This document shows positions 1 through 64,000 of a DNA stretch of 64,000 bases, one piece after another. The notes below the pieces were generated by a model, which did not search any database, had not been told where the DNA came from, and worked only from the letters and a program-made list of their open reading frames with translations. Both the position numbers and the translations under genes were made by a program. Numbering within the stretch: position 1 is the stretch's first letter; the number at the start of each line of letters is the position of its first letter. The stretch is from positions 4,476-68,475 of the forward strand of contig JACKFK010000009.1 of the NCBI GenBank assembly GCA_020632515.1, read 5' to 3'. This DNA comes from Candidatus Omnitrophota bacterium (GTDB taxonomy: Bacteria > Omnitrophota > Gorgyraeia > Zapsychrales > Zapsychraceae).

Positions 1-3000
1 TGAATCGTTTGCTGAATGTGGAATATCCGGATGGCGAAAAGATCTTCTATCAATATAACGATGCGGGACAGATTAAAGCAATCTCGAATGATGTGTTGAT
101 TCTGCCGCAATCGGCATTGGGAGTTGAAAAAAGTCACCAGGTCGCAAAGTCACAAAGTCGCCGAGAGATACCGTTGGCAGTGGCCAGTGATCAGATTTCA
201 GAAAGTCACAATGTCACAATGTCACAAGGTCACAAAGTCACAAGGTCACAAAGTCAACAAGTCGCCAAGTCACAAAGTCACAAAGTTACAAAGTTACCGT
301 TCATTATTGATACGAGCAACGAGCCCTTCGACTTCGCTCAGGACAAGCAACAAGCCCTTCGGCTTCGCTCAGGACAAGCAACCAGCAACCAGCAACAAGC
401 AACTAAACCTTTCTTGTCCCAACTGCTAGAACACCTTTCCAACTTTTTTGTTACTCCTGCTTACGCGCAGAGTAACGCGTATCTTTGGGAAGAGGCGGAA
501 AACGCGGACAGTTTATCATCTCAATTTCAGATCATCAATGAAGCCAGCGCTTCTAACGGCCAGCATACGTTCACCTCAAACACGATTCCTTCGAATTACG
601 CGGTGAATCCGGCTATGGTGGCGACCTACAGTTTTCAAGTGCCGAGCACGGGTAATTATGTTGTTTGGGGGCGTTGCTTGAATACGTTTGAAGACGATGA
701 TTCCTTTTATATTCAAATGGACAGCGGCACGATTCATACCTGGGATATCGCGCAGGTCGGCGGGTATCATTGGGATCAGGTCAGCAGTCGCGGCGGCGCA
801 GATCCGGTGGTGTTTAATTTAAGCGCGGGAACGCATACATTAAAAGTCTATGTGCGGGAAACCGGGACCAAACTGGATCGCATTCTTTTAACCAATGATT
901 TAACGTTTACACCGACGGGTTTAGGTGAAGATCCCGGGGCCGGGAGCAGCGACACGCAAGCGCCGAGTGTGCCGGCGGGATTGTCATTCACCAATAAAAC
1001 GCAGACATCGATGCAGTTGAATTGGAACGCGTCCACGGATAATGTGGGGGTGAGCGGATACCGCGTGGATGTGGCCACGAACAGTACGTTTAGCAGTATG
1101 GTTGCTGGCTTTAATAATTTGAACGTTGGCAATGTGACGGCGAAAAATATTACCGGATTGACGGCAGGAACAACGTATTACGCGCGGGTGCGCGCCTTTG
1201 ACGCGGCGGCAAATACGTCGGCCAGTTCTGTCACGGTTTCGGCGTCGACAAATTCCGCGCCGCCAAGCAACAATACTCCAGGAACAATTTGGATTGAGGC
1301 GGAAGCCGCCGATACTATTGTCGCGCCTTTTCAAATTGACGCGGATGTGAATGCTTCCAGCGGAGAATTTGCTTCCGTGCCGAATGGAAATCAGGATCAA
1401 AATCCTCCAGGGAATGTTATGTTAACGTACAACATTATGATTCCTGAAACCGGGGATTATGTGATTTGGGGGCGAACAATCAGTTTCGCGATTTTAGATG
1501 ATTCGTTTTTTGTGCAGGTTGACAACGGCACAGATTATTTATGGGATACCGAGCCTTCGGCCAATTGGAATTGGGATCAGGTGAATAATCGTAATGGCGC
1601 GGATCCGGTGATTTTTCATTTAACAGCCGGGGCGCATACATTAAAGATTAAAGAACGGGAAACGGGAACGTTGATCGACAAAATTCTCATCACCAATGAT
1701 CTCACTTATGTTCCAAGCGGATTAGGAGAAAGTGGAGGTTCATCCGCAGACACACAAGCGCCGAGTGTGCCGACGGGATTGTCATTTACGAATAAAACAG
1801 AAACATCCATGACGCTTAATTGGAACGCGTCCACGGATAATGTGGGAGTGAGCGGATACCGTGTGGATGTAGCCACGAATAGTACGTTTACCAGTATGGT
1901 TACCGGCTTTAATAATTTGAACGTCGGCAATGTGACGTCCAAAAATATTACCGGGTTGACGGCGGGGACAACGTATTACGCGCGGGTGCGCGCCTTTGAC
2001 GCGGCGGCAAATACGTCGGCCAGTTCCGCGACGGTTTCGGCGTCGACAAATTCTGCGCCGCAAAGCAACAATACTCCGGGAACAATTTGGATTGAGGCGG
2101 AGGCATTTGATACGATTAAGGCTCCATTTCAAACAGCTACCGATGCGAATGCATCCGGAGGTGTTTATGTGTATTCTCCAAATGGACAGTATGAGCAATG
2201 GAGTCCGGGGAGTGTGGAAACAACATATACTCTTGATATTGCGCAGACCGGCGATTATGTGATCTGGGGACGGGTTATCGGCGCGACAGGAAATGATGAT
2301 TCATTCTATGTTCAGATCGACGGTGGTAGTGATTATTTATGGAGTGTGGAAATTAACAGCACTTGGATTTGGGATCAGGTGAGCAGTTTTGGCGGGGCTG
2401 ATCCGGTGGTGTTTCATTTAACAGCCGGCATCCATACGCTTCATGTTAAACAGCGGGAGAACGGGGTGAAGATTGACAAGCTTGTGGTGACCAATGATCT
2501 AACGCTTGTGCCGAGCGGTTTGGGCGGATCTAACAGCAGTACGGCCGCCGCAACTTTGTTTATCAAAGACGTGAAGTATAACGCGTCAGGGCAGATTACA
2601 CGCGTGGAATACGGCAACGGGGTGGTGACCAATTACACGTTTAACACGCTGAATTTGCGGTTGGAGCGGATGCTAACGACCGACGCGCAAGGGGTGAAAT
2701 TGCAGGATCTCAATTACACTTATGATTCGGCCGGCAATATTTTAGGAATCACCGACGCGGTGCATACAGCCACGCAGACGTTTCAATATGATGCGCTCAA
2801 TCGGTTGAAAAAAGCGGTTGGAAATTATGGCACAAAAAACTATGCGTATGATCAAATCGGGAATATAATTCAGAAAGACGGTAAGACCTACACGTATGGC
2901 GCGGGCACTGCCGGGCCGCATGCGGTGACGTCACTTAGTGATGGATCCAGTTTTCAGTATGATGCCAACGGTAATATGATTGTCCGCAGTGAGAGCGGGG

Positions 3001-4520
3001 TCACAACGGAATACGGGTATGACGTCGAGAATCGTCTGGTTAGTGTCAAGGAGAATAGCGCGACCAAAGTTCTTTATCAATACGACGGCGATGGGGGAAG
3101 AACCCAAATGACCATTTCTGCCAGTAGCAAGACAACCACGTTTGTTGGTTCTCTTTATGAGAGTGATGGGTCACGCGCGACGAGTCACGTGTTTCTCGGG
3201 GATACTCGTGTCGCATCGATCACCAACGGGCAGATCGTTTATGTTCATGGAGATCATTTGGGCGGGGCGAATGTGATCACCGCTGCCGACGGGGTCATTA
3301 AGGAGTTGATTGAGTATAAACCGTTTGGTGCCAAGAGCGTGCATGAGAAGTATGGTTCAGGCGAGGCGATTGCCTGGCATTACTTTACGGGCCAGCGGTT
3401 GGATGATGAGGTCGGGCTCTACTACTACGGGGCGAGGTATTATGATCCGTCGCTCGGAAGATTCATTACGGCGGATGGTATAGTGCAAAATCCAGTAGGT
3501 GATCCGCAAACGTTTAATCGGTATTCCTATGTTGGGAATAATCCAATAATTCGGATAGACCCTAGTGGGCATTTTTGGTTTGTTGCGGCAATTGTTGCAG
3601 CTGTTAAAGGGGCAGTCATTGGAGCGACTATTGGAGCTACTACTGCTGCTATAACAGGAGGAGATATTGGAAGAGGGGCGTTATTTGGTGCAATTGGCGG
3701 CGCAGCATTTGCAGGGTTTGGAAGTTTAACGCAATCAGCTTTTCGAATTGCTACTGTTCCGGGAGGAATAGGCCCCATGACTTCTGGAGCAACCTTTGCT
3801 GCTGATCTTGCTGGCGGAATAATTGGCGGCGCTGCTGGTGGCGCTGCTAGCGCAGCCTATTTAGGGAGTGATCCCTTAAGTGGAGCAGGGATTGGAGCCC
3901 TTAGTGGGGGACTTTTTGGACAAGTCAGCAAAATGAGAGGGACAGGATGGCCAGGAGTTGGAAGAGTTGCTGCCGCAGGTATTGCAGGTGGGTTAGTTTC
4001 AGAGGTAGCAGGAGGTTCTTTCATAGATGGGTTTGCCTTTGCTGGGACTGTTGCGGGAGCAGATTTTATTTATAGAGCGATAGTGAGTACTCAACCAGGT
4101 GCAGAAGACATAGGATCAACTACGAAAACTGCAAGGCATCCAGGAAAATATAAGATGGGGTTTGATGAAAATGGAAATGAGAAATTATTGCGAGTTTTAA
4201 ATGTAGATAAACATTTAAGAAGTAATACAGGAATTCCTTCTTTTCTTGGAGAAACTGGAAATGCATTTTCACAACATTTTTGGGCTAGTGAGACAGGGGC
4301 TGTAATGAATTTTATGGCTAAATATATTCCAGGAATTAATGGGATGTCTTATGCTCATGATGTTTCAGGACATTTTCTAACAAGTACTTTTGGTAAATCG
4401 ATAAATGGTAAATTTTTTAATTTTCAAACAATGCCAATTTATTATGGAGTTAATAATATAGGAGCAGCGATTAATGATTTTCCAGCGTTAATTGGGATTT
4501 ATAATGTGTATGGAGAATAA
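1..4520 (+). CDS. RHS/YD-repeat polymorphic toxin, 5' end outside the window (frame 3 is open back to base 3, so the TTG at 9 is not a real start)
   Basis: YD repeats occur on both sides of the central array (NVEYPDGEKIFYQYNDAGQ; NYTYDSAGNILGITD; QYDALNRL; YDANGNM). An RHS-associated core (YFTGQRLDDEVGLYYYGARYYDPSLGRFITAD) ends in NPIIRIDPSGH, with DPSGH at 3558-3572. A 315-aa variable C-terminal region follows. Confidence 0.85.
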   Translation, partial: NRLLNVEYPDGEKIFYQYNDAGQIKAISNDVLILPQSALGVEKSHQVAKSQSRREIPLAVASDQISESHNVTMSQGHKVTRSQSQQVAKSQSHKVTKLPFIIDTSNEPFDFAQDKQQALRLRSGQATSNQQQATKPFLSQLLEHLSNFFVTPAYAQSNAYLWEEAENADSLSSQFQIINEASASNGQHTFTSNTIPSNYAVNPAMVATYSFQVPSTGNYVVWGRCLNTFEDDDSFYIQMDSGTIHTWDIAQVGGYHWDQVSSRGGADPVVFNLSAGTHTLKVYVRETGTKLDRILLTNDLTFTPTGLGEDPGAGSSDTQAPSVPAGLSFTNKTQTSMQLNWNASTDNVGVSGYRVDVATNSTFSSMVAGFNNLNVGNVTAKNITGLTAGTTYYARVRAFDAAANTSASSVTVSASTNSAPPSNNTPGTIWIEAEAADTIVAPFQIDADVNASSGEFASVPNGNQDQNPPGNVMLTYNIMIPETGDYVIWGRTISFAILDDSFFVQVDNGTDYLWDTEPSANWNWDQVNNRNGADPVIFHLTAGAHTLKIKERETGTLIDKILITNDLTYVPSGLGESGGSSADTQAPSVPTGLSFTNKTETSMTLNWNASTDNVGVSGYRVDVATNSTFTSMVTGFNNLNVGNVTSKNITGLTAGTTYYARVRAFDAAANTSASSATVSASTNSAPQSNNTPGTIWIEAEAFDTIKAPFQTATDANASGGVYVYSPNGQYEQWSPGSVETTYTLDIAQTGDYVIWGRVIGATGNDDSFYVQIDGGSDYLWSVEINSTWIWDQVSSFGGADPVVFHLTAGIHTLHVKQRENGVKIDKLVVTNDLTLVPSGLGGSNSSTAAATLFIKDVKYNASGQITRVEYGNGVVTNYTFNTLNLRLERMLTTDAQGVKLQDLNYTYDSAGNILGITDAVHTATQTFQYDALNRLKKAVGNYGTKNYAYDQIGNIIQKDGKTYTYGAGTAGPHAVTSLSDGSSFQYDANGNMIVRSESGVTTEYGYDVENRLVSVKENSATKVLYQYDGDGGRTQMTISASSKTTTFVGSLYESDGSRATSHVFLGDTRVASITNGQIVYVHGDHLGGANVITAADGVIKELIEYKPFGAKSVHEKYGSGEAIAWHYFTGQRLDDEVGLYYYGARYYDPSLGRFITADGIVQNPVGDPQTFNRYSYVGNNPIIRIDPSGHFWFVAAIVAAVKGAVIGATIGATTAAITGGDIGRGALFGAIGGAAFAGFGSLTQSAFRIATVPGGIGPMTSGATFAADLAGGIIGGAAGGAASAAYLGSDPLSGAGIGALSGGLFGQVSKMRGTGWPGVGRVAAAGIAGGLVSEVAGGSFIDGFAFAGTVAGADFIYRAIVSTQPGAEDIGSTTKTARHPGKYKMGFDENGNEKLLRVLNVDKHLRSNTGIPSFLGETGNAFSQHFWASETGAVMNFMAKYIPGINGMSYAHDVSGHFLTSTFGKSINGKFFNFQTMPIYYGVNNIGAAINDFPALIGIYNVYGE
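132..403 (+). repeat. Low-complexity repeat element read in frame inside the RHS ORF: GTCACAAR octamer arrays plus two GCTCAGGACAAGC-containing units and (AGCAACC)n
   Basis: Octamer arrays lie at 132-160 and 203-296. Near-identical ~30-nt units AGCCCTTCGRCTTCGCTCAGGACAAGCAAC lie at 322-351 and 352-382, and AGCAACC-type repeats at 383-403. The stretch translates as SHKVTKSQ-type and FDFAQDK/LRSGQA-type peptide. Confidence 0.9.
480..2530 (+). repeat. Intragenic tandem duplication with a 798-bp period: three beta-sandwich (CBM-like) modules interleaved with two FN3 domains
   Basis: Two anchors recur 798 bp apart: GACACRCAAGCGCCGAGTGTGCC at 951 and 1749, and GGAACAATTTGGATTGAGGCGGA at 1281 and 2079. 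The FN3 segments (about 951-1270 and 1749-2068) match at roughly nine in ten positions by eye. The CBM-like modules (WIEAEA..DDSF.VQ.D..W.WDQV..ADPV.F.L.AG.HTL) are more diverged. Confidence 0.9.
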
Positions 4521-4539
4521 ACGAAATAGACAAAGAGTA

Positions 4540-5031
4540 ATGAAAAAAATAATAGTTATTGTAATATTATTTTTTTCATGTGGATGTACAAGCGTATCTT
4601 TAGGTGGTATTAATTATAATAATGCTCCAAGAGGGTTTCACACTAGTAATACTTCAATTATTTATATTCTTCGAGAGAACGCAACTCCTACCGCATTTGG
4701 AGCTAAAATTTTAATTAACAATAAAAAAGTTTGTGCGCTGCCAAATAAGGGATTTACTTGGGTTGAAGTAATTCCTGGGGAAAAAATGATATTAGCAAAA
4801 TGGCCATCTATAACTGGACAAGAAGATAGTACTATTAGGATTAATGCTAAAGAAAATGAAACATATTACATATTATTAAATCATGATAGGACAATAGGGG
4901 GGTCTGTTTTTAGTCCGTACAATATGATTAATGCATTTGTAATAACAAACAAAAGTCTAGCTCAAAATAAAATGAAAGATATGAAATATTTTAAGAGTAA
5001 GAGAACGGACCAGGTTGTTTTATGTCAATAA
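4540..5031 (+). CDS. Small lipoprotein and candidate immunity protein for the RHS C-terminal toxin (alternative start at 4510 overlaps the toxin stop)
   Basis: It has a signal peptide with a lipobox-like sequence (MKKIIVIVILFFSCGC) and sits immediately downstream of the toxin tip. It is AT-rich like the toxin tip. Its last codons (KRTDQVV) are encoded by a copy of the GAGAACGGACCAGGT repeat. Confidence 0.5.
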   Translation: MKKIIVIVILFFSCGCTSVSLGGINYNNAPRGFHTSNTSIIYILRENATPTAFGAKILINNKKVCALPNKGFTWVEVIPGEKMILAKWPSITGQEDSTIRINAKENETYYILLNHDRTIGGSVFSPYNMINAFVITNKSLAQNKMKDMKYFKSKRTDQVVLCQ

Positions 5032-5230
5032 TTCGGTAACTTTTTCAAGTTTTTGAAAGGGCGTTTGGTATTTAATGCCACCATGAACGCGCCTGTGATT
5101 GTAATCGTATATATATTGTCCTAATTGCTCTTTGAATTCTTCAATATCTTTAAATGTGTGTGGTCTAATAAGCTCGTTTTGAACAATTTTAAAGAAAGCC
5201 TCTACTTTACCATTAGGCTGAGGATAATAA
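5020..5230 (-). pseudogene. C-terminal remnant of a DDE (rve-type, IS481/IS3-like) transposase
   Basis: Only about 70 aa remain. They carry the integrase-core E region (PQPNGKVEAFFKIVQNE) and the tail YNHRRVHGGIKYQTP. The N-terminal part is replaced by the 50-nt repeat at 5229-5280. Confidence 0.7.
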
Positions 5231-5280
5231 AGAGAACGGACCAGGTACATCTCGAGGGACACGTTGAGTGAAAGCAGTTC
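5229..5280 (+). repeat. REP-like ~50-nt repeat, copy 1 (AAGAGAACGGACCAGGTACATCTCGAGGGACACGTTGARTGAAAGCAGTT)
   Basis: It is nearly identical to 5506-5558, 277 bp downstream. The 5' 17-mer also occurs at 4998-5015 and 5559-5577, and inverted at 6245-6258. Confidence 0.85.
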
Positions 5281-5505
5281 TGTTCATAAGTAAATATTCA
5301 TAAAAATATAAAACTCGACCATCAACCGCATGTCTTTTTATTTTTTATGAATATTTAACTTGAAACGTTATAACCCAAATAAAAAGCATTTGGGTTGTTA
5401 TTTATCAACTCTTTATTGAGACTTAAAATAACAAATCGAACCAAACATCGGTTCGATTTATAACTTGCATGCTCTTTGGAGAACGGGACAGACCCCGATG
5501 GGGAC

Positions 5506-5577
5506 AAAGAGAACGGACCAGGTACATCTCGAGGGACACGTTGAATGAAAGCAGTTTTAAGAGAACGGACCAGGTCC
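5506..5577 (+). repeat. REP-like repeat, copy 2, followed directly by a short third copy (AAGAGAACGGACCAGGTCC)
   Basis: Direct sequence identity with 5229-5280. It lies about 55 nt upstream of the first Y1 transposase gene. Confidence 0.85.
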
Positions 5578-5632
5578 AAAAAAGTGACAGGTCAAGCTGA
5601 AATTAAGCGGAGAAAGGATAGGTTATTGATGA

Positions 5633-6229
5633 ATGGCGCGGGTATCAAGGAATGAATTACTTTATAAAGATTGTTATGCTCATGTGATATCACGATCGAT
5701 TCGCAAAATGAAGATTTTTAACGATGAAGAGGATTTCATCCAGTTTAAATATTTACTTTTGCAGGCTAAGAAAATAGGTCAATTTCGGGTATATCATTAT
5801 TGTGCAATGCAAACGCATTTCCATCTGGCTGTACAAATGGGGGATGTATCATTATTTGCGAATGCAATTCGGGATTTAAAAAGATCTTATGTTTACTGGT
5901 TTCACACAAAATATAAAATTAGTGGGCCGATATGGCGGGAACGATATCGAAGTTTGTTGATTGAGGATGAGAATTATTTATATACGTGTGGATTGTATAT
6001 TGAAAACAATCCGGTGAAAGCTGGGTTAGTGCAGCAATCGGATCAATGGGCGCACAGTTCAAGTCGGTATTATATTAGAGGAAGTAATGATGTCCTAGTC
6101 GATGAATATGAAAGGGACGTTTGTAAAATGAGTGATATTATGCTTGATGAAGAGGATTTTGAAAAGGGAAGTGTGATTGGATCCAGTTTTTTCCGATTTC
6201 AGTTTTATGATAGGCGTAAGAGAAGCTGA
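5633..6229 (+). CDS. IS200-like / REP-associated tyrosine (Y1, HUH) transposase, copy 1
   Basis: It has the HUH motif (QTHFHLAV) and the catalytic Tyr helix (YIENNPVKAGLV), plus WRERY. It is flanked by GAACGGACCAGGTCC at 5563-5577 and its inverted copy at 6245-6258. Confidence 0.8.
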   Translation: MARVSRNELLYKDCYAHVISRSIRKMKIFNDEEDFIQFKYLLLQAKKIGQFRVYHYCAMQTHFHLAVQMGDVSLFANAIRDLKRSYVYWFHTKYKISGPIWRERYRSLLIEDENYLYTCGLYIENNPVKAGLVQQSDQWAHSSSRYYIRGSNDVLVDEYERDVCKMSDIMLDEEDFEKGSVIGSSFFRFQFYDRRKRS

Positions 6230-6260
6230 GGGGTCCCTCTGAAAGGACCTGGTCCGTTTT
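6228..6260 (-). repeat. Inverted REP-like copy (GGACCTGGTCCGTT) preceded by a GAGGGGTCCCTC near-palindrome
   Basis: The reverse complement of 6245-6258 equals AACGGACCAGGTCC, as found at 5564-5577. Confidence 0.7.
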
Positions 6261-6324
6261 GTTGTTTTGTTTTGGAGGGAAAGGTTGAGTTGAACGAGAA
6301 CGAATGCAAGAAAGGAGCGTTGCG

Positions 6325-7086
6325 ATGCGACGAACGAAAGGGAGAGGTGTTTTTGAATTAATTTTAACAGGGGTGGTCTGCTGCGGAATGCTGATGGGTG
6401 CGGCAGGAAAAGCTGAGAGTTTTATACTCATTAATGAGTTCCTGGCTGATCCGGCTAGCGGACCCAGCGGCGATGCCAATGGCGACGGGGCTACCTCAAG
6501 CAGTCAGGATGAATTCATCGAACTGCTTAACTACAGCGACGAGGATGTAAATCTTTCCGGCTGGTCTTTAAGCGACAATCTACGGACCCGCCATGTCTTT
6601 TCCGATTCTACGATTATTAATTCGTATGGTTATTTTGTCATTTTCGGCGGAGGCGACTTCTCGGCAGCCAATTGGCAAAGCGCTTCCACAGGAACGCTGG
6701 GTTTAAATAATTCCGGCGATACGATCACGCTGTTTAACAGCGATTTATTGCAGATTGATCAGATCGTTTATGGCAGTGAAGGCGGGCAAAACCAATCGCT
6801 GACACGGTTTCCGGAAGGGGTACCAGGGAGCCCCTTTGTTTTGCACAGTGAATTAGCCCAGGCGCAAGGTCGGTTGTTTTCGGTGGGTGAAAGTATCGAC
6901 GGCCAGCCGATCGCGCCGGAGATTGTCCTGCCGGAAGAGCCGTTGCCTGAGATGTCGGAGTCAGGGGAAAATCCCGTGGTGCCGGAGCTGCCGGTGGCCG
7001 TGTATTTTCTTGTTGGGTTGGCTGGGCTTCATTTCCAACGGAGAACGGTTCTCGCTAAAGTCTTGGCGGGAAAAACGTTGGAGTAG
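6325..7086 (+). CDS. Secreted lamin-tail-domain (LTD) protein with a PEP-CTERM-like C-terminal anchor (alternative start 6304)
   Basis: It has a signal peptide and the LTD pattern (ILINEFLADP..DEFIELLNYSDEDVNLSGWSLSD..GLNNSGDTITLFN). The C-terminus reads VPELPVAVYFLVGLAGLHFQRR. The gene is visibly GC-richer than its surroundings. Confidence 0.7.
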   Translation: MRRTKGRGVFELILTGVVCCGMLMGAAGKAESFILINEFLADPASGPSGDANGDGATSSSQDEFIELLNYSDEDVNLSGWSLSDNLRTRHVFSDSTIINSYGYFVIFGGGDFSAANWQSASTGTLGLNNSGDTITLFNSDLLQIDQIVYGSEGGQNQSLTRFPEGVPGSPFVLHSELAQAQGRLFSVGESIDGQPIAPEIVLPEEPLPEMSESGENPVVPELPVAVYFLVGLAGLHFQRRTVLAKVLAGKTLE

Positions 7087-7096
7087 AGGTGTCCCT

Positions 7097-7603
7097 ATGA
7101 TTCGCCCGCGACGGTTTTATTACGCCAAGTCTATTTATCACGTCATTGCCCGCGGCAATAATCGGCAGAAAATTCTGAAATACCCCACAGACAAACAATC
7201 CTTTTTGAATAGTCTGACAAAATATAAAGGGCTCTTTTCTTTCCGGTTATACGCTTTTGTGATAATGGACAATCACATCCATTTGATGATTGAGGCTGAT
7301 GAGCATTTTAATATCTCCAAAGTCATGCAAAGGATTTTATTGTCTTATAGCGCGAAATACCGTAGAAAATATAAATATGTGGGGCATGTCTGGCAGGGGC
7401 GGTTTGTGAGTTTCAATGTTAGCGGAGATCATTACGTGGAGGAGTGTTTGCAGTATATACACCGCAATCCTGTAAAGGCGGGAATTGTTGACGTTGAGGC
7501 AGATTATCGATGGAGTAGTGCGCGGTTTTATGTTAAGCGTAAGGTTGTTTCAGATGGTTTGCTGTATGATTTGGATTTAGATGGTTCTGAGGGACACTTC
7601 TAA
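7097..7603 (+). CDS. IS200-like / REP-associated tyrosine (Y1, HUH) transposase, copy 2 (diverged from copy 1)
   Basis: It has HUH (MDNHIHLMIE), GRFVS, and the Tyr helix (YIHRNPVKAGIV). The ATG at 7097 follows the LTD stop. The tracked 6887 start would overlap the LTD gene and is unlikely. Confidence 0.8.
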   Translation: MIRPRRFYYAKSIYHVIARGNNRQKILKYPTDKQSFLNSLTKYKGLFSFRLYAFVIMDNHIHLMIEADEHFNISKVMQRILLSYSAKYRRKYKYVGHVWQGRFVSFNVSGDHYVEECLQYIHRNPVKAGIVDVEADYRWSSARFYVKRKVVSDGLLYDLDLDGSEGHF

Positions 7604-7740
7604 CTTAAATACTTGCAGAGTATATTGTTGGAGAGAACCGTTCTCAAAGATGGGGTGTCTATTTGCGGGAAGGGCTGTCCGGGAGTGTCTGGGTTTGTCA
7701 TCTTGAAAAGTATAGGGGGATGTTGCATACTTGTCGGAAT

Positions 7741-8122
7741 TAGTGGTAAGTGATAAGTCAGAAGCAAGTCACAAGGTCACAAGGTCACAAGGTCACAAAG
7801 TTATAAGGTCGCAAAGTCATAAGGTTGCAAAGTCACAAAGTGTTGAATCCGGCAAAAGAATTTTAGCTATCAGGCATCAATTATCAGCTATCAAAAAGTA
7901 GTATGGTCTTCTGTCGCCAGGATACAGTGACCATTGAAAAGTCACAAAGCCACAAAGTCATAAAGTCACAAAGTCGCAGATATTTTGTAATCTAGCAACT
8001 TTATGACACGGTGACATTTTGAAATCTGACGACTGACAGCTGACAGCTACGAATCAGATAACTGACACGGTGACTTTGTGACAAGGATGTCGGATATGTG
8101 TGCCTGTGACTTTAAAATACTG
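7741..8122 (+). repeat. Octamer-array foldback element, copy B (full length, intergenic)
   Basis: It starts TAGTGGTAAGTGATAAGTCAG, followed by (GTCACAAR)n at 7767-7840. The conserved core is GAATCCGGCAAAAGAAT..TAGCTATCAG..GTCGCCAGGATRCAGTGACCA, with a second array at 7940-7977. GCAACTTTATGACACGGTGAC and inverted octamers (GTGACTTTGTGAC) follow near 8068-8084. Confidence 0.85.
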
Positions 8123-8135
8123 AGAGGATAACGAT

Positions 8136-9005
8136 ATGATTGCTTTTACAAAAACAGCCAAGAAAACATTTAAACATATGCAAAAACAAGCGCGCATTCG
8201 CAAAGATATTAGCCAATTGAAAGAGCAGATTGGTTTGGTACCTAAACAAATGGCGCAGATTATTAAGGAAGTGTTAAATGATATTTTAATCGATGTGGAT
8301 CGGGTTACGATCGATAATATCGAACAGTTACGCCAAGATATGCTTCAATCTTCGGCCGCGGTTGTCAAACGCGATTTTGGCGCTGGCGCTCCCGGAGCAA
8401 AACTTTCCAATAAAGAAATGAAAAACGGCCGTCTTGTTGAACAATCCGTGGCTGAGATTTGCGCTATGACCAGCAAAGATCCGAAGTGGGCGTTGTTGCT
8501 TTTTAAAATGATCCGCACGTTTCATCCATTTATTTGTTTAGAACTTGGAACCAGCGTTGGGATTTCATGTTGTTATCAAGCCTCTGCTTTAAAATTAAAT
8601 GGTGAGGGTCGCATGATAACGATTGAAGGTTCAGATGAAGTTGCCAAAGTGGCGCAGGCGAATATTCATGATCTGGAATTAAATAATGTCGAGATTCGTA
8701 TTGGCCGGTTTGATCAGCAGCTGCCAGAAATTTTAGAAGAATTAGTGGAGGTTGACTTCGCGTTTATCGATGGTCATCATGATGAACACGCGACGCTGGA
8801 ATATTTTGAACGAATTCATCCTTATCTATCAACGCAGGCGATTATTGTATTTGATGATATTAATTGGTCGGAAGGAATGAAGAGGGCGTGGAAACAAATT
8901 GTTGATGATCCGCGGATAAAATATAGTTTTGATTTAAACGCCATGGGGGTGTGTTTCTTAGATCAAAACCGAAAGACGAAAAGCCATTTTAAGGTTGAAT
9001 TATAA
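8136..9005 (+). CDS. Class I SAM-dependent (O-)methyltransferase
   Basis: It has the SAM-binding fold motif LELGTSVGIS and the downstream pattern FAFIDGHHDEHATLEYF..IVFDDINW, typical of the O-methyltransferase family 3-like group. Confidence 0.6.
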   Translation: MIAFTKTAKKTFKHMQKQARIRKDISQLKEQIGLVPKQMAQIIKEVLNDILIDVDRVTIDNIEQLRQDMLQSSAAVVKRDFGAGAPGAKLSNKEMKNGRLVEQSVAEICAMTSKDPKWALLLFKMIRTFHPFICLELGTSVGISCCYQASALKLNGEGRMITIEGSDEVAKVAQANIHDLELNNVEIRIGRFDQQLPEILEELVEVDFAFIDGHHDEHATLEYFERIHPYLSTQAIIVFDDINWSEGMKRAWKQIVDDPRIKYSFDLNAMGVCFLDQNRKTKSHFKVEL

Positions 9006-9028
9006 TAACCACCTCGTACAATAAAATT

Positions 9029-9154
9029 ATGAAGTCCATCTTTCTATTATTGGTGTTTTTGAATTTGATGATCAGTGGTTGTTCACGCATAAATTTACCC
9101 CATGTGCTTCAGCCAACAATCCAGCCGGAGAGTGCGGAAGCTCCAACCCAATAA
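9029..9154 (+). CDS. 41-aa putative lipoprotein (not in the ORF track)
   Basis: It reads MKSIFLLLVFLNLMISGCSRINLPHV.., with a signal peptide and a clear lipobox (LMISGC). The only support is the lipobox. Confidence 0.35.
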   Translation: MKSIFLLLVFLNLMISGCSRINLPHVLQPTIQPESAEAPTQ

Positions 9155-9179
9155 AAATTAAAGGTTTTCATTAAATATT

Positions 9180-10037
9180 ATGATAAACAATAATGCGATA
9201 TTATTAATTTCCTGTAAAGATCAGCGGGGGATAACCGCGGATATCACAAGATTTATTTTTGAACATAACGGCAATATCATCGACGCCCAGCAACATATCG
9301 ATGAGCAAAGCAATACTTTTTTTATGCGCGTGGAATGGGCGTTGGAAGGATTTGACTTGGCCAAAGACGGCATTGCCGCAACTTTTTCTTTGCTGGCCCA
9401 GAAGTATCAGATGGATTGGGAACTGAGCTTCAGTCAAGACCGGCCGCGTTTAGCGATTTTTGTTTCTAAACATCTGCATTGTTTATACGATTTATTGATC
9501 CGGTATAAATCCGGACGCCTTCCGTGTGAGATACCGCTTATTATCAGTAACCATCCGGACGCCAAAGACGCGGCGCGGGAATTTGATATTGATTTTGCCG
9601 AATTTCCGATTAACCCGCGTAATAAAAACGCGCAGGAAAAACGCGAGTTGGAATTATTAAAGCTCAAAAGGATCGACTGGATTGTTCTGGCGCGGTATCA
9701 TCAAATTCTGACGAAAGATTTTATTAGCCACTATGGAAATAAAATTATCAATATTCATCATTCGTTTTTACCCGCGTTTGCCGGCAAAAGTCCGTATGCC
9801 CAGGCTTATAAAAAGGGCGTGAAAATTATCGGCGCGACCAGTCATTTTGTGACAGAGAGTTTAGATGAAGGGCCGATTATTGAGCAGGATATCGTGCGGA
9901 TTAATCATCGCCATTCATTGATGGATTTGGTGCATAAAGGGGAAGACCTTGAAAAAATTGTACTTAACCGCGCGGTTATGCTTGCCTTAGAGAAAAAAAT
10001 CCTTACCTATCATAATAAGACCATTGTGTTCGGATAG
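9180..10037 (+). CDS. purU: Formyltetrahydrofolate deformylase
   Basis: An N-terminal ACT-like region (ILLISCKDQRGITADITRFI) is followed by a formyltransferase core (IINIHHSFLPAFAGKSPYAQAYKKGVKIIGATSHFVTESLDEGPII). Confidence 0.85.
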   Translation: MINNNAILLISCKDQRGITADITRFIFEHNGNIIDAQQHIDEQSNTFFMRVEWALEGFDLAKDGIAATFSLLAQKYQMDWELSFSQDRPRLAIFVSKHLHCLYDLLIRYKSGRLPCEIPLIISNHPDAKDAAREFDIDFAEFPINPRNKNAQEKRELELLKLKRIDWIVLARYHQILTKDFISHYGNKIINIHHSFLPAFAGKSPYAQAYKKGVKIIGATSHFVTESLDEGPIIEQDIVRINHRHSLMDLVHKGEDLEKIVLNRAVMLALEKKILTYHNKTIVFG

Positions 10038-10118
10038 TGGGATAGGGTACTCTATCTATCAATATTTATAAATCTAATTGTTATAGAATTTTGATATGTT
10101 ATACTTAAAGAAATATTT

Positions 10119-10358
10119 ATGAGTCCAACTGTATTTAGATATAAAAATTACCGTTTTTTCTTCTTTTCTCGTTAAGAACCAAGAATGCATATCCATGTAT
10201 CAAATCCTAATGGCGAGGCAAAGTTTTGGATTGAACCTATTATTGCATTGGATAGGTATACTGGATTAACAGATAAACAACTTAAAGAATGTCAAAGATT
10301 AGTTGAGGAACATCAAAATGAAATTAAAAAATCGTGGAAAAAGCATTTCAAAAGTTGA
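10119..10358 (+). pseudogene. DUF4160-family gene interrupted by an in-frame TAA at 10173-10175
   Basis: It reads MSPTVFRYKNYRFFFFSR*EPRMHIHVSNPNGEAKFWIEP.. . The family hallmark (F.F.S.E...PH.HV) spans the stop. The gene overlaps the downstream DUF2442 gene. Confidence 0.6.
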
Positions 10359-10578
10359 AGTCTTAAATATATCTTCTTTTGGAATATGGATTCTTGTTAG
10401 AGCGAATGAATATTTTCTTGCCTATAAAGACTTTCCTTGGTTTAAGAAAGCTACTTTAAAACAGATTCAAAATGTTAAATTGCTTCATGGTCACCATCTA
10501 TTTTGGCCAGAATTGGATGTTGATCTACATTTAGAATCTCTTTCCAACCTTGAAAAGTATTCCTTAGTTTATCAATAG
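10318..10578 (+). CDS. DUF2442-family protein (partner of DUF4160)
   Basis: The sequence ISKVEVLNISSFGIWILVRANEYFLAYKDFPWFKKATLKQIQNVKL fits the family. The two-gene DUF4160/DUF2442 arrangement is typical. Confidence 0.55.
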   Translation: MKLKNRGKSISKVEVLNISSFGIWILVRANEYFLAYKDFPWFKKATLKQIQNVKLLHGHHLFWPELDVDLHLESLSNLEKYSLVYQ

Positions 10579-10625
10579 GACTTAATTTTTTCTGTCGACT
10601 GACCACTGTCGACGGGAGACTACTC

Positions 10626-11375
10626 ATGCACATTGGACGAACAAGATTTAAAAAAGATATCATTACAGAATTTATGCTGCCGCAGCGAAAAGATTCACGT
10701 AAGGTGATGATTTTCTGCTCAGGGGTTCCAGGTTCACCGCATAAGGATGAGGTTCTGGATTTTTGGGCGCGTAAAGGATATTGGACTTTTTTCCCCCGCT
10801 ACCGTGGGACATGGGAAAGTGGAGGATCATTTTTAGCGCATTCCCCGCATAAAGATTTGTTAGATGTTATTGATGGCTTGAGTTCCAAAGAAAAATTTCA
10901 TGATTTCTGGGGTGGTAAGAATCATCAAATCAAACCAAAGAAGATTGTCATTGTTGGATCGAGTTTTGGTGGACCAGCCGCTATTCTCGCGTCACGGGAC
11001 CCGCGGGTGGATAAAGTGGTTTGTATCTCGCCGGTGGTAGATTGGGTAGCGGAAAATAAAGCAGATCCGTTGGATAAGTTATACACCTTTCTTAAGGACG
11101 CCTATGGCGGTGCGTATCGGATCCAGAAGAAAGATTGGAATAAACTCGCGCAAGGTCGTTTTTATAATCCGGTTCAGCATCTGCAAGAGTTAGACGGTCG
11201 GAAGATTTTGATTTTACATGCTAAAGACGATGAAATCGTTAAAGCCAAACCTGTCATTAAATTTGCTCAACAAACTCAAAGTCAGCTTGTCCTGCTTAAT
11301 AAGGGCGGACATCTTTCCTCGTCAATGCTCACCCTAGATCGCTATTACCGTAAAGTGATTTCTTTTCTAAAATAA
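10626..11375 (+). CDS. Alpha/beta hydrolase (S9/dienelactone-hydrolase-like)
   Basis: It has the nucleophile elbow GSSFGG and a late D..H region (HAKDDEIV, GGH). Confidence 0.6.
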   Translation: MHIGRTRFKKDIITEFMLPQRKDSRKVMIFCSGVPGSPHKDEVLDFWARKGYWTFFPRYRGTWESGGSFLAHSPHKDLLDVIDGLSSKEKFHDFWGGKNHQIKPKKIVIVGSSFGGPAAILASRDPRVDKVVCISPVVDWVAENKADPLDKLYTFLKDAYGGAYRIQKKDWNKLAQGRFYNPVQHLQELDGRKILILHAKDDEIVKAKPVIKFAQQTQSQLVLLNKGGHLSSSMLTLDRYYRKVISFLK

Positions 11376-11445
11376 AGGAATTTAATCCTTTTTTACCAGA
11401 CATATTTCAGTATACTTAGAGTATAAATAATTTCATTCATTTATT

Positions 11446-12996
11446 ATGTCTATGAAACCAATACAACAAGGCAAAATTTTATTATTTTCTCCTAATATGC
11501 GGGGGATGAAGGGGGGCGTTAACCGGATTCAACCGCCTTTGGGGATTGGATATTTGGCCGCCTTATTAGAGAAAAATGGGTATAAGGTGTATATCCGTGA
11601 TACCGCCTTAGAAGGATATTCACATCAAGTGCCGATTGACCAGGATCCGCGCATGGTCCTTATTGGCGAAAGTGATGCGAGCATATCTGAATATATCAAG
11701 AAAGTCAAACCCGACATGGTGGGTATTTCAATTTTATTTTCCAACCTGGCTGCCCACGCGCATCAATTAGCCGCGCTCGTCAAAAAAATCAATCCACGTA
11801 TTCCTGTTATATTAGGAGGGAATCATGTCACGAATGCGGTGCGCGATTATGTGTTTGCGCTAACCCCGGGCAATGAAGCTTATCATTTGCCGCGGGAGCT
11901 TAAAGAAATTCAAGATCCGAATGTGGATTATCTTATGACGGGTGAGTCTGATTTTGATTTTCTTGACTTTGTTCAAACTTATTTCGCCAAAAAGAGTCTT
12001 GAGAATATTCGGGGTTTAGTTATGCAGAACGATCAGAAAGAGGTTGTTTTTAATCACGCGCATTTGAAAAAAGAACGCCGGGATTTGAAAGATCTTCCCC
12101 ATCCCGCGCGGCATTTAATGAATATGGAAGGTTATTTTAAGGTCGGATTATTTCATTCTTCACAAACGAAATCTAATAGAATTTTAAGTGTGATGGCGTC
12201 GCGGGGATGTCCGGAAAAATGTTCCTTTTGCACGACTCCGGCCATGTGGGGCTCCAAAGTGCGCTGGCGTGAACCTCAAGACATTTATAAAGAAATCAAA
12301 TCATGCATTAAGAAATACCGTGTTGGTGAGGTTCATTTTGAAGATGATACATTAACCGCGCACAAGAAATACTTGTTAGAACTGTGTGATTTGCTGGAAC
12401 CGTTAAAGATTCCATGGTGCACACCCAACGGAACGAAAATTAATTATCATTTAAAGACACAGCCGCAGTTGTTTCAACGCATGGTGGATGCTGGATGTTA
12501 TCAGATTACACTGGCGTGTGAAAGCGGGGTGCAAAGGGTGTTAGATCACATTATTCATAAGAATCTGAAGATTGAGCAAATTAAACCAGCGATTAAGAAT
12601 GCGAAAGAAGCGGGCCTGTTTGTTCATACCTTTTGGATTGTGGGATATCCCGGCGAAACGCGGCAGGAGATGGAAGAAACAATCCGTTTCGCTGCTGAGT
12701 CGGGCGCGGATAGTTTTTCGGTTTCCATTTTGACGCCGTTACCGGGTACGCCGATTTACCGTCAAGTCATGAAAGAAAATCTTTGGTGGGATTCAGATAA
12801 GGGGATTGAGCAGATGATTTACCGCAATTCTCTTATTAAAGTTGACGGCTTTCAGAATCCGGAAGCATTTGAACAATGGGTGCAGCAGCAGAACGCGTAT
12901 TTAAATAGCCTTCTTCAGAAAAACAATCCGCAAAGGGCACAAGAATTAATCAAGAGTCGTCGGGGAAAGGATTTATTAAAGATTAAGCAGACGTAG
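11446..12996 (+). CDS. B12-binding-domain radical SAM protein
   Basis: An N-terminal cobalamin-binding-like Rossmann region is followed by the CxxxCxxC cluster motif (SRGCPEKCSFCTTP). Confidence 0.7.
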   Translation: MSMKPIQQGKILLFSPNMRGMKGGVNRIQPPLGIGYLAALLEKNGYKVYIRDTALEGYSHQVPIDQDPRMVLIGESDASISEYIKKVKPDMVGISILFSNLAAHAHQLAALVKKINPRIPVILGGNHVTNAVRDYVFALTPGNEAYHLPRELKEIQDPNVDYLMTGESDFDFLDFVQTYFAKKSLENIRGLVMQNDQKEVVFNHAHLKKERRDLKDLPHPARHLMNMEGYFKVGLFHSSQTKSNRILSVMASRGCPEKCSFCTTPAMWGSKVRWREPQDIYKEIKSCIKKYRVGEVHFEDDTLTAHKKYLLELCDLLEPLKIPWCTPNGTKINYHLKTQPQLFQRMVDAGCYQITLACESGVQRVLDHIIHKNLKIEQIKPAIKNAKEAGLFVHTFWIVGYPGETRQEMEETIRFAAESGADSFSVSILTPLPGTPIYRQVMKENLWWDSDKGIEQMIYRNSLIKVDGFQNPEAFEQWVQQQNAYLNSLLQKNNPQRAQELIKSRRGKDLLKIKQT

Positions 12997-13080
12997 TTAT
13001 GATTTTTATGCTGTTTCAACGCAGTGGACGTTTTTCTCTTCCTTCTTTTTTCCTTTTACTTTTCTGATATAATCAATCCC

Positions 13081-13557
13081 ATGAATCATTCTTTTAAAGT
13101 AGGTTTAAGTTTTGGCATGATGTCCGGGATTATCACGACCTTGGGGCTAATGGTCGGGTTAAACGCGGGTACCGAATCCAAGCAGGCGGTTTTAGGCGGC
13201 ATTATTATTATTGCTGTGGCCGACGCTTTTTCTGATGCGCTTGGTATCCATATTTCCGAAGAAGCCGAAAATGTGCATACCGCCAAAGAGGTTTGGCTTT
13301 CAACAGTATCAACTTTCTTTTCAAAATTTCTATTTTCTTCGCTTTTTATCCTGCCGGTAATTTTATTTGAACTTAAGCGCGCGGTTTTTGTTTCGATTGG
13401 TTTTGGTTTTAGTCTAATTGTTACGATTAGTTTTCTATTGGCGAAGGAGCAGAAGATTAATCCTTGGAAAGTAATCTTTGAACATGTTTTTGTGACGGGC
13501 GTGGTAATTCTTTGCACCTATCATATTGGGGAATGGGTGAAGACGTTAGGCGGATAA
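13081..13557 (+). CDS. VIT1/CCC1-like small integral membrane protein
   Basis: It has the motifs GLSFGMMSGIITTLGLMVG and AVADAFSDALGIHISEE and several TM helices. The ATG at 13081 is preferred over the GTG at 13024. Confidence 0.45.
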   Translation: MNHSFKVGLSFGMMSGIITTLGLMVGLNAGTESKQAVLGGIIIIAVADAFSDALGIHISEEAENVHTAKEVWLSTVSTFFSKFLFSSLFILPVILFELKRAVFVSIGFGFSLIVTISFLLAKEQKINPWKVIFEHVFVTGVVILCTYHIGEWVKTLGG

Positions 13558-13558
13558 G

Positions 13559-14530
13559 ATGAGTGTGGCTAGAAATAAATTTATGACAGCAGAGCGGATT
13601 GATTATCAAGGCGAGGTTTTTGCTAATCGCGTCCGGCGGCAATACAATCATCTGCGTAAACGTTTTGCCCGGCAGAATATTGATTGTTTTCGTTTGTATG
13701 ATTGGGATATCCCTGAGGTGCGGGCGGTGGTGGATTGGTATGCTGGGCATTTGGTTGTTGGAGAGTATGTCCGCACGCAGACAGGCCCGCAATGGCTTGG
13801 ACAAATGGCGCAAGCTGTTGCTGCCGCGTTAGGGGTTGCTGCAGAGAATACGCATGTGAAAAAAAGGCAGACTAACACGAAGGGGTCTGTTCGTTATCGA
13901 CGGATGGGTTCGCAGAAGAAACGTTTTATTGTTCGTGAACGTGATTTGAAGTTCTGGGTTAACCTGGATGATTTTTTAGATACGGGTCTGTTTTCTGATC
14001 ATCGCGAAACACGCGTGCTTGTCCGGGATATGGCTAAGGGAGAAAATTTTCTGAATCTGTTTGCGTATACCGGTGCTTTTACGTGTGCTGCAGCCTTAGG
14101 CGGTGCTAAATCTACGGTGACGGTGGATCGTTCGCAAACATATATGAATTGGGCTCAGGATAATTTAAAGCTAAATAAACTTTGGGGAAAGGCGCATGCT
14201 CTTGTTCAGTCTGATACGGATAAATTTCTCATTAAGGCTTTTAAAGATAAACAGAAATTTTCTTTGGCAGTGATTGATCCGCCGTCATTTTTTCGCAATC
14301 GCGCCAATCAAGTGGCTTTTGATATTAATCGGGATCATCCGCAATTACTGAAAGACGTATTAAAGATTATGGTCAAAGGCGCAAAAATTTTCTTTTCCAC
14401 GAATCATCAACGGTTTGAACCGCAGTTTAATGATTTGGCTGTTAAAGATATTAAGGAGCTCACGCCGCAAACAATTCCCATTGATTACCGTAACCGGAAG
14501 ATTCATCGCTGTTGGATGATATCGGTATGA
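13559..14530 (+). CDS. Class I SAM-dependent rRNA methyltransferase (RlmK/RlmI-like)
   Basis: It has NLFAYTGAFTCAAALGGA, TVDRSQTYMNWAQDNLKLN and the catalytic DPPSF motif. Confidence 0.65.
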   Translation: MSVARNKFMTAERIDYQGEVFANRVRRQYNHLRKRFARQNIDCFRLYDWDIPEVRAVVDWYAGHLVVGEYVRTQTGPQWLGQMAQAVAAALGVAAENTHVKKRQTNTKGSVRYRRMGSQKKRFIVRERDLKFWVNLDDFLDTGLFSDHRETRVLVRDMAKGENFLNLFAYTGAFTCAAALGGAKSTVTVDRSQTYMNWAQDNLKLNKLWGKAHALVQSDTDKFLIKAFKDKQKFSLAVIDPPSFFRNRANQVAFDINRDHPQLLKDVLKIMVKGAKIFFSTNHQRFEPQFNDLAVKDIKELTPQTIPIDYRNRKIHRCWMISV

Positions 14531-14631
14531 AATGATGGTGGAGACGAGAAGATTTCTGTATTTTAATTGAAGAGCAGGGAATTATCGTTTAAGATAAATT
14601 GGTTTTAATTTTAAGAAAAGAGATATGATTG

Positions 14632-14904
14632 ATGGCGTCGGAAAAAAATATTCAGTGGGAAGCTTCAACAAAGTTAAAATTTGAACAAATGGTGGAGAAA
14701 GTGCCGGTATTTCTGCGCGGGATGGCGCAGGAAAAGGTGGAGAAACGGGCCTTTGAACTGGTCGCGCAAGATCAGCGCACTATTATTGAAGAGAAAGATT
14801 TGGTTACGGCGTTTTTTGATGCCACACCGTTTGGTTTTCATGGACCGATGAAATGTGATATGGAAGAGTTAGGGATTGATTATACGAAGTATGGGTTTGA
14901 TTAG
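14632..14904 (+). CDS. Small protein with a PCP-reductase-type (protochlorophyllide reductase C-terminal-like) domain
   Basis: The sequence WEASTKLKFEQMVEKVPVFLRGMAQEKVEKRA resembles the PCP_red domain. This assignment is from memory only. Confidence 0.35.
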   Translation: MASEKNIQWEASTKLKFEQMVEKVPVFLRGMAQEKVEKRAFELVAQDQRTIIEEKDLVTAFFDATPFGFHGPMKCDMEELGIDYTKYGFD

Positions 14905-15212
14905 TGGTAAGCGCTAAGTGATTAGTGGTAAGTCAGAGAAAGTCACAAGGTCACAAGGTCACAAAGTCGCAAAGTGCCGAATCCGGTAAAAGAATCTTAG
15001 CTATTAAACATCAGTTTTTAGAAAAGTAATGGTCTCCTGTCGCCAGGATGCAGTGACCAGTGAAAAAGCCACAAAGCCACAAAGCCAACAAAGTCATAAA
15101 GTCACAAAGTCGCAGATATTTTGTAATCTAGCAACTTTATGACACGGTGACTTTGCAACATTGTGACCTTGTGACATTCTGAATACTGACAGCTACGCAC
15201 CGGATAACTGAA
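14902..15212 (+). repeat. Octamer-array foldback element, copy C (full length, fills the whole intergenic gap)
   Basis: The left arm 14932-14977 (GTCAGAGAAAGTCACAAGGTCACAAGGTCACAAAGTCGCAAAGTGCC) is approximately the reverse complement of the right arm 15141-15190. The internal core and second array (15068-15112) are shared with copy B. The element starts on the upstream stop codon and ends 7 nt before the next ATG. Confidence 0.9.
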
Positions 15213-15218
15213 ATAATT

Positions 15219-15443
15219 ATGTCCAAACTTCAACCAGGTATTTACGAGCATTATAAAGGGAAGCGTTATGAAGTGATCGGTGTGGCTTTGCACAGCGAAA
15301 CTTTAGAAGAGCTTGTTGTCTATAAAGCCCTTTATAAATCCGAATACCCGGAAGGTTCGCTATGGGTTCGACCGTTAGCCATGTTTACTGAGCAAGTTGG
15401 AGTGAAAGAAAAGCAAGTTCCACGTTTTCGTTTAATCTCATGA
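15219..15443 (+). CDS. DUF1653-family protein
   Basis: YEHYKGKRYEVIGVALHSETLEELVVYKALY..LWVRPLAMF matches the family hallmark. Confidence 0.7.
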   Translation: MSKLQPGIYEHYKGKRYEVIGVALHSETLEELVVYKALYKSEYPEGSLWVRPLAMFTEQVGVKEKQVPRFRLIS

Positions 15444-15685
15444 GTGAATCAAATTCAGAATCATCAGAAATACTACCTGATGAAGAATTTCTTTTTAAAT
15501 TAGCCCGGGCGCGGATGCCGTTTGGACGGTATCAGGGGCGTCTGCTCATTGATTTGCCAGAAAGTTATGTGGTCTGGTTTTCTCAGAAAGGTTATCCTAA
15601 AGGGATGTTAGGCGATATGTTAAAAAGCCTTTATGAGATTAAATTAAATGGGTTGGAGTATTTGCTGGTGCCATTTAAGAAGTGA
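15440..15685 (+). CDS. DUF3820-family protein
   Basis: It has MPFGRYQGRLLIDLPESYVVWFSQKGYPKG. Its start overlaps the upstream stop by 4 nt. Confidence 0.65.
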   Translation: MSESNSESSEILPDEEFLFKLARARMPFGRYQGRLLIDLPESYVVWFSQKGYPKGMLGDMLKSLYEIKLNGLEYLLVPFKK

Positions 15686-15758
15686 GTGAGTCTTGACTAC
15701 GAATGAATGGATGGTATACTTAAGCGTAAAACAGATTCTATATCGATAGGAGATTGGT

Positions 15759-15971
15759 ATGATAAATACGGTTACGGTTTCTCCCAAATTCCAAGTTGTT
15801 ATCCCTCTTAGTATACGAAAAAGTGCTGGGATACAAGCTGGTGAAAAAATGCAGGTTTTATGTTTTGATGACCGCATAGAATTAATCCCTATTAAGAGTA
15901 TTAAATCAATGCGGGGGTTTATTAAGGGAAAGAAGAATGTTTTTCAGCGAGAGAAAAGAGATCGTATATGA
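15759..15971 (+). CDS. vapB: AbrB/SpoVT-fold antitoxin (VapB-like)
   Basis: It has TVSPKFQVVIPLSIRKSAGIQAGEKM and overlaps the downstream PIN gene by 4 nt. Confidence 0.7.
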   Translation: MINTVTVSPKFQVVIPLSIRKSAGIQAGEKMQVLCFDDRIELIPIKSIKSMRGFIKGKKNVFQREKRDRI

Positions 15972-16339
15972 ATTTAGTTGATTCTTCCGGATGGGTGGAA
16001 TATTTTCTGAATGACAAAAAAGCAAGTCAATTTAGTAAGCCTATTGAAACAATTAAAAATCTTATTGTTCCCAGCATTGTTGTTTTTGAAGTTTTTAAAT
16101 ATTTTCTTAGGGAAAGTGATGAAACTCATGCGTTAAAAGCTATTTCAGCGATGCATGTGGGTAACATTGTTGATTTAACTGTCGACTTATCTTTACAGGC
16201 AGCCAAACTCAGTAATTCTCATAAGATTGCGATGGCTGATAGTATTATTTTAGCAACAGCTCGTAAGTTTAATGCGATGATATGGACTATGGATACGGAT
16301 TTTAAAAAATTTGATAATGTTAAGTTTTTTGGTAAATAA
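15968..16339 (+). CDS. vapC: PIN-domain toxin (VapC-like)
   Basis: It starts MNLVDSSGWVEYF and later has acidic PIN residues (ADSIILATA, MDTDF). The size and the operon are typical of type II TA systems. Confidence 0.7.
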   Translation: MNLVDSSGWVEYFLNDKKASQFSKPIETIKNLIVPSIVVFEVFKYFLRESDETHALKAISAMHVGNIVDLTVDLSLQAAKLSNSHKIAMADSIILATARKFNAMIWTMDTDFKKFDNVKFFGK

Positions 16340-16365
16340 CACTTTTAAAAGATAAACTATTCTCA

Positions 16366-16755
16366 GTGGAAGCTATTAAAGTTCGTTTAGATAAATGGCT
16401 TTGGGCGGTGCGGATTTGTAAAACACGGACGATCGCCACAGATTTATGCAAGCGTCAACGGGTCACTATCAACGGTCAGTATGCAAAACCTTCCCGCGAT
16501 ATTTCTCCTGGAGATCTTATTGTAATCAAAAAAGACGGCATCGAATGGCAGTATAAAGTCTTACAAGGCATTGATAAACGGGTTGGTGCCAAGATTGCGG
16601 CGCAAGCTTGTGAAGATGTGACACCAGCGGAGGCGTTAGCGAAGTTTAAGATGGTGAAATCTTCTTGGGTGCCGCGGCGGGATAAAGGCGCTGGCCGCCC
16701 AACCAAAAAAGATCGAAGAGAGATGGAGAGGTTTTTAGATAGTGATAAGTGTTAA
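16366..16755 (+). CDS. hslR: S4-domain RNA-binding heat-shock protein 15-like (GTG start)
   Basis: RLDKWLWAVRICKTRTIATDLCKRQRVTINGQYAKPSRDISPGDLI is an S4 domain. Confidence 0.7.
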   Translation: MEAIKVRLDKWLWAVRICKTRTIATDLCKRQRVTINGQYAKPSRDISPGDLIVIKKDGIEWQYKVLQGIDKRVGAKIAAQACEDVTPAEALAKFKMVKSSWVPRRDKGAGRPTKKDRREMERFLDSDKC

Positions 16756-16900
16756 GTGATAAGTGAAAAATAAGTTAAGAAATCACAAGGTCACAAAGTG
16801 CCGAATCCGGCAAGAAAACCTTAGCTATCAGACATCAGTTACAATTTGATCAACTAATTTTATGACTTTTTTTCAGTCAGTGGAGACTGGAGATTCGCGA
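16741..16900 (+). repeat. Octamer-array element, copy D (shortened)
   Basis: It reads GTGATAAGTGTTAAGTGATAAGTG..AATCACAAGGTCACAAAGTGCCGAATCCGGCAAGAAAACCTTAGCTATCAGACATCAG, then CAACTAATTTTATGAC. The middle section and the right arm are missing. Its start overlaps the hslR stop. Confidence 0.75.
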
Positions 16901-16937
16901 CTAATATAATAATTATTCAACGAGAAAGGTAACTCAC

Positions 16938-17366
16938 ATGGCAGACATCACGCACAAAATTACAATCAACACATCTAAAGAAAAGGTTTATCAGGCGATC
17001 GCCACAGTTGACGGACTTAAAGGTTGGTGGACTGAGCATATCGATGGAGCCAGTGCGGAAGGTCAGCAATTGACATTTCGTTTTCCCAATACAGGTCCTG
17101 TCATGGAAGTTTTAGAGTTGATGACGGATGAGTTTATAAAGTGGAAATGTGTTGACGGTGTTGAAGACTGGAAAAACACAATTTTAACATTTGAGTTAGA
17201 AGAAAAAGATAATAATTGTGAATTATTATTCGCTCATTCGGGGTGGGGTGATCAATCCGAATTTTATGCGCATTGCAGTATGAAATGGGCAGTATTTCTA
17301 TTAAGTTTGAAAGAATACTGTGAAACCGGTAAGGGCCAACCATTTCCTGACGATATCAAAACTTAA
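16938..17366 (+). CDS. SRPBCC / AHSA1-like domain protein
   Basis: It has VYQAIATVDGLKGWWT and an overall length of about 140 aa, typical of Aha1/START-like proteins. Confidence 0.55.
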   Translation: MADITHKITINTSKEKVYQAIATVDGLKGWWTEHIDGASAEGQQLTFRFPNTGPVMEVLELMTDEFIKWKCVDGVEDWKNTILTFELEEKDNNCELLFAHSGWGDQSEFYAHCSMKWAVFLLSLKEYCETGKGQPFPDDIKT

Positions 17367-17380
17367 GTGTTGGCAATATT

Positions 17381-17839
17381 ATGAAATTATCTGTCATTAT
17401 TCCTGTTTATAATGAGGAAAAGCCGCGGCTGTGCTTAAAGGTTTCAAGAGGCTGCGGGTGATATTTTCTAATTCAAGACGCAGACCTGGAATATGATCCG
17501 GCGCAGTATCCCGAATTAATTCAGCCAATTATCGACGGGAAATACCAGGTTGTCGACAAATGAATCTTTTCATTTGGCCTTATCAGAACTAAAAGAATTA
17601 AAATTCGCAACTATTCACAGAGATGAATGAGAGCGCCTACGGATGCAGGCTGAACATAAAGGTGAAGAGACGATCAAGTTGATGGGAAAGATGTTGAAGC
17701 CTTTAAGGTTTACTATTTCGCCACCGGACTTCAGGAAAAGTATTACAACCGCATCTATTACTACCGTAAATCAGACGGCATTTTTGTGAAAAAAGTCGAA
17801 CCTAAAGGCGAAGTCGAAGAGCTGGTGGAGGAGAAGTAA
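17381..17839 (+). pseudogene. Decayed region: family-2 glycosyltransferase fragments plus an orphan C-terminal gene fragment
   Basis: MKLSVIIPVYNEEK is followed by a stop after 26 codons. IQDADLEYDPAQYPELIQPIIDGK lies in another frame at about 17468-17545. A start-less open tail (..VYYFATGLQEKYYNRIYYYRKSDGIFVKKVEPKGE*) ends at 17839. Confidence 0.65.
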
Positions 17840-17843
17840 AGAA

Positions 17844-18617
17844 TTATTCCTCGATTTTCTTTTTTCGGTTTTCAATATAAGCGTGCTGCAAAGAGGTGTA
17901 GGGATCAAAGGCGTTATTGATAATCCGGTCATAGTTATCGCGAATTGTATAAGAATATTTATTCACCCGTTCAACCATACTTACCGCAAAAAGAATTTCA
18001 TCTTCTTCAAAAGTATCTAATACCCCAAACCAAAAAGTAGGATCAAAGGCGTTATCGCCGATAACTCCAATTGTATCGCGTAAAGTGGATGGTCCGATGA
18101 TAGGCCAGACTATATAAGGGCCGGGGCCGGCACCATAATGGCCTAGCGTTTGCCCTAAGTCTTCGTCGTGTTTTTCTAAATGAAACGCCGCTTGTGCCGG
18201 ATCAAAAAAACCACCAATACCAATTGTAGAGTTAATCACAAAACGGCTGAATTCAGTTAGTGCGTATTTCCACTTTAGTTGTAATAAATTGTTACCAAAA
18301 CGCTGCGGTGTACCCACATTGGTAAAGAAATTATTAACACTGCTTTGGACTTTTTTTGGAATAAGGAAGTCATAACCTTTAGATAAGGGAGTGAATAGGT
18401 GTTTATAAATTTTGTGATTGACTTTAAACATAAATTGATTGTACTTAACTAATGGATCAGAAATGGAATTTTGTTCTGTTTCATACGCATAGTCGTCGTA
18501 ATCGTCTTCAAATTCTGTTATTTGCGCGTGACTGGCGGGAGTGAGCAAGATAAGGAGAATGGAAGTGATTGATAATACCCATGTTTTTTTAAGTAATGTT
18601 TTCATAAAGGCCTCCAC
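17844..18617 (-). CDS. mlaA: MlaA/VacJ-family outer-membrane lipid-asymmetry protein
   Basis: It has NQFMFKVNHKIYKHLFTPLSKGY, VNNFFTNVGTPQRFGNNLLQ and NSTIGIGGFFDPA. Confidence 0.8.
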   Translation of the reverse strand: MEAFMKTLLKKTWVLSITSILLILLTPASHAQITEFEDDYDDYAYETEQNSISDPLVKYNQFMFKVNHKIYKHLFTPLSKGYDFLIPKKVQSSVNNFFTNVGTPQRFGNNLLQLKWKYALTEFSRFVINSTIGIGGFFDPAQAAFHLEKHDEDLGQTLGHYGAGPGPYIVWPIIGPSTLRDTIGVIGDNAFDPTFWFGVLDTFEEDEILFAVSMVERVNKYSYTIRDNYDRIINNAFDPYTSLQHAYIENRKKKIEE

Positions 18618-18632
18618 GGATTCAGGGCAAAA

Positions 18633-19238
18633 TTATTGTACTTCTTGATTCTTAAAATTTTTATCTTTAAGCTGCTGCATGAGCGCGGTAAAGGATTCTT
18701 TATTGATGATGCTGTTAAATTGTGTTCGGTAATTGCCAACGGTACTGACGCCCTCAATGATGACATCATAAATTTGCCATATATCCGCAAATTTTTTCAT
18801 GCTGAAGATAATGTCGATCTTTTTTCCATCGGTAGTGATAAAATTGGTATAGACTTTGCTTCGGGTTTCTTCGGTTTCCTCATTAAGGTAGATGATTTGC
18901 TCACCAGAATATGAATCAGAGCGGCCTAAGTAAACGTCTTTAAGGATGTTTGTAAAGACTTCTGTAAATTCTTTCTTTTCTGCTGGTGAACAATCACGCC
19001 AATGATGGCCGAGCGCGCGTTTGGCAATCTCTTCAAAGTTAAAAATTGGTTCTAACAATTCCCAGAGTTTTTCTCGTCTCAGAATGAGCTTGTCATCGCT
19101 CTGTAATTTGGGATCTTTTAGAAGTTCAAGGCTTTGCTCAATTGTGTGGACAATAATCCGCCCGGCGGTTTCCTGCGCATGAACGGTTGAAGACAGAAAA
19201 AGGCAAAAACAAAGGCTGGCTAATAGTTTATTTTTCAT
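18633..19238 (-). CDS. mlaC: MlaC/Ttg2D-family periplasmic lipid-binding protein
   Basis: It has a signal peptide plus FEEIAKRALGHHWRDCSPAEKKEFTEVF and IIEGVSTVGNYRTQF. Confidence 0.75.
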   Translation of the reverse strand: MKNKLLASLCFCLFLSSTVHAQETAGRIIVHTIEQSLELLKDPKLQSDDKLILRREKLWELLEPIFNFEEIAKRALGHHWRDCSPAEKKEFTEVFTNILKDVYLGRSDSYSGEQIIYLNEETEETRSKVYTNFITTDGKKIDIIFSMKKFADIWQIYDVIIEGVSTVGNYRTQFNSIINKESFTALMQQLKDKNFKNQEVQ

Positions 19239-19243
19239 AACAA

Positions 19244-19690
19244 TTATTCGTCATCGCCTCCAACAACAAGGTTTTTAATGACTGATAATAAATCAAACGG
19301 TGGTTCGGTATCAAATAAGGTTTCACCAGGTTTTAAAACAGTGTCAGAAGCGCCGGGTAAAATTTCTATGTATTGTTCTCCCAAAATACCTTTGGTGCGA
19401 ATGGAGGCAATAGCATCTTCATGGATCTTAATATGGTCATTGATTTCAAATGTTACTAGGGCTTGGTAATCTTTGAGTTCAATGCTTTTGACATTTCCGA
19501 TTTTGACACCAGAGATTTCAACTGGAGTGTCTTTTTTTAATCCGGTGACGGAAGTAAATTTAGCTTTCAGTTCGTAATAGTTGTTTTTAAAAAATTCAAC
19601 CTGGCCGAGTTTGATAGAGGTATAGGCCATACAAAGGATTCCGATAAAAATAAAAAAACCGACCGTAATTTCAATATCAATTTTTTTCAT
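19244..19690 (-). CDS. mlaD: MlaD (MCE-domain) protein
   Basis: An N-terminal TM helix is followed by an MCE core (GLKKDTPVEISGVKIGNVKSIEL). Confidence 0.8.
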   Translation of the reverse strand: MKKIDIEITVGFFIFIGILCMAYTSIKLGQVEFFKNNYYELKAKFTSVTGLKKDTPVEISGVKIGNVKSIELKDYQALVTFEINDHIKIHEDAIASIRTKGILGEQYIEILPGASDTVLKPGETLFDTEPPFDLLSVIKNLVVGGDDE

Positions 19691-20442
19691 TATTCTAACT
19701 CCCCGTGAAGAAATTGTTGGACAAATGGATTTGCGGACGCTTGAATTTCATTGGGCGTGCCTTTAAAAATAATTTTTCCGTCATGCAGCATGGCGACCTG
19801 ATCGACGATTTTAAAAATACCGGGAATTTCATGGCTGACGATCAAAGCTGTTAAATTACGCGTTCTATGCAATGTCTGAATAATTTTATAAATCGACTGC
19901 GCGATTACAGGATCTAGTCCGGTGGTGGGTTCATCGAAAAAAACAACATCTGGATTCATAATTAAACATCGGGCTAACGCAACGCGTTTACGCATTCCAC
20001 CGCTGATTTGCGCTGGATATTTATCAGCATCATCTTTTAGACCTACGGTTTCTAATTCATGGAAGACTTTTTCTCGAATTTCTTTTTCCTTTAATTTTGT
20101 CTTTTCTTGTAAAGGAAAGGCTACATTTTCAAAAACGGTCAAAGAGTCAAAAAGCGCACCGAATTGAAAGACAATGCCGAGTCGGTCTTTTAAGGCTTTT
20201 AGTTTTGGACCATGCAATTGGGCAATTTCCTGCCCAGCAATTAGAATTTTTCCCGCGTCAGGTTTTAATAGTCCAATCATGTGCTTAAGAAAGACAGATT
20301 TGCCTTTGCCGCTGCCACCGATTAAGGCTAAGGTTTGGCCTTTTTCAACTTTCAGATTCACACCATTGAGGATTGTCTGATTTCCGAATTTTTTGTAAAC
20401 ATCAATAACTTCAATCATTATTTCGTAATTTCGATTAAGCAA
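19690..20442 (-). CDS. mlaF: ABC transporter ATP-binding protein MlaF
   Basis: It has Walker A (GGSGKGKS), the ABC signature (ISGGMRKRVALA) and Walker B (VVFFDEP). Confidence 0.85.
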   Translation of the reverse strand: MLNRNYEIMIEVIDVYKKFGNQTILNGVNLKVEKGQTLALIGGSGKGKSVFLKHMIGLLKPDAGKILIAGQEIAQLHGPKLKALKDRLGIVFQFGALFDSLTVFENVAFPLQEKTKLKEKEIREKVFHELETVGLKDDADKYPAQISGGMRKRVALARCLIMNPDVVFFDEPTTGLDPVIAQSIYKIIQTLHRTRNLTALIVSHEIPGIFKIVDQVAMLHDGKIIFKGTPNEIQASANPFVQQFLHGELE

Positions 20443-21229
20443 AGATCATAATGGAGGTAATATAATAATCACAAATTAAAGTTAATACAGAAGCCAGTAC
20501 GACAGCATCAGTCGTGGCTTTGCTTACGCCTTGCGCTCCAAATCCAGATCCATAACCGGCAAAGAATCCTTTGTAACAGCAGACCCACGCAATAAGAACG
20601 CCGAAGCTAAGCGATTTATAAGAACAGAGAATTAAATCTTTTGCTGTAATTGAATCGGCGATTGATCCATAGTAGATGCCAGGGGCTAATCCTGTTAAAT
20701 TAACGCCGACTAAGTAACCGCCCCAAACACCCAGAGCAACAAACATGGATGTCAAAATAGGTAAAGAAATTAATGACGCGATAAAATTTGGAACAACCAA
20801 ATATTTATATGGATTTAAGGCCATCGATTCTAAGGCGTCAATCTGTTCGGACATGCGCATAATACCGATTTCCGCTGTTAATGCGGAACCGGCGCGGCCA
20901 ATAACCATAAGGGCCGTCACCACTGGGCCTAATTCGCGAATTAAAGATACAGCTGTAATTGATCCTAGTTTTGATTCCGCGCCAAAGGTTACCAGAACGT
21001 AATAAGCTTGAAGGGTAAGAACCATCCCAGTAAAAAGGCCTGTTAAACCCACAACAAGAATTGTTTTAACCCCGATAAAATGAATTTGTTTAATAACTCG
21101 TTGAATAAGAAAAGGAGGAAAGAAAACGTAATACAGGGAAATGCATAAAAACAATCCCATTTTTCCTAGTTCTCGAATAAAGGCAATGGCGTTATGGCCG
21201 ATGATTTTTAATGAATGAAGGAAGAACAC
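20435..21229 (-). CDS. mlaE: ABC transporter permease MlaE
   Basis: It has the MlaE pattern (LIRELGPVVTALMVIGRAGSALTAEIGIMRMSEQIDALESMA). Confidence 0.85.
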   Translation of the reverse strand: MFFLHSLKIIGHNAIAFIRELGKMGLFLCISLYYVFFPPFLIQRVIKQIHFIGVKTILVVGLTGLFTGMVLTLQAYYVLVTFGAESKLGSITAVSLIRELGPVVTALMVIGRAGSALTAEIGIMRMSEQIDALESMALNPYKYLVVPNFIASLISLPILTSMFVALGVWGGYLVGVNLTGLAPGIYYGSIADSITAKDLILCSYKSLSFGVLIAWVCCYKGFFAGYGSGFGAQGVSKATTDAVVLASVLTLICDYYITSIMIFA

Positions 21230-21477
21230 GTCTAATCCGTTTTCGTCTATATGATCAGTTCAGTGAGTATATTATCTAAAATTTTGAAGATATTCAATGA
21301 TTCATTTTTAATAAATTATGGGAATTCCATCTGAACTACTAAATAACAAAAATGTTTTAAAATATATTCAGTGAAATGGATTAATTTTATTCAAAAAAAG
21401 TAAGGAGAAAAAAGAATTTAAATTATAATAAAAGAATTCTTAACGAATGAACTTAATCCAAATTAAAGATATAAATT

Positions 21478-22929
21478 ATGGGAAGTTTTAAAAAGAAAAA
21501 GAAACGGTTTTTTGATACGCTCATTCAATCATCTTCGGGTAATTATGTTCGGCCTAAGGATGAGATGATGTATAAGCGTTTGATTGAGCGGGTTCAATGC
21601 GGCGTGTATATTGCCGATGAAAAGGGTATTATTTTTTATGTCAATTCCGCCTTAGTCAGCATGCTGGGATACAATACCAAGAGTGAAATTCTAGAACGGC
21701 CTTTAACCGATGTTCTTTATGGCGCGCCAAATCACGAGGAATCATTTTATGATGAAATGGATGAATTAGGGTTTGTCAGGGATTATGAAATTCTTGCTCA
21801 AAACGCGCAAGGGGAAGAAATTCATTTGATTGTGACTAGTCATTACATTCGCGAAGGAGAAGGCAAGATAAAAGGCATTGAGGGAATTGTTTATGATCGG
21901 ACAAAATCAAAGAAAATGCAAGAGATGGTCATCAAGGAAAAACATAAACTTGAAGAGATTTTGGACTTAGGTGAAAAAGTCACACTTATTCGTAATTTGG
22001 ATGAGTTAATTGAGTTTATCGTTAAACGTGTGGCGGGTATTTTAGAAGCGCGTGTTTGCTCGATCATGTTGGTTGATGAAAAAACTGGACGGTTAATGAT
22101 CAGCGGGGCTTTTGGATTAGAACAAAATATTGTTGAAGAAAGTGCTGTTGAAATTGGTGAACAGATTTCGGGTGTCGTGGCCAAAGATTTGAATCCATTG
22201 TTGGTAAAGAATATCGAATATGATGAACGGTTTAAACGGGCGAATCGGCCGCATTATCGCAATCATTCATTTATTGTCGTTCCAATTACATTAGGAGATG
22301 AATTGTTGGGGGTTATTAATGTGGCAGATAAAATTTCAGAAGGCGCGATGATTAAGACTTTTGATGAAATAGATTTAAAAATTTTAGTGTCTATTGCCCG
22401 GGAGATTGCAGTATCCATTGATAATGTGAAAGTGATTGAAGATTTAAATTTGCAGACGGTGACAGATCCTTTAACCAGGATTTATAATTACCGGAAATTT
22501 TCCGATAGTCTGGAGCATGAAGTTAGGCGTCTGCGGCGGATTAAAGGAAACCTTTGTGTTATGATGATGGATTTAGATGAATTTAAGTCTTATAACGATA
22601 CCTTTGGGCATTTAGAAGGGGATATATTATTGCGCGGAATTGGTGAGATTTTACGTAAAAGTCTTCGTGATACAGATATTGTTTGCAGATACGCGGGGGA
22701 TGAGTTTGTTATTGTCCTGCCGGATACGGATATTTCCGGGGTTAAAGAATCTGCTGTTAAGGTGATTAAAACCGTAAATGAATTTCAGTTTAAGCGTCAA
22801 GTGAGTGTTAGTGTTGGTTGCGCGCAATATCAGGAAGGGATGACCTCGAATGAATTGATGTTAAAAGCGGATAAGGCATTATATGAAGCCAAGAATAAAG
22901 GAAAAAATCAGTTTTATATAATAGAATAA
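21478..22929 (+). CDS. PAS-GAF-GGDEF diguanylate cyclase (AGDEF variant with an intact RxxD I-site)
   Basis: The PAS-like N-terminus and GAF region are followed by a GGDEF domain. That domain has DPLTRIYNYRKF, DLDEFKSYND and the active-site stretch LRDTDIVCRYAGDEFVIVL, with RDTD five residues before AGDEF. Confidence 0.8.
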   Translation: MGSFKKKKKRFFDTLIQSSSGNYVRPKDEMMYKRLIERVQCGVYIADEKGIIFYVNSALVSMLGYNTKSEILERPLTDVLYGAPNHEESFYDEMDELGFVRDYEILAQNAQGEEIHLIVTSHYIREGEGKIKGIEGIVYDRTKSKKMQEMVIKEKHKLEEILDLGEKVTLIRNLDELIEFIVKRVAGILEARVCSIMLVDEKTGRLMISGAFGLEQNIVEESAVEIGEQISGVVAKDLNPLLVKNIEYDERFKRANRPHYRNHSFIVVPITLGDELLGVINVADKISEGAMIKTFDEIDLKILVSIAREIAVSIDNVKVIEDLNLQTVTDPLTRIYNYRKFSDSLEHEVRRLRRIKGNLCVMMMDLDEFKSYNDTFGHLEGDILLRGIGEILRKSLRDTDIVCRYAGDEFVIVLPDTDISGVKESAVKVIKTVNEFQFKRQVSVSVGCAQYQEGMTSNELMLKADKALYEAKNKGKNQFYIIE

Positions 22930-22955
22930 ATTGTTTAGTTTAAGGAGGCGGAATT

Positions 22956-23387
22956 ATGTGTAAGCATTTAAGAAGTGGTGGGGTGGTATTTGTGATTTTT
23001 CTGCTCCTTTGTTATCCTGTGTTCGGGCATCCTCCTGCTAAGGTTGCGCTAAATTATGATTTTACTAATCAAACCCTGCATGTTGAAATGCGTCATACAA
23101 CAAACAATTCGCGTAAGGATTATGTCCGTAAATTAGTTGTTATTAAGAATGAAGAAGAACCCATAATAAAATATTATAATATTCAAACGAATACCTTACA
23201 ATTTAGTGAAGATATTATGATCCCAGCACAGGATGGCGATAAGATTGCTGTTGATGCCTATAGCAAAGAAGGTGGGCATACATTTGAACAAATTATAGTT
23301 GAGAAGGATAAAAAGGATGAGCAGCAGAGTGAAGGGAAAGAAGAAGGTGAGGAAAGGTCAGCGGCTTCTTTATACCAAGCGCCTTAA
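22956..23387 (+). CDS. Small secreted hypothetical protein with an acidic tail
   Basis: It has a signal peptide (VVFVIFLLLCYPVFG). No family was recognised. Confidence 0.4.
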   Translation: MCKHLRSGGVVFVIFLLLCYPVFGHPPAKVALNYDFTNQTLHVEMRHTTNNSRKDYVRKLVVIKNEEEPIIKYYNIQTNTLQFSEDIMIPAQDGDKIAVDAYSKEGGHTFEQIIVEKDKKDEQQSEGKEEGEERSAASLYQAP

Positions 23388-23572
23388 AGATTATTGTTCA
23401 TGGATAAAGCGGGAAAGTTGAAAAATTTTAAAAAAATATTTTTGAGCATATGATATTAAATAAAAGGATAAATTTTAAAGATTTGATTTGATTAAAATGG
23501 AATATGTATATTTTAGAGAAGTTTCAAATAGGTATTTTGAACGTAAAGGTTGATGATGGAGTGACGCAGGGC

Positions 23573-23600
23573 TTGGCAATTTAAGAATTTATCATATATA
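23573..23600 (+). promoter_or_regulatory. Putative sigma70-type promoter for the riboswitch leader
   Basis: TTGGCA (23573-23578), a 16-nt spacer and TATATA (23595-23600). Confidence 0.35.
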
Positions 23601-23614
23601 CTTTTTTTACAATA

Positions 23615-23750
23615 GATCGATAAAGGTAAACCTTCCGCAAGGATGGGACACAAAACTATCTCGACGTATTGTTGGATAAATAAAGTCGAGACCCCGATAG
23701 GATCGGGGCAGGGTCCTTAAATTTTTAAGGATAGCCAGTTGCCGTAACAG
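23615..23750 (+). promoter_or_regulatory. Probable c-di-GMP class I (GEMM-I-like) riboswitch aptamer
   Basis: GGTAAACCTTCCGCAAGGATGGGACACAAAAC parallels the GEMM-I core GGCAAACC-(stem, GNRA loop)-GGGACGCAAAGCC. The helix CCTTCC/GGATGG is capped by GCAA. There is a CTCGAC/GTCGAG helix, and a distal TAGCCAGTTGCCGTAA resembles GGTAGCGGGGTTACCGA. Confidence 0.5.
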
Positions 23751-23764
23751 TAGTGAAATATGTG

Positions 23765-23800
23765 CCTATTCTTCGTTAAGGAGAATAGGTTTTATTTTTT
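23765..23800 (+). terminator. Intrinsic terminator forming the likely expression platform of the leader
   Basis: The hairpin CCTATTCTTCGTTAAGGAGAATAGG is followed by TTTTATTTTTT, 12 nt before the ATG at 23812. Confidence 0.65.
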
Positions 23801-23811
23801 ATAGGACAGAT

Positions 23812-26800
23812 ATGATGTTTAAACGAGTGACAATTAAATTTATATTTTTATCAGGGATGTTTTTATGTCTGCTTACAGTAACTGCACGTAATGGGTATGC
23901 TGCGCAGAAATTATTAGGTTGGTCCGATGCGCAGGCTGCAACATGGCAGAAAATGCGGACGGAAAATCATCCGCTATGGCAACGTTTGGTTAATGAAGTG
24001 CATTCAGATCGGTATCGTCCAGGAGATTATGGTTTGCGTGACGGCATGATGTATTTAATCACTGGTGATAAATCTTATGCAACCTCAGCTTGGCATAAAA
24101 TGGATAATTGGTGCGGTAAGACTTATAGAGGAACGGGAGGAGACGATGCTTGGTGTAATACTTTTTGGAAAGGAAAAATTCCTCGTGATGGAACGCGGGA
24201 ACAGTTTTTACGTTTAGCCATGCTGTATCATTGGACGCGTGAGGCTTTGTCGGTTGAAGATCGTAAAAATATGCGCGATGTTTTAGAGCTTTGGACTGAT
24301 TTGGTTCTTTCAGACCGTAAGACGCATGGAACGCGGTTGAGTGATAGTGATGAAACCGTCGGGCATTATTTTGGCGCGGTTATTTACGCGTTGGCCATTC
24401 AAGATGAGGATCCACAACGATCTCAAGCGATTCTCAATTTTGCCGGAACCAACACGGGATCAAGCGATACCGCTCCGTTAGGCGGTCTTAACGCAACAGG
24501 CGCAAATAACAATTCATGGCGAAATGCGATTGCTCGTTTCGCGCAGTTAGCTAAAGGTGGTCAATGGATGGAGAGTTCTTCTTATAATAGAGGAACTGTG
24601 CGTTTGTTACTGCAAGGTGTTGCCGCGGTGAATAATTTTTTAGGAGAAGACAAGTTTCCGGAAATCACAGCATTGTATCCGGATTTTGCCAAGGCTTTTG
24701 TGTTGGAGGTTGCCCCGGATTTACGTGATTTTTATCAATGGGGTGATAATCAGGAAACGCATTATATTCGGTATTACTCTCGCGTGGCAACACTCGGGGT
24801 TGTTTGCGGATTATCAAAAGATCCAGAGTGTTTATCATTATATGATGAGCTTCTAAGCCGCAGTGAAGAAACTATTCATGAGGATTATCTTCCGTTTGCA
24901 GATCCATATTCGCCGCGAAAAGTTCTCAGTAGTCATGGGGCTTATCATGCGGATGGCCGTGGTATCGCTTATCATCGGCAAGGGTGGAATCTGGAGGATA
25001 GTTTTTTTGGTTCACAGTTTACCAATGTAACGCATGTTGACCACCGATTAGGGGCGTTGAGTAATTTCGCCCTTTATCGTCATGGGGACTGGGTGATTGA
25101 TAATACACGCGGATATTATGGGCATTGGGATCAGGATGCGCCTTATCAAAATACAATGCTTGTCAACGGAGGTTTTTCTAATTTAGAAGAAGCTTACGGA
25201 GAAGTTGCCTTTTCTGCGGATGAGACGTATCTTTATCACGCCGGAACAACCGGAGGGCAATACCGCGATGAACGGTTTGGAAATCCACCTTTAGAAACTG
25301 TGCATGAATGGACGCGTAGTCACGTGTACTTTCACAATGAGGATGGTTCGGACAGTATTGTTATTTTTGACCGTTTAAATGCAGATGATCCAACCGATGA
25401 AGATATTCAACCCGTTGGGAAATTTGATCGCTTACCAAAGTTAATTAAACAACGCATCAATGGCGTGGAGGCAAAGCATCAATGGATTTTGCATTTAACA
25501 GAATTAAACCCGCGGATCGAAGGTAATGAAATCTCCTGGATGGGAGAATCTAATGAAGAGGTGACGCTAACGACATTTATGACAGATTATGTTACGCAGA
25601 TTTATGATGAAAAATTATTGCACAATAAAGGTTATCCATTGTATTTAGGCGGATATGTTCGTGATAAGGATTTGGGTTATCAATTACGTTTGATTCCTAA
25701 TCAGAAAAGCGGCTGGCAGACGTTTCTCAATTTAATTCATGTCGGCGGTAAGGTGGAAAAAAGTAAATTGGAATCATTATCCGGAGAAAAAGCGCAGGGG
25801 GTTTTGTTAAATTTCGAGCAAGAGCAGAAGGTTGTTTTGTTCAGCGCAAAAAAAGGAGAAACTATTGCGCCGACTTCGACGGATTCTTCCGGCCGTGTTG
25901 TGCATGCCCCCCAAAAATTATCACAGTTGGCAGCGTTGCGGTATTTTAAATCCGGATTTGAGATCAATATTGAAGTTTTTAATCCAGCCAAAGTCTGGAT
26001 TATGGATTTAGATCCAAATCTAAAGTGGAATGTTGAGGTTGATGGAAAGGTGATTGAAGATGCTTTGGTCAATGATCAAGGTGTGATGCAGTTTACTTTA
26101 GCCAAGGGGAGTTACTTATCTAAAGTTTTCACAGATTCAACGTGCGATGCTTTACAGTGGGAAGGATGTCAGATTCAAGAGGATTGTGAGAAATTGAATT
26201 ATTTCTGGTATTTAAATAAATGTCATTCTTCTCCAGAAGTTTTGGCCTGTGGGGTTGATCATATTGAATATTGTAAGACAGAAGAGGAGTGCTTGTCTTT
26301 GGGAAATTATTGGTATGATCAATCGTGTCATAGCCAATCTGCTCCGGCCGTGTGCACGTCAGACAGTTTATCTTTATGCTTAACAGAAAACGATTGTCAG
26401 CAAGCTCAAGGATTCTGGTATGACGAAGGATGTCATGTGCAAACAAAAGAAGACGAAAATAATATTAAGACCATTACACTTTATCCTGTGGCCGACACGC
26501 AAATAAAGGGATGGATTAAGGAAGCAAATGTAAATGGTCAGGGGTTAGGTGTTAAACGTGTTTCCGATAATTATGATCGGGTGAGTTTATTAAAATTTGA
26601 TTTATCTTCTTTGCCAGAGGGTGTTGTTGTTAAGGATGCTTTCTTGAAATTTACCTTGATGGCGAACCAGCGTTGGAATCGACAGAATTATATTTATGAA
26701 GGATTAAAAGATTGGAGTGAAACGGAAGCCAATTGGTTGGAATACCGTAAAGGACAAGCCTGGGGTGTGCCGGGAGCTCGGGGACAAGGAACAGATTTAA

Positions 26801-27870
26801 ACGGTGTTTATGGAAGTGTTGTTGGTGCTGTTGCCATGATTGATCAAGAAACCGTGGCTAAGGACGTTGAGATCACATATCAAACCAATGAGAATTTTAA
26901 AGATTTAATTGCTCAAAAGAGTCCTGGGATTTTAAATTTAGTAATGCATCAAGAGAATCGCGATAATTCCGACGCGTTGTATTACGATCGGGAAAATCCT
27001 GATTCCAACAAACGACCAAAATTAATTATTCAATATGAAGAAATTAATATAGTTAATAAATTGAGTTGCGATTCACAACATTTAAATTTGTGTTTAAGCG
27101 CGACGGATTGCGGTAAGGCTTCAGGATATTGGTATGATGAGAGCTGTCAGGCGACGCCGCAAATAACTTGTGATGCGCATCATCGTAATTTGTGTTTAAA
27201 TCCAGCTGCATGTGAGTCGGCGCAGGGGTTTTGGTATGAGGATGCATGTCATGACGAGGCCCCGATTCTAAAAGAGAAAACGATTACGGTGGCATTAAGC
27301 CCGACAGCAGATTTGCAATTAAAGGGCTGGAGTAAAGATACAAATTTTAATAACCAAGGATTGGGAATTAAAAGTGTCTATCATAAATTTGATCGAACCA
27401 CGTTGTTGAAATTTAGTCTGGAAGATATTCCGAAAGAGGCTGTTATTAATGATGTGCAATTGAAATTCACATTGGCTTCTAAACAGCGTTGGAACCGGCA
27501 GAATTATGTTTATGAAGGATTGGTGGATTGGAATGAAACTGAGGCAACTTGGAATGAATATCGCAAAGGGCAATCATGGGCAGAAGGCGGAGCGCGCCGC
27601 TCTGGTCAGGATATTAACGGCGTTTATGGAACTATGCAGGGGGCAATAGCTTTTATCAATCAAGGCACAGCTGCTTCTGGAGCCCTTATTTCGTATCAAT
27701 CCCTCAATGGATTTCAGCAATTGGTTAAAGATAAAGCAGGGTCTATGCTTAATTTGGTTATTCATCAGGAAAAAGGGGATAATTCAGACGTATCCTATTA
27801 TGATCGAGAAACCAATGCTATTAACAAGCGTCCGCAGTTATTTATTACTTATACGATCTTAGCTCCATAG
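23812..27870 (+). CDS. Large secreted protein: heparinase II/III / alginate-lyase-like N-terminal region, five four-Cys modules, and two DNRLRE/CBM96-like domains
   Basis: It has a signal peptide and the heparinase II/III-like stretch HVDHRLGALSNFALYRHGDWVIDNTRGYYG. C-x7-C-x5-C-x11-C modules lie at 26143-26435 and 27067-27250. There are two paralogous ~190-aa domains (RVSLLKFDLSSLP..DWSETEANW and RTTLLKFSLEDIP..DWNETEATW). Confidence 0.55.
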   Translation: MMFKRVTIKFIFLSGMFLCLLTVTARNGYAAQKLLGWSDAQAATWQKMRTENHPLWQRLVNEVHSDRYRPGDYGLRDGMMYLITGDKSYATSAWHKMDNWCGKTYRGTGGDDAWCNTFWKGKIPRDGTREQFLRLAMLYHWTREALSVEDRKNMRDVLELWTDLVLSDRKTHGTRLSDSDETVGHYFGAVIYALAIQDEDPQRSQAILNFAGTNTGSSDTAPLGGLNATGANNNSWRNAIARFAQLAKGGQWMESSSYNRGTVRLLLQGVAAVNNFLGEDKFPEITALYPDFAKAFVLEVAPDLRDFYQWGDNQETHYIRYYSRVATLGVVCGLSKDPECLSLYDELLSRSEETIHEDYLPFADPYSPRKVLSSHGAYHADGRGIAYHRQGWNLEDSFFGSQFTNVTHVDHRLGALSNFALYRHGDWVIDNTRGYYGHWDQDAPYQNTMLVNGGFSNLEEAYGEVAFSADETYLYHAGTTGGQYRDERFGNPPLETVHEWTRSHVYFHNEDGSDSIVIFDRLNADDPTDEDIQPVGKFDRLPKLIKQRINGVEAKHQWILHLTELNPRIEGNEISWMGESNEEVTLTTFMTDYVTQIYDEKLLHNKGYPLYLGGYVRDKDLGYQLRLIPNQKSGWQTFLNLIHVGGKVEKSKLESLSGEKAQGVLLNFEQEQKVVLFSAKKGETIAPTSTDSSGRVVHAPQKLSQLAALRYFKSGFEINIEVFNPAKVWIMDLDPNLKWNVEVDGKVIEDALVNDQGVMQFTLAKGSYLSKVFTDSTCDALQWEGCQIQEDCEKLNYFWYLNKCHSSPEVLACGVDHIEYCKTEEECLSLGNYWYDQSCHSQSAPAVCTSDSLSLCLTENDCQQAQGFWYDEGCHVQTKEDENNIKTITLYPVADTQIKGWIKEANVNGQGLGVKRVSDNYDRVSLLKFDLSSLPEGVVVKDAFLKFTLMANQRWNRQNYIYEGLKDWSETEANWLEYRKGQAWGVPGARGQGTDLNGVYGSVVGAVAMIDQETVAKDVEITYQTNENFKDLIAQKSPGILNLVMHQENRDNSDALYYDRENPDSNKRPKLIIQYEEINIVNKLSCDSQHLNLCLSATDCGKASGYWYDESCQATPQITCDAHHRNLCLNPAACESAQGFWYEDACHDEAPILKEKTITVALSPTADLQLKGWSKDTNFNNQGLGIKSVYHKFDRTTLLKFSLEDIPKEAVINDVQLKFTLASKQRWNRQNYVYEGLVDWNETEATWNEYRKGQSWAEGGARRSGQDINGVYGTMQGAIAFINQGTAASGALISYQSLNGFQQLVKDKAGSMLNLVIHQEKGDNSDVSYYDRETNAINKRPQLFITYTILAP

Positions 27871-27949
27871 ATAATCTAATCCATACATTAAAGGAAATTT
27901 CATTAATTAAGAGTTGACGATAAAACAGTTTGGCATTTAAATAAAATAT

Positions 27950-28759
27950 ATGAAAAGAATAATTTTAATTTTGATCGGATTTTTTTGTATTTTAACTTCC
28001 GGATACTCTCAGGAAATCAATTCGTCGAATTGGCATGATTATTATCAAGCTAAAGATTATGCCAAAGCAGTCTATGGTTTAAAGGAGGCCATTCAGTCCC
28101 CGGACTATAAACCGGAATTATATATTTATTTAGGATTTTCTTATTATAATTTGGGTGAATATCATCCGGCATTAATGAATTTTCTTAAAGCCTATCATTA
28201 TCTTCCTGAAAATTCTTTTGTTCATGCGGGATTAGGCAAAACTTATCTGAAGTATAATCAGTTCGAACAAGGTGAAAAGCATTTGAAGCGGGCTTTAGAA
28301 ATTAATTCAGGATTTAAGGAATTAAATTTGATATTAGGGAAGCTATTATTTAGCCAAACACGGTATAAAGAAGCTCTACCGTATTTAACGGAAGCGAAAA
28401 ATTACGTCCAGGGTTTAGGTGAACAGAGTACGCTTGAAGAAATTGAGTATATGCGTTCTTATGCGGATTTTGAAGTGAAAATTCAGGAGGAACCTGTATT
28501 AAAACAATCTTCATTTTTTTGGGGTGTTGTTGTCATTGTTACTAGCATTTTATTTTTGTTTTCCATGTTTATCCGAATTTATCATGAATCTAGCAACTTC
28601 TTGTTTCGCAATATTTTGGCGTGGGTTATTTTTGTTTATATTGGAATAGTTCTTGGTCATTTTGTGAATTCTTTTCAAGAGCATGGTTCAGAGGGGATTC
28701 GGATTTTTTTTGAAGAAGCTGGAAATACTTTCCTACGCGTAATTAATCGCAAATTTTGA
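27950..28759 (+). CDS. TPR-repeat protein with C-terminal TM helices
   Basis: It has a signal peptide, TPR-like repeats (YLGFSYYNLGEYHPALMNFLKAY..) and two hydrophobic helices near the C-terminus. Confidence 0.55.
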   Translation: MKRIILILIGFFCILTSGYSQEINSSNWHDYYQAKDYAKAVYGLKEAIQSPDYKPELYIYLGFSYYNLGEYHPALMNFLKAYHYLPENSFVHAGLGKTYLKYNQFEQGEKHLKRALEINSGFKELNLILGKLLFSQTRYKEALPYLTEAKNYVQGLGEQSTLEEIEYMRSYADFEVKIQEEPVLKQSSFFWGVVVIVTSILFLFSMFIRIYHESSNFLFRNILAWVIFVYIGIVLGHFVNSFQEHGSEGIRIFFEEAGNTFLRVINRKF

Positions 28760-28844
28760 TATTAAACTTTCGATTTTTCCTTGAATGTCTTGTTGGGATG
28801 TGGCAAGATGAATACGTTTTACCTCCAACGCCGCATAAAAAGGA

Positions 28845-29687
28845 ATGAATATGCCCAAGAATATTCTAGTGGTCGATGATGAACAAGAAATTTGTGAACT
28901 TATTCAAAGTAAATTGAAACGGGAAGGATATAGCGTTGATGTTGCGTATGATGGAAAGGAAGCTCTCGAGAAAGTAGCACAGCAAGCATTTGATTTAATT
29001 ATTACAGATGTTGTCATGCCTGAGCTTGATGGTTTTCATTTGTATTTGGAACTAAAGAAAAATGAAGCCACTGCCAGTATCCCCGTCATTATCGTTACCG
29101 CCAGATCTCAGATGGAAGATTCTTTTTTGGCTGTCGGTGTAGATAGTTTTGTTACTAAACCATTTAAATCAGATCATTTAGTTGAGCTAATTAAAAAAAT
29201 TCTTGCTGGTAAACCGATTTTAAATCTGCGTTCAGCCGATTTTAATCGAGGGGCGAAGATAGTTAAGGACTATGAAATATATAAAAAATATGTTTTAATC
29301 GCCGGGAATAAGATTGAAGCTTTGGAATTTATGTCTGCACAGCTCGAATCTTTACAGTGCTTTGTTGAAAAGGCTGAAACGGCGCAAGATGTATTAGAGT
29401 CTTCTCTGCGGATGGAGCCTGATATTTTACTTTTGGATGTGCAGATGGAAGATGTCTCAGCGTATGAAATTATTAATCAGTTCCGTGAATTTCGACATGT
29501 TCAGATGAGAATTTTACTTTATTCTTTTTTTCAAAAGTTGGATGAAGCGCGCGATTCTGCGGCGCATTTTTTATATTCCAATAATCTAAAGAAAGATTTT
29601 GAAGATTGGGAAATCCCGCCATATTATCTTGGGGCCTTTAATAAGGCGACATTCAAAGAAACAATACAGCATTTTATCAACCAATAG
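28845..29687 (+). CDS. Response regulator with one canonical receiver domain and a second degenerate receiver-like domain, no output domain
   Basis: REC1 has ILVVDDEQ..DLIITDVVMPELDG..TAR..K. The second half has ILLLDVQMEDVSAYE but lacks the N-terminal acidic pair. Confidence 0.65.
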   Translation: MNMPKNILVVDDEQEICELIQSKLKREGYSVDVAYDGKEALEKVAQQAFDLIITDVVMPELDGFHLYLELKKNEATASIPVIIVTARSQMEDSFLAVGVDSFVTKPFKSDHLVELIKKILAGKPILNLRSADFNRGAKIVKDYEIYKKYVLIAGNKIEALEFMSAQLESLQCFVEKAETAQDVLESSLRMEPDILLLDVQMEDVSAYEIINQFREFRHVQMRILLYSFFQKLDEARDSAAHFLYSNNLKKDFEDWEIPPYYLGAFNKATFKETIQHFINQ

Positions 29688-29717
29688 AATTTATATTAAT
29701 CAGTTAAATGAAACGAG

Positions 29718-30344
29718 GTGTTTGTGAAAGCAGTTCATGCCGAATATGTTGTTTTTGATGTGGAGACAACAGGATTAAATCCTCAACAAGGAGATCGAAT
29801 TTTAGAAATTGCAGCGGTCAAAGTTAAAGATGGTGAAATTGTTGATACTTTTGAATCGTTTGTTAATCCACAAAGAGATGTTCCGGCTGAAGCTGCAGCT
29901 GTTCATAATATCACAAATGAAATGTTGCACGATGCACCCGTTGCTGATCAAGTTTTACCAGATGTAATTAAATTTATTTCTGGGGCTTGTTTGGTTGGGC
30001 ATAATATTAAATTTGATTTAGATTTTTTATGTTATGAATTATCGTTGATCAGCCGCCGGTTGGATGAACGGATACCGGCAATTGACACGTTAAAAATGTC
30101 AAAAAAATTACTGCCGCAATTGCGTAGTCATCGGCTTGGAAATTTAGCTTATTTTTTAGGAGCTCAAATTGAAGAAACTCATCGTGCTTTAGCTGATGTG
30201 AAATTAACAGTTGTCGTTTTGAAACGTCTTTTACGTATGGCAAATGATCAGGGGATTGACAGTTTTCAAGAGGTGTACAAACAGTTTGGTGTCGTAAAAC
30301 CTAATTTCAAGATAGAGACGATGGAACAATCTTTTCTTTTTTAA
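29718..30344 (+). CDS. DEDDh 3'-5' exonuclease (DnaQ/epsilon-like), GTG start
   Basis: It has ExoI (VVFDVETTG), ExoII (GHNIKFDLDFL) and ExoIII (HRALADV). Confidence 0.75.
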   Translation: MFVKAVHAEYVVFDVETTGLNPQQGDRILEIAAVKVKDGEIVDTFESFVNPQRDVPAEAAAVHNITNEMLHDAPVADQVLPDVIKFISGACLVGHNIKFDLDFLCYELSLISRRLDERIPAIDTLKMSKKLLPQLRSHRLGNLAYFLGAQIEETHRALADVKLTVVVLKRLLRMANDQGIDSFQEVYKQFGVVKPNFKIETMEQSFLF

Positions 30345-30347
30345 GGC

Positions 30348-31100
30348 ATGTTAAGGAAATCAAGATTCTCAGTAATTATTTTTTCCATTGTTTTGTTTTT
30401 TTGTTTTTGTCAAACATCCTACGCGGCTACTCCGATTTATTTAAATAAGCGTAAAGTTCTTAAAAAAGGATTAGCAAAAGAAAAAATTTTCCGCTATTTT
30501 CCGCAAAAAATAATCCGCACGTTAACTCATCACGATAGTCAGGAACAAATCACGATTGATTATAGGGATGCTAATGCTGATGTTCAGTTAATCACATTGA
30601 TTTTTGAAGACAATGTATTAACTGATTGGATCATCAATGACAGGGAACTAATTATTCAATCATATTTAGAGGAATTTGCAGGGCCAGACTTTAAGGCCTA
30701 TCCGAATATTTATAACGCCATTGTCGGGGCTTTAAAGAAACTACCATGGGATGTTTTTTTGAAGGTAACTGACCGGGCCCATCCGGTCATTTTTACTGAA
30801 TATCATACGTCCGGCATGAGCCGTATTGCCAATTCGTCGGAGTATTTAAATGAAGAAGGTTCGCCGCCGGCGTTTACCAAGGGCATATACATTTTGAAAT
30901 TAAGTTCAGAGCTGGAGGCCGCCGCGGAGCAATTGGCTGTGGAAGGAATTATTTTGCATGAATTGGCGCATCGGGCTTTAGATCATTTGCAGCAAGAGGA
31001 ATATACTCGGGAATTAGAGCGGGAAGCTAATCATGTCATCATGGATTGGGGATATAAGGAAGAGTTTGAAAAAGCTAAAAAATATTTTGGAAGTCAGTAA
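30348..31100 (+). CDS. Secreted hypothetical protein with an HExxH motif (putative metallopeptidase)
   Basis: It has a signal peptide and IILHELAHRALDH near the C-terminus. Confidence 0.35.
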   Translation: MLRKSRFSVIIFSIVLFFCFCQTSYAATPIYLNKRKVLKKGLAKEKIFRYFPQKIIRTLTHHDSQEQITIDYRDANADVQLITLIFEDNVLTDWIINDRELIIQSYLEEFAGPDFKAYPNIYNAIVGALKKLPWDVFLKVTDRAHPVIFTEYHTSGMSRIANSSEYLNEEGSPPAFTKGIYILKLSSELEAAAEQLAVEGIILHELAHRALDHLQQEEYTRELEREANHVIMDWGYKEEFEKAKKYFGSQ

Positions 31101-31103
31101 ATT

Positions 31104-32366
31104 ATGTTAAGTATTCTTTTTATCAGTTTGGTTTTATTTTTCTCGCGGTATTGGATAAGAAAAAAGCGAGGATGGACGGTAAGAGTTTTTTTAATCAATT
31201 TTTTAATTATCGAAATTTTTTGTTATGGATATTTCTTAAAGGTCATTAATGGAGGAGCATGTTTTTACCTTATAGGAAACCAAAAGGTTTTAGATTCTTT
31301 AATTAAACTGAATATTATTGAATCAGCCTATTTTAGCGAGAAGAATCAATATTCGTTATTTCGTGTTGATAGTGATGTCGGCTATACGCTAGGGCAGGAC
31401 AAATTTAGCGCACAGTTTCCCACCACCAACGCTTACGGTTTGCGGGCTGTGCGTGAATATTCATTTATTCCACCTGATGATCATTTGCGTCTAGCTTTAT
31501 TCGGTGATTCATTTGTCTTTGCGCAAGATGAGGTGACGCCCAATACCTGGGGGTATATGCTAGAAAATTCTTTTGCTAATTTGGAGGTGCTTAACTTTGG
31601 TGTACCGGGGTATGGGTTGGGGCAAAGTTATTTGCGTTATTTAAAGGATGGATTGAAGTTTAATCCAGATGTTGTTTTTTTTAATTATATTCAAATGGGA
31701 TCGCGCGATCAAGTGCTTGCAGATTCAATTATTAAAGGAAGAAACTTGAAGGGCGCAGATTTATATCGGGCGTTATTTTTTCTGGATAAAGATGTGTTAA
31801 AAACCAGAAGAATCACGCCCATGGATTTATTTGATCCTGATTTTCGGCGGAAAGAAATTTTTGCGCCTTTATCATTAGACGAAAATAAACTTGTTTGGAA
31901 CAATCCATTGGTTAAACACACAAATGTTTTACTGTTCTTAAAAACAATTTTTTTGCCCCGTTATTATAAAAAACATATGAATCTTAGCGAAGATCGAAAG
32001 GAAATTATTAATGTTCAATTATTAGAGAATTTATTGGCAATGGCTGAACAAAACGATAGTTCCGTGATCTTTTTTGTGGATCAAGATTTTCAAAAACTTC
32101 CAAATTCAATTCAAACTATTTTATTGAAATATCAAGAACGTGTGCATTATGTAAACGGACAAAAGGCTCTTAAAGAACGCATTGAGAAATTGGGTGTTGA
32201 GCGAAAAAACCTTTTAAACGGGTCTAATCATTATAATCCGCAAGGAAATCAGATTTATACTGAGGTCGTGGCTGGAATTCTTGTAAGCCGTCCATGGGGA
32301 GAAAAAAATCGTCATTTTCTTTTTGATCCGCAGCATAAAGGATTTATTCGAAAAGATGATCAATAA
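31104..32366 (+). CDS. Membrane-anchored SGNH/GDSL-like hydrolase
   Basis: An N-terminal TM region is followed by the block I motif LALFGDSFVFAQ. Confidence 0.4.
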   Translation: MLSILFISLVLFFSRYWIRKKRGWTVRVFLINFLIIEIFCYGYFLKVINGGACFYLIGNQKVLDSLIKLNIIESAYFSEKNQYSLFRVDSDVGYTLGQDKFSAQFPTTNAYGLRAVREYSFIPPDDHLRLALFGDSFVFAQDEVTPNTWGYMLENSFANLEVLNFGVPGYGLGQSYLRYLKDGLKFNPDVVFFNYIQMGSRDQVLADSIIKGRNLKGADLYRALFFLDKDVLKTRRITPMDLFDPDFRRKEIFAPLSLDENKLVWNNPLVKHTNVLLFLKTIFLPRYYKKHMNLSEDRKEIINVQLLENLLAMAEQNDSSVIFFVDQDFQKLPNSIQTILLKYQERVHYVNGQKALKERIEKLGVERKNLLNGSNHYNPQGNQIYTEVVAGILVSRPWGEKNRHFLFDPQHKGFIRKDDQ

Positions 32367-34146
32367 AAATCATCCGAGGCGTATTCACCATGCCGTTATA
32401 TTTTTGGTTTTAGGTATCGTAGGTTTTACTTTTATTTCTGTCATTCGATTTTCCTTTCTTAATTGGGATGACCCTCAATATGTTTTAAATAATCCTCTAA
32501 TCAGATCATTATCCTTTAATAATCTTAAGAGCATTTTTACCACGAAAACGTATGATGTGTATTCGCCATTAACTATTCTTTCGTTTGCGTTTGAGTATCG
32601 ATTTTTTCAATTGAACCCAGGAGTTTATCATTTTAATAATCTGCTTTTGCATCTGGCCGTTGTTTACTGCATTTTTATTTTAGGAAAACAGTTGGGTTTG
32701 TCATCGTGGGCAGCAGGAGTTTCAGCGTTATTATTTGGCATTCATCCTATGCATGTACAGACGGTCGTTTGGGTGACGGAACGCAAAGGTGTACTGTATT
32801 CTTTTTTCTATTTATTATCTGTTATTACTTATATTCAATTTTTAAGACATGAGAAAATTTCGTTGTATTTGTGGTCGTTGTTGTTTGGGGTTTTAAGCCT
32901 TTTTGCTAAACCTATGGCTTTAAGCCTACCGATTATTCTATGTTTATGTGATTGGTGGGAAAGGCAAAATCATCGATGGCGTTTATTTGTTTTAAAGATT
33001 CCTTACCTTTTATTTTTTGTGCCCCTTGTCTGGATAACCTTTGCTGTTAACACAGACATGTATGCCCATAATATTCCTGTTGAGCAGTCAATGCTTATTG
33101 CCATGTGGTCAGGTACTTTTTATTTGCTGAAATTTATTTGGCCGGTTGCGTTAGCTCCCGTATACGAATTACCTTGGCCAGTGCAATGGGATAATCCCGC
33201 TTACAGCATAGCGGGTATTACGCTGTTTATTGGTATTGCTATTTTGTTTGTATTTCGAAAAAAGCGTTGGCTTATCTGGGCGGGATTTTTTTATATTTTT
33301 AATATTTTCTATTTTGTGCGTTTTGATTTAGTAACCAAACCAGATATCGTTTCTGATCGTTATATGTATTTAGCCAGTTTAGGGATTTGCATGCTGGTGG
33401 GCAAATTTATCGACCGGATATTAAATTTACAATATAAAGAAAAATGGAAAATTTATGTAGGTATTGCTTTTTTGTTATGCATTATCTCGGCTGGTATTAG
33501 CAAAACTAAACGATACAGTTATGTTTGGCAAAATAGTAATATATTTTGGAATTATGTGATTGCAACGACAGAACGTTTTGAAGTGGCGTATCATAATCGC
33601 GCGTTGCTTTTTATAGAAGAAGGAGATTACGAGCGGGCCTTAGATGATTTAGATCAGGCCATTAGAATTTATCCACGGTATGCTAACGCCCATTTCAGTC
33701 GTGCTGTACTTGCAGAGCGATTAGGAAATATTCAAAACGCTTTAGACGATTATTTGAAATCTCGAGAATTAAGTCCGAATGATCAGCGGGCCTATAACAA
33801 TCGTGCAAATATTTTTATCCGGCAAAGGCGTTTCGACGACGCTCTTAAAGAATTAAATATTTTTTTAGAGACAGGCGCTCCACAGGCGGAAGTGTTAACT
33901 AATCGCGCCCTAGTTTACAAACGGACGGGAAGAATTGAGGAAGCCTTAATTGATCTTAACGAGGCAATCCGCTTACAGCCGGATTTAATTCAAGCCTATA
34001 ATAACCGTGGTAATATTTTTAAGCAAAAAGGTGAATTTCAAAAGGCGCTAGATGATTATAATAAGGGTCTTATGTTCGACCCTAATCATCACACTTTATT
34101 ACAGAATAAAAAAGATATTTTGACGATTCTTGACGCTTCAAAGTAA
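32356..34146 (+). CDS. GT-C-type (PMT/TMTC-like) membrane glycosyltransferase fused to TPR repeats
   Basis: It has about 10 TM helices with an early loop motif (NWDDPQYVLNNPLIRS). The C-terminus carries about 6 TPR units (AYNNRGNIFKQKGEFQKALDDYNKGL). Confidence 0.5.
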   Translation: MINKNHPRRIHHAVIFLVLGIVGFTFISVIRFSFLNWDDPQYVLNNPLIRSLSFNNLKSIFTTKTYDVYSPLTILSFAFEYRFFQLNPGVYHFNNLLLHLAVVYCIFILGKQLGLSSWAAGVSALLFGIHPMHVQTVVWVTERKGVLYSFFYLLSVITYIQFLRHEKISLYLWSLLFGVLSLFAKPMALSLPIILCLCDWWERQNHRWRLFVLKIPYLLFFVPLVWITFAVNTDMYAHNIPVEQSMLIAMWSGTFYLLKFIWPVALAPVYELPWPVQWDNPAYSIAGITLFIGIAILFVFRKKRWLIWAGFFYIFNIFYFVRFDLVTKPDIVSDRYMYLASLGICMLVGKFIDRILNLQYKEKWKIYVGIAFLLCIISAGISKTKRYSYVWQNSNIFWNYVIATTERFEVAYHNRALLFIEEGDYERALDDLDQAIRIYPRYANAHFSRAVLAERLGNIQNALDDYLKSRELSPNDQRAYNNRANIFIRQRRFDDALKELNIFLETGAPQAEVLTNRALVYKRTGRIEEALIDLNEAIRLQPDLIQAYNNRGNIFKQKGEFQKALDDYNKGLMFDPNHHTLLQNKKDILTILDASK

Positions 34147-34268
34147 GGGGATATTTTCTAAGATTAATGACTGAAAACCAGGGAAAAGGATGGCTGTCTT
34201 AAATATTTATGATATACTTGTTTCATTAAATTCTAAGATAAATAATCTTCAAGTAGGAAGGCGTTTTA

Positions 34269-35327
34269 GTGAGCACAGCAAAAATACATGACCTATTAGT
34301 TCAGGCCACCCAGAAAGAAGCCTCGGATATTCATCTCGTTGTCAATAAACCTCCAATTTTTCGCATACATGGAGAATTAACAACCTCCGAATTGTCGGAA
34401 TTGTCAGCCAAAGATTTGAAGGAAATGCTGGTTGAAATTATGAATAACCGGCAGAAACAAATTTTTAATGATACTAAGGAATTGGATTTTGCTTATTACT
34501 GTATGGATGATTTTCAGTTTCGCGTTAATGTTCATGTGGAAAAAGGCAATATCGCGGCAACGATTCGTTTGATTTCAACAAAGATTCAAGAAGCCAAGAC
34601 ATTGGGGATTCCGTCTGCTATTGAGATTATGGCACGTAAACGTAAAGGATTAATTATTCTTTCCGGTACGGCAGGTAGTGGGAAATCGACAACATTAAAT
34701 TACATGATTAATCTTATCAATAATGAACGCCGATGTAAGATTATCACGATTGAAGACCCTATCGAACTTGTTCATAAATCTAATAAGAGTTTAATTATTC
34801 AACGGGAAGTTGGATCAGATACTAATTCATTTGCCGCCGCTTTGAAATTCTCTTTACGACAAGATCCAGATGTCGTTGTAATCGGAGAAACTAGAGATTT
34901 AGAATCAATCAGTATGGCCTTGACCACGGCGGAAACAGGACATTTGGTTATCACAACTTTGCACGCGCCGGATGCGATTGAAACTATAAATCGTATTATC
35001 GATGTTTATCCTTCTGGACAGCGTGAACAAATTTGTACTCAATTGGCGGAAAATTTAGTTGGCGTTGTTGGACAGATGTTGATCGCTGGCAAAGACGGTG
35101 AACGCCGCGTTCTTACAACGGAAGTTTTAATGGCAACGATGCCGATCCGTAATATGATCCGTCGGGGGGCTTTGGTTGAACTGCGTGGGCAATTGGATTC
35201 AGAAGAAAATAAATATATGCATACATTTGAAAGTCATTTAACGAAATTAGTTAGAGATGGCTTAATCACATTAGATACTGCTAAAGAATATGCTCGAGAT
35301 CCTCGTCAAATCCGCGTTACTGTCTAA
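34269..35327 (+). CDS. pilT: Type IV pilus retraction ATPase PilT (GTG start)
   Basis: It has ASDIHLVVNKPPIFRIHGEL, Walker A (GTAGSGKSTT), ITIEDPIE and a His box (LVITTLHA). Confidence 0.85.
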   Translation: MSTAKIHDLLVQATQKEASDIHLVVNKPPIFRIHGELTTSELSELSAKDLKEMLVEIMNNRQKQIFNDTKELDFAYYCMDDFQFRVNVHVEKGNIAATIRLISTKIQEAKTLGIPSAIEIMARKRKGLIILSGTAGSGKSTTLNYMINLINNERRCKIITIEDPIELVHKSNKSLIIQREVGSDTNSFAAALKFSLRQDPDVVVIGETRDLESISMALTTAETGHLVITTLHAPDAIETINRIIDVYPSGQREQICTQLAENLVGVVGQMLIAGKDGERRVLTTEVLMATMPIRNMIRRGALVELRGQLDSEENKYMHTFESHLTKLVRDGLITLDTAKEYARDPRQIRVTV

Positions 35328-35363
35328 TCTGTAGATTTTTATGTAATTTAATTGATATTTTGT

Positions 35364-35392
35364 TTGACATTTTTTAGTGCTTTGGGCATACT
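35364..35392 (+). promoter_or_regulatory. Putative sigma70-type promoter of the csp gene
   Basis: TTGACA (35364-35369), a 17-nt spacer and CATACT (35387-35392). This implies a 5' UTR of about 190 nt. Confidence 0.35.
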
Positions 35393-35586
35393 AAATTTCA
35401 GTAGTAAATATTTAATTTTTAATATGCTAAAGGGCATTTTTAAATTGAATATTTTGTAGTTGGTGTATAGCAGTAAATAATCGGAGAAGAAGTTTTGCAG
35501 CAAAATAACTTGGTAAATGGCAGTAGTAAGGTTTTCTTTTGCCGTTATTTACTACTAAATCTCGTGAGAAAGGAGGTAGTAGGTAA

Positions 35587-35787
35587 ATGGCAAAGGGAAA
35601 AGTAAAGTGGTTCAGTAATCAAAAAGGTTATGGTTTTATTACTCCTGAATCAGGAAACGATGTTTTTGTTCATCATTCCGCCATTCAAGGAGATGGTTAT
35701 AAAACATTAGCGGAGGGGGAAGAGGTCGATTTTGAAATTGTTCAAAGCCCTAAAGGTGAACAGGCTGCTAATGTGGTAAAGAAATAA
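35587..35787 (+). CDS. cspA: Cold-shock protein (CSD)
   Basis: It has [17 protein letters not shown] (RNP1) and VFVHHSAI (RNP2), and is 66 aa long. Confidence 0.9.
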
Positions 35788-35816
35788 AATTACTATTATA
35801 GAAATTCATTTTTTTC

Positions 35817-35850
35817 AAAGGCCTGATATTTTTTAATATCAGGCCTTTTT
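35817..35850 (+). terminator. Intrinsic terminator after csp
   Basis: The hairpin AAAGGCCTGATATTTTTTAATATCAGGCC is followed by TTTTT. Confidence 0.75.
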
Positions 35851-35926
35851 ATCCATTGCGAAAATGAAGATGTTTCGATACAATGGTTGCAAATTTAATA
35901 TTCGTAGGTTTTAATTAGGAGGATTT

Positions 35927-36355
35927 ATGGGAGGATTAACATCAAATAAACCAAAGCATTGGAATGAAGCGCAAAATAATGTTTGGCAATGTGTAGAGGA
36001 TCATTGGAATCATTTGATTAATAAAAGAGTGGATGATTTTATCCAATACATTCATGATGATATGGTAGGTTATGGTCATGAAAGCCCGATTCCGGTAGAT
36101 AAACCTTGGCTGCATAAATGGGTGGGGTTTTGGACGAAATCTACAGATATAGTTATTTGTGAATTGCGTCCCATTGATATCCGCATTCATGGGGATATTG
36201 CCATTCTCCAATATCTTATCTTCACAATTGAAAAGAATGTTGAGGGTGGTAAGCGGGTTATTCGGCGTTATACTATGACCTGGAAAAAGCAACCAGAGCG
36301 CTGGGTCGTTATTGCCAGCCATAATAATTTGATGGATGAAACCTTGCGGGGATAA
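35927..36355 (+). CDS. NTF2-like (SnoaL/DUF4440-type) protein
   Basis: The size and the terminal pattern (RYTMTWKKQPERWVVIASH) are typical of the fold. The assignment is weak. Confidence 0.35.
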   Translation: MGGLTSNKPKHWNEAQNNVWQCVEDHWNHLINKRVDDFIQYIHDDMVGYGHESPIPVDKPWLHKWVGFWTKSTDIVICELRPIDIRIHGDIAILQYLIFTIEKNVEGGKRVIRRYTMTWKKQPERWVVIASHNNLMDETLRG

Positions 36356-36625
36356 ATCCTTCTTTTCTTTAAATCTTAATAATATTAGACTTAAATATTA
36401 TTTTCTTATTCTTTTTTTGTCTATAATTCCGTAAATCATTATATTTCAGTGGTTTATCGAATATCTTTCCTGTTTTCACCCCTTTCCTTTAGTGATCATT
36501 TATGGCATATTTACAGTGTAGAATTGAGTATTTGCTTGTAGGTATTAATTGTAACCCTTTGAAATTCTTAATAGTAAAGGATTTTTGCATTTTGACCAGC
36601 AAAATGACAAAAATAGATTATTGGT

Positions 36626-39600
36626 ATGTTTCACCGGACATCTTACAAATTAGTTGCACTAGTTGTAGTTTTAGTTGGGCTATTGATCAGCAACTCTACA
36701 GCCAATCCAACATTGGAATTCAATTCTAAATCGAATTATTCGTTTACCGCTCCATATGAAAAAGTTTCTTTAGATGTTTTAAACAGTATACATACCTATG
36801 CTGTCAGTTTTCATAAATTATCGTATATTTATCTAGAAGATATAGCGGTCAATTTATTAGATGCCAAATTAGCAGATTCTAATAAATTGCAGATTATCGC
36901 TCGTAGAAGTGCTCTGCCAGATGAAGTTTACCAATCGGATATTTCCAAAATAACAGCTGATTCTAGCTTGGTTGATTCAAAGGATAGAACTGTTTTGAAG
37001 AAAAACACGAAACGCGGATTAAATTTTCTTAAAACTAATTCTAAAGATGATCATCCTGAGTCCGCAGAAATGTTTGCGCAAGATAGGGAAGTAAAGATAC
37101 TATCGGATTCAGTGCAAGATGTAAATTCAGAAATAGAGATAAATAAACCGCAACAACTTGTCTTTGAATCTACCCAATCAAAAACAATAGCCGGATCATT
37201 GAAGGTTCAGCGAAAGAAAGTCGGAATTGGGCAGGTTAAAGATACTCAGAGCAGTATTTATGGAATTCAACCCAAAGGAAAACCTGTAAAAATTGGTACA
37301 ACTGTAGATGGAAAGAAATATTTAAAAGATAAATTTATTGTAAAATTTAAAACAACCGGTAAGCATGCGGTTAAATCATGCGCGCAATGCCTTCTTGCGC
37401 ATAAGGAAAAATTTTTAAATCATGTCATGGATCAGTCAGATTCTTTAGATCGGTTAAATCAGAAATATCAAATTAAAAAAGCGCGAAATTTATTCATGAA
37501 CCGGCATGGATTAAATAATGAAGAAGCGAAATATAAACAACAACGGATATTGGCTCAATCGATTGCTGTTCGACCATATCGCAGTAAACGAGCAGAACAA
37601 TTGAAGAAGCCTGCGGAAATTCCAGATCTTACAGCCTCCTATGTTATGGATTTACCAGAAGGTAGCGACATTGAAGAGGTTTGTCGTCAATATTCAAAGG
37701 ATGAGCATGTTGAATACGCGCATCCTGTTTATTTATATTCGACAAGATTAAATCCCAACGACACCTATGCTGATGCGGATCAAGATGGAAATTGGAGCAC
37801 CGGCGCTTACGGGCAATCGTTTGAGGATTTATGGGGAGTTCGACAAATCAAAGCGGAACAAGCTTTTGATATAGAACAAGGTAACGGAGTGATTGTGGCG
37901 GTTGTTGATACAGGTTTAGATTACAATCATCCGGATATAAGTGCAAATGTTTGGTCAAATTCAGGTGAGGTTGTTGATGGGGTTGATAACGACGGGAATG
38001 GTTATATTGATGATATTCGTGGGTTTGATTTTACAACATGCAATGCTTTTGATTTAATTTTTGGTTTTTGCACGTCACCGAAATTAGCTGATAACGATCC
38101 TATGGATGGTAACGGACATGGAACACACGTCTCTGGAACCATTGGCAGTGTTGTTAATAATGCTCAAGGAATTGTTGGTATTGCTCCGCAAGTTCAAATT
38201 ATGCCGTTGCGTTCATTAAATGATCAAGGGCTTGGGACTATTGATGAATTAGCCGAGGGGATTGTATATGCGGCTATCAATGGGGCTGACGTCATTAATA
38301 ATAGTTGGGGAGGGCCTTGTTTAGAAGCGCCATTTTCTGATCCAACGGCAGAGGCTGCGGTGGATACTGCGTTTGGTTTAGGTGTGGTGGTGGTTTTTGC
38401 TGCAGGTAACGAAACGGAAGATACAGAGTGTCATAGCCCGCAGAATATGAGTGAAACAATTACGGTGGCGGCAAGCACGACAGCGAATATGAAAGCGGAC
38501 TTTTCTAATTTTGGAGGTGAGTTAACGGTGAGCGCTCCTGGTGTGGATATTTTGTCGTTAAATGCCCAAGGAGGAAATAATACAATTGCGCTGACATCTC
38601 CTGAGTTGGTCGTTGATACAGATTATTTATTATTAGAAGGAACTTCAATGGCTTCCCCGCATGTAGCTGGTGTGGCCGCGTTAATTTTAGGGCAGCATCC
38701 CGAGTTAACAAATGTTCAGGTTAAATTAGCGTTGCAAGGAACAGCAGATGATATTGATGCTCCTGGATTTGACGAAAACACAGGATTTGGGTTAGTCAAT
38801 GCCTTGGAGGCTGTAACGCTTGATCGAGTGAAGCCAGTGATTGCAACCATTGGTGATAAAACTACGGATTCAGAAACCTTATTACAATTTACGGTAACTG
38901 CGTCAGATCCTAATAGTGATACTATAAATTTAAACGCGCGACTCAGTGATTCTAGCGCTTTAAGTACAATTGGAGCGGCATTTACCGATAATGGGGATGA
39001 TACGGGAACTTTTAGCTGGACACCATCATCGGCGCAACAAGGAATTGATTTTGCTATTGTGTTTACTGCGACAGATAGTCCAGATGGATTTTCTGATACA
39101 GAAACTATTACAATTACTGTTAACTCAACAACTCCTGTTTGTGGTAATGGTACAGTTGAAACTGGCGAAGAATGTGATGACGGCAACACTACGAGTGGAG
39201 ATGGTTGCTCAAGTATTTGTATTCAGGAGTTTACTTGTGGCGATGGGGTTTTGGAGGTTGGCGAACAATGTGATGATGGTAATACATCTGTTGGTGATGG
39301 ATGTAATGATAATTGTCAATTGGAGGTTTGTGGTAACGGGACAGTAGATTTTGGTGAAGAGTGTGATGATGGCAACACTTCTGCTGGGGATGGGTGTGAT
39401 GATTCATGTTTATCGGAAGTTTGCGGCAATGGCCGGGTAGATTTTGGAGAAGAGTGTGATGATAGTAATACAACCGCAGGAGATGGATGTTCAGCGTCAT
39501 GTACGATTGAAGTTTGCGGTAACGGGACAGTAGATTTTGGTGAAGAATGTGATGATGGTAATACAACATCCGGTGATGGCTGTACAAATCTTTGTCAGGA

Positions 39601-39979
39601 TGAATTTTGTGGAGATGGTACGGTCAATAATGGATCTGAGCAATGTGACGATGGTAATACATCTTCAGGAGATGGATGTTCATCAGCGTGTACCATCGAA
39701 GTTTGTGGTAATGGCACAGTTGATTTTGGCGAAGAATGTGATGATGGTAATACAGCCTCAGGTGATGGGTGTTCGTCCTCGTGTATAACTGAAGAATGTG
39801 GTAATCAAATTATCGATCCGGGTGAAGTTTGTGATGATGGTAATACTAATGAAGTGGATGGATGTACAAATAGTTGTCAAATCGGTCCGGTTTGCGGAAA
39901 TGGTCAATGTCAATCCGGCGAAACCTTCCTTAATTGCTTTCAAGATTGTGTGCCTTTTCGTTTTATTCCTCTAAATTAA
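36626..39979 (+). CDS. Secreted S8 subtilisin-like protease with an Ig-like domain and a C-terminal array of cysteine-rich repeats
   Basis: The catalytic residues are Asp (VAVVDTGLDYNHPD), His (GNGHGTHVSGTIG) and Ser (GTSMASPHVAGVAA). A signal peptide is present. Confidence 0.85.
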   Translation: MFHRTSYKLVALVVVLVGLLISNSTANPTLEFNSKSNYSFTAPYEKVSLDVLNSIHTYAVSFHKLSYIYLEDIAVNLLDAKLADSNKLQIIARRSALPDEVYQSDISKITADSSLVDSKDRTVLKKNTKRGLNFLKTNSKDDHPESAEMFAQDREVKILSDSVQDVNSEIEINKPQQLVFESTQSKTIAGSLKVQRKKVGIGQVKDTQSSIYGIQPKGKPVKIGTTVDGKKYLKDKFIVKFKTTGKHAVKSCAQCLLAHKEKFLNHVMDQSDSLDRLNQKYQIKKARNLFMNRHGLNNEEAKYKQQRILAQSIAVRPYRSKRAEQLKKPAEIPDLTASYVMDLPEGSDIEEVCRQYSKDEHVEYAHPVYLYSTRLNPNDTYADADQDGNWSTGAYGQSFEDLWGVRQIKAEQAFDIEQGNGVIVAVVDTGLDYNHPDISANVWSNSGEVVDGVDNDGNGYIDDIRGFDFTTCNAFDLIFGFCTSPKLADNDPMDGNGHGTHVSGTIGSVVNNAQGIVGIAPQVQIMPLRSLNDQGLGTIDELAEGIVYAAINGADVINNSWGGPCLEAPFSDPTAEAAVDTAFGLGVVVVFAAGNETEDTECHSPQNMSETITVAASTTANMKADFSNFGGELTVSAPGVDILSLNAQGGNNTIALTSPELVVDTDYLLLEGTSMASPHVAGVAALILGQHPELTNVQVKLALQGTADDIDAPGFDENTGFGLVNALEAVTLDRVKPVIATIGDKTTDSETLLQFTVTASDPNSDTINLNARLSDSSALSTIGAAFTDNGDDTGTFSWTPSSAQQGIDFAIVFTATDSPDGFSDTETITITVNSTTPVCGNGTVETGEECDDGNTTSGDGCSSICIQEFTCGDGVLEVGEQCDDGNTSVGDGCNDNCQLEVCGNGTVDFGEECDDGNTSAGDGCDDSCLSEVCGNGRVDFGEECDDSNTTAGDGCSASCTIEVCGNGTVDFGEECDDGNTTSGDGCTNLCQDEFCGDGTVNNGSEQCDDGNTSSGDGCSSACTIEVCGNGTVDFGEECDDGNTASGDGCSSSCITEECGNQIIDPGEVCDDGNTNEVDGCTNSCQIGPVCGNGQCQSGETFLNCFQDCVPFRFIPLN
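39139..39891 (+). repeat. Eight tandem ~31-aa cysteine-rich repeats (Myxococcus-type CGNG..GE.CDDGN...GDGC...C), plus one degenerate unit after them
   Basis: The units read CGNGTVDFGEECDDGNTSAGDGCDDSCLSEV and variants, with a period of 93-96 nt inside the protease CDS. Confidence 0.85.
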
Positions 39980-40130
39980 AATAGATTCTAACAATTTTTT
40001 GAATTGCGCAATCGCACTTTCTTTGCTTATCAAATATAATTCTTTCTGATAACTTAACTGTAAATTCTTCAATAAAATATTGCTGGAGCGACGAAGTAAA
40101 CTATAATGTTATTCAGGAATATTATACTAT

Positions 40131-41264
40131 ATGAATAAATATATCTTTTTTACAATTCACCTTGTTATATTTTTCTTGCAGGCAGGTTTTGTTTATGCCG
40201 ATTTTTATCCAGGTATGCAGCGACGACAAAAAATGGAAGCGGTGGCAAATAGTTTGAATATGATTGAGCATCGGCAAGAGCGGATTGTAAAAGAGAAGAT
40301 GAAAGAAGATCAGAGCGAGCGAGAAGCGTATCTTGAAAAAATTAATCGTCGTGATGCGCAGGAAAATGTTGCCGACCGTTTAGCCGAGTCTAAAATTTAT
40401 CGCCCCCCAAACAAACGTTCCCCAAATCCTTTAGTCAAAAATAAACCGCCCCGCCGTAAAGATGGCACAGCTCGCGAATATGATCCGGAAAGTCATTTTG
40501 AAGTTGGGTTAGAACATTCATATATCCGGTATAAAGAACCAAATGTGATGAAAGAAAAAGGCCATATGACGGGTTTGTTTGCGGTATATACATACAAACG
40601 CAGTGATAATGATCATATTAAGAAGTTGGAAGATTTAGAACGGTATGATAATTGGCCGAATTTTTATCGAATTGATGGGAAGGTTAGTTGGGGGCAGGTG
40701 GACTATGACTCGCAAGGTACAGGTTCTTTAGATGGCGTTGATGATACCATGGCGGAAATGCGGGCTGTTGCGGGATATGATCTGCCTATTTTTAAAAATA
40801 TTGAATTCGCGCCTTATGTGGGTGCCGGATACCGGTATTTATTTGATGATTTGCGGGGGGTAACAACCACAGGTGCCATTGGATTCCGTCGGGAAGCAAA
40901 TTATGTGTATGCTCCGATTGGGTTCGATATTGAACAACGGCTAAAACGCGGATGGTCTTTAGGTGTAAATTTGGAATATGACTATTTATTTTACGGCAGA
41001 CAGCGCAGTAAACTTGGAGATGTTGATCCTGGGTTAAACACGGTAACAAATAGACAACGGGATGGTTTTGGTTTGCGCGGTTCGTTTAAGATTATTAATG
41101 TCAGTGATATGTGGGATTTTTATTTCGAGCCTTTTGTACGTTATTGGAATATTAATGATTCTGATACATCGCTGATTATTTTCAATGGAACACCCATTGG
41201 CCTTGGGCAGGAACCAACCAATAATTCTACCGAATACGGTTTTAAAGTCGGCGCGCGATTTTAA
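40131..41264 (+). CDS. Outer-membrane beta-barrel protein with a charged N-terminal extension (paralog of 46827-47684)
   Basis: It has a signal peptide, alternating-hydrophobic strands and a C-terminal ..YGFKVGARF. Blocks shared with the paralog are YKEPNVMKEKG, GQVDYDSQGTG, PYVGAGYRYL and FEPFVRYWNINDSDT. Confidence 0.55.
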   Translation: MNKYIFFTIHLVIFFLQAGFVYADFYPGMQRRQKMEAVANSLNMIEHRQERIVKEKMKEDQSEREAYLEKINRRDAQENVADRLAESKIYRPPNKRSPNPLVKNKPPRRKDGTAREYDPESHFEVGLEHSYIRYKEPNVMKEKGHMTGLFAVYTYKRSDNDHIKKLEDLERYDNWPNFYRIDGKVSWGQVDYDSQGTGSLDGVDDTMAEMRAVAGYDLPIFKNIEFAPYVGAGYRYLFDDLRGVTTTGAIGFRREANYVYAPIGFDIEQRLKRGWSLGVNLEYDYLFYGRQRSKLGDVDPGLNTVTNRQRDGFGLRGSFKIINVSDMWDFYFEPFVRYWNINDSDTSLIIFNGTPIGLGQEPTNNSTEYGFKVGARF

Positions 41265-41324
41265 GGATAAACAATCGACCAGCCGATATAACGACTATTT
41301 CCCATTAAAGACAATGAAGGTTAC

Positions 41325-43568
41325 ATGAAAAAGCGACGAGATAATACTGAATTGATCTGCAGTATCGGCGAATTGGCTGGATTATTCACTGATACAACGG
41401 GGCTTGAGAATTTTTTACAAAAAACTGTGACGATGATCGCTCAACACATGCATTCTTCCGTTTGCTCAATTTATCTCTACGATGACAGCTCTCAATTATT
41501 AACGCTTTATGCGACGTATGGTCTAAATCAGAAAGTTATTAAGAACGTTCAATTACGTTTGGGGGAGGGGTTAACAGGTTTGTGTTTGAAAGAATTGCGT
41601 CCGATTTGTGAACAGCAAGCTAGTAAAAATTTAAATTTTAAATATTTTTCAGGTCTTGGTGAAGAAAAATTCGAATCTTTTTTAGCAGTGCCGATTAATC
41701 GTGGAGCCAATCGTATTGGAGCGATGGTTATTCAAAATAAAGAAAAGGATTTCTTTACGGATGTTGATGTGAATACGTTAAGAGCTATTTCAATACAGTT
41801 AGTCAATACGATAGAAATGGCACGATTAATGATGTTGCTAAGTACGCCCAAAACTCTTCCTGTTAAAAAATTTAATATTGAAGATTTACGCTTTCTAAAA
41901 GGGCGAGTTGGCGCTGTTGGGTATGCGTATGCCAAAGGAGCTGTTTTTCAAGATGATAAACAGTGGTCGCAAATGTTTGATGATGTAGAGATTAAAAATT
42001 TCACGTTAAAGGAATTTCATCAGGCGTTGAAAGTTACGGAGAAACAGATTGATGACCTGCAGAAAGACGTTGAAGAAAAGCTCGCTGATGTCGCGTCATT
42101 AATTTTTTCTGCCCAGATATTGATGCTTAAAGATCAGGCTTTTATTTCATTAATAGAGGAAAAAATCGCTCAGGGGATAAATCCACCATTTGCTGTGGCC
42201 AGTGTGGTTGATGACTATGCGGATAAGTTTTTAAAGATTGAAGATGATTATATTCGGGAGAAAAGTTTGGATATTCGGGATGTTGGTGTGCGGATAGTGG
42301 CTAATTTACTCGGGGGGCAGCATAAGCCGGGAGCGGTTAAGAATAAAATTGTAATCGCGCGGGAGCTGTTACCGTCAGATGTATTAAAATTTTCTTCCAA
42401 AGATGTCCAAGGGATCATTTTATTAACAGGCGGCACTACCTCGCATGTTAGTATTTTGGCGCAATCTTTAAAAATTCCATTGATTATTGTTTCACGTGGA
42501 GAACTCCTTGAGATGCCTGGAGATATAGATATTCTCATGGACGCGGATCAAGGGAATATTTATCTTAATCCAAATAAAGATATTTTAAAGAGTTTTGCTG
42601 AGAAGGAGGCTGCAAAAAGAACTAAAGTTTCGGTGAAAGCAAAGACGTTGACTAAAGATGGACAGTTGGTTCAATTGTACGCGAATATTAACCTTTTGGG
42701 TGATTTGCAAACTGCGCGAGTGTTTAAAGCTCAAGGTATCGGCCTTTACCGGAGTGAATTTCCATTTATTATTCGTAATAGTTTTCCCTCGGAAGAAGAG
42801 CAATTTGTGATTTATAATAAATTAGTCGAAGGTATGCCGGGGAAAGAAATAACATTTCGAACATTGGATATTGGTGGAGATAAGGTTTTGTCGTATTTTG
42901 AGCAGCATAGTAAGGAAAATAATCCGTTTCTTGGTATGCGTTCGATTCGTTTTTCTTTAGCTCACCAGGATGTTTTTGCTCAACAGTTACGCGCAATATT
43001 ACGTGCAGGCGCGCAGGCGCCCTTGCGCATTATGTTCCCGATGATCTCATCAGTGGATGAATTTGTGCAGGCACGACAATTGGCCCGGGATTGTATTGAT
43101 CAATTAATGATTGAAGGAAAAATATGTCAGCAGCAACCATTGTTTGGGTTGATGTTGGAATTACCATCTGTTATAGAAATTATCGATGCGCTGGCGGCAG
43201 AAGCGGATTTTTTTAGTATAGGAACAAATGATTTTATTCAATATATGTTAGCGGTTGATCGAACCAATGAGAAGATTGCAAATCTTTATAAGCCGTATCA
43301 TCCTTCAATTCTTCGTTCTTTTAAACGTATTGTTCAATCCGTACTGCTTAAAACAGATGATATTTCTGTTTGCGGAGATATGGCGCAGGATTTAAAATAT
43401 TTAGCTTTTTTTATTGGAATTGGAATTCGTAAATTTAGTATTAATCCTTCCTTTATTCCCCGTGTTCAAGCTAAGATTGAAACGATTGAGCTTGGAGAGG
43501 CTCAGCGTTTTGCGCAAAAAGCCTTATCTGCTTCCAGTTTTAGTGAAATAGAACGATTATTTATCTAA
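41325..43568 (+). CDS. ptsP: GAF-domain phosphoenolpyruvate-protein phosphotransferase (EI-Ntr type)
   Basis: An N-terminal GAF domain is followed by the phospho-His region (GGTTSHVSILAQSLKIPLI) and a PEP-utilizer TIM barrel (GLYRSEF, FFSIGTNDFIQY). Confidence 0.85.
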   Translation: MKKRRDNTELICSIGELAGLFTDTTGLENFLQKTVTMIAQHMHSSVCSIYLYDDSSQLLTLYATYGLNQKVIKNVQLRLGEGLTGLCLKELRPICEQQASKNLNFKYFSGLGEEKFESFLAVPINRGANRIGAMVIQNKEKDFFTDVDVNTLRAISIQLVNTIEMARLMMLLSTPKTLPVKKFNIEDLRFLKGRVGAVGYAYAKGAVFQDDKQWSQMFDDVEIKNFTLKEFHQALKVTEKQIDDLQKDVEEKLADVASLIFSAQILMLKDQAFISLIEEKIAQGINPPFAVASVVDDYADKFLKIEDDYIREKSLDIRDVGVRIVANLLGGQHKPGAVKNKIVIARELLPSDVLKFSSKDVQGIILLTGGTTSHVSILAQSLKIPLIIVSRGELLEMPGDIDILMDADQGNIYLNPNKDILKSFAEKEAAKRTKVSVKAKTLTKDGQLVQLYANINLLGDLQTARVFKAQGIGLYRSEFPFIIRNSFPSEEEQFVIYNKLVEGMPGKEITFRTLDIGGDKVLSYFEQHSKENNPFLGMRSIRFSLAHQDVFAQQLRAILRAGAQAPLRIMFPMISSVDEFVQARQLARDCIDQLMIEGKICQQQPLFGLMLELPSVIEIIDALAAEADFFSIGTNDFIQYMLAVDRTNEKIANLYKPYHPSILRSFKRIVQSVLLKTDDISVCGDMAQDLKYLAFFIGIGIRKFSINPSFIPRVQAKIETIELGEAQRFAQKALSASSFSEIERLFI

Positions 43569-43572
43569 ACTT

Positions 43573-45219
43573 TTAAAGAGCTTCCTTTAGTTTAAGGACT
43601 TTGAAGGTAGGGGTTTGAGTAATCGCTATGTAGTTTTGTTCAATCCATTCGCGGACTTCATGATATTTAAGTTGATTTGATTTAACCTGCAGTTGAGTTT
43701 TTTCAAAATATGCTGGAAATTCTTTTGGAAGAACGACAAGTTTAGGTTTGTGTGATTGTAAGGCTGTGAGGAAATCGCGGTGCCATTGATCGTTAAACCA
43801 CGATAAAGTGGCTGTGGGAAACCGTCCAACGAAAGGTCTATTTAAAATGAAATTTAAGGCTCCATATTCAGGAAAAAATAATACAGGGTCTTTTGAAGTG
43901 GTGTAGTGATTAACGATGTGATGTAATTGTTCTAAGTCTTCAGCCTGTGTTAAGGGTAAGCGCATGCCTTTAATTCTGGGGAGTTGCATTTCTTTGGAAT
44001 TTTCATCTGAAAAGGGTTTTAAAGTTTGCACATCTTTTTGTTGAAGTAGATATTTTCCGTATTGGTAGCTATAGAATCGTCGATTAAATCTAGTCAGCGG
44101 AAAGGCAATGGAAGATATAAGAATTCCTAGTAAAGCAAAACGGACAAGGAATGTTTGAAAATTAACGCTTTTTTTCTCCGCGATATATTTTTCTCCAAGA
44201 AAGAACATCCTTTCTACGATGATAAAGAGAATAATTTTTTCCGGCTGTAACATCATTTCAAAGTTGCTTGACCATATATTACGAAATGATGTTATGAAAA
44301 GGATAAAACCGTAGATTGCCACGGGGATGGCGGCCAGATCTTTTTGCTCCAATTCTTTTTGTTTGAATTTTTTGAAGAAAAGAAGAGTAAAAAACAGATA
44401 AGCATAAAGAGGTGTTAGGTGGCGAAAGTTTTTGTTCACCGGATTGATTAGGGCTGTCAAAACTTGCCATAGGTTTGCGGGGGCTGATTCCACTTGCGGG
44501 AAGGTTTTTGCCATACCTAATAAAACACCGATATTGGAATCGATCATCGGAATCAAGGCGTGATTTATTTTTAAGTAGATAAGAAAAGGAAGTGTGAAAA
44601 TAAAAGTCCATCCAATAAATTTTGGTAACTCTTTTTTGGCGATAAGCAAAAGAGTCAACGCTATGGCCAGGCCTGCGGCAAAGCCAATTTCCAGACTTGT
44701 TAATATGCTGATGCTGACTGCTAAAGCAGCGCCATAGAACCATCCTCTATATTTTGATTGATAAAATTTGAGTATGCAATAAATGCTCAATAATCCAATA
44801 GCAAAGCGAAATCCCCCCCAATAAGTAAAAACCACGCGAGGAAAAGTTTTGGCTGCTAAAACTAAGGAAAACAAATAGAGGAAGAGTCTGGTTTGCAAAA
44901 GTTCTTTAGCGATCAATAAACAGATTAATAAGGTTAAAAGGGTTCCAATATAAAAGTAGATAGAAAGAATTGTTAGATTTGTAGCAAAGATTTTCATAAG
45001 AAGGGCAGGGATATAAATTTCAATAGGTCCACGCAGATGAAAAATGTCTCGAAATAATTGCCCCCCTTTTAATATTGTTTCAATTCCAGGTAAATATAAA
45101 CCAACTTCAAATAAGTTGATTTCTCCATATAAGAAAAAGGGTTGCCATGTAATCCATATAATAAAGGTAGAGAGGATTGCTATATCGAGATTGTTTGAGC
45201 GGGTAGATAAGTTTTTCAT
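43573..45219 (-). CDS. Polytopic membrane protein with a C-terminal soluble domain (possibly GT-C-like)
   Basis: It has about 11 predicted TM helices followed by a ~170-aa hydrophilic tail. No motif was recognised. Confidence 0.35.
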   Translation of the reverse strand: MKNLSTRSNNLDIAILSTFIIWITWQPFFLYGEINLFEVGLYLPGIETILKGGQLFRDIFHLRGPIEIYIPALLMKIFATNLTILSIYFYIGTLLTLLICLLIAKELLQTRLFLYLFSLVLAAKTFPRVVFTYWGGFRFAIGLLSIYCILKFYQSKYRGWFYGAALAVSISILTSLEIGFAAGLAIALTLLLIAKKELPKFIGWTFIFTLPFLIYLKINHALIPMIDSNIGVLLGMAKTFPQVESAPANLWQVLTALINPVNKNFRHLTPLYAYLFFTLLFFKKFKQKELEQKDLAAIPVAIYGFILFITSFRNIWSSNFEMMLQPEKIILFIIVERMFFLGEKYIAEKKSVNFQTFLVRFALLGILISSIAFPLTRFNRRFYSYQYGKYLLQQKDVQTLKPFSDENSKEMQLPRIKGMRLPLTQAEDLEQLHHIVNHYTTSKDPVLFFPEYGALNFILNRPFVGRFPTATLSWFNDQWHRDFLTALQSHKPKLVVLPKEFPAYFEKTQLQVKSNQLKYHEVREWIEQNYIAITQTPTFKVLKLKEAL

Positions 45220-45472
45220 TACTTCATAATATCATGAAAAATGATGTGTGGAATTGAAAATTATGAAAAAATCGGGTTTATTTATAGGTAATTTACCTTA
45301 AATTACCTAGTCAGTCTAGGACGGCGCAGGGTTGTCCTCTTGAAAAAAATGTATTATCGTGCATACTTGTGTATATTATTAAATTTGTTTTTTAATCAAT
45401 AAATGACGATTTATGTACAATAACGTTCATAAATATTTCTGTAGGTTAAATATTCAAAAAGGAGAAAAGAGG

Positions 45473-45901
45473 ATGTACAAATTAAAATTAACTGTTTTAG
45501 CACTAATTTCTTTGGCTGTTTTAAATACAGGTTGTTCTGTATTTATGGCTGCTAAGCAACCTGAGAAGAAAAATTTAAAGGTGCTTTCTTTGGGTACTCC
45601 GAGAACTCATGTAATCGCGGAGTTAGGGGCTCCTGAATATTCTGAAGAAAAAAATGGTATTAAAGTTGATATTTTCTCATTTCAGCAAGGGTATAGTAAG
45701 GGGGCTAAAGTTGGTAGAGCTTTTTTTCATGGAACAGCTGATATTTTTAGTTTAGGTTTATGGGAGGTTATTGGTACCCCAGTTGAAGCCATTGCTGATG
45801 GGAAGCAAATGAAAATTGAAATTATTTATGATGAAGATGATAAGGTTGTAGAAACTAAATATCTTCATGAGGAATTAAAACAGAGTAAAGTTGAAAATTA
45901 A
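45473..45901 (+). CDS. Lipoprotein, weakly BamE/SmpA-like
   Basis: It has the lipobox LNTGCS, and LSLGTPRTHVIAELGAPEY resembles the BamE motif. An RBS (AGGAGAAAAGAGG) precedes the ATG at 45473. Confidence 0.45.
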   Translation: MYKLKLTVLALISLAVLNTGCSVFMAAKQPEKKNLKVLSLGTPRTHVIAELGAPEYSEEKNGIKVDIFSFQQGYSKGAKVGRAFFHGTADIFSLGLWEVIGTPVEAIADGKQMKIEIIYDEDDKVVETKYLHEELKQSKVEN

Positions 45902-45925
45902 TTTTAAATTAGAAAGGTGAATTAA

Positions 45926-46306
45926 ATGAAAGTATTTTCAATTACAATTTTGTTATTTGTATTTTTCTTTTCAGGATGCGCAACTATGCCACAACGTCCA
46001 GAACAAAAAGAATCAATCATAATTGAAAAAAGTTTGAAAGAAGCAAAGCAGTTAGCATTAGACTCTCTTATTGTTAATGGTTTTGAACTTCAAGAAGAAA
46101 CAGATAATTATATTCAAGGTAAACGACCTAATAAAATAGGTTTTTTTGTTGGTTCAGGCGGAGAAACAATTGGTATATGGTTAGAATCAATAAGTGAAGA
46201 TAAGACGAGCGTATTAATTAAAAATAAAAAATCTTTTGTCGGCTATGTTGGGCAGCAGAATTGGGAACGGGAGATTAGAAAAGAAATGTTGGGAGTCAAT
46301 GAATAA
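45926..46306 (+). CDS. Lipoprotein, hypothetical
   Basis: It has a signal peptide with the lipobox FFFSGC. Confidence 0.45.
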   Translation: MKVFSITILLFVFFFSGCATMPQRPEQKESIIIEKSLKEAKQLALDSLIVNGFELQEETDNYIQGKRPNKIGFFVGSGGETIGIWLESISEDKTSVLIKNKKSFVGYVGQQNWEREIRKEMLGVNE

Positions 46307-46691
46307 TAATCTAGTGGTAAATATATATAGAAAGAATCGATTCATATATACAGTAGTGCTTTTATTAACAATGATTTCTTGTGCGTCATCGCAGAGTCGG
46401 TATGTTTTGTTAGAGCAGAGGTATGTTCCTTTGTCTGCAGATTTTGAAATTAAAGTTTATAAAGACTCTTTACCAGAAAAGAAATTCAAAAGAGTTTCTC
46501 GGCTTGATGTGCATCTAGAGAAAAGTCATTTTGTTTCATCAGATCTTGATAATGCCTTACCGCTTTTAAAAAAGGAAGCAAGAATGTCTGGAGCTCACGC
46601 AATTATTGATATTAAAGAGAGAAGATCTGCTGTTTTAGAAACAAAAATTTACCATGTTACTGCAACAGGAATTAGATTTTTAGAAGAATAA
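46299..46691 (+). CDS. Lipoprotein, hypothetical
   Basis: It has the lipobox TMISCA, and its ATG overlaps the upstream stop. The motif SGAHAIIDI is typical of small lipoprotein beta-domains. Confidence 0.45.
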   Translation: MNNNLVVNIYRKNRFIYTVVLLLTMISCASSQSRYVLLEQRYVPLSADFEIKVYKDSLPEKKFKRVSRLDVHLEKSHFVSSDLDNALPLLKKEARMSGAHAIIDIKERRSAVLETKIYHVTATGIRFLEE

Positions 46692-46701
46692 TATTGTTTT
46701 G

Positions 46702-46730
46702 TTGACAATTTGGTGAATTTATATTATTAT
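46702..46730 (+). promoter_or_regulatory. Putative sigma70-type promoter
   Basis: TTGACA (46702-46707), a 17-nt spacer and TATTAT (46725-46730), about 95 nt upstream of the barrel gene. Confidence 0.4.
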
Positions 46731-46826
46731 TTTAAAGTTTTATTTGATTAAATATTAAATTTATTTTAACTAAGAGTTTTAAAGTTGTTTTAAATCGTAT
46801 TAACATAATAAAGTGAGGGAGAAAAA

Positions 46827-47684
46827 ATGAAAAAACTAGCAAAACTTTTTGGGGGAGTTTTAGCTTTGGTCATTTTGCCAGCAGGTTTAGTAAGAGCGAA
46901 TATTGTCCATAGTTTAGACTTCGGAACAGAGATTTCACACATCACTTATGAAGAACCCGATGTTATGGAAGAAAAGGGGATTATGTATGGTGTATTTGGT
47001 GTGTATACAATGCGGGAAGACGCGAATGTAAAAGTTCAATCGTTTTCTGATTTTTTTAGCAATTACGTGCATAATCGGATGGCACGGGTGGATGCAAAAT
47101 TCAGCGCTGGTCAAGTAGATTATGAATCAAATGGAACAGGAACGATTGATGATATTGACGATTATATGTTTGAAGTCCGTGGGGTATTAGGCTATGACTT
47201 TATGGTTGGCGCGGAATCTCTAATAACACCCTATTTAGGGGTTGGCTATCGCTATTTAACTGATAAATTAGGCGGTAAGATTTCTACAACAGGACATTTT
47301 GGATATGATCGAGAAACGCATTATTTATATATGCCGTTTGGTTTAGATTTTTTAGTGCCATTAAGAAATAGTTGGAAAGTTGTTTTTAACGCGGAATATG
47401 ATTTGTTTTTAGATGGAACACAAGAAAGTCATTTGGAAGATGTAAGTCCTTCTTTAAATACGTTAGAAAATAATCAGGATAGCGGGTATGGCGTGCGTGG
47501 ATCAATAAAATTTTTAAAGACAAGTGAAGATATTAATTTTTTTATTGAACCATTTATTCGTTATTGGAATATCGATGAATCTGATACAGCAACGATTAGC
47601 TGTGGGGGGACTCCTTGTGCTTTAGGATTTGAACCAAAAAATGAATCCACGGAAGCAGGTGTTAAAATCGGAATTAATTGGTAA
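46827..47684 (+). CDS. Outer-membrane beta-barrel protein (paralog of 40131-41264, without the N-terminal extension)
   Basis: It has a signal peptide and a C-terminal ..AGVKIGINW. Blocks shared with the paralog are YEEPDVMEEKG, GQVDYESNGTG, PYLGVGYRYL and IEPFIRYWNIDESDT. Confidence 0.55.
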   Translation: MKKLAKLFGGVLALVILPAGLVRANIVHSLDFGTEISHITYEEPDVMEEKGIMYGVFGVYTMREDANVKVQSFSDFFSNYVHNRMARVDAKFSAGQVDYESNGTGTIDDIDDYMFEVRGVLGYDFMVGAESLITPYLGVGYRYLTDKLGGKISTTGHFGYDRETHYLYMPFGLDFLVPLRNSWKVVFNAEYDLFLDGTQESHLEDVSPSLNTLENNQDSGYGVRGSIKFLKTSEDINFFIEPFIRYWNIDESDTATISCGGTPCALGFEPKNESTEAGVKIGINW

Positions 47685-47770
47685 ATTAATTATTAAGATC
47701 TACACAACCATTTTAAATTTGGTATATTACTTAATAATTATTTAACTTTAACATTTTTTAGGAGAGAATT

Positions 47771-48475
47771 ATGGGTAAAAAAAGGGTGGCAGTATTTTTT
47801 ATAATTATTTTATTTAGTTTTATTGGATCTGCACACGCTTTTATTACTTTAGATGTTTTTCGTGACGGTTATATTGAGGATTATGAGCCCGGTGGCATAT
47901 TGGATGGTATTCCCGATAGAATACAGGATACGAATGCTCTTTTAGCATCGAATATTATTCTTTCCGATGGAACAGCTATTGATAGTCATGCGATATTGAC
48001 ATTTGATATAAGTTCTTTTGCCGGACAGTCGCTTCAATCGGCAACGTTGTCGGGGTTAGGAACCAGAGTTGATACTAGAGGATCGTTAGATGCAATATCA
48101 GCGAGTGTTTATAGTTATTCTGGCAATGGATTTGTGGAGCTGAACGATTTTACTACATCAGCTGATTTTTTAGGAAGTTTAACTTTTACGCCGAGCGCGC
48201 AGGGATTTAGCCTTTCTCCTTTTCAGATTGATGTCACAAAAGGTGTTAATCCTTTGTTGAATAATTCCAGCCAATTTCTCGAGTTTCGCATTGAATCAGA
48301 AGAATTTACAGCCTTTATTAATTCAGGTGAAATCAGTGGCGAGTCACGAGTCTCTGGTCCACAGTTAATGCTTACTTTTGTTGATTCTCAGGCGGTTGTT
48401 CCTGAACCGGCAAGCTTTTTGCTTTTTAGTAGCGGATTGTTAGGAGCTTTTGGCTTGCGAAAGAAAATTTTTTAA
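47771..48475 (+). CDS. PEP-CTERM-anchored secreted protein
   Basis: It has a signal peptide and a C-terminal VVPEPASFLLFSSGLLGAFGLRKK. The N-terminal domain has a HAILTFDISSFAGQSLQSATL pattern reminiscent of the DNRLRE-like domains at 26460-27867. Confidence 0.75.
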   Translation: MGKKRVAVFFIIILFSFIGSAHAFITLDVFRDGYIEDYEPGGILDGIPDRIQDTNALLASNIILSDGTAIDSHAILTFDISSFAGQSLQSATLSGLGTRVDTRGSLDAISASVYSYSGNGFVELNDFTTSADFLGSLTFTPSAQGFSLSPFQIDVTKGVNPLLNNSSQFLEFRIESEEFTAFINSGEISGESRVSGPQLMLTFVDSQAVVPEPASFLLFSSGLLGAFGLRKKIF

Positions 48476-48501
48476 ATCAGTATTTTTGGAAATATAAAAA
48501 A

Positions 48502-48533
48502 GGACAGATCAAAACAGGATCTGTCCTTTTTTG
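48502..48533 (+). terminator. Intrinsic terminator
   Basis: The hairpin GGACAGATC-AAAACAG-GATCTGTCC is followed by TTTTTT. Confidence 0.75.
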
Positions 48534-48658
48534 TTGTTAATAATTTCTGCTTAGTTCATTGACAATGAAGATCAATCCATGTAAGGTGAAAATAATTAAT
48601 TTATTCTGAATAAAGATAATTAAGCAATATTGTTATCAAGAAAAGGATTGGTGCAATA

Positions 48659-49852
48659 ATGCAAGATACCCGACGGCATGATATGGCGCAATCTTTAAAC
48701 ATTCTTGTTATCGAAGATAGTCCGGTTGACCGTAAACTTTTGGATTCAATGTTAAATGAATCCGGAAAGTTTAGCCAGATAAATATTGTTTCGAGTTTTC
48801 AGGAAGCCTTAGCGCATATTAATAAGAGTGTGTATGATGTTATTTTATTAGATCTTGATCTGCCGGATAGTCGAGGTGAGCAAACCCTCGTTGAATTAAA
48901 TCAACAATATCCACTTTTACCGATCGTGGTTAATACCGGCGCCTATGAAGATGATTTAGGTTTGAGGACCTTGGGGATGGGTGCCCAGGATTTTCTTATT
49001 AAAGGAAAGTATAATGCCTATACGCTCAACAAGGCATTGCATTACGCGATTGAACGTAAAAATATGGAAATGCAATTGAAGTTGGCCTATCAACAACTTA
49101 AGGAAACGCAGACACAGCTGATTCAATCGGAAAAATTGAAAATCGTCGGAGGTTTAGCCAGTGGCGTGGCTCATGAAGTTAAAAATCCGCTAGCCACGAT
49201 CCTTTATGGTGTTACTTATTTAGCGGATAATGTAAAAGCTGCGGATAAAAATTATGATAAGGTTCTCAGTAGTATTAAAGAAGCTACCAAGCGTGCGAAT
49301 AGTATCATTACAGATTTGTTAGATTTCTCGAGTATAACAAAATTAGAGAAAAAATCGGTTAAGATTGTTGAGGTTTTAGATAAAGCCTTTGCCTTGGCCC
49401 AGCATGCTTTAGATAAAAAATATGTTGAGGTTTATCAGCATATTGCGGAAAATTTACCGCTGATTGAAATTGATCAGAATCGGATTGAACAGGTCTTAGT
49501 CAATTTGATTCTTAATGCAGCCCACGCCATGGAGGAGAGCGGACAGTTAACCATTAGAATTAATGTCGAGGTTATTAAAGAAACATTGCCTTTTTATAAA
49601 TCTTTAAATGAAGAGTTTTTTCCAAAAGCCACTAAGGCGCTTGTTTTGATGATTGAGGATACTGGTTGTGGTTTGCCGGAAGGGAAGTTAAACACAATTT
49701 TTGATCCTTTTTTTACAACCCGCCGTTCTGCCGGAGGTGTTGGTTTAGGGCTTTCGGTCTGTAAGAATATTATGGATCTTCATCAGGCTGATATTATTTT
49801 AGAAAATAAAGAATCAAAAGGAACGAGAGCAATCCTTGTATTTAAGATTTAA
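48659..49852 (+). CDS. Hybrid receiver-histidine kinase (REC-HisKA-HATPase); alternative start 48683
   Basis: It has REC (ILVIEDSPVD..ILLDLDLPD), the H box (GVAHEVKNPL), the N box (NLILNAAHA) and the G boxes (DTGCGLP, GGVGLGLS). Confidence 0.85.
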   Translation: MQDTRRHDMAQSLNILVIEDSPVDRKLLDSMLNESGKFSQINIVSSFQEALAHINKSVYDVILLDLDLPDSRGEQTLVELNQQYPLLPIVVNTGAYEDDLGLRTLGMGAQDFLIKGKYNAYTLNKALHYAIERKNMEMQLKLAYQQLKETQTQLIQSEKLKIVGGLASGVAHEVKNPLATILYGVTYLADNVKAADKNYDKVLSSIKEATKRANSIITDLLDFSSITKLEKKSVKIVEVLDKAFALAQHALDKKYVEVYQHIAENLPLIEIDQNRIEQVLVNLILNAAHAMEESGQLTIRINVEVIKETLPFYKSLNEEFFPKATKALVLMIEDTGCGLPEGKLNTIFDPFFTTRRSAGGVGLGLSVCKNIMDLHQADIILENKESKGTRAILVFKI

Positions 49853-49865
49853 CAATGGATAGCAT

Positions 49866-50246
49866 ATGGCCAATAAAATTAAGATTTTATTGATTGATGA
49901 TGAAAAAGGTTTTACGGATATGTTATCCCTTAACCTTGAATCAACGGGAAATTTTCATGTTCGAGTAGAAAATAAAGCCGAAAATGCGTTATATACGGCA
50001 AGTTTGTTTCAACCTGATTTGATTGTTCTTGATATCATCATGCCGCGGCGAGACGGGAAAAAGTTGGCGCGGGAGTTTCGTTCTAATGAAGACTTAAAGA
50101 ATGTCCCTATTATCTTCTTAACGGCCACGATTACCAAAGATCAGTTAGATCAAGAAGCAGGGACGATTGAAGGTTGTCCTTTTGTTTCTAAGCCTAGTAA
50201 TTTTTCTGAGTTACTTAAAGCCATTGAAATTAATTTAAAAAAATAG
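49866..50246 (+). CDS. Single-domain response regulator
   Basis: It has ILLIDDEKGF, DLIVLDIIMPRRDG, and LTA followed by K. Confidence 0.8.
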   Translation: MANKIKILLIDDEKGFTDMLSLNLESTGNFHVRVENKAENALYTASLFQPDLIVLDIIMPRRDGKKLAREFRSNEDLKNVPIIFLTATITKDQLDQEAGTIEGCPFVSKPSNFSELLKAIEINLKK

Positions 50247-50321
50247 TATTCACTAGTTAATAGAGGTGATCACTTTGAGTATTTTATTTACACATCAAGG
50301 AATATATTTATAGTAGAAAGG

Positions 50322-50909
50322 GTGAGCATGAAGCAAAAAGTTGTTACTAGTCCATGGATTATAGTTCGTAAATCTAATATTCATAGTAAAGGTGTTTTTG
50401 CCAGAAAAGATATTCCCAAGGGAACAAAGGTGATTGAGTATGTTGGTGAAAGAATTACAAAAGCAGAATCTAATCGGCGCGCAGATATTCCTTTACAAAA
50501 AAATAAGAAAAATCCTGACCATGGTGCTGTATATATTTTTCAGTTAAATAAACGTCATGATATTGATGGATTTGTTCCGTATAATACTGCAAGGTTGATT
50601 AATCATTCTTGTGATCCCAATTGCGAAGCTGATATTATTCGTGGACATATTTGGATTATTGCCTTGAGGGAAATACAAAAAGGTGAAGAAATTACATACA
50701 ATTATAATTATGATATTGATGATTATGAGGATCATCCTTGCCGATGTCAGACAAAGAGGTGTGTTGGATACATTTTAGCGGAAGAATTTTGGGGAAAATT
50801 GAAACGTTGGATTACGCGTAAGGAAAAAAAGATCGTTAAACAAAAAAAGAAATCTGCTAAAGGTTCTGAAAATAAGCCTTCACCCAAGAAAAAAGTCAAT
50901 GTGAGATGA
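50322..50909 (+). CDS. SET-domain protein lysine methyltransferase with a post-SET Cys cluster and a Lys-rich tail
   Basis: It has GVFARKDIPKGTKVIEYVGE, NHSCDPNCEA, GEEITYNYNYD and the post-SET motif CRCQTKRCVG. The tail reads KEKKIVKQKKKSAKGSENKPSPKKKVNVR. Confidence 0.8.
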   Translation: MSMKQKVVTSPWIIVRKSNIHSKGVFARKDIPKGTKVIEYVGERITKAESNRRADIPLQKNKKNPDHGAVYIFQLNKRHDIDGFVPYNTARLINHSCDPNCEADIIRGHIWIIALREIQKGEEITYNYNYDIDDYEDHPCRCQTKRCVGYILAEEFWGKLKRWITRKEKKIVKQKKKSAKGSENKPSPKKKVNVR

Positions 50910-51036
50910 AAGTTGTTGCACTGCAATTATTTGTAATAATTGTGCTTTAGCCTGTCCTATTGATCCTACCAAACTTCAATGATATACTATTACTTTCCAT
51001 TTTCATAAACCTTCTCTAATATAGTAAGGAATCGGT

Positions 51037-54000
51037 ATGGTGAATCAACGCATTCGTTTGAGTATTTCTGTGTTATTCGTGTTTTTATTTTGTTCAATTC
51101 ATTTCGCAAACGCCCAGGGCATATTTAATTCTGTGAATTCAATGCTTGAGCATGGTTTATCAATGGTTGAGCAGGGAAAAATACAAGCAGCTATTGATGA
51201 TTTTAGCCGGGCGCTTTTATTGGAAGATACTAATGAAACGGCTATAGCACAATTAAAGGTCATTTCTCATGAAAATGGCTTAACGGCTGACGAACGTTTG
51301 AAAGTTTATCATTTTTTAGGGCTCACAGCTCAGCTTGAAAATCTTCAAAAACGAATTCAATATTATACTTTAAAAAAATCTGATTTAATTGCTCAATTAA
51401 CGGCTAAAGGACATACTTCTGAGAATCTGGATATTTTATTGGCGGATGTTGAAACAGGGGTTGGTCTTTCCGAGGTTGCAGATATTCCGTTTTTACGACA
51501 TTCAAAAATAAAAGAACAGGATCCGCTGGCGGCTTTGAATGAGAATTTAAATTTCAAGCGGGGTGAGTTGTCAAATCAACTGATTGTTCAAGAAAAACAA
51601 TTCCATTTTTTAAGAGAACTCAATCAGAAAAATATGCCGCAAGAACAAAAGGTTGCTTCGAAACCAACAATAGAGGCTCCAAAGGAAAAGGTAACATCAA
51701 CTGCCACGTCATTCGCAACATTAGAACCTCGTCGGACTTTGCATATCGCTCGGGTATCAGTTGCCAAGGAAGTCAATAATATTGATCAGTTGAAACAACA
51801 GTTAGGTTTGGTTGTAACGGAGGTCGATAGACTGCAGAAGGAAGTCAATCAGCGGAATGCGCAAATTGACACTTTAACGGAACAAGTCGTAAAGCATTCT
51901 TTACAAATGACTGAAAAAGATACATTGCTTTCGAAGAATGAAGGCCTATTAAATGAATTGAAAAACGAATTAAAAGATTATCAAGCCCGTTTAGAATTGG
52001 GGCAACAATTAATGACAGAAAAAGATCGAGCAATTGAACGTTTAGACACATCTTTAAATAATAAATCTGCTGAAATGAAGATGAAGACACAAGAAGCGCA
52101 ATTAGCTGTTTTTGCAAAAGATGTAGATATTGATGATTTAAAGGCCGAATTAGAACTAAAGAAAAAAGAAAATTCAGCAGTTCAAAAAGAGCTTAATGAA
52201 CAGATTAAAGATGTTCGCAATCTTACGAATGAATTGGATCGACTTAAAGGACGGTATGTTAAAACTCAAGAATCTCTTGATAGTAAAAGAGAAGAAATTC
52301 GAAAATTAAAAACGGAATTAGTTCAGGCTAAGGGGCTGCGGTCGGAGAATGAAAAATTGAAATATTTTAATAATAAAAATTCGGTGGAATTAGAAGAGGC
52401 AAGACAACGACTGAATGAATATCGCACGCAAATGTCTGGTTTACAGCAAATGGTTTCTCAAAAGGATAAAGAAATTGCAAAATTAAATCAAAAAACAGGA
52501 CAGTTACAAGACAAATATGAGCAAGAAAAACGTGAGAATTTAAAAAGTAAACAGGAAGTTGCTGCATTAGCGAATAAATTTAAAGAATTACGCAATTGGT
52601 CGACAGAAAAAGTTCGTCTTCAAAAAGTAATCAAGGATAAAGAAAGTGTTGTTAAGACTTTGGAAGAGAGTTTGGAATCTTATCGTGTTGAATTGGCGCA
52701 AACAACACAGAAATTTAAAGATAAAAATAGGGAAATGCGTGATTTGAATCAACGAATGACAAATATGGAGAAGACCTTAAGTCAAAAGGTCAATGAAATT
52801 AGTCTGCAAGATAAAAAGATGACAGAACTGAAGAATAATCTACAGACAGTTAAAGGGAAACAAGATCAGTCGAGTGAGACGAATGATCGCAATGATGATT
52901 TACAAAAAGAATTTTCTAAAATGCAGGATTTATTAAATCAGAAAAATGCGGAGATTGAAGAAAATCATCAAGTTATCGCTAAGTTGGAAAAGGAAGCAAA
53001 GACTATTTCTGTTAAGAATACCGCAACAGAGGCAAAGGATGTTAAGTCGTATGAGAAGAAAATCGGGAATTATATTGAACAAATTCAAGGGCAACAGGAT
53101 CGAATAAAGAAAAAAAGTCAGGAAATTGTTCGGCTAAAGGAACGTATTGATGAACAAAATCATTTGTTAACGCAAAGAAATAAGGATTTAAAAATACAGG
53201 AAAATAAGATTAAACAATTTGAGAAGGGAATTGTAGAGAATAAAAAATTATCAAAAGATGAGAATAGGAACGAAGAGATTAAAGAAGTTAAATTATTGCG
53301 CGAACGGGTAGTTGAGCTCAAGACTGATTTGGAAACTATTAAGGTTGATTTAGAAAAAAGGTCGAATGAGCTTCAATCTCGTAATGAGGAGATAAAATCT
53401 CTTAAACGGATGATTACATTTAATAAGCGCATGACTGAGGATGACTTAGAGTTGAGCAGTGTGGTAGATATGAAGAATAAAGTTATTGAAAAATTAACGC
53501 AAGAAACAGACGATCTTCGTCAAAAAATACGTGACTTTGAAATTGAGCGTAAGGATAGCGAAAAAACACAGCTTGATGTCAAAGATCAGCGGGTAAGTAT
53601 GGAAAAACAGGAACAAGTAATTGCGGAATTAAACGAGAAGCTTCAAAAGAAAATTGTGTTGTTAAAAGAGCAGGAAGAAATTATTCACTCACTTAAGAAG
53701 GATATTGAACAACAAAAAGAAAATATAGGAAATAATGAATATAAAGAAGAATTAAAAGTGAAAGAAAAGCAAATTTTCCGGTTAAATGGGTCTGTAAAGG
53801 AATTGAATAATGAATTAAAACATATGCAAACTCGTCTAGAAGAAAAAGAAAACGGTATAAAACATTTAAATCAGACAATAGAAAATTATAAAAGAAATTT
53901 ATTGTATACAAAGAAACATTTAAATCAGAAATATGCGGATTTAGCCTTAATGAATAAAGAAGTTACAATTTTACAATCTAAATTAAGTGATGATCAATTG

Positions 54001-54534
54001 ATACTTAATAAGAAGAATTCGGAAATTAATGAATTAAAAGGGGCTCTTAGTTTTCTTCAGAAAAAATCAGCCAATTCAAATTCTGGAAATCCGTCTGAGG
54101 CAGGCCGGCTTAATGAAATACATGGGATGTTAGAAATTTATAAAGATAAATTATCTCAAGCAAATATGGAAATCAAACAAAAAGATGTTAGTATATTAAC
54201 ATTAGAAGAGCAGATTCAAAACATTCAAATCCAGTTAGTGTCTCGTGAAGAACGGTTGCGTCGGGCTCAGGATGAATTGATTAATGCCGAGAAAGAGCTT
54301 GATTCCTTGCGTCAAACCATAAATAAGCCGCAAGCGGAGGAGAATAACAAAAGCAATGATCAACAAAGGGAAGTAAAAAGCAAGGTTAAATCTGATTTAA
54401 ATTCTAATTTAACCAACGCACAAGAATTTATTGGACAAGAAATGCGTGAGTTTGAGGAAATGGACAGCTTTTTTGATATTCAAGAATTTAATGATCTTGA
54501 GAATATTTTTAAATTAAAGACAAACACACCTTAG
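51037..54534 (+). CDS. Secreted 1165-aa coiled-coil protein
   Basis: It has a signal peptide (ISVLFVFLFCSIHFANA). It then has about 1000 aa of K/E/Q/L-rich heptad-like sequence. No Walker or ABC motifs are present. Confidence 0.6.
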   Translation: MVNQRIRLSISVLFVFLFCSIHFANAQGIFNSVNSMLEHGLSMVEQGKIQAAIDDFSRALLLEDTNETAIAQLKVISHENGLTADERLKVYHFLGLTAQLENLQKRIQYYTLKKSDLIAQLTAKGHTSENLDILLADVETGVGLSEVADIPFLRHSKIKEQDPLAALNENLNFKRGELSNQLIVQEKQFHFLRELNQKNMPQEQKVASKPTIEAPKEKVTSTATSFATLEPRRTLHIARVSVAKEVNNIDQLKQQLGLVVTEVDRLQKEVNQRNAQIDTLTEQVVKHSLQMTEKDTLLSKNEGLLNELKNELKDYQARLELGQQLMTEKDRAIERLDTSLNNKSAEMKMKTQEAQLAVFAKDVDIDDLKAELELKKKENSAVQKELNEQIKDVRNLTNELDRLKGRYVKTQESLDSKREEIRKLKTELVQAKGLRSENEKLKYFNNKNSVELEEARQRLNEYRTQMSGLQQMVSQKDKEIAKLNQKTGQLQDKYEQEKRENLKSKQEVAALANKFKELRNWSTEKVRLQKVIKDKESVVKTLEESLESYRVELAQTTQKFKDKNREMRDLNQRMTNMEKTLSQKVNEISLQDKKMTELKNNLQTVKGKQDQSSETNDRNDDLQKEFSKMQDLLNQKNAEIEENHQVIAKLEKEAKTISVKNTATEAKDVKSYEKKIGNYIEQIQGQQDRIKKKSQEIVRLKERIDEQNHLLTQRNKDLKIQENKIKQFEKGIVENKKLSKDENRNEEIKEVKLLRERVVELKTDLETIKVDLEKRSNELQSRNEEIKSLKRMITFNKRMTEDDLELSSVVDMKNKVIEKLTQETDDLRQKIRDFEIERKDSEKTQLDVKDQRVSMEKQEQVIAELNEKLQKKIVLLKEQEEIIHSLKKDIEQQKENIGNNEYKEELKVKEKQIFRLNGSVKELNNELKHMQTRLEEKENGIKHLNQTIENYKRNLLYTKKHLNQKYADLALMNKEVTILQSKLSDDQLILNKKNSEINELKGALSFLQKKSANSNSGNPSEAGRLNEIHGMLEIYKDKLSQANMEIKQKDVSILTLEEQIQNIQIQLVSREERLRRAQDELINAEKELDSLRQTINKPQAEENNKSNDQQREVKSKVKSDLNSNLTNAQEFIGQEMREFEEMDSFFDIQEFNDLENIFKLKTNTP

Positions 54535-54540
54535 ATTTTC

Positions 54541-56031
54541 ATGACTAGAAAAGTCATTCTATATAATTTATTTTTCTTTTTTTTCTTCTTTTCTTTTGCC
54601 GGATCTTCTCATGCTGATGTCACAGATGCTGTTGTTAAGATTTTTGTGACATCGAATGCAATGGATTATTATAAGCCATGGCAATCAAAAGGAACCAGTG
54701 CCGGCGGCGGCTCTGGCTGTATTATTAAAGGAAAAAAGATTCTTACCAACGCCCATGTCGTTACGGACCACACCTTTATTCAAGTTAAGAAAAATAATGA
54801 CCCAAAGCGTTATACGGCTCGAGTTGAAGCTATTGGACATGATTGTGATTTAGCTCTTCTAACGGTTGATGATCCAGCTTTTTTTGAAGGAACAGAGGCT
54901 TTGACAGTAGGGTCATTGCCTAAACTTCAGGATACGGTTACTGTTTTAGGATATCCACAAGGAGGAGATAAACTTTCCATTACAGAAGGTGTTGTTTCCC
55001 GAACAGAAATTACCGCATATTCACAGAGCGCGCGTAAATTATTAACGATTCAGATTGATGCTGCTATAAATCCAGGAAATAGCGGTGGACCCGTGGTGCA
55101 AAATGGTAAATTGGTAGGAATCGCGATGCAGGTTTTGCAATCGGGGCAAAATATCGGCTATATGATTCCAACGCCAATTATTGATCATTTTTTTACTGAT
55201 TTAGAAGATTCCCAATATGATGGTTTTCCTGTGATTGGTATTGAATACGCGACAACTGAAAATGTATCAATGCGTCAATATTATGATATCGAAGATATTA
55301 ACGGTGGTGTATTAGTAACAACAGTTCTTCCTTTTTCTCCAGCCAAAGGAAATTTATTAGAAGGGGACGTTATTGTAAAGATTGATGGTACAGCGATAGC
55401 GGAGGACGGAACATTTTTATTTCGTGGAAATGAGCGCATAGCGCTGCCGCATTTAATTACTGATAAACAGGTTAATGAAGATATTCGGTTTTCTATTATT
55501 AGAGCGGGGAAATCCAAAGAAATTAAATTTCCGATGACATCTTTTGCACCGTTGGTTCCCTACGCGCATCAATTTGAAAATCCTCCGTATTACATTTTTG
55601 CTGGTATGGTTTTTACGGTGTTGAGCACGGATTTATTAAAAGTTTGGGGAGGTCAATGGTGGGAAAAGGCCCCATTAAATTTTAATTATTTTCTAATAGG
55701 TCCAGGGCGATTAAATGTTGAACAACGAGAAGAAGTGGTAGTCCTTTTAGAAATTCTTGCTGATGATGTTAACGTTGGATATCAAAGCGACGATAAATCT
55801 ATTATTGAACAAGTCAACGGACAGAAATTTAAATCATTTAAAGAGTTTATCCAGTTGCTCCATGAAGCTCAGCAAAAGGAAGAATACATTATATTTCAAA
55901 CCGAGGGCAATGCGCAGTTGATTTTGCGTAATGAAAATTTGAATAAAATTACGCAGCATATTTTGCAGCGATATAGTATTCCTGCGCAATATTCAGCAGA
56001 TGTTGCTGCCTGGTTAGAAAATAAGGAATAA
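54541..56031 (+). CDS. S1C (Deg/HtrA-like) serine protease with a PDZ-like region
   Basis: It has a signal peptide and the catalytic triad contexts TNAHVV, HDCDLALL and GNSGGP. Confidence 0.8.
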   Translation: MTRKVILYNLFFFFFFFSFAGSSHADVTDAVVKIFVTSNAMDYYKPWQSKGTSAGGGSGCIIKGKKILTNAHVVTDHTFIQVKKNNDPKRYTARVEAIGHDCDLALLTVDDPAFFEGTEALTVGSLPKLQDTVTVLGYPQGGDKLSITEGVVSRTEITAYSQSARKLLTIQIDAAINPGNSGGPVVQNGKLVGIAMQVLQSGQNIGYMIPTPIIDHFFTDLEDSQYDGFPVIGIEYATTENVSMRQYYDIEDINGGVLVTTVLPFSPAKGNLLEGDVIVKIDGTAIAEDGTFLFRGNERIALPHLITDKQVNEDIRFSIIRAGKSKEIKFPMTSFAPLVPYAHQFENPPYYIFAGMVFTVLSTDLLKVWGGQWWEKAPLNFNYFLIGPGRLNVEQREEVVVLLEILADDVNVGYQSDDKSIIEQVNGQKFKSFKEFIQLLHEAQQKEEYIIFQTEGNAQLILRNENLNKITQHILQRYSIPAQYSADVAAWLENKE

Positions 56032-56033
56032 AA

Positions 56034-56987
56034 ATGACTGATTTAAAGAAGCGCACATTAGGGGATTATATTCTTATCGGATTAAAAGGTTTTGGCATGG
56101 GGATCGCAGATGTAATTCCAGGTGTTTCCGGCGGTACTATTGCGTTTATTTCCGGGATTTATGAAGAATTAATTGAATCCATTTGTTCACTTAATTGGAG
56201 CTTTGTAAAAGCTTTACTACGGTTTCAAGTGAAGGAAGCTCTAAACATTGTTGCATGGCCGTTTTTGGGTTCTCTTTTTACTGGGATTATTTTGGCTGTA
56301 TTAACATTTTCTAAAGTGTTGAGTTGGTTATTAACAAATAAGCCTGTTTTAATTAATGCCTTTTTTTTCGGACTGATTTTAGCGACGGTATTAATTATTG
56401 TTCGAATTATCAAAAAATGGTCAGTCTTAATTATTATGGTAATGATTGCCGCAGCTATTGGCGCTTATTATCTTGTGGCTATGGTGCCGGTGCATACACC
56501 TGAAACCTCATGGATGGTTTTTTTGAGTGGAGCTTTAGCTATTTGTGCCATGATTCTTCCAGGAATTTCCGGGGCTTTTATTTTGGTGTTATTAGGGAAA
56601 TATCATTTTATATTAGAGGCGATAAATCATCGGGAAATGGGAACGATATTTATTTTTCTTTCGGGGATTGTTGTTGGAATTTTAAGTTTTGTGCATTTAT
56701 TGCGCTGGCTATTCCATCATTTTCATGATCTAACTTTGGCTGTGTTATCTGGTTTTGTATTTGGTTCCTTAAATAAAATATGGCCCTGGAAGGAAACTCT
56801 TCGCGTTATGACCACGCATAAAGGGAAAGTTATTCCTTTAGAACAAGTGAATGTTTTGCCAGATGCGATCAATGGAGAAGTATTTTTGGCTATTGGTTTA
56901 ATTGTTTTTGGATTTGCAGTATCTTTTTTATTAAGTTTTATTCAAACGCCTAAAGATTTGCAGCGATTACATCATCCAAAAGCATAA
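56034..56987 (+). CDS. DUF368-family membrane protein (polyprenyl-phosphate transporter family)
   Basis: It has the duplicated motif IPGVSGGTIAFISGIYE / LPGISGAFILVLLGKY and about 8 TM helices. Confidence 0.75.
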   Translation: MTDLKKRTLGDYILIGLKGFGMGIADVIPGVSGGTIAFISGIYEELIESICSLNWSFVKALLRFQVKEALNIVAWPFLGSLFTGIILAVLTFSKVLSWLLTNKPVLINAFFFGLILATVLIIVRIIKKWSVLIIMVMIAAAIGAYYLVAMVPVHTPETSWMVFLSGALAICAMILPGISGAFILVLLGKYHFILEAINHREMGTIFIFLSGIVVGILSFVHLLRWLFHHFHDLTLAVLSGFVFGSLNKIWPWKETLRVMTTHKGKVIPLEQVNVLPDAINGEVFLAIGLIVFGFAVSFLLSFIQTPKDLQRLHHPKA

Positions 56988-57080
56988 GAATGGTCTTGAC
57001 AAAAGATTGGCAAATCTGTATCCTTTTTAAGGATTAAATCGACATTTTTTTCATTTATATCTACTAATAATAGGGCAATG

Positions 57081-57127
57081 AAGTCCTTCTTTGATGAAAG
57101 TTTCTTTAAAGAAGGACTTTTTTATTT
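57081..57127 (+). terminator. Hairpin plus U-tract between the DUF368 gene and amt
   Basis: The hairpin AAGTCCTTCTTT..AAAGAAGGACTT is followed by TTTTATTT. Confidence 0.6.
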
Positions 57128-57157
57128 ATATTAAATGATTAATTAAGGAGGAAATAT

Positions 57158-58486
57158 ATGAGAAAATTTTTAAAATTAATTTTAATAATGAGCGGAATAA
57201 TTATTCTTTTCCCGCAACATTCATTCGCTGAGGATGTTGGAGATTCAGGAATCACCGCCTGGATGCTTACTTCAACAACTTTGGTCTTGTTGATGGTGCC
57301 GGGACTTGCGCTTTTTTATGGAGGTTTGGTCAGGACAAAAAATGTAATCGGTACGATGATGCATAGTTATGCTTCAATGGCCATTATAGGAGTGTTATGG
57401 GCTGTTTGTGGATATGCTTTAAGTTTTGGCCCCAGTATTTTAGGCGGTTGGATTGGTTGGGATCCAAATTTGTTTTTCTTAGCTTCTCTTGATAATTCCG
57501 TTACTGAGGGCGGTATTCCAGATTATGTTTTCGCGATGTTTCAAGGAAAGTTCGCGATTATTACCCCTGCTTTGATTGCAGGAGCTTTTGCCGAACGGGT
57601 TCGATTTAAGAGTTATTGTATTTTTATTACACTTTGGACGCTTGTTGTGTATTGTCCTTTATGTCATTGGGTTTGGGCAGAAGATGGATTTTTATTCAAT
57701 ATGGGAGCTAATGGAGCTATTGATTTTGCCGGTGGAACAGTTGTGCATATTTCTTCGGGGATCAGTGCATTAGTTATTGCGCTTTATTGCGGTGTTAGAC
57801 GTGGTTATCCAAAAGTGGCAATGCATCCGAACAATTTAGTAATGACGTTGCTTGGGGCTGGGTTGCTTTGGGTTGGTTGGTTTGGATTTAATGCGGGCAG
57901 TTCTGTTAATAGTAACCTTGATACTGCACGGGCATTAACAGTCACACAAGTTGCCGCGGCTTCAGGCGCCTTAATGTGGATGATGATAGAAGCTGTCAAG
58001 CATTCTAAAGTAACAAGTTTGGGGTTAGCTTCTGGAATTTTGGCTGGATTAGTTGTAATTACGCCTGCAGCAGGAGTTGTTCAAGTTAAGGGCGCGATTG
58101 TTTTAGGATTTGTAGCTTCCTTTATCAGCTATATGGCTATTCAAATGAAAGCTAAACTCGGTTATGATGATACTTTAGATGTTTTTGGAATCCATGGTAT
58201 TTCCGGTATTGTTGGAGCGTTAGGTTTAACATTTTTTATCCGATCCAGTTGGATGCAGGAAGCAGCTGCGGCAACAAAAGAAGGAACATGGACGGTGTTA
58301 CAGCAGTTTGGCGTTCAATTAACTGCAACAGCCATTACAATTGTTTATGCGGTAGTGATGACGTTGATCGTAATAAAAATTGTTGATAAATTTTTTGGAT
58401 TTAGATTGTCAGCAAAAGAGGAAATGCAAGGGCTTGATTACAGTTTGCATGGTGAACATGGGTACGGGTTAATCAACTTGAACTAA
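57158..58486 (+). CDS. amt: Ammonium transporter
   Basis: It has AWMLTSTTLVLLMVPGLALFYGG, FAGGTVVHISSG, GWFGFNAGS and DDTLDVFGIHG. Confidence 0.9.
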   Translation: MRKFLKLILIMSGIIILFPQHSFAEDVGDSGITAWMLTSTTLVLLMVPGLALFYGGLVRTKNVIGTMMHSYASMAIIGVLWAVCGYALSFGPSILGGWIGWDPNLFFLASLDNSVTEGGIPDYVFAMFQGKFAIITPALIAGAFAERVRFKSYCIFITLWTLVVYCPLCHWVWAEDGFLFNMGANGAIDFAGGTVVHISSGISALVIALYCGVRRGYPKVAMHPNNLVMTLLGAGLLWVGWFGFNAGSSVNSNLDTARALTVTQVAAASGALMWMMIEAVKHSKVTSLGLASGILAGLVVITPAAGVVQVKGAIVLGFVASFISYMAIQMKAKLGYDDTLDVFGIHGISGIVGALGLTFFIRSSWMQEAAAATKEGTWTVLQQFGVQLTATAITIVYAVVMTLIVIKIVDKFFGFRLSAKEEMQGLDYSLHGEHGYGLINLN

Positions 58487-58515
58487 AATATTCGAATTAA
58501 AACTGGAGGATAATA

Positions 58516-58857
58516 ATGAAATTAATTACTGCGATTATTCAACCAGATAAACTGGATGAAGTAAAAGAAGCCTTAATTAAAGAAGATATTACGCGTTTAA
58601 CAGTAAGTCGTGTTACGGGACATGGACAAAAAATAGAAGAAGATTTATATAGAGGTCAGGAAGTTGGTATGGATTTAAGCCCGAAAGTCCGGCTGGAAAT
58701 TGCTTGCAATGATCAGTTTGTAGATATTATCTGCAATACGATTATTAATGCGGCCAGACATGATGAAGGAAAATTAGGTGATGGGAAAATATTTATTACA
58801 TCACTGGAGGAGTGTATTCGTATTCGCACCGGACAAAAAGGGGGCGAAGCTATTTAA
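58516..58857 (+). CDS. glnK: P-II nitrogen regulatory protein
   Basis: It has MKLITAIIQPDKLDEVKEAL, a T-loop containing Tyr (GHGQKIEEDLYRGQE) and DGKIFI. It is adjacent to amt. Confidence 0.85.
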   Translation: MKLITAIIQPDKLDEVKEALIKEDITRLTVSRVTGHGQKIEEDLYRGQEVGMDLSPKVRLEIACNDQFVDIICNTIINAARHDEGKLGDGKIFITSLEECIRIRTGQKGGEAI

Positions 58858-59575
58858 GTTCGGAAACGAGTTTTAATAATATTGTGCTTATCTTTTGTAT
58901 CGTTTGATTGATGGATTTTTGTTGTTTATCATTTAAGGCAAGATAATACGGAACATGCGGAAGAATATCAGAGATAAAAAAAAGGGCTAAGGCCCTTTTT
59001 TTTATGTGGGCGGCAGCAGAAAAACAAGCAGCAGCCTCTTGATCTATAAATTGAAAATTATGATTCTTGAAAAAATTAAGATATTGTTCTTCAAGAGCGA
59101 GTGAACCAAAAGAACAACCTTGAAGAAACTGAATGTTTTGGGATTCAGGAATCTTTTTTAAGGTCTTTAATAAGTTTGGGTGTGGTTGGCTGGGCTGGGC
59201 TGGTTTTATATTGCCAGTAAGAATTTCAGAAAAGCTTTCAATCGCAACCACCGATGTAGGGCAGATGATTTGCCCAAGGGTGTTTTCTAGCGAATTTGTA
59301 ATAACCCCGCAGGCTCCAAATAGAAGAATATTTTGACAAGGCGTGTCTTTTAGAAAAAGAACAGCATCTCCTACTTTTTGGGCGCCGATACCGGTATGGA
59401 TTAAAGTAAAACTGTCATTAGATACACTGGCAAAGAGTTTTGTTTTATGGAGTTTTTTAATATTGAGAAATTCCAGCAAATGTTTTGTTAAAAAGGGAGT
59501 CACGATACAGGTTTTTTTAACCTGATCGGATTCAATTCCGAAATGGGCTTTGAATTTTGAAATAGGATTACACAT
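58850..59575 (-). CDS. Nucleoside phosphorylase/nucleosidase superfamily (PNP_UDP_1-like) protein
   Basis: It has the motifs HTGIGAQKVG, LFGACGV and IDQEAAA in the expected order. Confidence 0.5.
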   Translation of the reverse strand: MCNPISKFKAHFGIESDQVKKTCIVTPFLTKHLLEFLNIKKLHKTKLFASVSNDSFTLIHTGIGAQKVGDAVLFLKDTPCQNILLFGACGVITNSLENTLGQIICPTSVVAIESFSEILTGNIKPAQPSQPHPNLLKTLKKIPESQNIQFLQGCSFGSLALEEQYLNFFKNHNFQFIDQEAAACFSAAAHIKKRALALFFISDILPHVPYYLALNDKQQKSINQTIQKISTILLKLVSELK

Positions 59576-59679
59576 ATTTTCTTTCTTTGTTTCGTTTGAA
59601 AATTAAGTTTATTTTAACCAGATTCTCATTATAATAAAGAAAATCTTTTAAATGAAGATAATTAAATTATAGGATCGTT

Positions 59680-60597
59680 GTGCAATTTAAAACTTTAGGC
59701 AATAGCAATTTAAATGTTTCGGTCATTGGATTAGGAACATGGGTTTTTGGTGGGGATCTTTGGGGGGGAAACCGAGAGTCTGATAGTATCGACGCGATTA
59801 GTGCCTGTTTGGATTATGGCGTTAATTTTATTGATACAGCGCCAATTTATGGTGACGGCCGTAGCGAAGAAATAATCGGCCGTGCGATTCGTAAACGTCG
59901 GGATAAAGTTATTATCGCTACTAAATGCGGTCTCATCAAAAAAGGGCGGGAAGTTTTACATGATCTTTCTCCGCAATCTATTCTTTCAGAAATTGATGAT
60001 TCGTTGCGCCGCTTGCGGTGTGATTATATTGATCTTTATCAATGTCATTGGCCGGATGAAAGAACTCCAATTAACGAAACTTTGACCACTCTTTTAGATT
60101 TAGTGCAGAAAGAAAAAATTCGTTATATCGGTATTTCTAATTATCCGCATAATCTTATGAATGATCCAATGATTTTAGAAAATGTGGTGTCATTGCAGAG
60201 TCAATATTCTATTCTTGATCGTAAAGTTGAAAAGGAAGATTTACCGTTTTGTGGTAAACATAATATTGGATTTATTGCTTATGGTGTTTTAGGTGGCGGT
60301 GTATTGAGTGGTAAATATAAGACAACCCCTGAATTTAAGAAACCAGATGCGCGTAAGCTCCTTTATAAATTTTATACAGAAACACCTTTGGAAAAGATTA
60401 ACAAATTTTTAAATAGTCTTGAAGAAATTAACCGCCCTTTCCATGAAATTGCAATCAATTGGATTCGTCAGAAAAAATTCGTGGGAAACGTTTTGGTGGG
60501 ATGCCGGAATCATAAACAAGTTATTGATAATGTTAAGGCTGTGCAGTGGAGTCTTACGAAAGAAGAAATAGCATTAATCGATCAGTTTCATCTATAG
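59680..60597 (+). CDS. Aldo/keto reductase (GTG start)
   Basis: It has LGTWVFGG, FIDTAPIYGDGRSEEIIG, ATKCG and IDLYQCHWPD. Confidence 0.8.
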   Translation: MQFKTLGNSNLNVSVIGLGTWVFGGDLWGGNRESDSIDAISACLDYGVNFIDTAPIYGDGRSEEIIGRAIRKRRDKVIIATKCGLIKKGREVLHDLSPQSILSEIDDSLRRLRCDYIDLYQCHWPDERTPINETLTTLLDLVQKEKIRYIGISNYPHNLMNDPMILENVVSLQSQYSILDRKVEKEDLPFCGKHNIGFIAYGVLGGGVLSGKYKTTPEFKKPDARKLLYKFYTETPLEKINKFLNSLEEINRPFHEIAINWIRQKKFVGNVLVGCRNHKQVIDNVKAVQWSLTKEEIALIDQFHL

Positions 60598-60607
60598 GAA
60601 ATCAAAA

Positions 60608-61951
60608 ATGGTTAGCGCGCAAAATATTACAGATTATATAGAAAAAGAATTTACACGATTTGGTTTTACAAAACGTCAGGAAGTATCAAGACTTTTATTT
60701 GAAATTGCAAAGCGGGATCAATGTCATTATTTGGATATTCTTAAAGATTGCACGGAAGGAGATTTTCAATTCGCGGATTTAAAGAAATATTTGCTTCAGC
60801 GCCGTTATCCGGTGCTTTCTCAAAAAAAGTCATCTTTAAGATTTCCTTTAACTAAATTGGATATCGATCCGGCTAATCGAGCGAATTTATCAGCTTTAAA
60901 AAGATTTTTAAACATTTATATCGAGAAAAAAGTTGCTGAATCTCCATTAGCTAAGCGTGTTACAGATTCTTTCCCAGAAGCGAAAGTAGAGATTATTGAT
61001 AGATATAAAGAGTATTTTGGTAAGATTCAATATTCAATTCAGGATTATAATCAACGGAAAGAAAGCCTTTTTATTGTTAAAGAAGAGTTTGATTTTTTTA
61101 AACGCTGCCCCTGTTCTAATGATTCAGTTTATTGTGGTTTACATGTGGTTAATCTCGGTAGTGGTTGTCCGCTTGAATGCGGATATTGTTATCTGCAAGG
61201 ATATATCAATTCACCTGGAATTATTTTACCAGGAAATATCGAAGACTTTTTTGAGCAGTTTAAACTCTATCGTGAAAAATATCGGCAGGATATTCGGGTA
61301 GGTTCAGGGGAAACAACTGATTCTTTAGTTTATGACCATATCACGGGTTTTTCTGCAGAGATTGTTAACTTTTTTAGGAAGTATCCCAAAAGTATTTTTG
61401 AATTTAAGACTAAGACGAATAATATTGATTTGCTTTTGACAGTCAACCCTTTGGATAACATTATCGTGTCTTGGACTATAAGCCCGGAACGCGTTGTTAA
61501 TTCTGTTGAACATTTTACTGCGTCATTGCAAGAAAGGTTGGAAGCTGCTTCGAAATGTGCGGACAAGGGATATAAAATTGGAATGCATTTTGATCCAATT
61601 ATTTATTATGCGAATTGGGAAGAAGAGTATCATGAGTTAGTAGATCAAGTTTTTAAGCATATCCCAAAGGAGCGATTAGCATGGTTTAGTGTGGGGACGT
61701 TACGAATGACACCGAAATTACGACATGTGATTGAAAATCGTTTTCCGGAAATCTCAATTTTGAATGAGGAGTTTCAAATTGGATATGATGGAAAGTTACG
61801 CTACGATGATCAAAGACGTTTTGAAATTTATGCGAAAGTAAAAAGTTGGATTCGTTCCTATTCAAAAGATATTTATATTTATTTGTGTATGGAAGAAAAG
61901 GTTATGTGCCAATCTGCGGATATAGGACCGGTAAAGAAATATTCATCATGA
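60608..61951 (+). CDS. Radical SAM protein of the spore-photoproduct-lyase-like family
   Basis: It has the CxxxCxxC motif (GCPLECGYCYLQG). The length and layout resemble SplB-type DNA repair lyases. Confidence 0.55.
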   Translation: MVSAQNITDYIEKEFTRFGFTKRQEVSRLLFEIAKRDQCHYLDILKDCTEGDFQFADLKKYLLQRRYPVLSQKKSSLRFPLTKLDIDPANRANLSALKRFLNIYIEKKVAESPLAKRVTDSFPEAKVEIIDRYKEYFGKIQYSIQDYNQRKESLFIVKEEFDFFKRCPCSNDSVYCGLHVVNLGSGCPLECGYCYLQGYINSPGIILPGNIEDFFEQFKLYREKYRQDIRVGSGETTDSLVYDHITGFSAEIVNFFRKYPKSIFEFKTKTNNIDLLLTVNPLDNIIVSWTISPERVVNSVEHFTASLQERLEAASKCADKGYKIGMHFDPIIYYANWEEEYHELVDQVFKHIPKERLAWFSVGTLRMTPKLRHVIENRFPEISILNEEFQIGYDGKLRYDDQRRFEIYAKVKSWIRSYSKDIYIYLCMEEKVMCQSADIGPVKKYSS

Positions 61952-61960
61952 GGTTATAAT

Positions 61961-62341
61961 ATGTTTAAAATTTTAGTTGTAGGGTTGGGAGGTTTTTTCG
62001 GCTCCATTTCCCGTTATTTATTGTCTAATTTAGTTTTTCAACTATCGGGGCAGCATTGGTTTCCGTTAGGCACTTTGACGGTAAATGTTTTAGGATGTTT
62101 GACGATCGGCTGGTTGGCAGGTTTGGCGGAAGTTAAAGCTGTTTTTAGTGAAGAAGTCAGATTGTTTTTGTTGGTTGGTTTTTTAGGAGGTTTTACGACC
62201 TTTTCTTCATTTGGCCATGAAACGGTCAATCTTTTTCGGGATTCTCAAAATCTCTTTGCGATGCTTAATATCTCTTTGCAAATTGGGCTTTGTTTGGGCG
62301 CGGCTTGGCTTGGATATCATATTGCAAATATTTCTTTATAA
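61961..62341 (+). CDS. crcB: Fluoride ion channel
   Basis: It has GGFFGSISRY and GFLGGFTTFSSF, four TM helices and a length of 126 aa. Confidence 0.85.
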   Translation: MFKILVVGLGGFFGSISRYLLSNLVFQLSGQHWFPLGTLTVNVLGCLTIGWLAGLAEVKAVFSEEVRLFLLVGFLGGFTTFSSFGHETVNLFRDSQNLFAMLNISLQIGLCLGAAWLGYHIANISL

Positions 62342-62472
62342 CTTCTTAAAAATATTTAAGTTAGGGTGAAGGTCTGTATGGCTAGTTATAGGGTTGTCAT
62401 AAAGTCAATAATTTGCACTATTTAGGAACTGTGTTATACTTTAATTAAGTGTTTAATTTAAATTAATAAATT

Positions 62473-62925
62473 ATGAAAACTTATCCATTTATAATATGTA
62501 ATTTCGTTATTATATTTCTATTTTCTGTCGCTACAGATGTATTAGCGATTGAAGCTAGTTATTATACACGAGTTAAGTTTAAAGAAGCTACAGGTAGGGC
62601 TTGGTACAGTGTTTCAGAAAAGGAACAAAAGGAATTTTTAAAAAAGATTAAGGGTGAAAATGTTGAAAAGGCGGCAAAAAGGGAAAAGAAAATAAAAGAT
62701 ACAAAAAGAAAAGAAGACGCGAAAGAGCGTGCAAGAAAAAAAGAGGAATTTAAAAAACGTAAAGAAAAACGTTTGGAGGTAATGAAGAAAAAAAGAAAGA
62801 AAAAGAAAGAAATACAAGAAAAAAAGGCGAAAGAGAGACGGCGTAAGGAGCGAGAAAAAGAATTAAGTGATATGAAAAAAGAATTTCGACGGCTGCATAA
62901 AGAGGCTCAAAGAAGACGAAGATAA
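62473..62925 (+). CDS. Secreted K/E/R-rich low-complexity protein
   Basis: An N-terminal hydrophobic signal is followed by about 100 aa of KKE/RKE runs. Confidence 0.45.
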   Translation: MKTYPFIICNFVIIFLFSVATDVLAIEASYYTRVKFKEATGRAWYSVSEKEQKEFLKKIKGENVEKAAKREKKIKDTKRKEDAKERARKKEEFKKRKEKRLEVMKKKRKKKKEIQEKKAKERRRKEREKELSDMKKEFRRLHKEAQRRRR

Positions 62926-62984
62926 ATCCCGCATTTAATAATTCCTTCAATAATAAATTTCAAGTATAATCATTTCTAATTATA

Positions 62985-64000
62985 ATGACTAATTTTCTAG
63001 AACAGCTGAGCAGTTTTGTTTGGGGCCTGCCTTTAATGGTTCTTTTAGTCGGAACGGGTTTGTATTTGACCTTTAAATTGTCTGGCATTCAATTTAAAGG
63101 TTTTTTTAATGCTTGGAAAATAATCAGTGGAAAATATGATAGAACAACTGATCCTGGCGAGATTTCCCATTTTCGTGCGTTGACAACAGCTTTATCCGCT
63201 ACTATTGGTACAGGTAATATTGTTGGAGTGGCTGCGGCAATTTTAACTGGAGGTCCTGGGGCGGTATTTTGGATGTGGGTGACAGCTTTGGTAGGAATGG
63301 CGACAAAATTTACCAGTTGCACGTTGGCGGTTCATTTTCGAAAGATTGATGCGTATGGTGAGACGCATGGAGGGCCTATGCATTTTATTGAAATCGGAAT
63401 GGGGAAGAGCTTTAAATGGTTAGCGATTTTGTTTGCGACGTTTACGGCCTTGGCGAGTTTTGGCATCGGAAATATGTTTCAAGTGAACAATGTTGTTTCG
63501 GCTGTAAACGGATTAATATATGGGGAAGGCCATGCGATTCAGACAAACACACGCGTCATTGCAGGAGGGATTATTGCTGTTTTAGTTGCTGTTGTTATTC
63601 TTGGGGGAATTCGACGGATTGCGCAGGTCACCAGTAAGTTGGTGCCAGTTATGTGTGCGTTTTATTTTTTTGCCGGAATCATTATTCTCATTAAGAATGT
63701 GCATTTAATTCTTCCGGGATTTCAATTAATATTTGAGCAAGCTTTTCATGCCCCGCAGGCCATTGAAGGAGGTTTATTAGGTGGAGTGATTAGGGCTGGA
63801 GTCGCGCGCGGGTTGTTTTCAAATGAAGCTGGATTAGGAAGTGCCGCCATGGCTCATTCTGCCGCGCGCACAAAAGAACCTGTTCGTGAAGGATTAGTTG
63901 CAATGTTAGGACCATTTATCGATACAATTGTGATTTGTAGCATTACCGCGTTAGTTATTATTTGTACAGGCGTTTATGAAACCGTTACAATAAAAGGTCA
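62985..64000 (+). CDS. Sodium:alanine (AGCS-family) symporter, 3' end outside the window; absent from the ORF track
   Basis: Manual translation from the ATG at 62985 is open to the window end. It reads MTNFLEQLSSFVWGLPLMVLLVGTGLYLTF..ALTTALSATIGTGNIVGVAAAI..GGPMHFIE..NEAGLGSAAMAHSAA, which carries AGCS hallmarks. Confidence 0.8.
   Translation, partial: MTNFLEQLSSFVWGLPLMVLLVGTGLYLTFKLSGIQFKGFFNAWKIISGKYDRTTDPGEISHFRALTTALSATIGTGNIVGVAAAILTGGPGAVFWMWVTALVGMATKFTSCTLAVHFRKIDAYGETHGGPMHFIEIGMGKSFKWLAILFATFTALASFGIGNMFQVNNVVSAVNGLIYGEGHAIQTNTRVIAGGIIAVLVAVVILGGIRRIAQVTSKLVPVMCAFYFFAGIIILIKNVHLILPGFQLIFEQAFHAPQAIEGGLLGGVIRAGVARGLFSNEAGLGSAAMAHSAARTKEPVREGLVAMLGPFIDTIVICSITALVIICTGVYETVTIKG

What the first reader, a model, noticed from the sequence alone, without database searches (positions are those of the whole stretch)
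100..470. An otherwise intergenic octamer-repeat element is read through in frame inside the RHS toxin gene
Between the YD repeat at the window start and the first beta-sandwich module, the ORF crosses about 270 nt of repeats. These are GTCACAAR arrays (132-160, 203-296), two AGCCCTTCGRCTTCGCTCAGGACAAGCAAC units (322-382), and AGCAACC runs. The same octamer family forms intergenic elements at 7741, 14902 and 16741. In the forward orientation the octamer has no stop in any frame, so the ORF stays open and yields SHKVTKSQ-type and FDFAQDK/LRSGQA-type peptide. One reading is a mobile repeat exapted as a disordered linker in a surface toxin. Another is a fusion of two formerly separate genes; the downstream part begins ..NFFVTPAYA-QS, which looks like a signal-peptide end. 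A third is an assembly chimera at a repeat.
Basis: partly seen in the sequence, partly recalled or inferred. Interest (0 to 1): 0.6.

Follow-up and report, generated by a model that had tools for sequence, protein, structure and literature searches.

The report
Repeat-built linker inside an RHS toxin
A block of short DNA repeats that normally sits between genes in this Omnitrophota genome has landed in frame in a flexible surface loop of one continuous RHS toxin gene. There it most likely just lengthens a floppy tether; it is not a gene fusion.

Summary
Window 130-403 holds two GTCACAAR octamer arrays, a 31-nt tandem duplication and an AGCAACC run. All are read in frame by an ORF that runs from the window start to 4520.

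The gene-fusion and signal-peptide readings are not supported. Relatives P0011 and P0012 have the same order in one protein: YD strand '..GQIKxISND', a tether of variable length, 'VLGVxxxYA(Q/S)', then inserted modules. In relatives without modules (L131) the two flanks lie 6 residues apart. So window aa ~31-850 is one decorated loop of the YD shell, and the 273-nt repeat block (132-404) lengthens its N-terminal tether.

AlphaFold gives pLDDT below 50 and no secondary structure for aa 38-109. The block is stop-free in two of three sense frames, so only frame continuity needed selecting.

The octamer is a dispersed family, most often four units long, found in many Omnitrophota, Bacteroidota and Planctomycetota MAGs. 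In ORFs it is always in sense orientation (35 of 35), including in HemB, AroA and PyrD. P0012 carries a GTCACAA heptamer array in the same tether.

Best reading: a tolerated in-frame repeat insertion, analogous to Rickettsia palindromic elements. An acquired function is unproven. Read-level checks were not possible.

The parts
3..119 (+). Last YD-repeat hairpins of the N-terminal part of the shell (aa 1-39, '..YPDGEKIFYQYNDAGQIKAISND..'). This is the left flank of the decorated loop.
   Evidence: 61% identical to P0011 398-433 and 40% to P0012 1369-1445. Matches L131 ORF 1077-1103. AF2 strands at aa 3-28, pLDDT 77-86.
130..161 (+). Octamer array 1 (about 3.8 units of GTCACAAR, degenerate), preceded by an A-run. 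Translated as SHQVAKSQS.
   Evidence: TRF, pattern search, translation.
157..197 (+). Spacer between the two arrays. It is related to the 3' end of the middle segment of the intergenic composite elements.
   Evidence: Local alignment of 157-190 to 15037-15063 scores 27, against 12.2 +/- 2.2 for 1000 shuffles; none reached it.
198..294 (+). Octamer array 2 (12.1 units, 85% matches). Translated as SHNVTMSQGHKVTRSQSQQVAKSQSHKVTK.
   Evidence: TRF. AF2 pLDDT below 50 with no secondary structure over aa 38-109.
315..386 (+). Tandem duplication of a 31-nt unit (2.3 copies). The copies are read in different frames (FDFAQDK, then LRLRSGQA). It is found nowhere else in the window.
   Evidence: TRF. Only two matches in the window. 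One approximate copy in 861 kb of other loci. No protein relatives.
377..403 (+). AGCAACC heptamer run (3.9 copies), translated as ATSNQQQAT.
   Evidence: TRF.
405..473 (+). Native C-terminal part of the tether, KPFLSQLLEHLSNFFVTPAYAQS. It is conserved in relatives and is not a signal peptide.
   Evidence: Corresponds to P0012 'FLGKIAVVFEEYVLGVKPAYAQT' and P0011 'SMLHNALAWVERHVLGVREVYAS'. AF2 helix at aa 135-146.
474..2555 (+). Three tandem pairs of a CBM6/CBM35-like beta-sandwich and an FN3 domain. This is the cassette displayed from the loop.
   Evidence: Pfam GH115_C and fn3. AF2 pLDDT above 90 for aa 160-297. Foldseek finds CBM35 2wz8 and CBM6 2cdp, target-normalised TM-score 0.74-0.77.
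2556..3572 (+). The YD shell resumes ('LFIKDVKYNASGQITRVEYGNG..') and runs to the RHS core motif DPSGH (aa 1186-1190).
   Evidence: 51-67% identical to relatives (54% P0008, 57% P0011, 50% P0012; L123 67%, L124 60%, L125 53%, L127 51%). TIGR03696 scores 81.5 bits against a cutoff of 32.5 at aa 1105-1190.
3573..4520 (+). C-terminal variable region after the core: a Gly/Ala-rich hydrophobic stretch, then about 200 aa. Presumed toxin domain.
   Evidence: No family hit. The position follows the RHS core. The toxin role is inferred.
7725..8135 (+). Intergenic composite element A: heptamers, octamer array, unique middle, octamer array, then a tail with inverted octamers. It lies directly downstream of a RAYT-type gene.
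   Evidence: RNA fold z-score -3.0.
14890..15225 (+). Intergenic composite element B. Two 33-nt four-octamer arms in inverted orientation (14943-14975 and 15150-15182, 88% complementary).
16735..16900 (+). Truncated composite element C (heptamers, two octamers, start of the middle segment).
6887..7603 (+). Gene for a REP-associated tyrosine transposase (RAYT) type protein. A second, weaker Y1_Tnp gene lies at 5633-6229.
   Evidence: Pfam Y1_Tnp. NF047646 scores 84.5 bits against a cutoff of 80; the 5633 gene scores 55.1.

Best explanation
The ORF is one continuous RHS / YD-shell toxin gene of a Candidatus Omnitrophota bacterium. In this family, one loop between two adjacent shell hairpins carries a variable cassette of binding modules. 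Here the cassette is three pairs of a CBM6/35-like domain and an FN3 domain. It is joined to the shell by a tether whose length differs between relatives. A 273-nt block (132-404) has been inserted or has expanded inside that tether.

The block contains two arrays of the genome's dispersed GTCACAAR octamer, a spacer related to the intergenic composite elements, a local 31-nt duplication and an AGCAACC run. In sense orientation these repeats contain no stop codons and the total length is a multiple of three, so the block is translated. The product is about 91 hydrophilic residues rich in Gln, Ser and Lys, and they are predicted to be disordered. Their only likely effect is to lengthen the tether.

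Shown here: the anatomy, the conserved flanks, the absence of the block in relatives, the predicted disorder, and the wide distribution and sense-only survival of the octamer arrays in ORFs. Inferred: that the modules sit outside the cocoon, that the block is neutral or mildly useful rather than recruited, and how the arrays spread.
For: The ORF is continuous and both flanks are homologous to adjacent parts of single proteins. P0011: query 1-36 matches 398-433 and query 150-309 matches 460-621. P0012 shows the same order. In L131 the two flanks are 6 residues apart. In L123, L124 and L125 they are separated by other modules.

The RHS core and YD repeats pass their curated cutoffs. The block is absent from P0011 (23-residue tether) and from L122-L125.

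The octamer family is over-represented in the window (29 hits against 0.14 expected), and the spacer is homologous to the intergenic elements. AF2 gives pLDDT below 50 for aa 38-109 next to confident flanking domains. GRAVY is -1.01 for the block and -0.19 for the whole protein.

GTCACAAR arrays occur in at least 118 stretches of GTDB species genomes, 44 of them Omnitrophota. Of 144 arrays, 35 lie in ORFs of at least 120 aa: all 35 are sense and none antisense. Intergenic arrays show no orientation bias. This is what a survivorship filter predicts.

The same arrays are read in frame in loops of HemB, PyrD and AroA of other Omnitrophota.
Against: No reads, transcripts or peptides were available, so translation and the exact copy numbers are unverified. 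The upstream part of the gene lies outside the window and the source contig could not be fetched.

Three independent relatives carry 7-8-nt tandem repeats in this same loop: the window, P0012/L003 (GTCACAA x6) and L127/L129 (TCCAGCT x3.9, perfect). This recurrence could mean more than passive tolerance. Several non-3n repeats sum to an in-frame length, which fits selection on the frame but has a one-in-three chance anyway.
Confidence: 0.7

Rival explanations
1. Contingency locus. The 8-nt arrays (and the 7-nt and 31-nt repeats) change length by slipped-strand mispairing. Each change shifts the frame, so the cassette, the C-terminal shell and the toxin switch between on and off. The assembled sequence is the 'on' state.
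For: The unit lengths are not multiples of three. A shift ends translation by 429 or earlier. Short 7-8-nt arrays recur in the same loop in three relatives, one of them perfect. RHS proteins are surface or competition factors, a class in which phase variation is common (general knowledge).
Against: The arrays are degenerate (85% and 72% matches; the longest perfect tract is about 36 nt), which lowers slippage. The one array that could be compared between independent assemblies (7938-7975 in L202) has the same length. The same arrays sit stably in frame in essential enzymes, at the same HemB site in two species.
Confidence: 0.1
2. Assembly artefact. The join across 130-403, or the copy numbers inside it, were produced by the assembler at a repeat, possibly between two paralogous RHS genes.
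For: Every other assembly of this organism that could be retrieved ends in or next to these repeat elements. No near-identical copy of this protein is in the protein database.
Against: Left flank, tether end, module and resumed shell follow the order seen in independent single proteins. The arrays (32 and 97 nt) are shorter than a typical read. The frame is preserved across the block.
Confidence: 0.07
3. Two genes or a recent fusion. An upstream YD gene ends in the repeats and a separate secreted CBM/FN3/RHS protein begins near 'NFFVTPAYA'.
For: The A-x-A-like 'AYA-QS' motif. In L206 a relative is split near this loop.
Against: There is no hydrophobic core and no start codon with a plausible signal peptide before AYA. 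The motif is internal in P0011 and P0012. The L206 split is a plain frameshift without repeats. In a relative without modules the flanks are contiguous strands of one shell.
Confidence: 0.02
4. Recruited function. The repeat tract is kept because it does something, for example as a recombination site for swapping module cassettes, as a binding site for a protein on DNA or RNA, or as a spacer of selected length.
For: The tract sits exactly at the upstream border of a cassette that differs between relatives: CBM/FN3, LamG, FN3, or CBM+DUF4215+LamG. GTCACAA-type repeats occur in the same tether of a relative only about 50% identical. Four-unit arrays predominate.
Against: There is no matching repeat at the downstream border of the cassette. 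Most relatives with cassettes have no repeats there. The tract is degenerate.
Confidence: 0.1

Closest known systems
Rickettsia palindromic elements (RPEs): selfish repeats inserted in frame in protein-coding genes
   Same: A dispersed repeat family is found both between genes and inside ORFs. It is read in frame, lies in surface loops or linkers of otherwise conserved proteins, and appears compatible with function (PMC10969869).
   Different: RPEs are palindromic units of about 100-150 bp. Here the inserted material is direct tandem octamers (typically 4 x 8 nt; 4 + 12 units in the RHS gene) with no inverted arms. The host phylum is unrelated and no sequence similarity was tested.
Dispersed heptamer repeats (long SSRs): TAACTGA in Beggiatoaceae, Cyanobacteria and Bacteroidetes; GGGNATC in Xanthomonas and Nostoc
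   Same: Tandem direct repeats with units of 7-8 nt, spread over the genome, mostly intergenic, shared by distant phyla. The GGGNATC family also shows a marked preference for four units (PMC4679880, PMC4692102).
   Different: The unit is different. It has no G-tracts, so the G-quadruplex explanation for four units does not apply. [quoted passage not shown]
REP / REPIN elements with their RAYT transposase
   Same: A RAYT-type gene that passes NCBIfam's cutoff lies about 120 nt upstream of composite element A. Element B is bounded by two 33-nt arms in inverted orientation, like a REPIN doublet. Singlet arrays are common elsewhere.
   Different: The 33-nt arm is a direct repeat of octamers, not a palindrome with a conserved 5' tetranucleotide. 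No Y1 gene was found near arrays in 118 other loci, although that is uninformative for a single-copy gene. Mobilisation is untested.
SSR contingency loci (phase variation)
   Same: A non-3n repeat tract lies inside the ORF of a surface or competition protein.
   Different: The tract is degenerate and mid-gene. No length polymorphism could be observed.
RHS / Tc-toxin BC-type YD-shell cocoons
   Same: YD repeats, an RHS-associated core ending in DPxGH, and a variable C-terminus. Relatives carry SpvB, FG-GAP and TcdB_toxin_midN domains upstream.
   Different: One shell loop carries an insertion of about 820 residues made of CBM and FN3 modules. The N-terminal part of this gene was not seen.

Membership tests
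RHS / YD-repeat polymorphic toxin | YD (RHS) repeats | tested here: met
   PF05593, E = 1.5e-15. TIGR01643 scores 39.8 bits against a cutoff of 15.8.
RHS / YD-repeat polymorphic toxin | RHS-associated core domain ending in the PxxxxDPxG[LH] motif | tested here: met
   TIGR03696 scores 81.5 bits against a cutoff of 32.5 at aa 1105-1190. 'PIIRIDPSGH' at aa 1181-1190.
RHS / YD-repeat polymorphic toxin | Variable C-terminal toxin domain followed by an immunity gene | tested here: inconclusive
   The 315-residue C-terminal extension has no family hit. A small DUF2846 ORF at 4492-5031 overlaps the stop, but its role is unknown.
RHS / YD-repeat polymorphic toxin | Complete N-terminal shell and delivery domains | not testable with these tools
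   These lie upstream of the window. The source contig could not be retrieved.
RPE-like in-frame repeat insertion | Multi-copy dispersed element also found between genes | tested here: met
   Four places in the window and at least 118 stretches in GTDB genomes.
RPE-like in-frame repeat insertion | Inserted in frame, with the host protein conserved on both sides | tested here: met
   for the RHS gene. for HemB, PyrD and AroA.
RPE-like in-frame repeat insertion | Palindromic element structure | tested here: not met
   No inverted repeat longer than 10 nt in 90-480.
REP/REPIN-RAYT system | RAYT gene present | tested here: met
   NF047646 scores 84.5 bits against a cutoff of 80 for 6887-7603.
REP/REPIN-RAYT system | Short palindromic REPs, often as inverted doublets, flanking the RAYT gene | tested here: inconclusive
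   Element B has inverted 33-nt arms, 88% complementary. Element A lies next to the RAYT gene. The arms themselves are direct octamer repeats, not palindromes.
SSR contingency locus | Near-perfect tract of non-3n units within the ORF | tested here: inconclusive
   The units are 8 nt but match only 85% and 72%.
SSR contingency locus | Tract-length polymorphism within or between populations | not testable with these tools
   No reads were available. The only comparable array (7938-7975 against L202) is unchanged.

The most novel reading that the evidence does not exclude
The GTCACAAR array, typically quantised at four units (32-33 nt), is a discrete mobile mini-element. It has colonised genomes of Omnitrophota and of some Bacteroidota and Planctomycetota. 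It survives in sense orientation inside coding sequences as an 11-residue 'VTKSQSHKVTK' loop, including in essential enzymes. This would be an RPE-like phenomenon in a different phylum with a non-palindromic element, possibly mobilised by RAYT-type Y1 transposases. The RHS tether would be its largest in-frame landing site.
Probability: 0.3. Interest if true: 0.7.

Novelty: new variant of a known kind. Interest (0 to 1): 0.45.

Why it matters
For this gene, the result settles the annotation. It is one RHS-type toxin gene with a decorated shell loop. It is not two genes, and the repeat-coded stretch should not be read as a domain or a signal peptide.

More widely, it points to a dispersed octamer repeat family that is often read in frame in proteins of an uncultivated phylum. 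The library search found no paper containing this repeat sequence, though the library is limited. The family affects assembly, because contigs break at it. It affects gene calling, because it creates spurious 'SHKVTKSQ' ORFs. It also offers a natural test of how much low-complexity insertion protein loops can tolerate.

The finding also marks one loop of this RHS family as the site where binding modules are exchanged. That is useful for anyone engineering or classifying these toxins.

Tried and rejected
- **Source contig.** I tried to fetch it to see the upstream half of the gene and how it was annotated. Exact look-ups of four neighbouring proteins either failed or returned only short sibling contigs.
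- **Known RNA.** No Rfam family matches 1-20000, even at E = 1.
- **The 31-mer as a widespread repeat.** From memory I expected the 'FDFAQDK/LRSGQA' unit to belong to a widespread family. The tools did not support this. There were no word-sharing candidates in 5.8 billion proteins. HMMER against 1.84 billion representatives hit only through the octamer-coded part. Only one approximate DNA copy turned up in 861 kb. I now treat it as a local duplication.
- **Full composite element.** The RHS block is not a full copy of the intergenic composite element. Only the octamers and a 34-nt spacer are shared.
- **Transcription-coupled orientation.** Intergenic arrays in other genomes show no orientation bias relative to neighbouring genes.
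- **RAYT next to arrays elsewhere.** No Y1 homolog was found in 118 loci. This is uninformative.
- **L206 as an out-of-frame phase variant.** The split RHS there is a plain frameshift with no repeats.
- **Second protein search.** The search with the junction profile returned mostly truncated fragments and added only one further junction, P0121.
Full report
**1. The observation**

Tandem Repeats Finder reports octamer arrays at 130-161 and 198-294 (12.1 copies, 85% matches), a 31-nt unit repeated 2.3 times at 315-386, and AGCAACC repeated 3.9 times at 377-403.

A two-unit octamer probe with up to two mismatches hits 29 times in the window, against 0.14 expected. All hits fall in four places: the RHS gene and the intergenic regions around 7768-7980, 14942-15175 and 16782-16797. 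The 31-mer occurs only in the RHS gene.

One ORF in frame 3 runs from the window start to 4520 and yields the quoted peptides. One caution applies. Segment 127-405 is free of stops in two of the three sense frames, and all antisense frames are full of stops. The openness is therefore built into the repeats. Only the frame match across the block, a one-in-three event, could reflect selection.

**2. What the gene is**

Pfam and NCBIfam find YD repeats, two FN3 domains, GH115_C-like beta-sandwiches and the RHS-associated core. TIGR03696 scores 81.5 bits against a cutoff of 32.5, ending at 'DPSGH', aa 1186-1190.

Exact protein look-ups place the window on a 118,340-nt NCBI contig of a Candidatus Omnitrophota MAG. 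The RHS gene has about 48-50% G+C, while most of the window has 32-43%, typically about 37%.

**3. One gene, one decorated loop**

The best RHS relatives keep the same order within single proteins.

- In P0011 (1862 aa), query 1-36 matches 398-433 (61% identity), query 150-309 matches 460-621, and query 851-1192 matches 1192-1534 (57%).
- P0012 (2605 aa; SpvB, FG-GAP, TcdB_midN, YD shell) behaves the same way.

Both relatives read '..GQ(I/M)K(E/A)ISNDPALF..', then a tether of 23 or about 60 residues, then 'VLGV(R/K)xxYA(S/Q)', then an inserted domain. The window's 'NFFVTPAYAQS' is therefore a conserved internal motif and not the end of a signal peptide.

Loci fetched from JGI metagenomes show the ground state. 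In the L131 ORF, query 2-28 matches 1077-1103 and query 849-1335 matches 1110-1571, so the two flanks lie 6 residues apart. L127 reads '..YTYNAQGGIETVS-LQLPASSFQP-IVTNIDYNAAGQLTKIAYGNG..'.

Other relatives fill the same loop with different modules: LamG domains in L122, L124, L125 and P0121, and FN3 domains in L123. Window aa ~31-850 is thus a cassette displayed from one loop of the YD shell.

An 820-residue insert of binding modules cannot fit inside a cocoon that houses the toxin, so it is presumably external. This last point is an inference.

**4. The repeat block within the tether**

Compared with P0011 ('..LDVK|PEPSML..'), the window has '..GVEK' followed by 273 nt (132-404, 91 codons) and then 'KPFLSQ..'. 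The block consists of:

- about 3.8 octamers;
- a 41-nt spacer;
- 12.1 octamers;
- a 20-nt unique piece;
- the 31-mer duplication, whose copies are read in different frames, which is why the peptides differ;
- the AGCAACC run.

The three intergenic elements are homologous to one another as composite elements. The RHS block is not a copy of them. It shares the octamers and its spacer: 157-190 aligns to the end of their middle segment with a score of 27, against 12.2 +/- 2.2 for shuffles, and none of 1000 shuffles reached it.

The unique parts of the composite elements occur only in this genome and its sibling assemblies. The 31-mer has no detectable relatives.

AlphaFold2, run with a 16-sequence alignment, gives confident YD hairpins (aa 3-28) and a confident beta-sandwich (aa 160-297, pLDDT above 90). 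Foldseek matches that sandwich to CBM35 and CBM6 at target-normalised TM-scores of 0.74-0.77. In contrast, aa 38-109 have pLDDT below 50 and no secondary structure. The block is rich in Gln, Ser and Lys, with GRAVY -1.01.

**5. The octamer family elsewhere**

Of these, 44 are from Omnitrophota MAGs of many studies. The rest are mostly Bacteroidota and Planctomycetota.

Among 144 arrays the modal size is four units (67 arrays), with a sharp drop above four. Thirty-five arrays lie in ORFs of at least 120 aa, all in sense orientation. Intergenic arrays show no orientation bias relative to their neighbours. That is the signature of a survivorship filter, not of a targeted or transcription-coupled process.

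Many in-ORF cases are uniform four-unit arrays, usually preceded by AAA or AAG, inside conserved enzymes. Three were checked against solved structures:

- HemB, with the array at the same site in two species. The array sits after 'HGHCGV' and adds a net 7 residues relative to 5lzl.
- PyrD, net +4 residues relative to 1ep1.
- AroA, net +3 residues relative to 3rmt.

In each case the array occupies a loop of an otherwise well-conserved protein. The other enzyme identities I noted by eye are untested.

**6. Repeats recur in this particular loop**

P0012's gene (L003) carries six GTCACAA heptamers (7261-7303, in frame, 'VTSDKSHDTRHRSQD') in the same tether. L127 and L129 encode their short loop with a perfect TCCAGCT x3.9 array. 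P0011 and L122-L125 have none.

I read this as a permissive site being hit repeatedly in repeat-rich genomes. It is also the main fact that keeps the functional readings alive: phase variation, or a recombination or spacer role.

**7. Assembly**

The source contig could not be retrieved. A sibling MAG and Logan contigs from three runs match the window at 99.8-100% identity, but each starts or ends in or next to one of the repeat elements. The one array that could be compared, 7938-7975 in L202, has the same length.

Because independent proteins show the same order of flanks, a chimeric join is unlikely. The copy numbers inside the block remain unverified.

**8. How the arrays might spread (inference only)**

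The ORF at 6887-7603 passes NCBIfam's cutoff for a REP-associated tyrosine transposase (84.5 bits against 80) and lies about 120 nt upstream of element A. Element B is bounded by two inverted 33-nt four-octamer arms that are 88% complementary. Element A folds with its 5' array paired to 3' inverted octamers, z-score -3.0.

This resembles a REPIN doublet next to its RAYT. However, the arms are not palindromes, and no Y1 gene was found near arrays in other genomes. The RHS block has no inverted arms.

**9. Comparison with known systems**

In-frame insertion of dispersed repeats into genes is known from Rickettsia palindromic elements (PMC10969869). Dispersed heptamer repeats shared across phyla are also known, including one family with a four-unit preference (PMC4679880, PMC4692102). 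No paper in the searched library contains this octamer sequence.

The RHS read-through is therefore a new instance and a variant of a known kind, not a new category. The phylum-wide in-frame four-octamer arrays found along the way are the more interesting lead.

**10. Verdict**

- Observation: confirmed.
- Fusion and signal-peptide reading: not supported.
- Chimera: unlikely, but not tested at read level.
- 'Repeat used as a disordered linker': supported as anatomy. It is best described as a tolerated in-frame insertion in a naturally length-variable tether (confidence about 0.7). Recruited function and phase variation are minority alternatives.

Noticed in passing
L030 1026-1057, L103 6146-6177, L039 3584-3615, L077 (minus strand) 5186-5217, and others in L035, L041, L073, L083, L116: Uniform four-unit GTCACAAR arrays (32-33 nt, 'VTKSQSHKVTx') are read in frame inside conserved enzymes of several Omnitrophota MAGs. 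HemB carries one at the same site in two species. Net loop lengthening is 3-7 residues relative to solved homologs.
   Followed up: partly
L003 7261-7303; L127 1246-1272; L129 2047-2073: Other relatives of this RHS protein carry different 7-nt tandem arrays (GTCACAA x6; a perfect TCCAGCT x3.9) in exactly the same shell loop or tether.
   Followed up: partly
window 14943-14975 and 15150-15182; 7725-8135: The intergenic composite elements are bounded by inverted four-octamer arms (33 nt, 88% complementary in element B), like a REPIN or MITE. Element A lies about 120 nt downstream of a RAYT-type gene (6887-7603).
   Followed up: partly
window 4492-7603; L002 8615-10010; L206 8572-10904: Conserved neighbourhood: RHS 3' end, a small unrelated ORF, then Y1_Tnp gene(s). 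The window gene at 5633-6229 is 63% identical to its counterpart at the same position in L002.
   Followed up: partly
window 1-4000 against the rest: The RHS gene has about 48-50% G+C, while most of the window has 32-43% (typically about 37%). This suggests horizontal acquisition or a compositional effect of the repeated modules.
   Followed up: no
window 7886, 7989, 15146, 16784, 16812: Contigs of a sibling MAG (GCA_020430025.1) and of Logan assemblies (SRR12358675, SRR17907852) start or end in or next to these repeat elements. The repeats act as assembly breakpoints.
   Followed up: yes
window about 3100-3135 (aa 1033-1044): A second variable site in the shell. Relatives L123, L124, L127 and L144 carry an extra domain of about 170-240 residues here ('..LKPGWNFxSLP..') that the window protein lacks.
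   Followed up: no
window 8054-8060 and 15205-15211: Single TAACTGA heptamers lie near the 3' ends of elements A and B, in B just upstream of the start codon at 15219. This is the unit described as upstream direct repeats in Beggiatoaceae.
   Followed up: no
window 39258-39846: Tandem repeats of 93 nt (5.6 and 2.2 copies) inside the 1117-aa ORF at 36626-39979. They encode a Cys-rich 'CGNG..' motif.
   Followed up: no
L206 6001-8551: A relative of the RHS gene is split into 304-aa and 438-aa ORFs by a plain frameshift near the same loop. It is probably a decaying copy.
   Followed up: yes
L042 1605-1636 and 2237-2261: A Planctomycetales ORF holds an in-frame four-octamer array and also the only approximate copy found elsewhere of the window's 31-mer core (CCCTTCGACTTCGCTCAGGAC).
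   Followed up: no

Follow-up and report, generated by a model that had tools for sequence, protein, structure and literature searches.

A tandem array of CBM6/CBM35-like and FN3 domains in the YD-repeat region of an Omnitrophota Rhs protein

In Tc toxins receptor binding is carried out by a separate subunit, TcA, and the β-propeller of TcB is an insertion in a shell-forming chain. The accessory domains of teneurins precede the shell in the chain or serve as its plug, and are not known to form a tandem array within one hairpin. To our knowledge, the means by which Rhs/Tc-like cocoons of uncultured bacteria find their targets are largely unknown. [quoted passage not shown] With SGS1 the lectin-type insertion in a YD shell is already published, and what we describe here is a bacterial form of it, encoded in a stretch of 64,000 nucleotides from a Candidatus Omnitrophota bacterium (hereafter the window). 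The original prediction on this DNA had called a display array within YD repeats unusual, which, in view of SGS1, was an overstatement.

Layout of the gene and the junction in its homologues

A single open frame (frame 3) on the plus strand extends from nucleotide 3 of the window to a stop at 4518-4520, as seen in the ORF list and the translation; it is still open at the 5' border of the window, beyond which the 5' part of the gene lies. An intact whole protein with an SpvB/TcdB-like N-terminus is assumed here from the homologues. The encoded parts follow one another in the order YD repeat, 126-aa linker, module, FN3, module, FN3, module, YD repeats, Rhs core and toxin. The array proper (CBM-like module/FN3/module/FN3/module) occupies 471-2516, and the entire insert within the YD region spans nt 93-2552, or ~820 residues. 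The features referred to below are:

3-92, plus strand: final YD-repeat hairpin strand ahead of the junction (...EYPDGEKIFYQYNDAGQIKAISND), from the translation
93-470, plus strand: 126-aa linker, an enlarged version of a clade-specific loop, from comparison of the junction with P0011, P0012, P0121, P0122, P0123 and P0161
130-294, plus strand: imperfect 8-bp microsatellite of the AAAGTCAC type (TRF; repeat family D1)
312-386, plus strand: 31-bp REP-like direct repeat, 2.3 copies (TRF; repeat family D9)
471-917, plus strand: CBM6/CBM35-like β-sandwich module 1, GH115_C-like in Pfam (Pfam, module alignment)
951-1303, plus strand: homogenised tract, copy A, 91% identical to 1749-2101
969-1226, plus strand: FN3 domain 1 (Pfam fn3)
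1272-1718, plus strand: CBM6/CBM35-like module 2, used for the structural model (AlphaFold2, Foldseek)
1749-2101, plus strand: homogenised tract, copy B, 91% identical to 951-1303
1767-2024, plus strand: FN3 domain 2 (Pfam fn3, best stretch, residues 589-674)
2070-2516, plus strand: CBM6/CBM35-like module 3 (Pfam)
2553-3572, plus strand: C-terminal part of the YD shell (YD_C) with the Rhs-associated core (YYGARYYDPSLGRF ... IRIDPSGH) (Pfam RHS_repeat)
3573-4520, plus strand: variable C-terminal region of 315 aa, presumed toxin (translation)
4540-5031, plus strand: small lipoprotein-like ORF, DUF2846 (ORF list; Pfam DUF2846, 36.4 bits)

YD-like sequence is present up to nt 92, where it ends in ...YQYNDAGQIKAISND, and the YD repeats restart at 2553 with TLFIKDVKYNASGQ...; Pfam RHS_repeat (PF05593) matches three stretches of the protein (57.6 bits against a cutoff of 22). 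The strand encoded by 3-92 shares 61% identity with residues 398-433 of the homologue P0011 and 59% with residues 1369-1405 of the homologue P0012, and both matched segments lie within the YD shells of these proteins. The insert hence lies between YD repeats that belong to the same polypeptide and the same open frame, as originally predicted, and the same order of parts is found in P0011 and P0012.

Comparison with homologues places different domain arrays at this junction, those of P0011 and P0012 being unrelated and at exactly this point: 1) P0011 carries 764 aa with a GH115_C-like module, DUF4215 and Laminin_G_3. 2) P0012 carries 661 aa with two FN3 domains flanked by an unnamed β-rich domain. 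3) The insert of P0161 combines FN3, F5/8-type-C and LamG domains. Among the 122 relatives in which both anchors are present, a median of ~1.5 additional aa is found at the junction; more distant relatives typically lack any, and the nearest ones have a loop of 49-104 aa there. In P0122 and P0123 a basal loop of 46-49 aa bears the motif F.ISW.EP..LGIKEAEAA, which can be traced in the forms with long inserts, where it reads PAYAQ, EAYAQ or EVYAS. The frame is unbroken over the junction in P0011, P0012, P0121-P0123 and P0161 too, and an insert-free, spliced version of P0012 aligns with the solved shells of RhsP (8h8a) and RhsA (7q97) without a break at this point. Because the frame is continuous, different arrays occupy one junction, and the flanking sequence is contiguous in insert-free relatives and solved shells, the evidence supports the predicted insertion of the array inside the YD-repeat region.

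Relatives of the gene were also sought in genome contigs, which yielded none, and in metagenome contigs, which yielded distant matches only (loci L001 and L002). A neighbouring hairpin of another Rhs protein was seen to hold a CBM_4_9 domain. Two further ideas on the nature of the array were rejected. An intein is at odds with the absence of the Hint family from the window protein in Pfam, the Hint domains of relatives being located at another site. Joint travel of the array with orphan toxin cassettes was dismissed since the homology of the orphans of locus L004 to the main gene starts 80-200 aa downstream of the junction.

Downstream of the array, YD_C is 51-56% identical to its counterparts in P0011, P0012 and P0008, and the equivalent region of P0012 aligns to Rhs cores in the PDB. 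The Rhs core stretch YYGARYYDPSLGRF...IRIDPSGH is encoded by nt 3423-3572 and displays the DPxG(L/H) motif. The C-terminal 315 aa, in which a glycine-zipper-like hydrophobic stretch precedes a domain encoded by low-GC DNA (33% at 4051-4520), matched no Pfam family at E <= 0.01. The DUF2846 ORF begins 19 nt past the stop of the Rhs frame, has a GC content of 29.5% and is, by its position, a candidate immunity gene. The array itself was correctly noted to be GC-richer than the window (49.4% versus 38.1%), but this elevation is not specific to the array, because the downstream YD/Rhs-core segment is equally high (49.3% in YD_C, with a GC3 of 0.51 in both). The upstream YD sequence visible in the window (110 nt) has a GC content of 40.9%.

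Fold and relative age of the array domains

The original prediction had proposed a profile search for naming the family of its three β-sandwich modules, and this identified Pfam GH115_C (PF17829) in three stretches (68.9 bits, cutoff 24.1); the two predicted FN3 domains were recovered as two stretches of Pfam fn3 (PF00041; 79.5 bits, cutoff 25). An AlphaFold2 model of module 2, built from a 17-sequence alignment, reached a pLDDT of 94.2; an earlier 4-sequence alignment had reached 62 and was discarded. In a Foldseek search of the PDB the best matches of this model were CBM35 and CBM6 domains, with TM ~0.7 and a probability of 1.0 (3zm8, 5fui, 2cdp and 2wz8: TMq 0.65-0.70, E 4e-7 to 1e-5). All three modules retain the 13 invariant columns of the 17-sequence alignment, of which the window modules form part, and the conserved positions include W, Y, R, D, E and H. 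The model thus supports a CBM6/CBM35-like assignment at the level of the fold, which agrees with the earlier description of the modules as lectin-like, and the modules may bind sugars.

Sequence searches with the module alone found no match in the PDB and, in a word-indexed search for homologues, 2 matches only. The module family comprises 9400 cluster representatives at E <= 1e-3, and the best 150 family matches listed show 2-7 matched stretches per protein. The 10 family proteins that were scanned contain Ig-like spacers (FN3, PKD, cadherin-like, CARDB), and a glycoside-hydrolase or lyase domain was found in none of these 10.

FN3 domain 1 shares 55-61% identity with the paired FN3 domains of P0012 and P0008. 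The direct repeats of the array are spaced at 801 and 798 nt, and it had been proposed that the array is expanding by a 798-bp tandem duplication and that its FN3 segments, being closer to each other than the modules, point to recent duplication or gene conversion. The difference in similarity is real: the FN3 copies (951-1250 versus 1749-2048) share 91% nucleotide identity, whereas the module copies share 55-65% (43-60% at the amino-acid level). The similar sequence forms a tract of 353 nt with 32 mismatches between the copies and a longest exact run of 59 nt; copy A spans the inter-domain linker DTQAPSVP, the FN3 domain and the first strand of the next module, and its 5' edge is sharp, identity being 47% ahead of nt 951 and 93% from there on. 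Synonymous sites have reached saturation between the module copies (dS 1.4-2.1, dN 0.34-0.54), against a dS of 0.30 and a dN of 0.04 in the FN3 tract. Because the modules are saturated and only a sharp-edged tract is similar, these values indicate an old triplication of a module-plus-spacer unit that was later overlain by a gene-conversion tract across FN3. Gene conversion is thereby supported, whereas recent duplication and ongoing expansion are not; the array is under purifying selection, and the arrangement is old and stable and not a currently expanding repeat.

The linker and competing explanations

The linker begins with VLILPQSALG, which resembles the (Q/L)xV(L/M)PPL of relatives, and ends in the conserved motif FLSQLLEHLSNFFVTPAYAQ at 411-470. 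The 8-bp microsatellite within it consists of ~12 units at 198-294 and a further patch at 130-161, with a longest perfect stretch of ~32 nt, and is read in frame as a KSQSHKVT-like low-complexity peptide. The same element recurs at 7766-7980, 14942-15175 and 16782, there outside any ORF of at least 150 aa, with 29 matches against 0.14 expected; similar GTCACAAG units are also present in the linker DNA of P0012. The 31-bp REP-like repeat is translated as FDFAQDK / LRLRSGQA, and a peptide-level counterpart of it lies within an unrelated ORF of the metagenome locus L002. Neither the linker nor the dispersed repeats had a match in Rfam. The notion that PAYAQ is a relic signal-peptidase site, left when the insert was captured from the 5' end of a gene for a secreted protein, was rejected since PAYAQ aligns with the KEAEAA of the ~50-aa conserved loop in array-less relatives.

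We favour, with a probability of about 0.7, the explanation that nt 93-2552 represent the expansion of one β-hairpin turn of the YD shell in a large Rhs (Tc BC-like) toxin of Omnitrophota, which carries the array as a targeting device. The original prediction had itself pointed out that an insertion would fail if the upstream YD segment belonged to a separate gene. In that case an upstream gene would end in the YD sequence before nt 92, or this sequence would be a relic; 93-470 would derive from an intergenic region left open by chance, and the array would be the N-terminus of a shorter Rhs protein. Proteins of this type are found at other loci: in P0008, P0149 and P0154, which stand alone, a signal peptide and display domains precede the C-terminal shell half, which starts at the same junction, and P0008 has no shell gene upstream. 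The occurrence of the linker repeats outside long ORFs in the rest of the window also fits this view, and, because the 8-mers are free of stop codons in every forward frame, an open frame across them is by itself weak evidence of translation. In this window, however, frame 3 lacks stops throughout 100-480, where frames 1 and 2 have some; the linker contains no promoter-like or plus-strand terminator-like site, and the translation offers no start codon with a credible signal peptide before PAYAQ. With both linker ends matching the conserved loop, the frame kept over the junction in the homologues cited above, and the flanking strands adjacent in insert-free relatives and solved shells, we consider a pair of genes unlikely. 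The same dispersed repeats raise the concern of an assembly chimera that joined the upstream YD sequence to the array in a short-read MAG, as they recur in at least three other places in the window and such repeats are typical sources of misjoins. Yet the sequences flanking the repeats (ISND and then a hydrophobic PPL-like segment on the upstream side, ...PAYAQ on the downstream side) correspond to the opposite ends of a single loop in independent homologues, and the order of parts is identical in homologues from other samples, which makes a misjoin extremely unlikely.

A young tandem repeat that still adds 798-bp units, or a copy number that was collapsed or left uncertain in assembly, would account for the regular 801/798-nt period and the 91% identity of the FN3 copies, and the module family does include a genuine recent expansion in P0013, whose three module segments differ at 2 of ~150 residues. 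For the present array we regard this as very improbable in light of the saturated dS and low amino-acid identity of the modules and the 32 mismatches and dS of 0.30 of even the similar tract. Nor is the copy number an assembly ambiguity, because the longest exact run between copies, at 59 nt, leaves them distinguishable; this run is shorter than a typical sequencing read. A role of the microsatellite as a slipped-strand contingency switch would add to the hairpin expansion rather than replace it: slippage that adds or removes one or two units (8 or 16 nt) would shift the frame and cut the protein short behind the N-terminal shell half, turning the toxin off. This proposal is favoured by the ~12 units within an ORF, by their period of 8, not divisible by 3, by the stops at 303-308 or 427 that follow such shifts, and by GTCACAAG-type units at the equivalent position of P0012, which stems from a different sample. 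The units are, however, imperfect, with no perfect stretch beyond ~32 nt, and their dispersal outside long ORFs gives the element the appearance of a repeat spread over the genome, one copy of which came to lie in a permissive loop; we judge the switch improbable.

Proposed role and comparison with known systems

Under the preferred reading of an expanded hairpin, the turn would already have been a conserved ~50-aa loop, as in the closest relatives, before dispersed-repeat DNA, read in frame, extended it by ~80 residues that form a long and probably disordered tether, and before the five-domain array of three CBM-like modules and two FN3 domains was added downstream of the ...PAYAQ motif. The array would itself have arisen through ancient triplication of the module-plus-spacer unit, with later conversion homogenising the 353-nt tract. 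We infer that it projects from the outside of the cocoon, because ~690 folded residues cannot fit in the lumen together with the toxin. There it could act as a multivalent glycan or receptor-binding device that docks the toxin-loaded shell on the surface of a target cell, with the FN3 domains as spacers, and it is probably a built-in targeting device.

One may go further and view the Omnitrophota-type hairpin as a programmable targeting slot, in which lectin/CBM-type cassettes are exchanged such that each toxin acquires its receptor specificity without a TcA partner. The slot would be seeded by the 8-mer microsatellites and REP-like elements, linked to nearby IS200-like Y1 transposases, and these repeats would serve both as recombination substrate for domain capture and as a frameshift-prone on/off switch, P0008, P0149 and P0154 being break-off or donor forms. 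As a whole we hold this combined proposal to be rather unlikely.

Across homologues, one shell hairpin repeatedly hosts differing domains of glycan-binding type (CBM6/35-like, LamG and F5/8-C, with FN3 spacers). Target recognition by the cocoon itself would thereby become directly testable, and a design that was structurally documented so far in mosquito SGS1 is extended to bacteria. The linker furnishes a concrete example of dispersed repeat DNA tolerated in frame within the loop of a structural protein, and a loop this permissive would be a natural graft site for binders on Tc/Rhs delivery shells.

The Omnitrophota protein resembles both the Tc BC cocoons (TcdB2-TccC3 and YenB-YenC2; 4o9x, 4igl) and the T6SS Rhs proteins RhsP and RhsA in its YD shell, DPxG Rhs core and variable toxin, and SpvB, TcdB_toxin_midN and FG-GAP propeller domains are present in P0012 and, for P0011, in the adjoining upstream gene. 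The solved bacterial shells, in contrast, have a plain turn at this junction. Unlike in Tc toxins, the cocoon chain itself carries the domains of binding type, and a non-exhaustive look at the window and the homologous loci examined revealed no TcA-like gene. The modules share the β-jelly-roll of CBM35 (3zm8, 2wz8), CBM6 (5fui, 2cdp) and GH115 (6nps), all at TM ~0.7, but their identity to characterised CBMs is 12-20%, and their scanned family members (n=10) bear Ig-like spacers and not glycoside hydrolases. Teneurins likewise combine a YD shell with β-sandwich or propeller domains used in recognition, their associated domains being of the NHL, FN-plug and lectin types (PMC5851990; PMC9935623). 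The likeness to SGS1 is one of kind and lies in Ig-like β-sandwich domains of sugar-binding type that arise from segments inserted in Rhs/YD sequence. SGS1 is eukaryotic and has single domains at several sites, whereas the Omnitrophota protein is bacterial and has a five-domain tandem array, together with its long low-complexity tether, in a single hairpin whose contents vary between homologues.

Layout of the Rhs protein

The Rhs/YD-repeat toxin occupies frame 3, which is open from nt 3 to the stop at 4518-4520; its start lies upstream of the window, and 1505 residues are visible in translation. The original prediction had seen a lectin-like/FN3 array between YD repeats, and this arrangement is confirmed by the frame-3 translation, by Pfam domains and by direct repeats in the array spaced at 801 and 798 nt. 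The Pfam search named the β-sandwich family as GH115_C (PF17829; three stretches, 68.9 bits against a cutoff of 24.1), and further recovered fn3 (two stretches, 79.5 bits against 25) and RHS_repeat (three stretches, 57.6 bits against 22). It returned no family match for the C-terminal 315 residues.

Features of the toxin gene and its downstream neighbors
to 92: YD-repeat strand, ending ...YQYNDAGQIKAISND in translation
93-470: linker of 126 residues between the YD strand and the array
130-161 and 198-294: imperfect 8-bp microsatellite in the linker
312-386: 31-bp REP-like repeat in the linker, translated FDFAQDK/LRLRSGQA
471-917, 1272-1718 and 2070-2516: β-sandwich modules 1, 2 and 3 (Pfam GH115_C)
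~969-1226 and ~1767-2024: FN3 domains 1 and 2, alternating with the modules (Pfam fn3)
from 2553: YD repeats resume, TLFIKDVKYNASGQITRVEYGNG...
up to 3572: Rhs core, YYGARYYDPSLGRF...IRIDPSGH
after the Rhs core: C-terminal region (315 residues), including a hydrophobic stretch rich in glycine
4540-5031: DUF2846 lipoprotein-like ORF downstream of the toxin, candidate immunity gene
5633-6229 and 6887-7603 (+): two IS200-like Y1 transposase ORFs (Pfam Y1_Tnp), 3' of the toxin/candidate immunity pair
next after the Y1 ORFs: lamin-tail-domain protein gene, downstream of the toxin

Rhs genes classically combine a GC-rich core with an AT-rich tip. Here the GC content is 49.4% in the array (470-2530) and 49.3% in the following part of the shell (2531-3677), falling to 33% at the C-terminal end of the toxin (4051-4520) and 29.5% in the candidate immunity ORF. 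The array is indeed richer in GC than the window (38.1%), as originally noted, but this is not a trait of its own: GC3 is 0.51 in the array and the following shell alike. The composition shows that the array is not a compositionally foreign recent arrival.

An array within a shell hairpin

Four lines of evidence, drawn from the reading frame, homologous inserts, array-free relatives and solved shells, identify the array as a probable insertion in the YD shell, as first proposed. The rival scenario, in which the upstream YD segment belongs to a separate gene, is unlikely in the window: the linker carries no stop in frame 3, though frames 1 and 2 do, and no promoter-like or plus-strand terminator-like sites were found in 1-1000. 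The closest homologue, P0011, has counterparts of both window strands (61% and 56% identity), and the 764 residues between them contain a single GH115_C-like module, DUF4215 Cys-rich repeats and a Laminin_G_3 domain. In P0012 the strands are 661 residues apart, with two copies of an unnamed β-rich domain flanking a pair of FN3 domains, and the truncated P0161 has FN3, F5/8-type-C and LamG domains at the junction. Across the 122 relatives in which both anchor segments are present, this point has a median of ~1.5 extra residues. The nearest relatives, P0122 and P0123, possess a conserved junction loop of 46-49 residues (ISND.(a)V.PPL...MFA..K....F.ISW.EP..LGIKEAEAA-AP.TLFV); the ...PAYAQ preceding the array aligns with its ...KEAEAA, and hence the arrays are located between the loop motif and the next strand. 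Finally, P0012 spliced free of its insert aligned unbroken over the junction with RhsP (8h8a, ...KLVRSDGLAF-EFWYDSEG...) and RhsA (7q97), implying that the shell has an ordinary hairpin turn at this junction.

The same point also delimits stand-alone proteins. P0008 (10001-13147 of metagenome locus L003), P0149 and P0154 are half-shell proteins with a good signal peptide and display domains (FN3 and others), followed by YD repeats that start exactly at the window's junction, then the Rhs core and toxin. Proteins of the P0008 type have only ~370 residues of YD repeats with which to enclose the toxin; P0008 itself lies between toxin-antitoxin pairs, and no gene for the N-terminal shell half was found upstream of it in L003. 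The more distant Rhs protein P0148 has a single CBM_4_9-type domain (residues ~365-525) in the neighboring hairpin, ~45 residues before the junction, indicating that shell-decorating CBM inserts occur at more than one turn among bacterial Rhs proteins. Pfam additionally lists Hint/intein-type families (PT-HINT, Intein_splicing, Hint) for P0156, P0122 and P0123, all absent from the window protein. By eye, a Hint-like segment lies between ...YDGDGGRTKK and ...IFVGSLYE in the C-terminal half of the P0156 shell, which would give this Rhs clade a second site of insertion.

Homologous loci, linker repeats and age of the copies

Six further window proteins are identical to proteins encoded on a 118,340-bp NCBI contig of a Candidatus Omnitrophota MAG, and many of the closest Rhs homologues carry the Omnitrophica label. 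The P0011 locus (L005) repeats the window's order of Rhs gene, small gene and Y1 transposase (16402-17010), and has an SpvB/FG-GAP/TcdB_midN gene directly upstream of the Rhs gene; P0012 contains SpvB, FG-GAP and TcdB_midN N-terminal domains within its own chain. By homology, therefore, the window protein is most readily understood as a Tc BC-like Rhs toxin of which the C-terminal part is visible. Downstream of P0012 (L004, 18400-27818) lie at least 5 orphan cassettes of C-terminal YD shell plus toxin, every one with a small ORF behind it; over the final 150-260 residues of the shell their identity with the main gene is 79-90%, and their homology starts 80-200 residues past the array junction. 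In the window, an 80-aa ORF at 5020-5262 (-), ending ...YNHRRVHGGIKYQTPFQKL, resembles by eye a fragment from the C-terminus of an rve-type (integrase-core) transposase, which suggests decayed mobile-element DNA adjoining the toxin tip. Further away, a c-di-GMP-I riboswitch at 23615-23698 (+) (Rfam RF01051; 35.7 bits, gathering score 35) is found ~110 nt upstream of the gene (23812-27870) for a 1352-aa DNRLRE-domain protein.

Repeat DNA encodes about two thirds of the 126-residue linker. Its 8-mer element recurs at 7766-7980, 14942-15175 and 16782, where no ORF of at least 150 aa lies, as a component of a longer composite repeat; 0.14 matches would be expected and 29 were found. The three window copies of this repeat (7730-8100, 14900-15210 and 16740-16850) consist of 8-bp GTCACAA(A/G) microsatellite blocks around a conserved core (..gaatccggcaaaagaat..tagctatca..), with a related copy inside the Rhs linker at 130-294; no family was found for it in Rfam. 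The two Y1 transposases may be of the REP-associated type linked to dispersed repeats. P0012, which comes from another sample, likewise has GTCACAAG-type units in its linker DNA, and P0121 has a different low-complexity stretch at the junction loop position, which to our eye resembles a translated repeat. The FDFAQDK repeat is widespread and often in frame within ORFs; an FDFAQDK...LRHGSGQA element like that at 312-386 lies inside an unrelated ORF of metagenome contig L002 (~3050-3150). In our reading the junction loop is structurally permissive, so that dispersed repeats landing there in frame are tolerated. The linker would provide a long flexible tether for a linear five-domain array that exits the shell and re-enters at a single turn. 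As 8 does not divide evenly by 3, a change in repeat length would shift the frame, making a putative role in phase variation possible.

The original prediction further held that the array is expanding by a 798-bp tandem duplication, and this was not sustained. In codon alignments the module pairs show 43-60% amino-acid identity, with dN of 0.34-0.54 and saturated dS of 1.4-2.1, whereas the FN3 pair is 93% identical (dN 0.04, dS 0.30). Close similarity is confined to a sharp-edged tract (951-1303 against 1749-2101, 32 mismatches), whose 5' edge is abrupt, identity rising from 47% to 93% in the inter-domain linker, and whose 3' end falls within the initial strand of the next module; the tract thus does not follow domain borders. 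This pattern is best explained by gene conversion, or else a partial second duplication, superimposed on an ancient triplication. Since the longest identical run between copies is 59 nt, they are separable by short reads and the copy number is firm. All three modules keep the 13 columns invariant in a 17-sequence alignment, which, with dN well below dS, indicates that selection maintains each of them.

Module fold and proposed role of the array

A structural model of module 2, built from 17 aligned family members (mean pLDDT 94.2), gave as its best Foldseek PDB matches family 35 and family 6 carbohydrate-binding modules (3zm8, 5fui, 2cdp, 2wz8; TMq 0.65-0.70, probability 1.0, E 4e-7 to 1e-5), and also matched the C-terminal domain of GH115 enzymes (6nps, 4c91). 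Sequence identity to the structural matches is only 12-20%, and a sequence search of the PDB found no matching chains. An exhaustive profile search recovered 9400 cluster representatives of the module family at E <= 1e-3 and 4199 at E <= 1e-10; all of the 150 best hits listed have 2-7 matched stretches. In ten members scanned, the module is combined with FN3, PKD, cadherin-like, CARDB or TSP3 domains, and none of the ten has a glycoside-hydrolase or lyase domain; P0013 is a [module-CARDB]x3 protein with near-identical module segments. Hence, module-plus-spacer arrays recur among the members examined, and the "lectin-like" label holds at the level of fold and context; sugar binding is a putative property of the modules.

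Enclosure of the C-terminal toxin by the shell is established for Tc and T6SS Rhs proteins; the shell of the window protein would enclose its toxin likewise, as in other Rhs and BC cocoons. The looped-out array would then display three putative CBM-type binding sites on the shell exterior, with FN3 domains as spacers, and might thereby attach multivalently to the target through a surface glycan or another ligand. Support for a binding role comes from the ligand-binding β-sandwich families that make up every homologue insert found, namely LamG/ConA-like, F5/8-C, the GH115_C-like module and, in the neighboring hairpin of P0148, CBM_4_9.

The general idea of domain insertion in YD shells is not new, and the initial premise of continuous shells was too strong: the TcB propeller is such an insertion, and SGS1 has CBM, lectin-CRD, propeller 2 and wedge insertions (PMC9935623). 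Within the literature searched, there appears to be no earlier description of a bacterial BC-like Rhs clade in which one hairpin serves as a hot spot accepting interchangeable arrays of binding domains, nor of in-frame dispersed repeats within the same junction loop or of stand-alone derivatives starting at the same junction. We propose that the array plays a part comparable to that of the CBM and lectin-CRD decorating the SGS1 shell (PMC9935623), and of the receptor-binding domains which Tc toxins obtain from TcA.

Follow-up and report, generated by a model that had tools for sequence, protein, structure and literature searches.

Several known systems come close to the one described here. TnpA_REP of E. 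coli (4ER8) is a HUH/Y1 protein whose gene is bracketed by inverted short imperfect palindromes with a conserved 5' tail. The REP repeats of E. coli number in the hundreds per genome and carry a conserved GTAG beside the hairpin. In the REPIN-RAYT systems of Pseudomonas and enterobacteria, an apparently single-copy, transposase-like gene occupies a stable chromosomal site, and the flanking repeats change along with the protein clade. The IS200/IS605 transposases (IS608, ISDra2) have the HUH/Y1 fold in common with these proteins, and their elements have hairpin-containing ends in direct orientation, in which a conserved box keeps a constant distance from the hairpin; the IS608 cleavage site is set apart from the hairpin. 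In Rhs elements, an AT-rich toxin tip and an immunity gene come after a GC-rich core, with orphan core fragments downstream and transposase genes in the variable 3' region. E. coli Rhs loci harbor orphan toxin-immunity cassettes and resident insertion sequences (IS), for example, H-rpt/ISAs1.

Here we describe the protein class, end structures and their conservation, junctions, and genomic context of two genes, R1 and R2, in a 64-kb stretch of DNA (the window) from a Candidatus Omnitrophota MAG (Table 1). In our best explanation, to which we assign a probability of roughly 0.6, an RHS polymorphic-toxin locus has the block 4999-7645 as its variable 3' flank, with two separate RAYT-class units lodged inside: R1 and R2 would be two separate TnpA_REP-like units, the lamin-tail-domain (LTD) gene between them would belong to the RHS locus as a resident partner gene rather than being cargo, and the cognate repeats would be low-copy.

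Table 1. Features of the RHS locus and of the R1 and R2 units (window coordinates).
Feature	Position	Strand	Evidence or remarks
RHS/YD-repeat polymorphic toxin ORF	9..4520	+	Pfam RHS_repeat 5e-14, fn3 2e-22
Immunity candidate, DUF2846 lipoprotein-like ORF	4492..5031	+	Pfam DUF2846 6.7e-9
REP(R1) copy 1	4999..5015	+	exact 17-mer; second half of motif absent
IS3/IS481-type element remnant	5016..5229	-	Pfam rve_3 (residues 12-68 of the protein) 1.5e-12; NCBIfam IS481
REP(R1) copy 2, AAGAGAACGGACCAGGT-ACATCTCGA-GGGACACGTT	5230..5265	+	inside 51-mer 5229-5279
AT-rich spacer between the two 51-mers	5280..5477	.	terminator-like hairpins on both strands
Degenerate type-2 R1 repeat, GGAGAACGGGACAGACCCCGATGGGGACA	5478..5506	+	likeness judged by eye
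REP(R1) copy 3	5507..5542	+	inside 51-mer 5506-5556
REP(R1) copy 4, left end of R1 unit, AAGAGAACGGACCAGGTCC-AAAAAAGT-GACAGGTCA	5559..5594	+	exact 17-mer
R1, RAYT-class HUH/Y1 protein, 198 aa	5633..6229	+	Pfam Y1_Tnp 4e-10; fold 4ER8
REP(R1) copy 5, inverted, right end of R1 unit	6233..6263	-	arm complementarity; hairpin score
LTD surface protein	6304..7086	+	Pfam LTD (PF00932) 1.6e-19
Left bipartite end of R2 unit	7041..7096	+	palindrome GAGAACGGTTCTC 7041-7053; box GTGTCCCT 7089-7096
R2, RAYT-class HUH/Y1 protein, 168 aa	7097..7603	+	Pfam Y1_Tnp 3e-18; 4ER8 E 3e-4
Right bipartite end of R2 unit, inverted left end	7590..7645	-	box AGGGACAC; palindrome GAGAACCGTTCTC 7633-7645

Both R1 and R2 are intact. 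The HUH motif is H62-F-H64 in R1 and H60-I-H62 in R2, and the putative catalytic tyrosine is Y122 of YIENNPVKAG in R1 and lies in YIHRNPVKAG in R2; alignments of 28 R1 and 16 R2 homologs show no variation in the HUH histidines or in the tyrosine of YI..NPVKAG. With Y1_Tnp matches for both and a mutual identity of 30%, the original prediction of two strongly differing proteins with these motifs is borne out, as is their placement with RAYT rather than IS200. REP_Tyr_transpos is the best NCBIfam model for either protein, scoring above its cutoff of 80 for R2 (85.8 bits) and below it for R1 (55.1 bits), whereas the IS200 model scores 32 for R2, below the cutoff of 55, and does not match R1. 4ER8 is the sole PDB sequence match of each protein, and it is also the top Foldseek match (E 2.6e-9) of the AF2 model of R1 (pLDDT 88), compared to E ~1e-5 for IS608 and ISDra2. 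Assignment of both proteins to the RAYT class is supported by sequence, and that of R1 also by the modeled fold, although identity to E. coli TnpA_REP is only ~19-25% and R1 has an extra C-terminal part of ~50 aa.

Unit 1 (5559-6263, 705 bp) comprises R1 and, on either side of it, inverted copies of an imperfect palindrome of ~36 nt with the consensus AAGAGAAC-GGACCAGGTC-N8-GGGACAGGTC, whose 5' tail recalls the GTAG of E. coli REP and whose 5' part is the 17-mer AAGAGAACGGACCAGGT. All predicted copies of this 17-mer were found: it is exact on the + strand at 4999, 5230, 5507, and 5559, one base off the positions first given, and the inverted copy at 6247-6263 has two mismatches but retains the core AACGGACCAGGT exactly. 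These five matches compare with 0.10 expected (0/100 shuffles reach five), and there are no further copies anywhere in the window. Copy 4 lies 38 nt ahead of the R1 ATG, and R1 homologs in four other loci (L013, L042, L063, and L066) have a repeat copy in the same position and orientation. Copy 5 begins 4 nt past the R1 stop codon and scores as a terminator-like hairpin followed by a T-run; its arms are complementary to copies 2 and 3 over 31 nt (77%) and to copy 4 over 19 nt (89%). Stacked upstream of the unit are three further direct copies and one degenerate relative. The near-identical pair reported there as 50-mers proved to be 51-mers of 98% identity, 277 nt apart; the spacer between them holds inverted repeats and terminator-like hairpins at 5370-5398 (+) and 5461-5431 (-).

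Each gene is flanked by inverted copies of its own repeat, as first proposed, and the homolog loci bear this out. Type 1 inverted flanking copies are found in the window, L013, L063, and L066. The type 2 repeat GGGACAGTCCCCAAAAAGGGACAG, with which the degenerate repeat of the window may be compared, flanks R1 homologs in L066, L067, L068, and L080; in the last three, the flanking copies are inverted and have an identical 24-nt core, though the proteins are only 50-57% identical, and the unit ends of L067 are perfect 29-nt repeats. The repeat type tracks the protein subclade. The hairpin into which the R1 consensus folds is imperfect and weak (-4.5 kcal/mol, z = -2.2), and no covariation was found in it because the sequence is too conserved to vary.

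Unit 2 (7041-7645, 605 bp) has ends of a different, bipartite design, with the 13-nt palindrome GAGAAC(G/C)GTTCTC and, exactly 35 nt inside it at both ends, the box GTGTCCCT, a spacing that recalls IS608 and differs from E. coli REP. The left box abuts the R2 ATG; the right box sits within the last codons of R2 and is conserved as DNA, reading EGHF and a stop in the window and YGDTS in L076, L077, and L081. Such inverted ends are present in 5/5 R2-family loci examined, across which the palindrome has compensatory changes at three of its six pairs (covariation 0.378 versus 0.19 in shuffles; 0/500 shuffles reach 0.378). The 9-mer GAGGGACAC noted earlier around R2, with exact copies at 5254, 5531, and 7589 and an inverted one (TAGGGACAC) at 7089-7097, turns out to be the inner box of these ends; its placement around the ORF is real, although it is not over-represented in the window (6 occurrences, 4.3 expected by chance).

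The toxin ORF, which probably continues upstream of the window, combines Fn3 and CBM-like modules with an RHS shell that is 50-57% identical to the YD-shell proteins of L063, L066, and L078. The RHS core ends in ...IDPSGHFW and is followed by a C-terminal toxin tip (3489-4520); GC3 drops from the shell (0.58) to the tip (0.21) and is 0.19 in the immunity candidate. This AT-rich toxin-immunity cassette terminates at repeat copy 1. As had been proposed, a repeat supplies the C-terminus of the immunity candidate: its last 11 codons (KRTDQVVLCQ and the stop) come from copy 1 and the IS remnant, and in L015 an unrelated immunity-like ORF likewise terminates on a REP copy (...KRTDQVL and a stop). 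The remnant, which cuts off copy 1 after ...CAGGT and is bounded by REP copies on both sides, consists of the element end and the final ~70 aa of an rve-domain transposase, which match positions 223-283 of the 284-position NCBIfam IS481 profile. Its predicted truncation by a repeat was also confirmed, as the homology of the fragment 5020-5262(-) is lost at residue ~11, nt ~5230, where a REP copy starts.

The repeats appear few compared to those of E. coli. Neither the R1 nor the R2 repeat was found in the window outside 4999-7645 or, within ~20 kb around each homolog, beyond the gene flanks, and in each of the two related MAGs for which a complete scan was possible, the R1 motif occurs at one locus. 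Solitary R1 repeats without a gene nearby do occur in about 10 unrelated metagenome contigs, and 8 of 11 such copies lie 0-56 nt after, or overlap, the stop of a co-oriented ORF; no R2 end was seen on its own. Copies are solitary or in direct tandem, and BIME- or REPIN-type inverted doublets were not seen. The case for REP in the classical, high-copy sense is weak. Low copy numbers are reported for RAYT groups 1, 4, and 5, with 12-31 copies of the flanking 16-mer per replicon (Bertels et al. 2017, PMC5581495).

A clearly less probable, though not negligible, explanation is that both units are autonomous low-copy insertion sequences that form a RAYT-like branch within the IS200/IS605 superfamily; their transposase would move its own gene, framed by inverted hairpin ends, and they would pile up in RHS loci because insertions are tolerated there. 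The units are indeed compact, with well-defined inverted ends that, like those of IS families, stay conserved while the proteins diverge, the repeats are nearly confined to the gene flanks, and an IS remnant lies alongside. R2 landed within the last codons of the LTD gene and stands in unrelated contexts in other genomes (e.g., L076 and L081), which suggests that its unit moved at some time, and the two identical R2 copies in L078, 1.7 kb apart, look more like an IS. However, each gene occurs once in the 64 kb and once per ~20-kb locus elsewhere, nothing points to multiple copies, and the R1 homolog P0037 is found at an identical chromosomal site across many samples (16 contigs), with one or two upstream repeat copies, as a REPIN-RAYT gene would be. 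TnpA_REP is a closer match in sequence and fold than IS200/IS608, the end hairpins are in inverted and not in direct orientation, and solitary R1 repeats exist away from any such gene. Neither a target-site duplication nor tnpB was found, and no close relatives were found on plasmids or in viral contigs.

RAYT-class genes recur surprisingly often beside RHS toxin genes, which was unexpected: of the 12 independent genomes sampled, 8 have a YD-shell/RHS gene no more than 3 kb away from the RAYT-class gene and on its strand, a pattern seen for two RAYT families. The original prediction had missed this recurrence, and no paper that connects RAYT with Rhs or polymorphic toxins turned up in a full-text literature search. 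Whereas DDE insertion sequences reside in E. coli Rhs loci, the resident elements at this 3' position are HUH genes of the RAYT class. It is conceivable, but improbable, that they are working parts of the toxin locus, where cutting and joining of repeats at the 3' edge of the module would aid capture, displacement, or rearrangement of toxin tips and immunity genes. Such a role could account for the repeat at the C-terminus of two unrelated immunity-like ORFs and at the end of the AT-rich cassette, and for L063, where the unit lies precisely where the main toxin-immunity pair gives way to an orphan RHS fragment; this orphan starts 3 nt from the repeat, and its toxin is 58% identical to that of the window. 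Similarly, the R1 homologs in L068 and L080 adjoin a second large-protein family with conserved N-termini and unrelated C-termini. Orphan core fragments lie downstream in both L063 and L077. Counting against such a role, no repeats were found at the internal orphan-cassette boundaries of L077 or after the L063 orphan; solitary repeats also stand behind ordinary genes (an ATP-synthase-c-like ORF in L026) and by a tRNA (L057). The remaining 4/12 loci place the RAYT-class gene in a housekeeping context, the sample of 12 genomes is small, and some of the association is inherited synteny, as L066, L067, and L078 all have serS ~6 kb downstream.

The LTD domain was predicted correctly, whereas its VPEL...RR PEP-CTERM-like tail was seen by eye and in the alignment to a homolog but was not detected by Pfam search. 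That homolog, in L078, is 43-49% identical, terminates in ...KRRF and a stop, and lies directly upstream of an RHS gene without a flanking RAYT pair. In the window, the last 13 aa of LTD (TVLAKVLAGKTLE) are encoded by the R2 left end, which overwrites the LTD 3' end, and R2 therefore came after LTD. The GC3 of LTD (0.55) matches that of the RHS shell, so its high GC is no mark of foreignness to the locus. That R1 and R2 together carry LTD as cargo of a composite mobile unit, as first proposed, is therefore contradicted and very improbable: LTD does lie between them, is GC-richer than its immediate flanks, and is likewise arranged with R2 in another sample (L001), but the LTD and R2 proteins there are identical, consistent with the same population and hence with no independent insertion, each unit has an inverted pair of its own and needs no partner to be complete, the two enzymes are only about 30% identical, and the ends of R1 and R2 are unrelated and so could not act as two ends of one element.

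In our preferred reading of two separate TnpA_REP-like units, R1 and R2 would, by analogy with E. coli TnpA_REP and IS608 TnpA, each bind their own repeat folded as a hairpin in single-stranded DNA, cut beside it via the catalytic tyrosine, and rejoin the cut ends. Such cutting and rejoining may copy or shuffle repeats and leave sharp junctions with unrelated DNA, of the kind observed at the immunity gene tail, the truncated IS481-type transposase, the 51-mer duplication, and the LTD 3' end. The R1 and R2 genes are real but of a known kind, and their cognate repeats, low-copy with rare solitary copies at gene 3' ends, would fit the RAYT groups other than the REPIN-rich ones.

R1 and R2, the two HUH/Y1 proteins encoded downstream of the RHS toxin gene in the window, are both of the RAYT class, and the two Y1 ORFs, the repeats around them, and their inverted flanks are all real. 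R1 (4e-10) and R2 (3e-18) match the Pfam family Y1_Tnp, with H62, H64, and Y122 of R1 invariant in an alignment of 28 R1 homologs and H60, H62, and Y120 of R2 invariant in an alignment of 16 R2 homologs. The best NCBIfam model for both proteins is REP_Tyr_transpos, which scores 85.8 bits for R2 and 55.1 bits for R1 against a curated cutoff of 80, making R1, for which it is the only NCBIfam match, a borderline member on the cutoff alone. The only PDB sequence match for R1 or R2 is 4ER8 (E. coli TnpA_REP), which is also the best fold match (E 2.6e-9, TM 0.72 on target) of an AlphaFold model of R1 with a pLDDT of 88; the transposases of IS608, ISDra2, and IS200 rank behind it at ~1e-5. The original prediction that these are RAYT-class rather than IS200 proteins with inverted flanks is thus supported and sharpened.

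Copies of a 17-mer had been predicted around R1, with an inverted one beyond its stop codon. Indeed, AAGAGAACGGACCAGGT is exact in the first four copies of what we call the R1 repeat and occurs inverted, with two mismatches, at 6247–6263 within the fifth, giving five matches in 64 kb where 0.1 would be expected, and no others. The long, nearly identical repeat pair that had also been noted was recovered as two 51-mers, which are 98% identical with a single mismatch. A scan for the exact 17-mer returned 16 single matches in public genomes, among which the window's own is absent, and 44 single matches in metagenomes; about 12 of these 60 have in common a longer motif, AAGAGAAC-GGACCAGGTC-N8-GGGACAGGTC, to which all five window copies conform. 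The 9-mer GAGGGACAC was seen at 5254 and 5531 because the second half of copies 2 and 3 takes a particular form (see the table). As single-stranded DNA, the consensus of the R1 repeat folds into an imperfect hairpin, in which GACC.AG.GTC pairs with GAC.A.GGTC (−4.5 kcal/mol, z = −2.2). Across 21 copies, 90% of the cells pair, and no column varies on both sides, the sequence being too conserved for covariation to be visible. An Rfam search over positions 1–9000 of the window gave no match.

Features of the RHS–R1–R2 region and other repeats in the window
Feature	Position	Strand	Remark
RHS ORF	9-4520	+	polymorphic toxin with C-terminal tip
8-mer array and 31-nt tandem repeat	130-400		inside the RHS ORF
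Tandem ~800-nt modules	761-2524		inside the RHS ORF
GC3 fall at core/tip border	3489-5031
Immunity candidate (DUF2846 ORF)	4492-5031	+	overlaps stop of RHS ORF
R1 repeat copy 1	4999	+	motif ends early, after GGT
Transposase remnant ORF	5020-5262	-	last ~70 residues
R1 repeat copy 2	5230	+	second half is GGGACACGTT
R1 repeat copy 3	5507	+	second half is GGGACACGTT
51-mer pair	5229-5279, 5506-5556
Degenerate type-2 repeat copy	5478-5506
R1 repeat copy 4	5559	+	immediate left flank of R1
R1	5633-6229	+	RAYT-class HUH/Y1 protein
R1 repeat copy 5	6233-6263	-	immediate right flank of R1, inverted
LTD	6304-7086	+	lamin-tail-domain surface protein
R2 palindromes	7041-7053, 7633-7645		GAGAAC(G/C)GTTCTC
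R2	7097-7603	+	RAYT-class HUH/Y1 protein
8-bp-period elements	130-300, 7740-8110, 14913-15183, 16745-16840		(GTCACAAR)n
Tandem 93-nt repeats	39137-39879		at least 7

The same arrangement is found at other loci. Inverted flanking repeats surround the R1 homologs of contigs L013, L063, L066, L067, L068, and L080 as they do R1 in the window; in the first three of these, the repeat lies 30–150 nt before the ATG and the inverted repeat 0–17 nt past the stop, and in L042 the left-end repeat is seen. The homologs of a sister subclade (L067, L068, and L080) are flanked by a related, type-2 repeat, GGGACAGTCCCCAAAAAGGGACAG, whose core is identical in the three loci despite proteins that are 50–57% identical, and L066 carries both types. 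For one homolog, P0037, 16 contigs place the gene at a single site, upstream of recG, and its population has one or two repeat copies ahead of the gene, depending on the sample. About 10 solitary R1-type copies were found in metagenome contigs, and in 8 of 11 cases the solitary type-1 copies lie 0–56 nt past, or overlap, the stop of a co-oriented ORF. On account of these positions at gene 3′ ends, the R1 repeat is REP-like in form and placement, though scarce: over ~20 kb around each R1 homolog, copies are confined to the gene flanks, the window contains no further copy, and in each of two related MAGs scanned whole the motif is limited to a single locus. No REPIN doublets were seen; copies occur singly or as direct tandems (window 5507/5559, L026, L071, and L078), and the only inverted pairs are those spanning the gene. 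The data do not demonstrate a REP population of the classical, abundant kind. Similarly low flanking-repeat counts have been reported for RAYT groups 1, 4, and 5 (Bertels et al. 2017, PMC5581495).

Just outside the left repeat, L013 (~7150–7220), L054 (~940–990), and L068 (9810–9840) contain degenerate tandem runs of the 5′ tail (GAGAAC, GAGAACG, and GGAGAAC), and GGAAGG-type runs accumulate outside the right repeat; slippage, or partial copying that took place repeatedly, may explain such pile-ups at the repeat edge. In three unrelated contigs, L004 (292–308), L040, and L059, one of them a deltaproteobacterial MAG, the 17-mer lies within a different conserved sequence of ~50 nt (CACCAAGAGAACGGACCAGGTG.A...CA.AAGGG...TTCCTTTCCCGG); this is probably a conserved element that contains it by coincidence.

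R2 makes no use of the 17-mer. It is bounded by a palindrome at either end, and exactly 35 nt inward of each palindrome lies a box, GTGTCCCT. Bipartite inverted ends of this kind, consisting of the palindrome, 33–35 non-conserved bases, and the box CAGAAGTGTCCC(C/T), are present in all five R2-family loci (window, L076, L077, L078, and L081). The palindrome differs among the loci by compensatory changes, with three of its six pairs altered on both sides, and its covariation of 0.378 (0.19 in shuffles) was reached by none of 500 shuffles. The final codons of the gene include the right-hand box, whose reading frame differs between the window and the other loci; the box is therefore conserved as DNA. 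The box corresponds to the inverted pair of GAGGGACAC that had been reported to bracket R2. The position and the bracketing hold, but the 9-mer is no more frequent in the window than chance would give, for which reason we reject it as an over-represented word; from its spacing and conservation, we accept it as the inner box of the R2 ends. No solitary copies of the R2 ends were found, and none lie outside the locus in the 64 kb. In L078 (10001–12470), two identical R2-family genes are separated by 1756 nt that include two small ORFs. Five tandem palindrome units precede the second gene and two follow it; given an N-run after 12296, the arrangement may be a scaffolding artefact. The IMG/VR contig L084 (9801–10601) carries a remote R2 relative, 28% identical, with classical REP-like hairpins (ATACGATGACTCCAAGTCATCGTAT) on both sides, several upstream and an inverted one downstream.

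In the reading that we favor, with a probability of roughly 0.6, R1 and R2 belong to two units of the RAYT class; each has conserved ends of its own, and both occupy the variable flank of an RHS toxin locus. The main rival is that both units are low-copy IS-like elements. The database entries 100% identical to R1 and R2 are both named 'MAG: transposase [Candidatus Omnitrophica bacterium]', and each gene is present once in the window. More than 100 relatives at 45–72% identity exist for either protein; the few with a source name are mostly from Omnitrophota, and the majority are on one contig each. Plasmid relatives are distant only (≤46% identity), and IMG/VR contains no R1 relatives and three R2 relatives, that of L084 among them, which are distant and have no RHS gene nearby. 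An IS200/IS605 identity is contradicted by the NCBIfam IS200 model NF033573, which gives R2 a score of 32 bits, below its cutoff of 55, and does not match R1, by ends that are inverted rather than hairpins in the same orientation, and by the lack of both a long neighboring ORF of tnpB size and a second copy in the window. We regard the IS-like alternative as unlikely.

The toxin gene itself is recognizable as RHS by its RHS_repeat match (Pfam, 5e-14) and by ...NNPIIRIDPSGHFW in its translation, PxxxxDPxG being the expected core end; its tip has no Pfam match. The AT-rich cassette of tip and immunity candidate stops at repeat copy 1. As had been proposed, a repeat copy forms the C-terminus of the immunity candidate; the tail KRTDQV likewise ends an unrelated immunity-like ORF behind the RHS gene of L015. 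The predicted repeat copy at a truncated IS481-type transposase was also found: the remnant belongs to an rve-domain transposase of IS3/IS481 type and is bounded by repeat copies on both sides. These two features, the 51-mer duplication, and the variable number of repeat copies in the P0037 population are directly visible signs of repeat-linked REARRANGEMENT. The GC content of the window is 38%, and GC3 falls sharply at the border between RHS core and tip, with values of 0.58 (shell), 0.21 (toxin tip), and 0.19 (immunity candidate), a drop that, judged by composition, is the classical signature of a putatively acquired toxin–immunity cassette.

Several other repeats were observed in the window. 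The RHS ORF contains three tandem modules of ~800 nt, each with a GH115_C-like carbohydrate-binding domain and Fn3. They are inserted between shell segments that adjoin each other in the homolog from L063, and a 300-nt stretch is 91% identical in two of the modules. Arrays with an 8-bp period form a second dispersed repeat family of 300–370-bp intergenic elements with an inverted tail (…CTTTATGACACGGTGAC…), which is also present in L001 from ~1470; the first 17 kb of the window contains four of them, and the 80 loci from other organisms contain none. One begins 95 nt past the right end of R2. We rejected these arrays as a dispersed partner of R2, since they have neither palindrome nor box and are absent from R2 homolog loci. 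Near the start of the RHS ORF, an 8-mer array and 2.3 copies of a 31-nt tandem repeat (AGCAACAAGCCCTTCGACTTCGCTCAGGACA) leave the frame intact (translated ...SHKVTKSQ...PFDFAQDKQ...), and represent either a repeat-encoded insert in the toxin or sequence ahead of a true RHS start downstream. The tandem 93-nt repeats encode a Cys-rich unit (CGNG..E.GEECDDGN...GDGC...C).

The homolog loci, picked solely on the length of their contigs, cover 12 independent genomes, and in 8 of these a YD-shell/RHS gene lies within 3 kb of a RAYT-class gene and shares its strand. The eight are the window, L042, L063, L066, L067, L080, L077, and L078. The R1 homolog is directly behind a toxin and an immunity-like ORF in L042, L063, L066, and L067, and directly ahead of an Fn3+YD giant in L080; an R2 homolog follows two orphan cassettes in L077, and the two R2 copies of L078 follow an RHS gene and small ORFs. 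The R1 unit of L063 is placed between the main toxin–immunity pair and an orphan RHS core fragment (10637–12639), which starts 3 nt from the repeat and carries a toxin domain with 58% identity to the toxin tip of the window; the 220-aa ORF behind it has no detectable similarity to the DUF2846 immunity candidate. Where small ORFs separate RHS from RAYT genes, Pfam scans assigned them to no known immunity family. L066 has a third Y1-like ORF (3–449), divergent and truncated at the contig end, which shows 28–32% identity to R1 and R2 and no Pfam match at E ≤ 1; it lies directly upstream of the RHS gene, so that Y1-type genes occur on both sides of that gene. Large proteins of 1055, 1171, and 1566 aa adjoin the R1 homologs of L068 (1446–9801) and L080 (5251–9951). 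They have no significant Pfam domain, an N-terminus of ~400 aa in common (40–47% identity), and unrelated C-termini, a layout that, as far as sequence can tell, resembles that of a polymorphic toxin.

This recurrence raises the possibility that the RAYT-class HUH enzymes of Omnitrophota and their hairpin repeats are functionally tied to polymorphic-toxin loci. The enzymes would act on a repeat located at the 3′ edge of the toxin–immunity module, where their cutting and joining of single-stranded DNA would help to capture or displace tips. A full-text literature search found no paper linking RAYT to Rhs or polymorphic toxins. The contexts of L013, L076, and L081 are housekeeping, L068 has no RHS gene nearby, and ordinary genes also have solitary repeats behind them. 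Moreover, serS is found ~6 kb downstream in L066, L067, and L078, so the RHS association is partly inherited synteny. The internal borders of orphan cassettes lack repeats, and an attC-like role, with a repeat at each cassette border, is rejected because there is none at the internal borders of L077 or behind the L063 orphan. We consider a role in toxin-cassette turnover weakly supported and unlikely.

The proposal that R1, LTD, and R2 form a composite unit with LTD as its cargo is rejected, since R1 and R2 are 30% identical and have unrelated ends, each unit is complete alone, and LTD is not foreign in composition (GC3 of 0.55 vs. 0.58 in the RHS shell), with a homolog in L078 (43–49% identical) that resides 21 nt upstream of the RHS gene without RAYT flanks. 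LTD was identified by its Pfam match. Its L078 homolog terminates with ...KRRF* directly past a PEP-CTERM-like segment; the window protein has 13 extra C-terminal residues (TVLAKVLAGKTLE), which are encoded by the left end of R2, from which it follows that R2 inserted into the 3′ end of LTD.

RAYTs are widespread, and to our knowledge neither RAYT nor RHS systems have previously been described in Omnitrophota. Here, two RAYT families with conserved ends recur at the 3′ edge of RHS toxin–immunity modules. A functional link, if true, would imply a host-level role for RAYTs and a dedicated rearrangement enzyme for RHS loci, and would provide a testable bridge between the role of RAYTs and the acquisition or shuffling of RHS tips. 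If the link is not functional, the analysis still yields putative cognate DNA sites for two uncharacterized RAYT families, as well as a caution that, in these genomes, a repeat can be the source of a short ORF tail.
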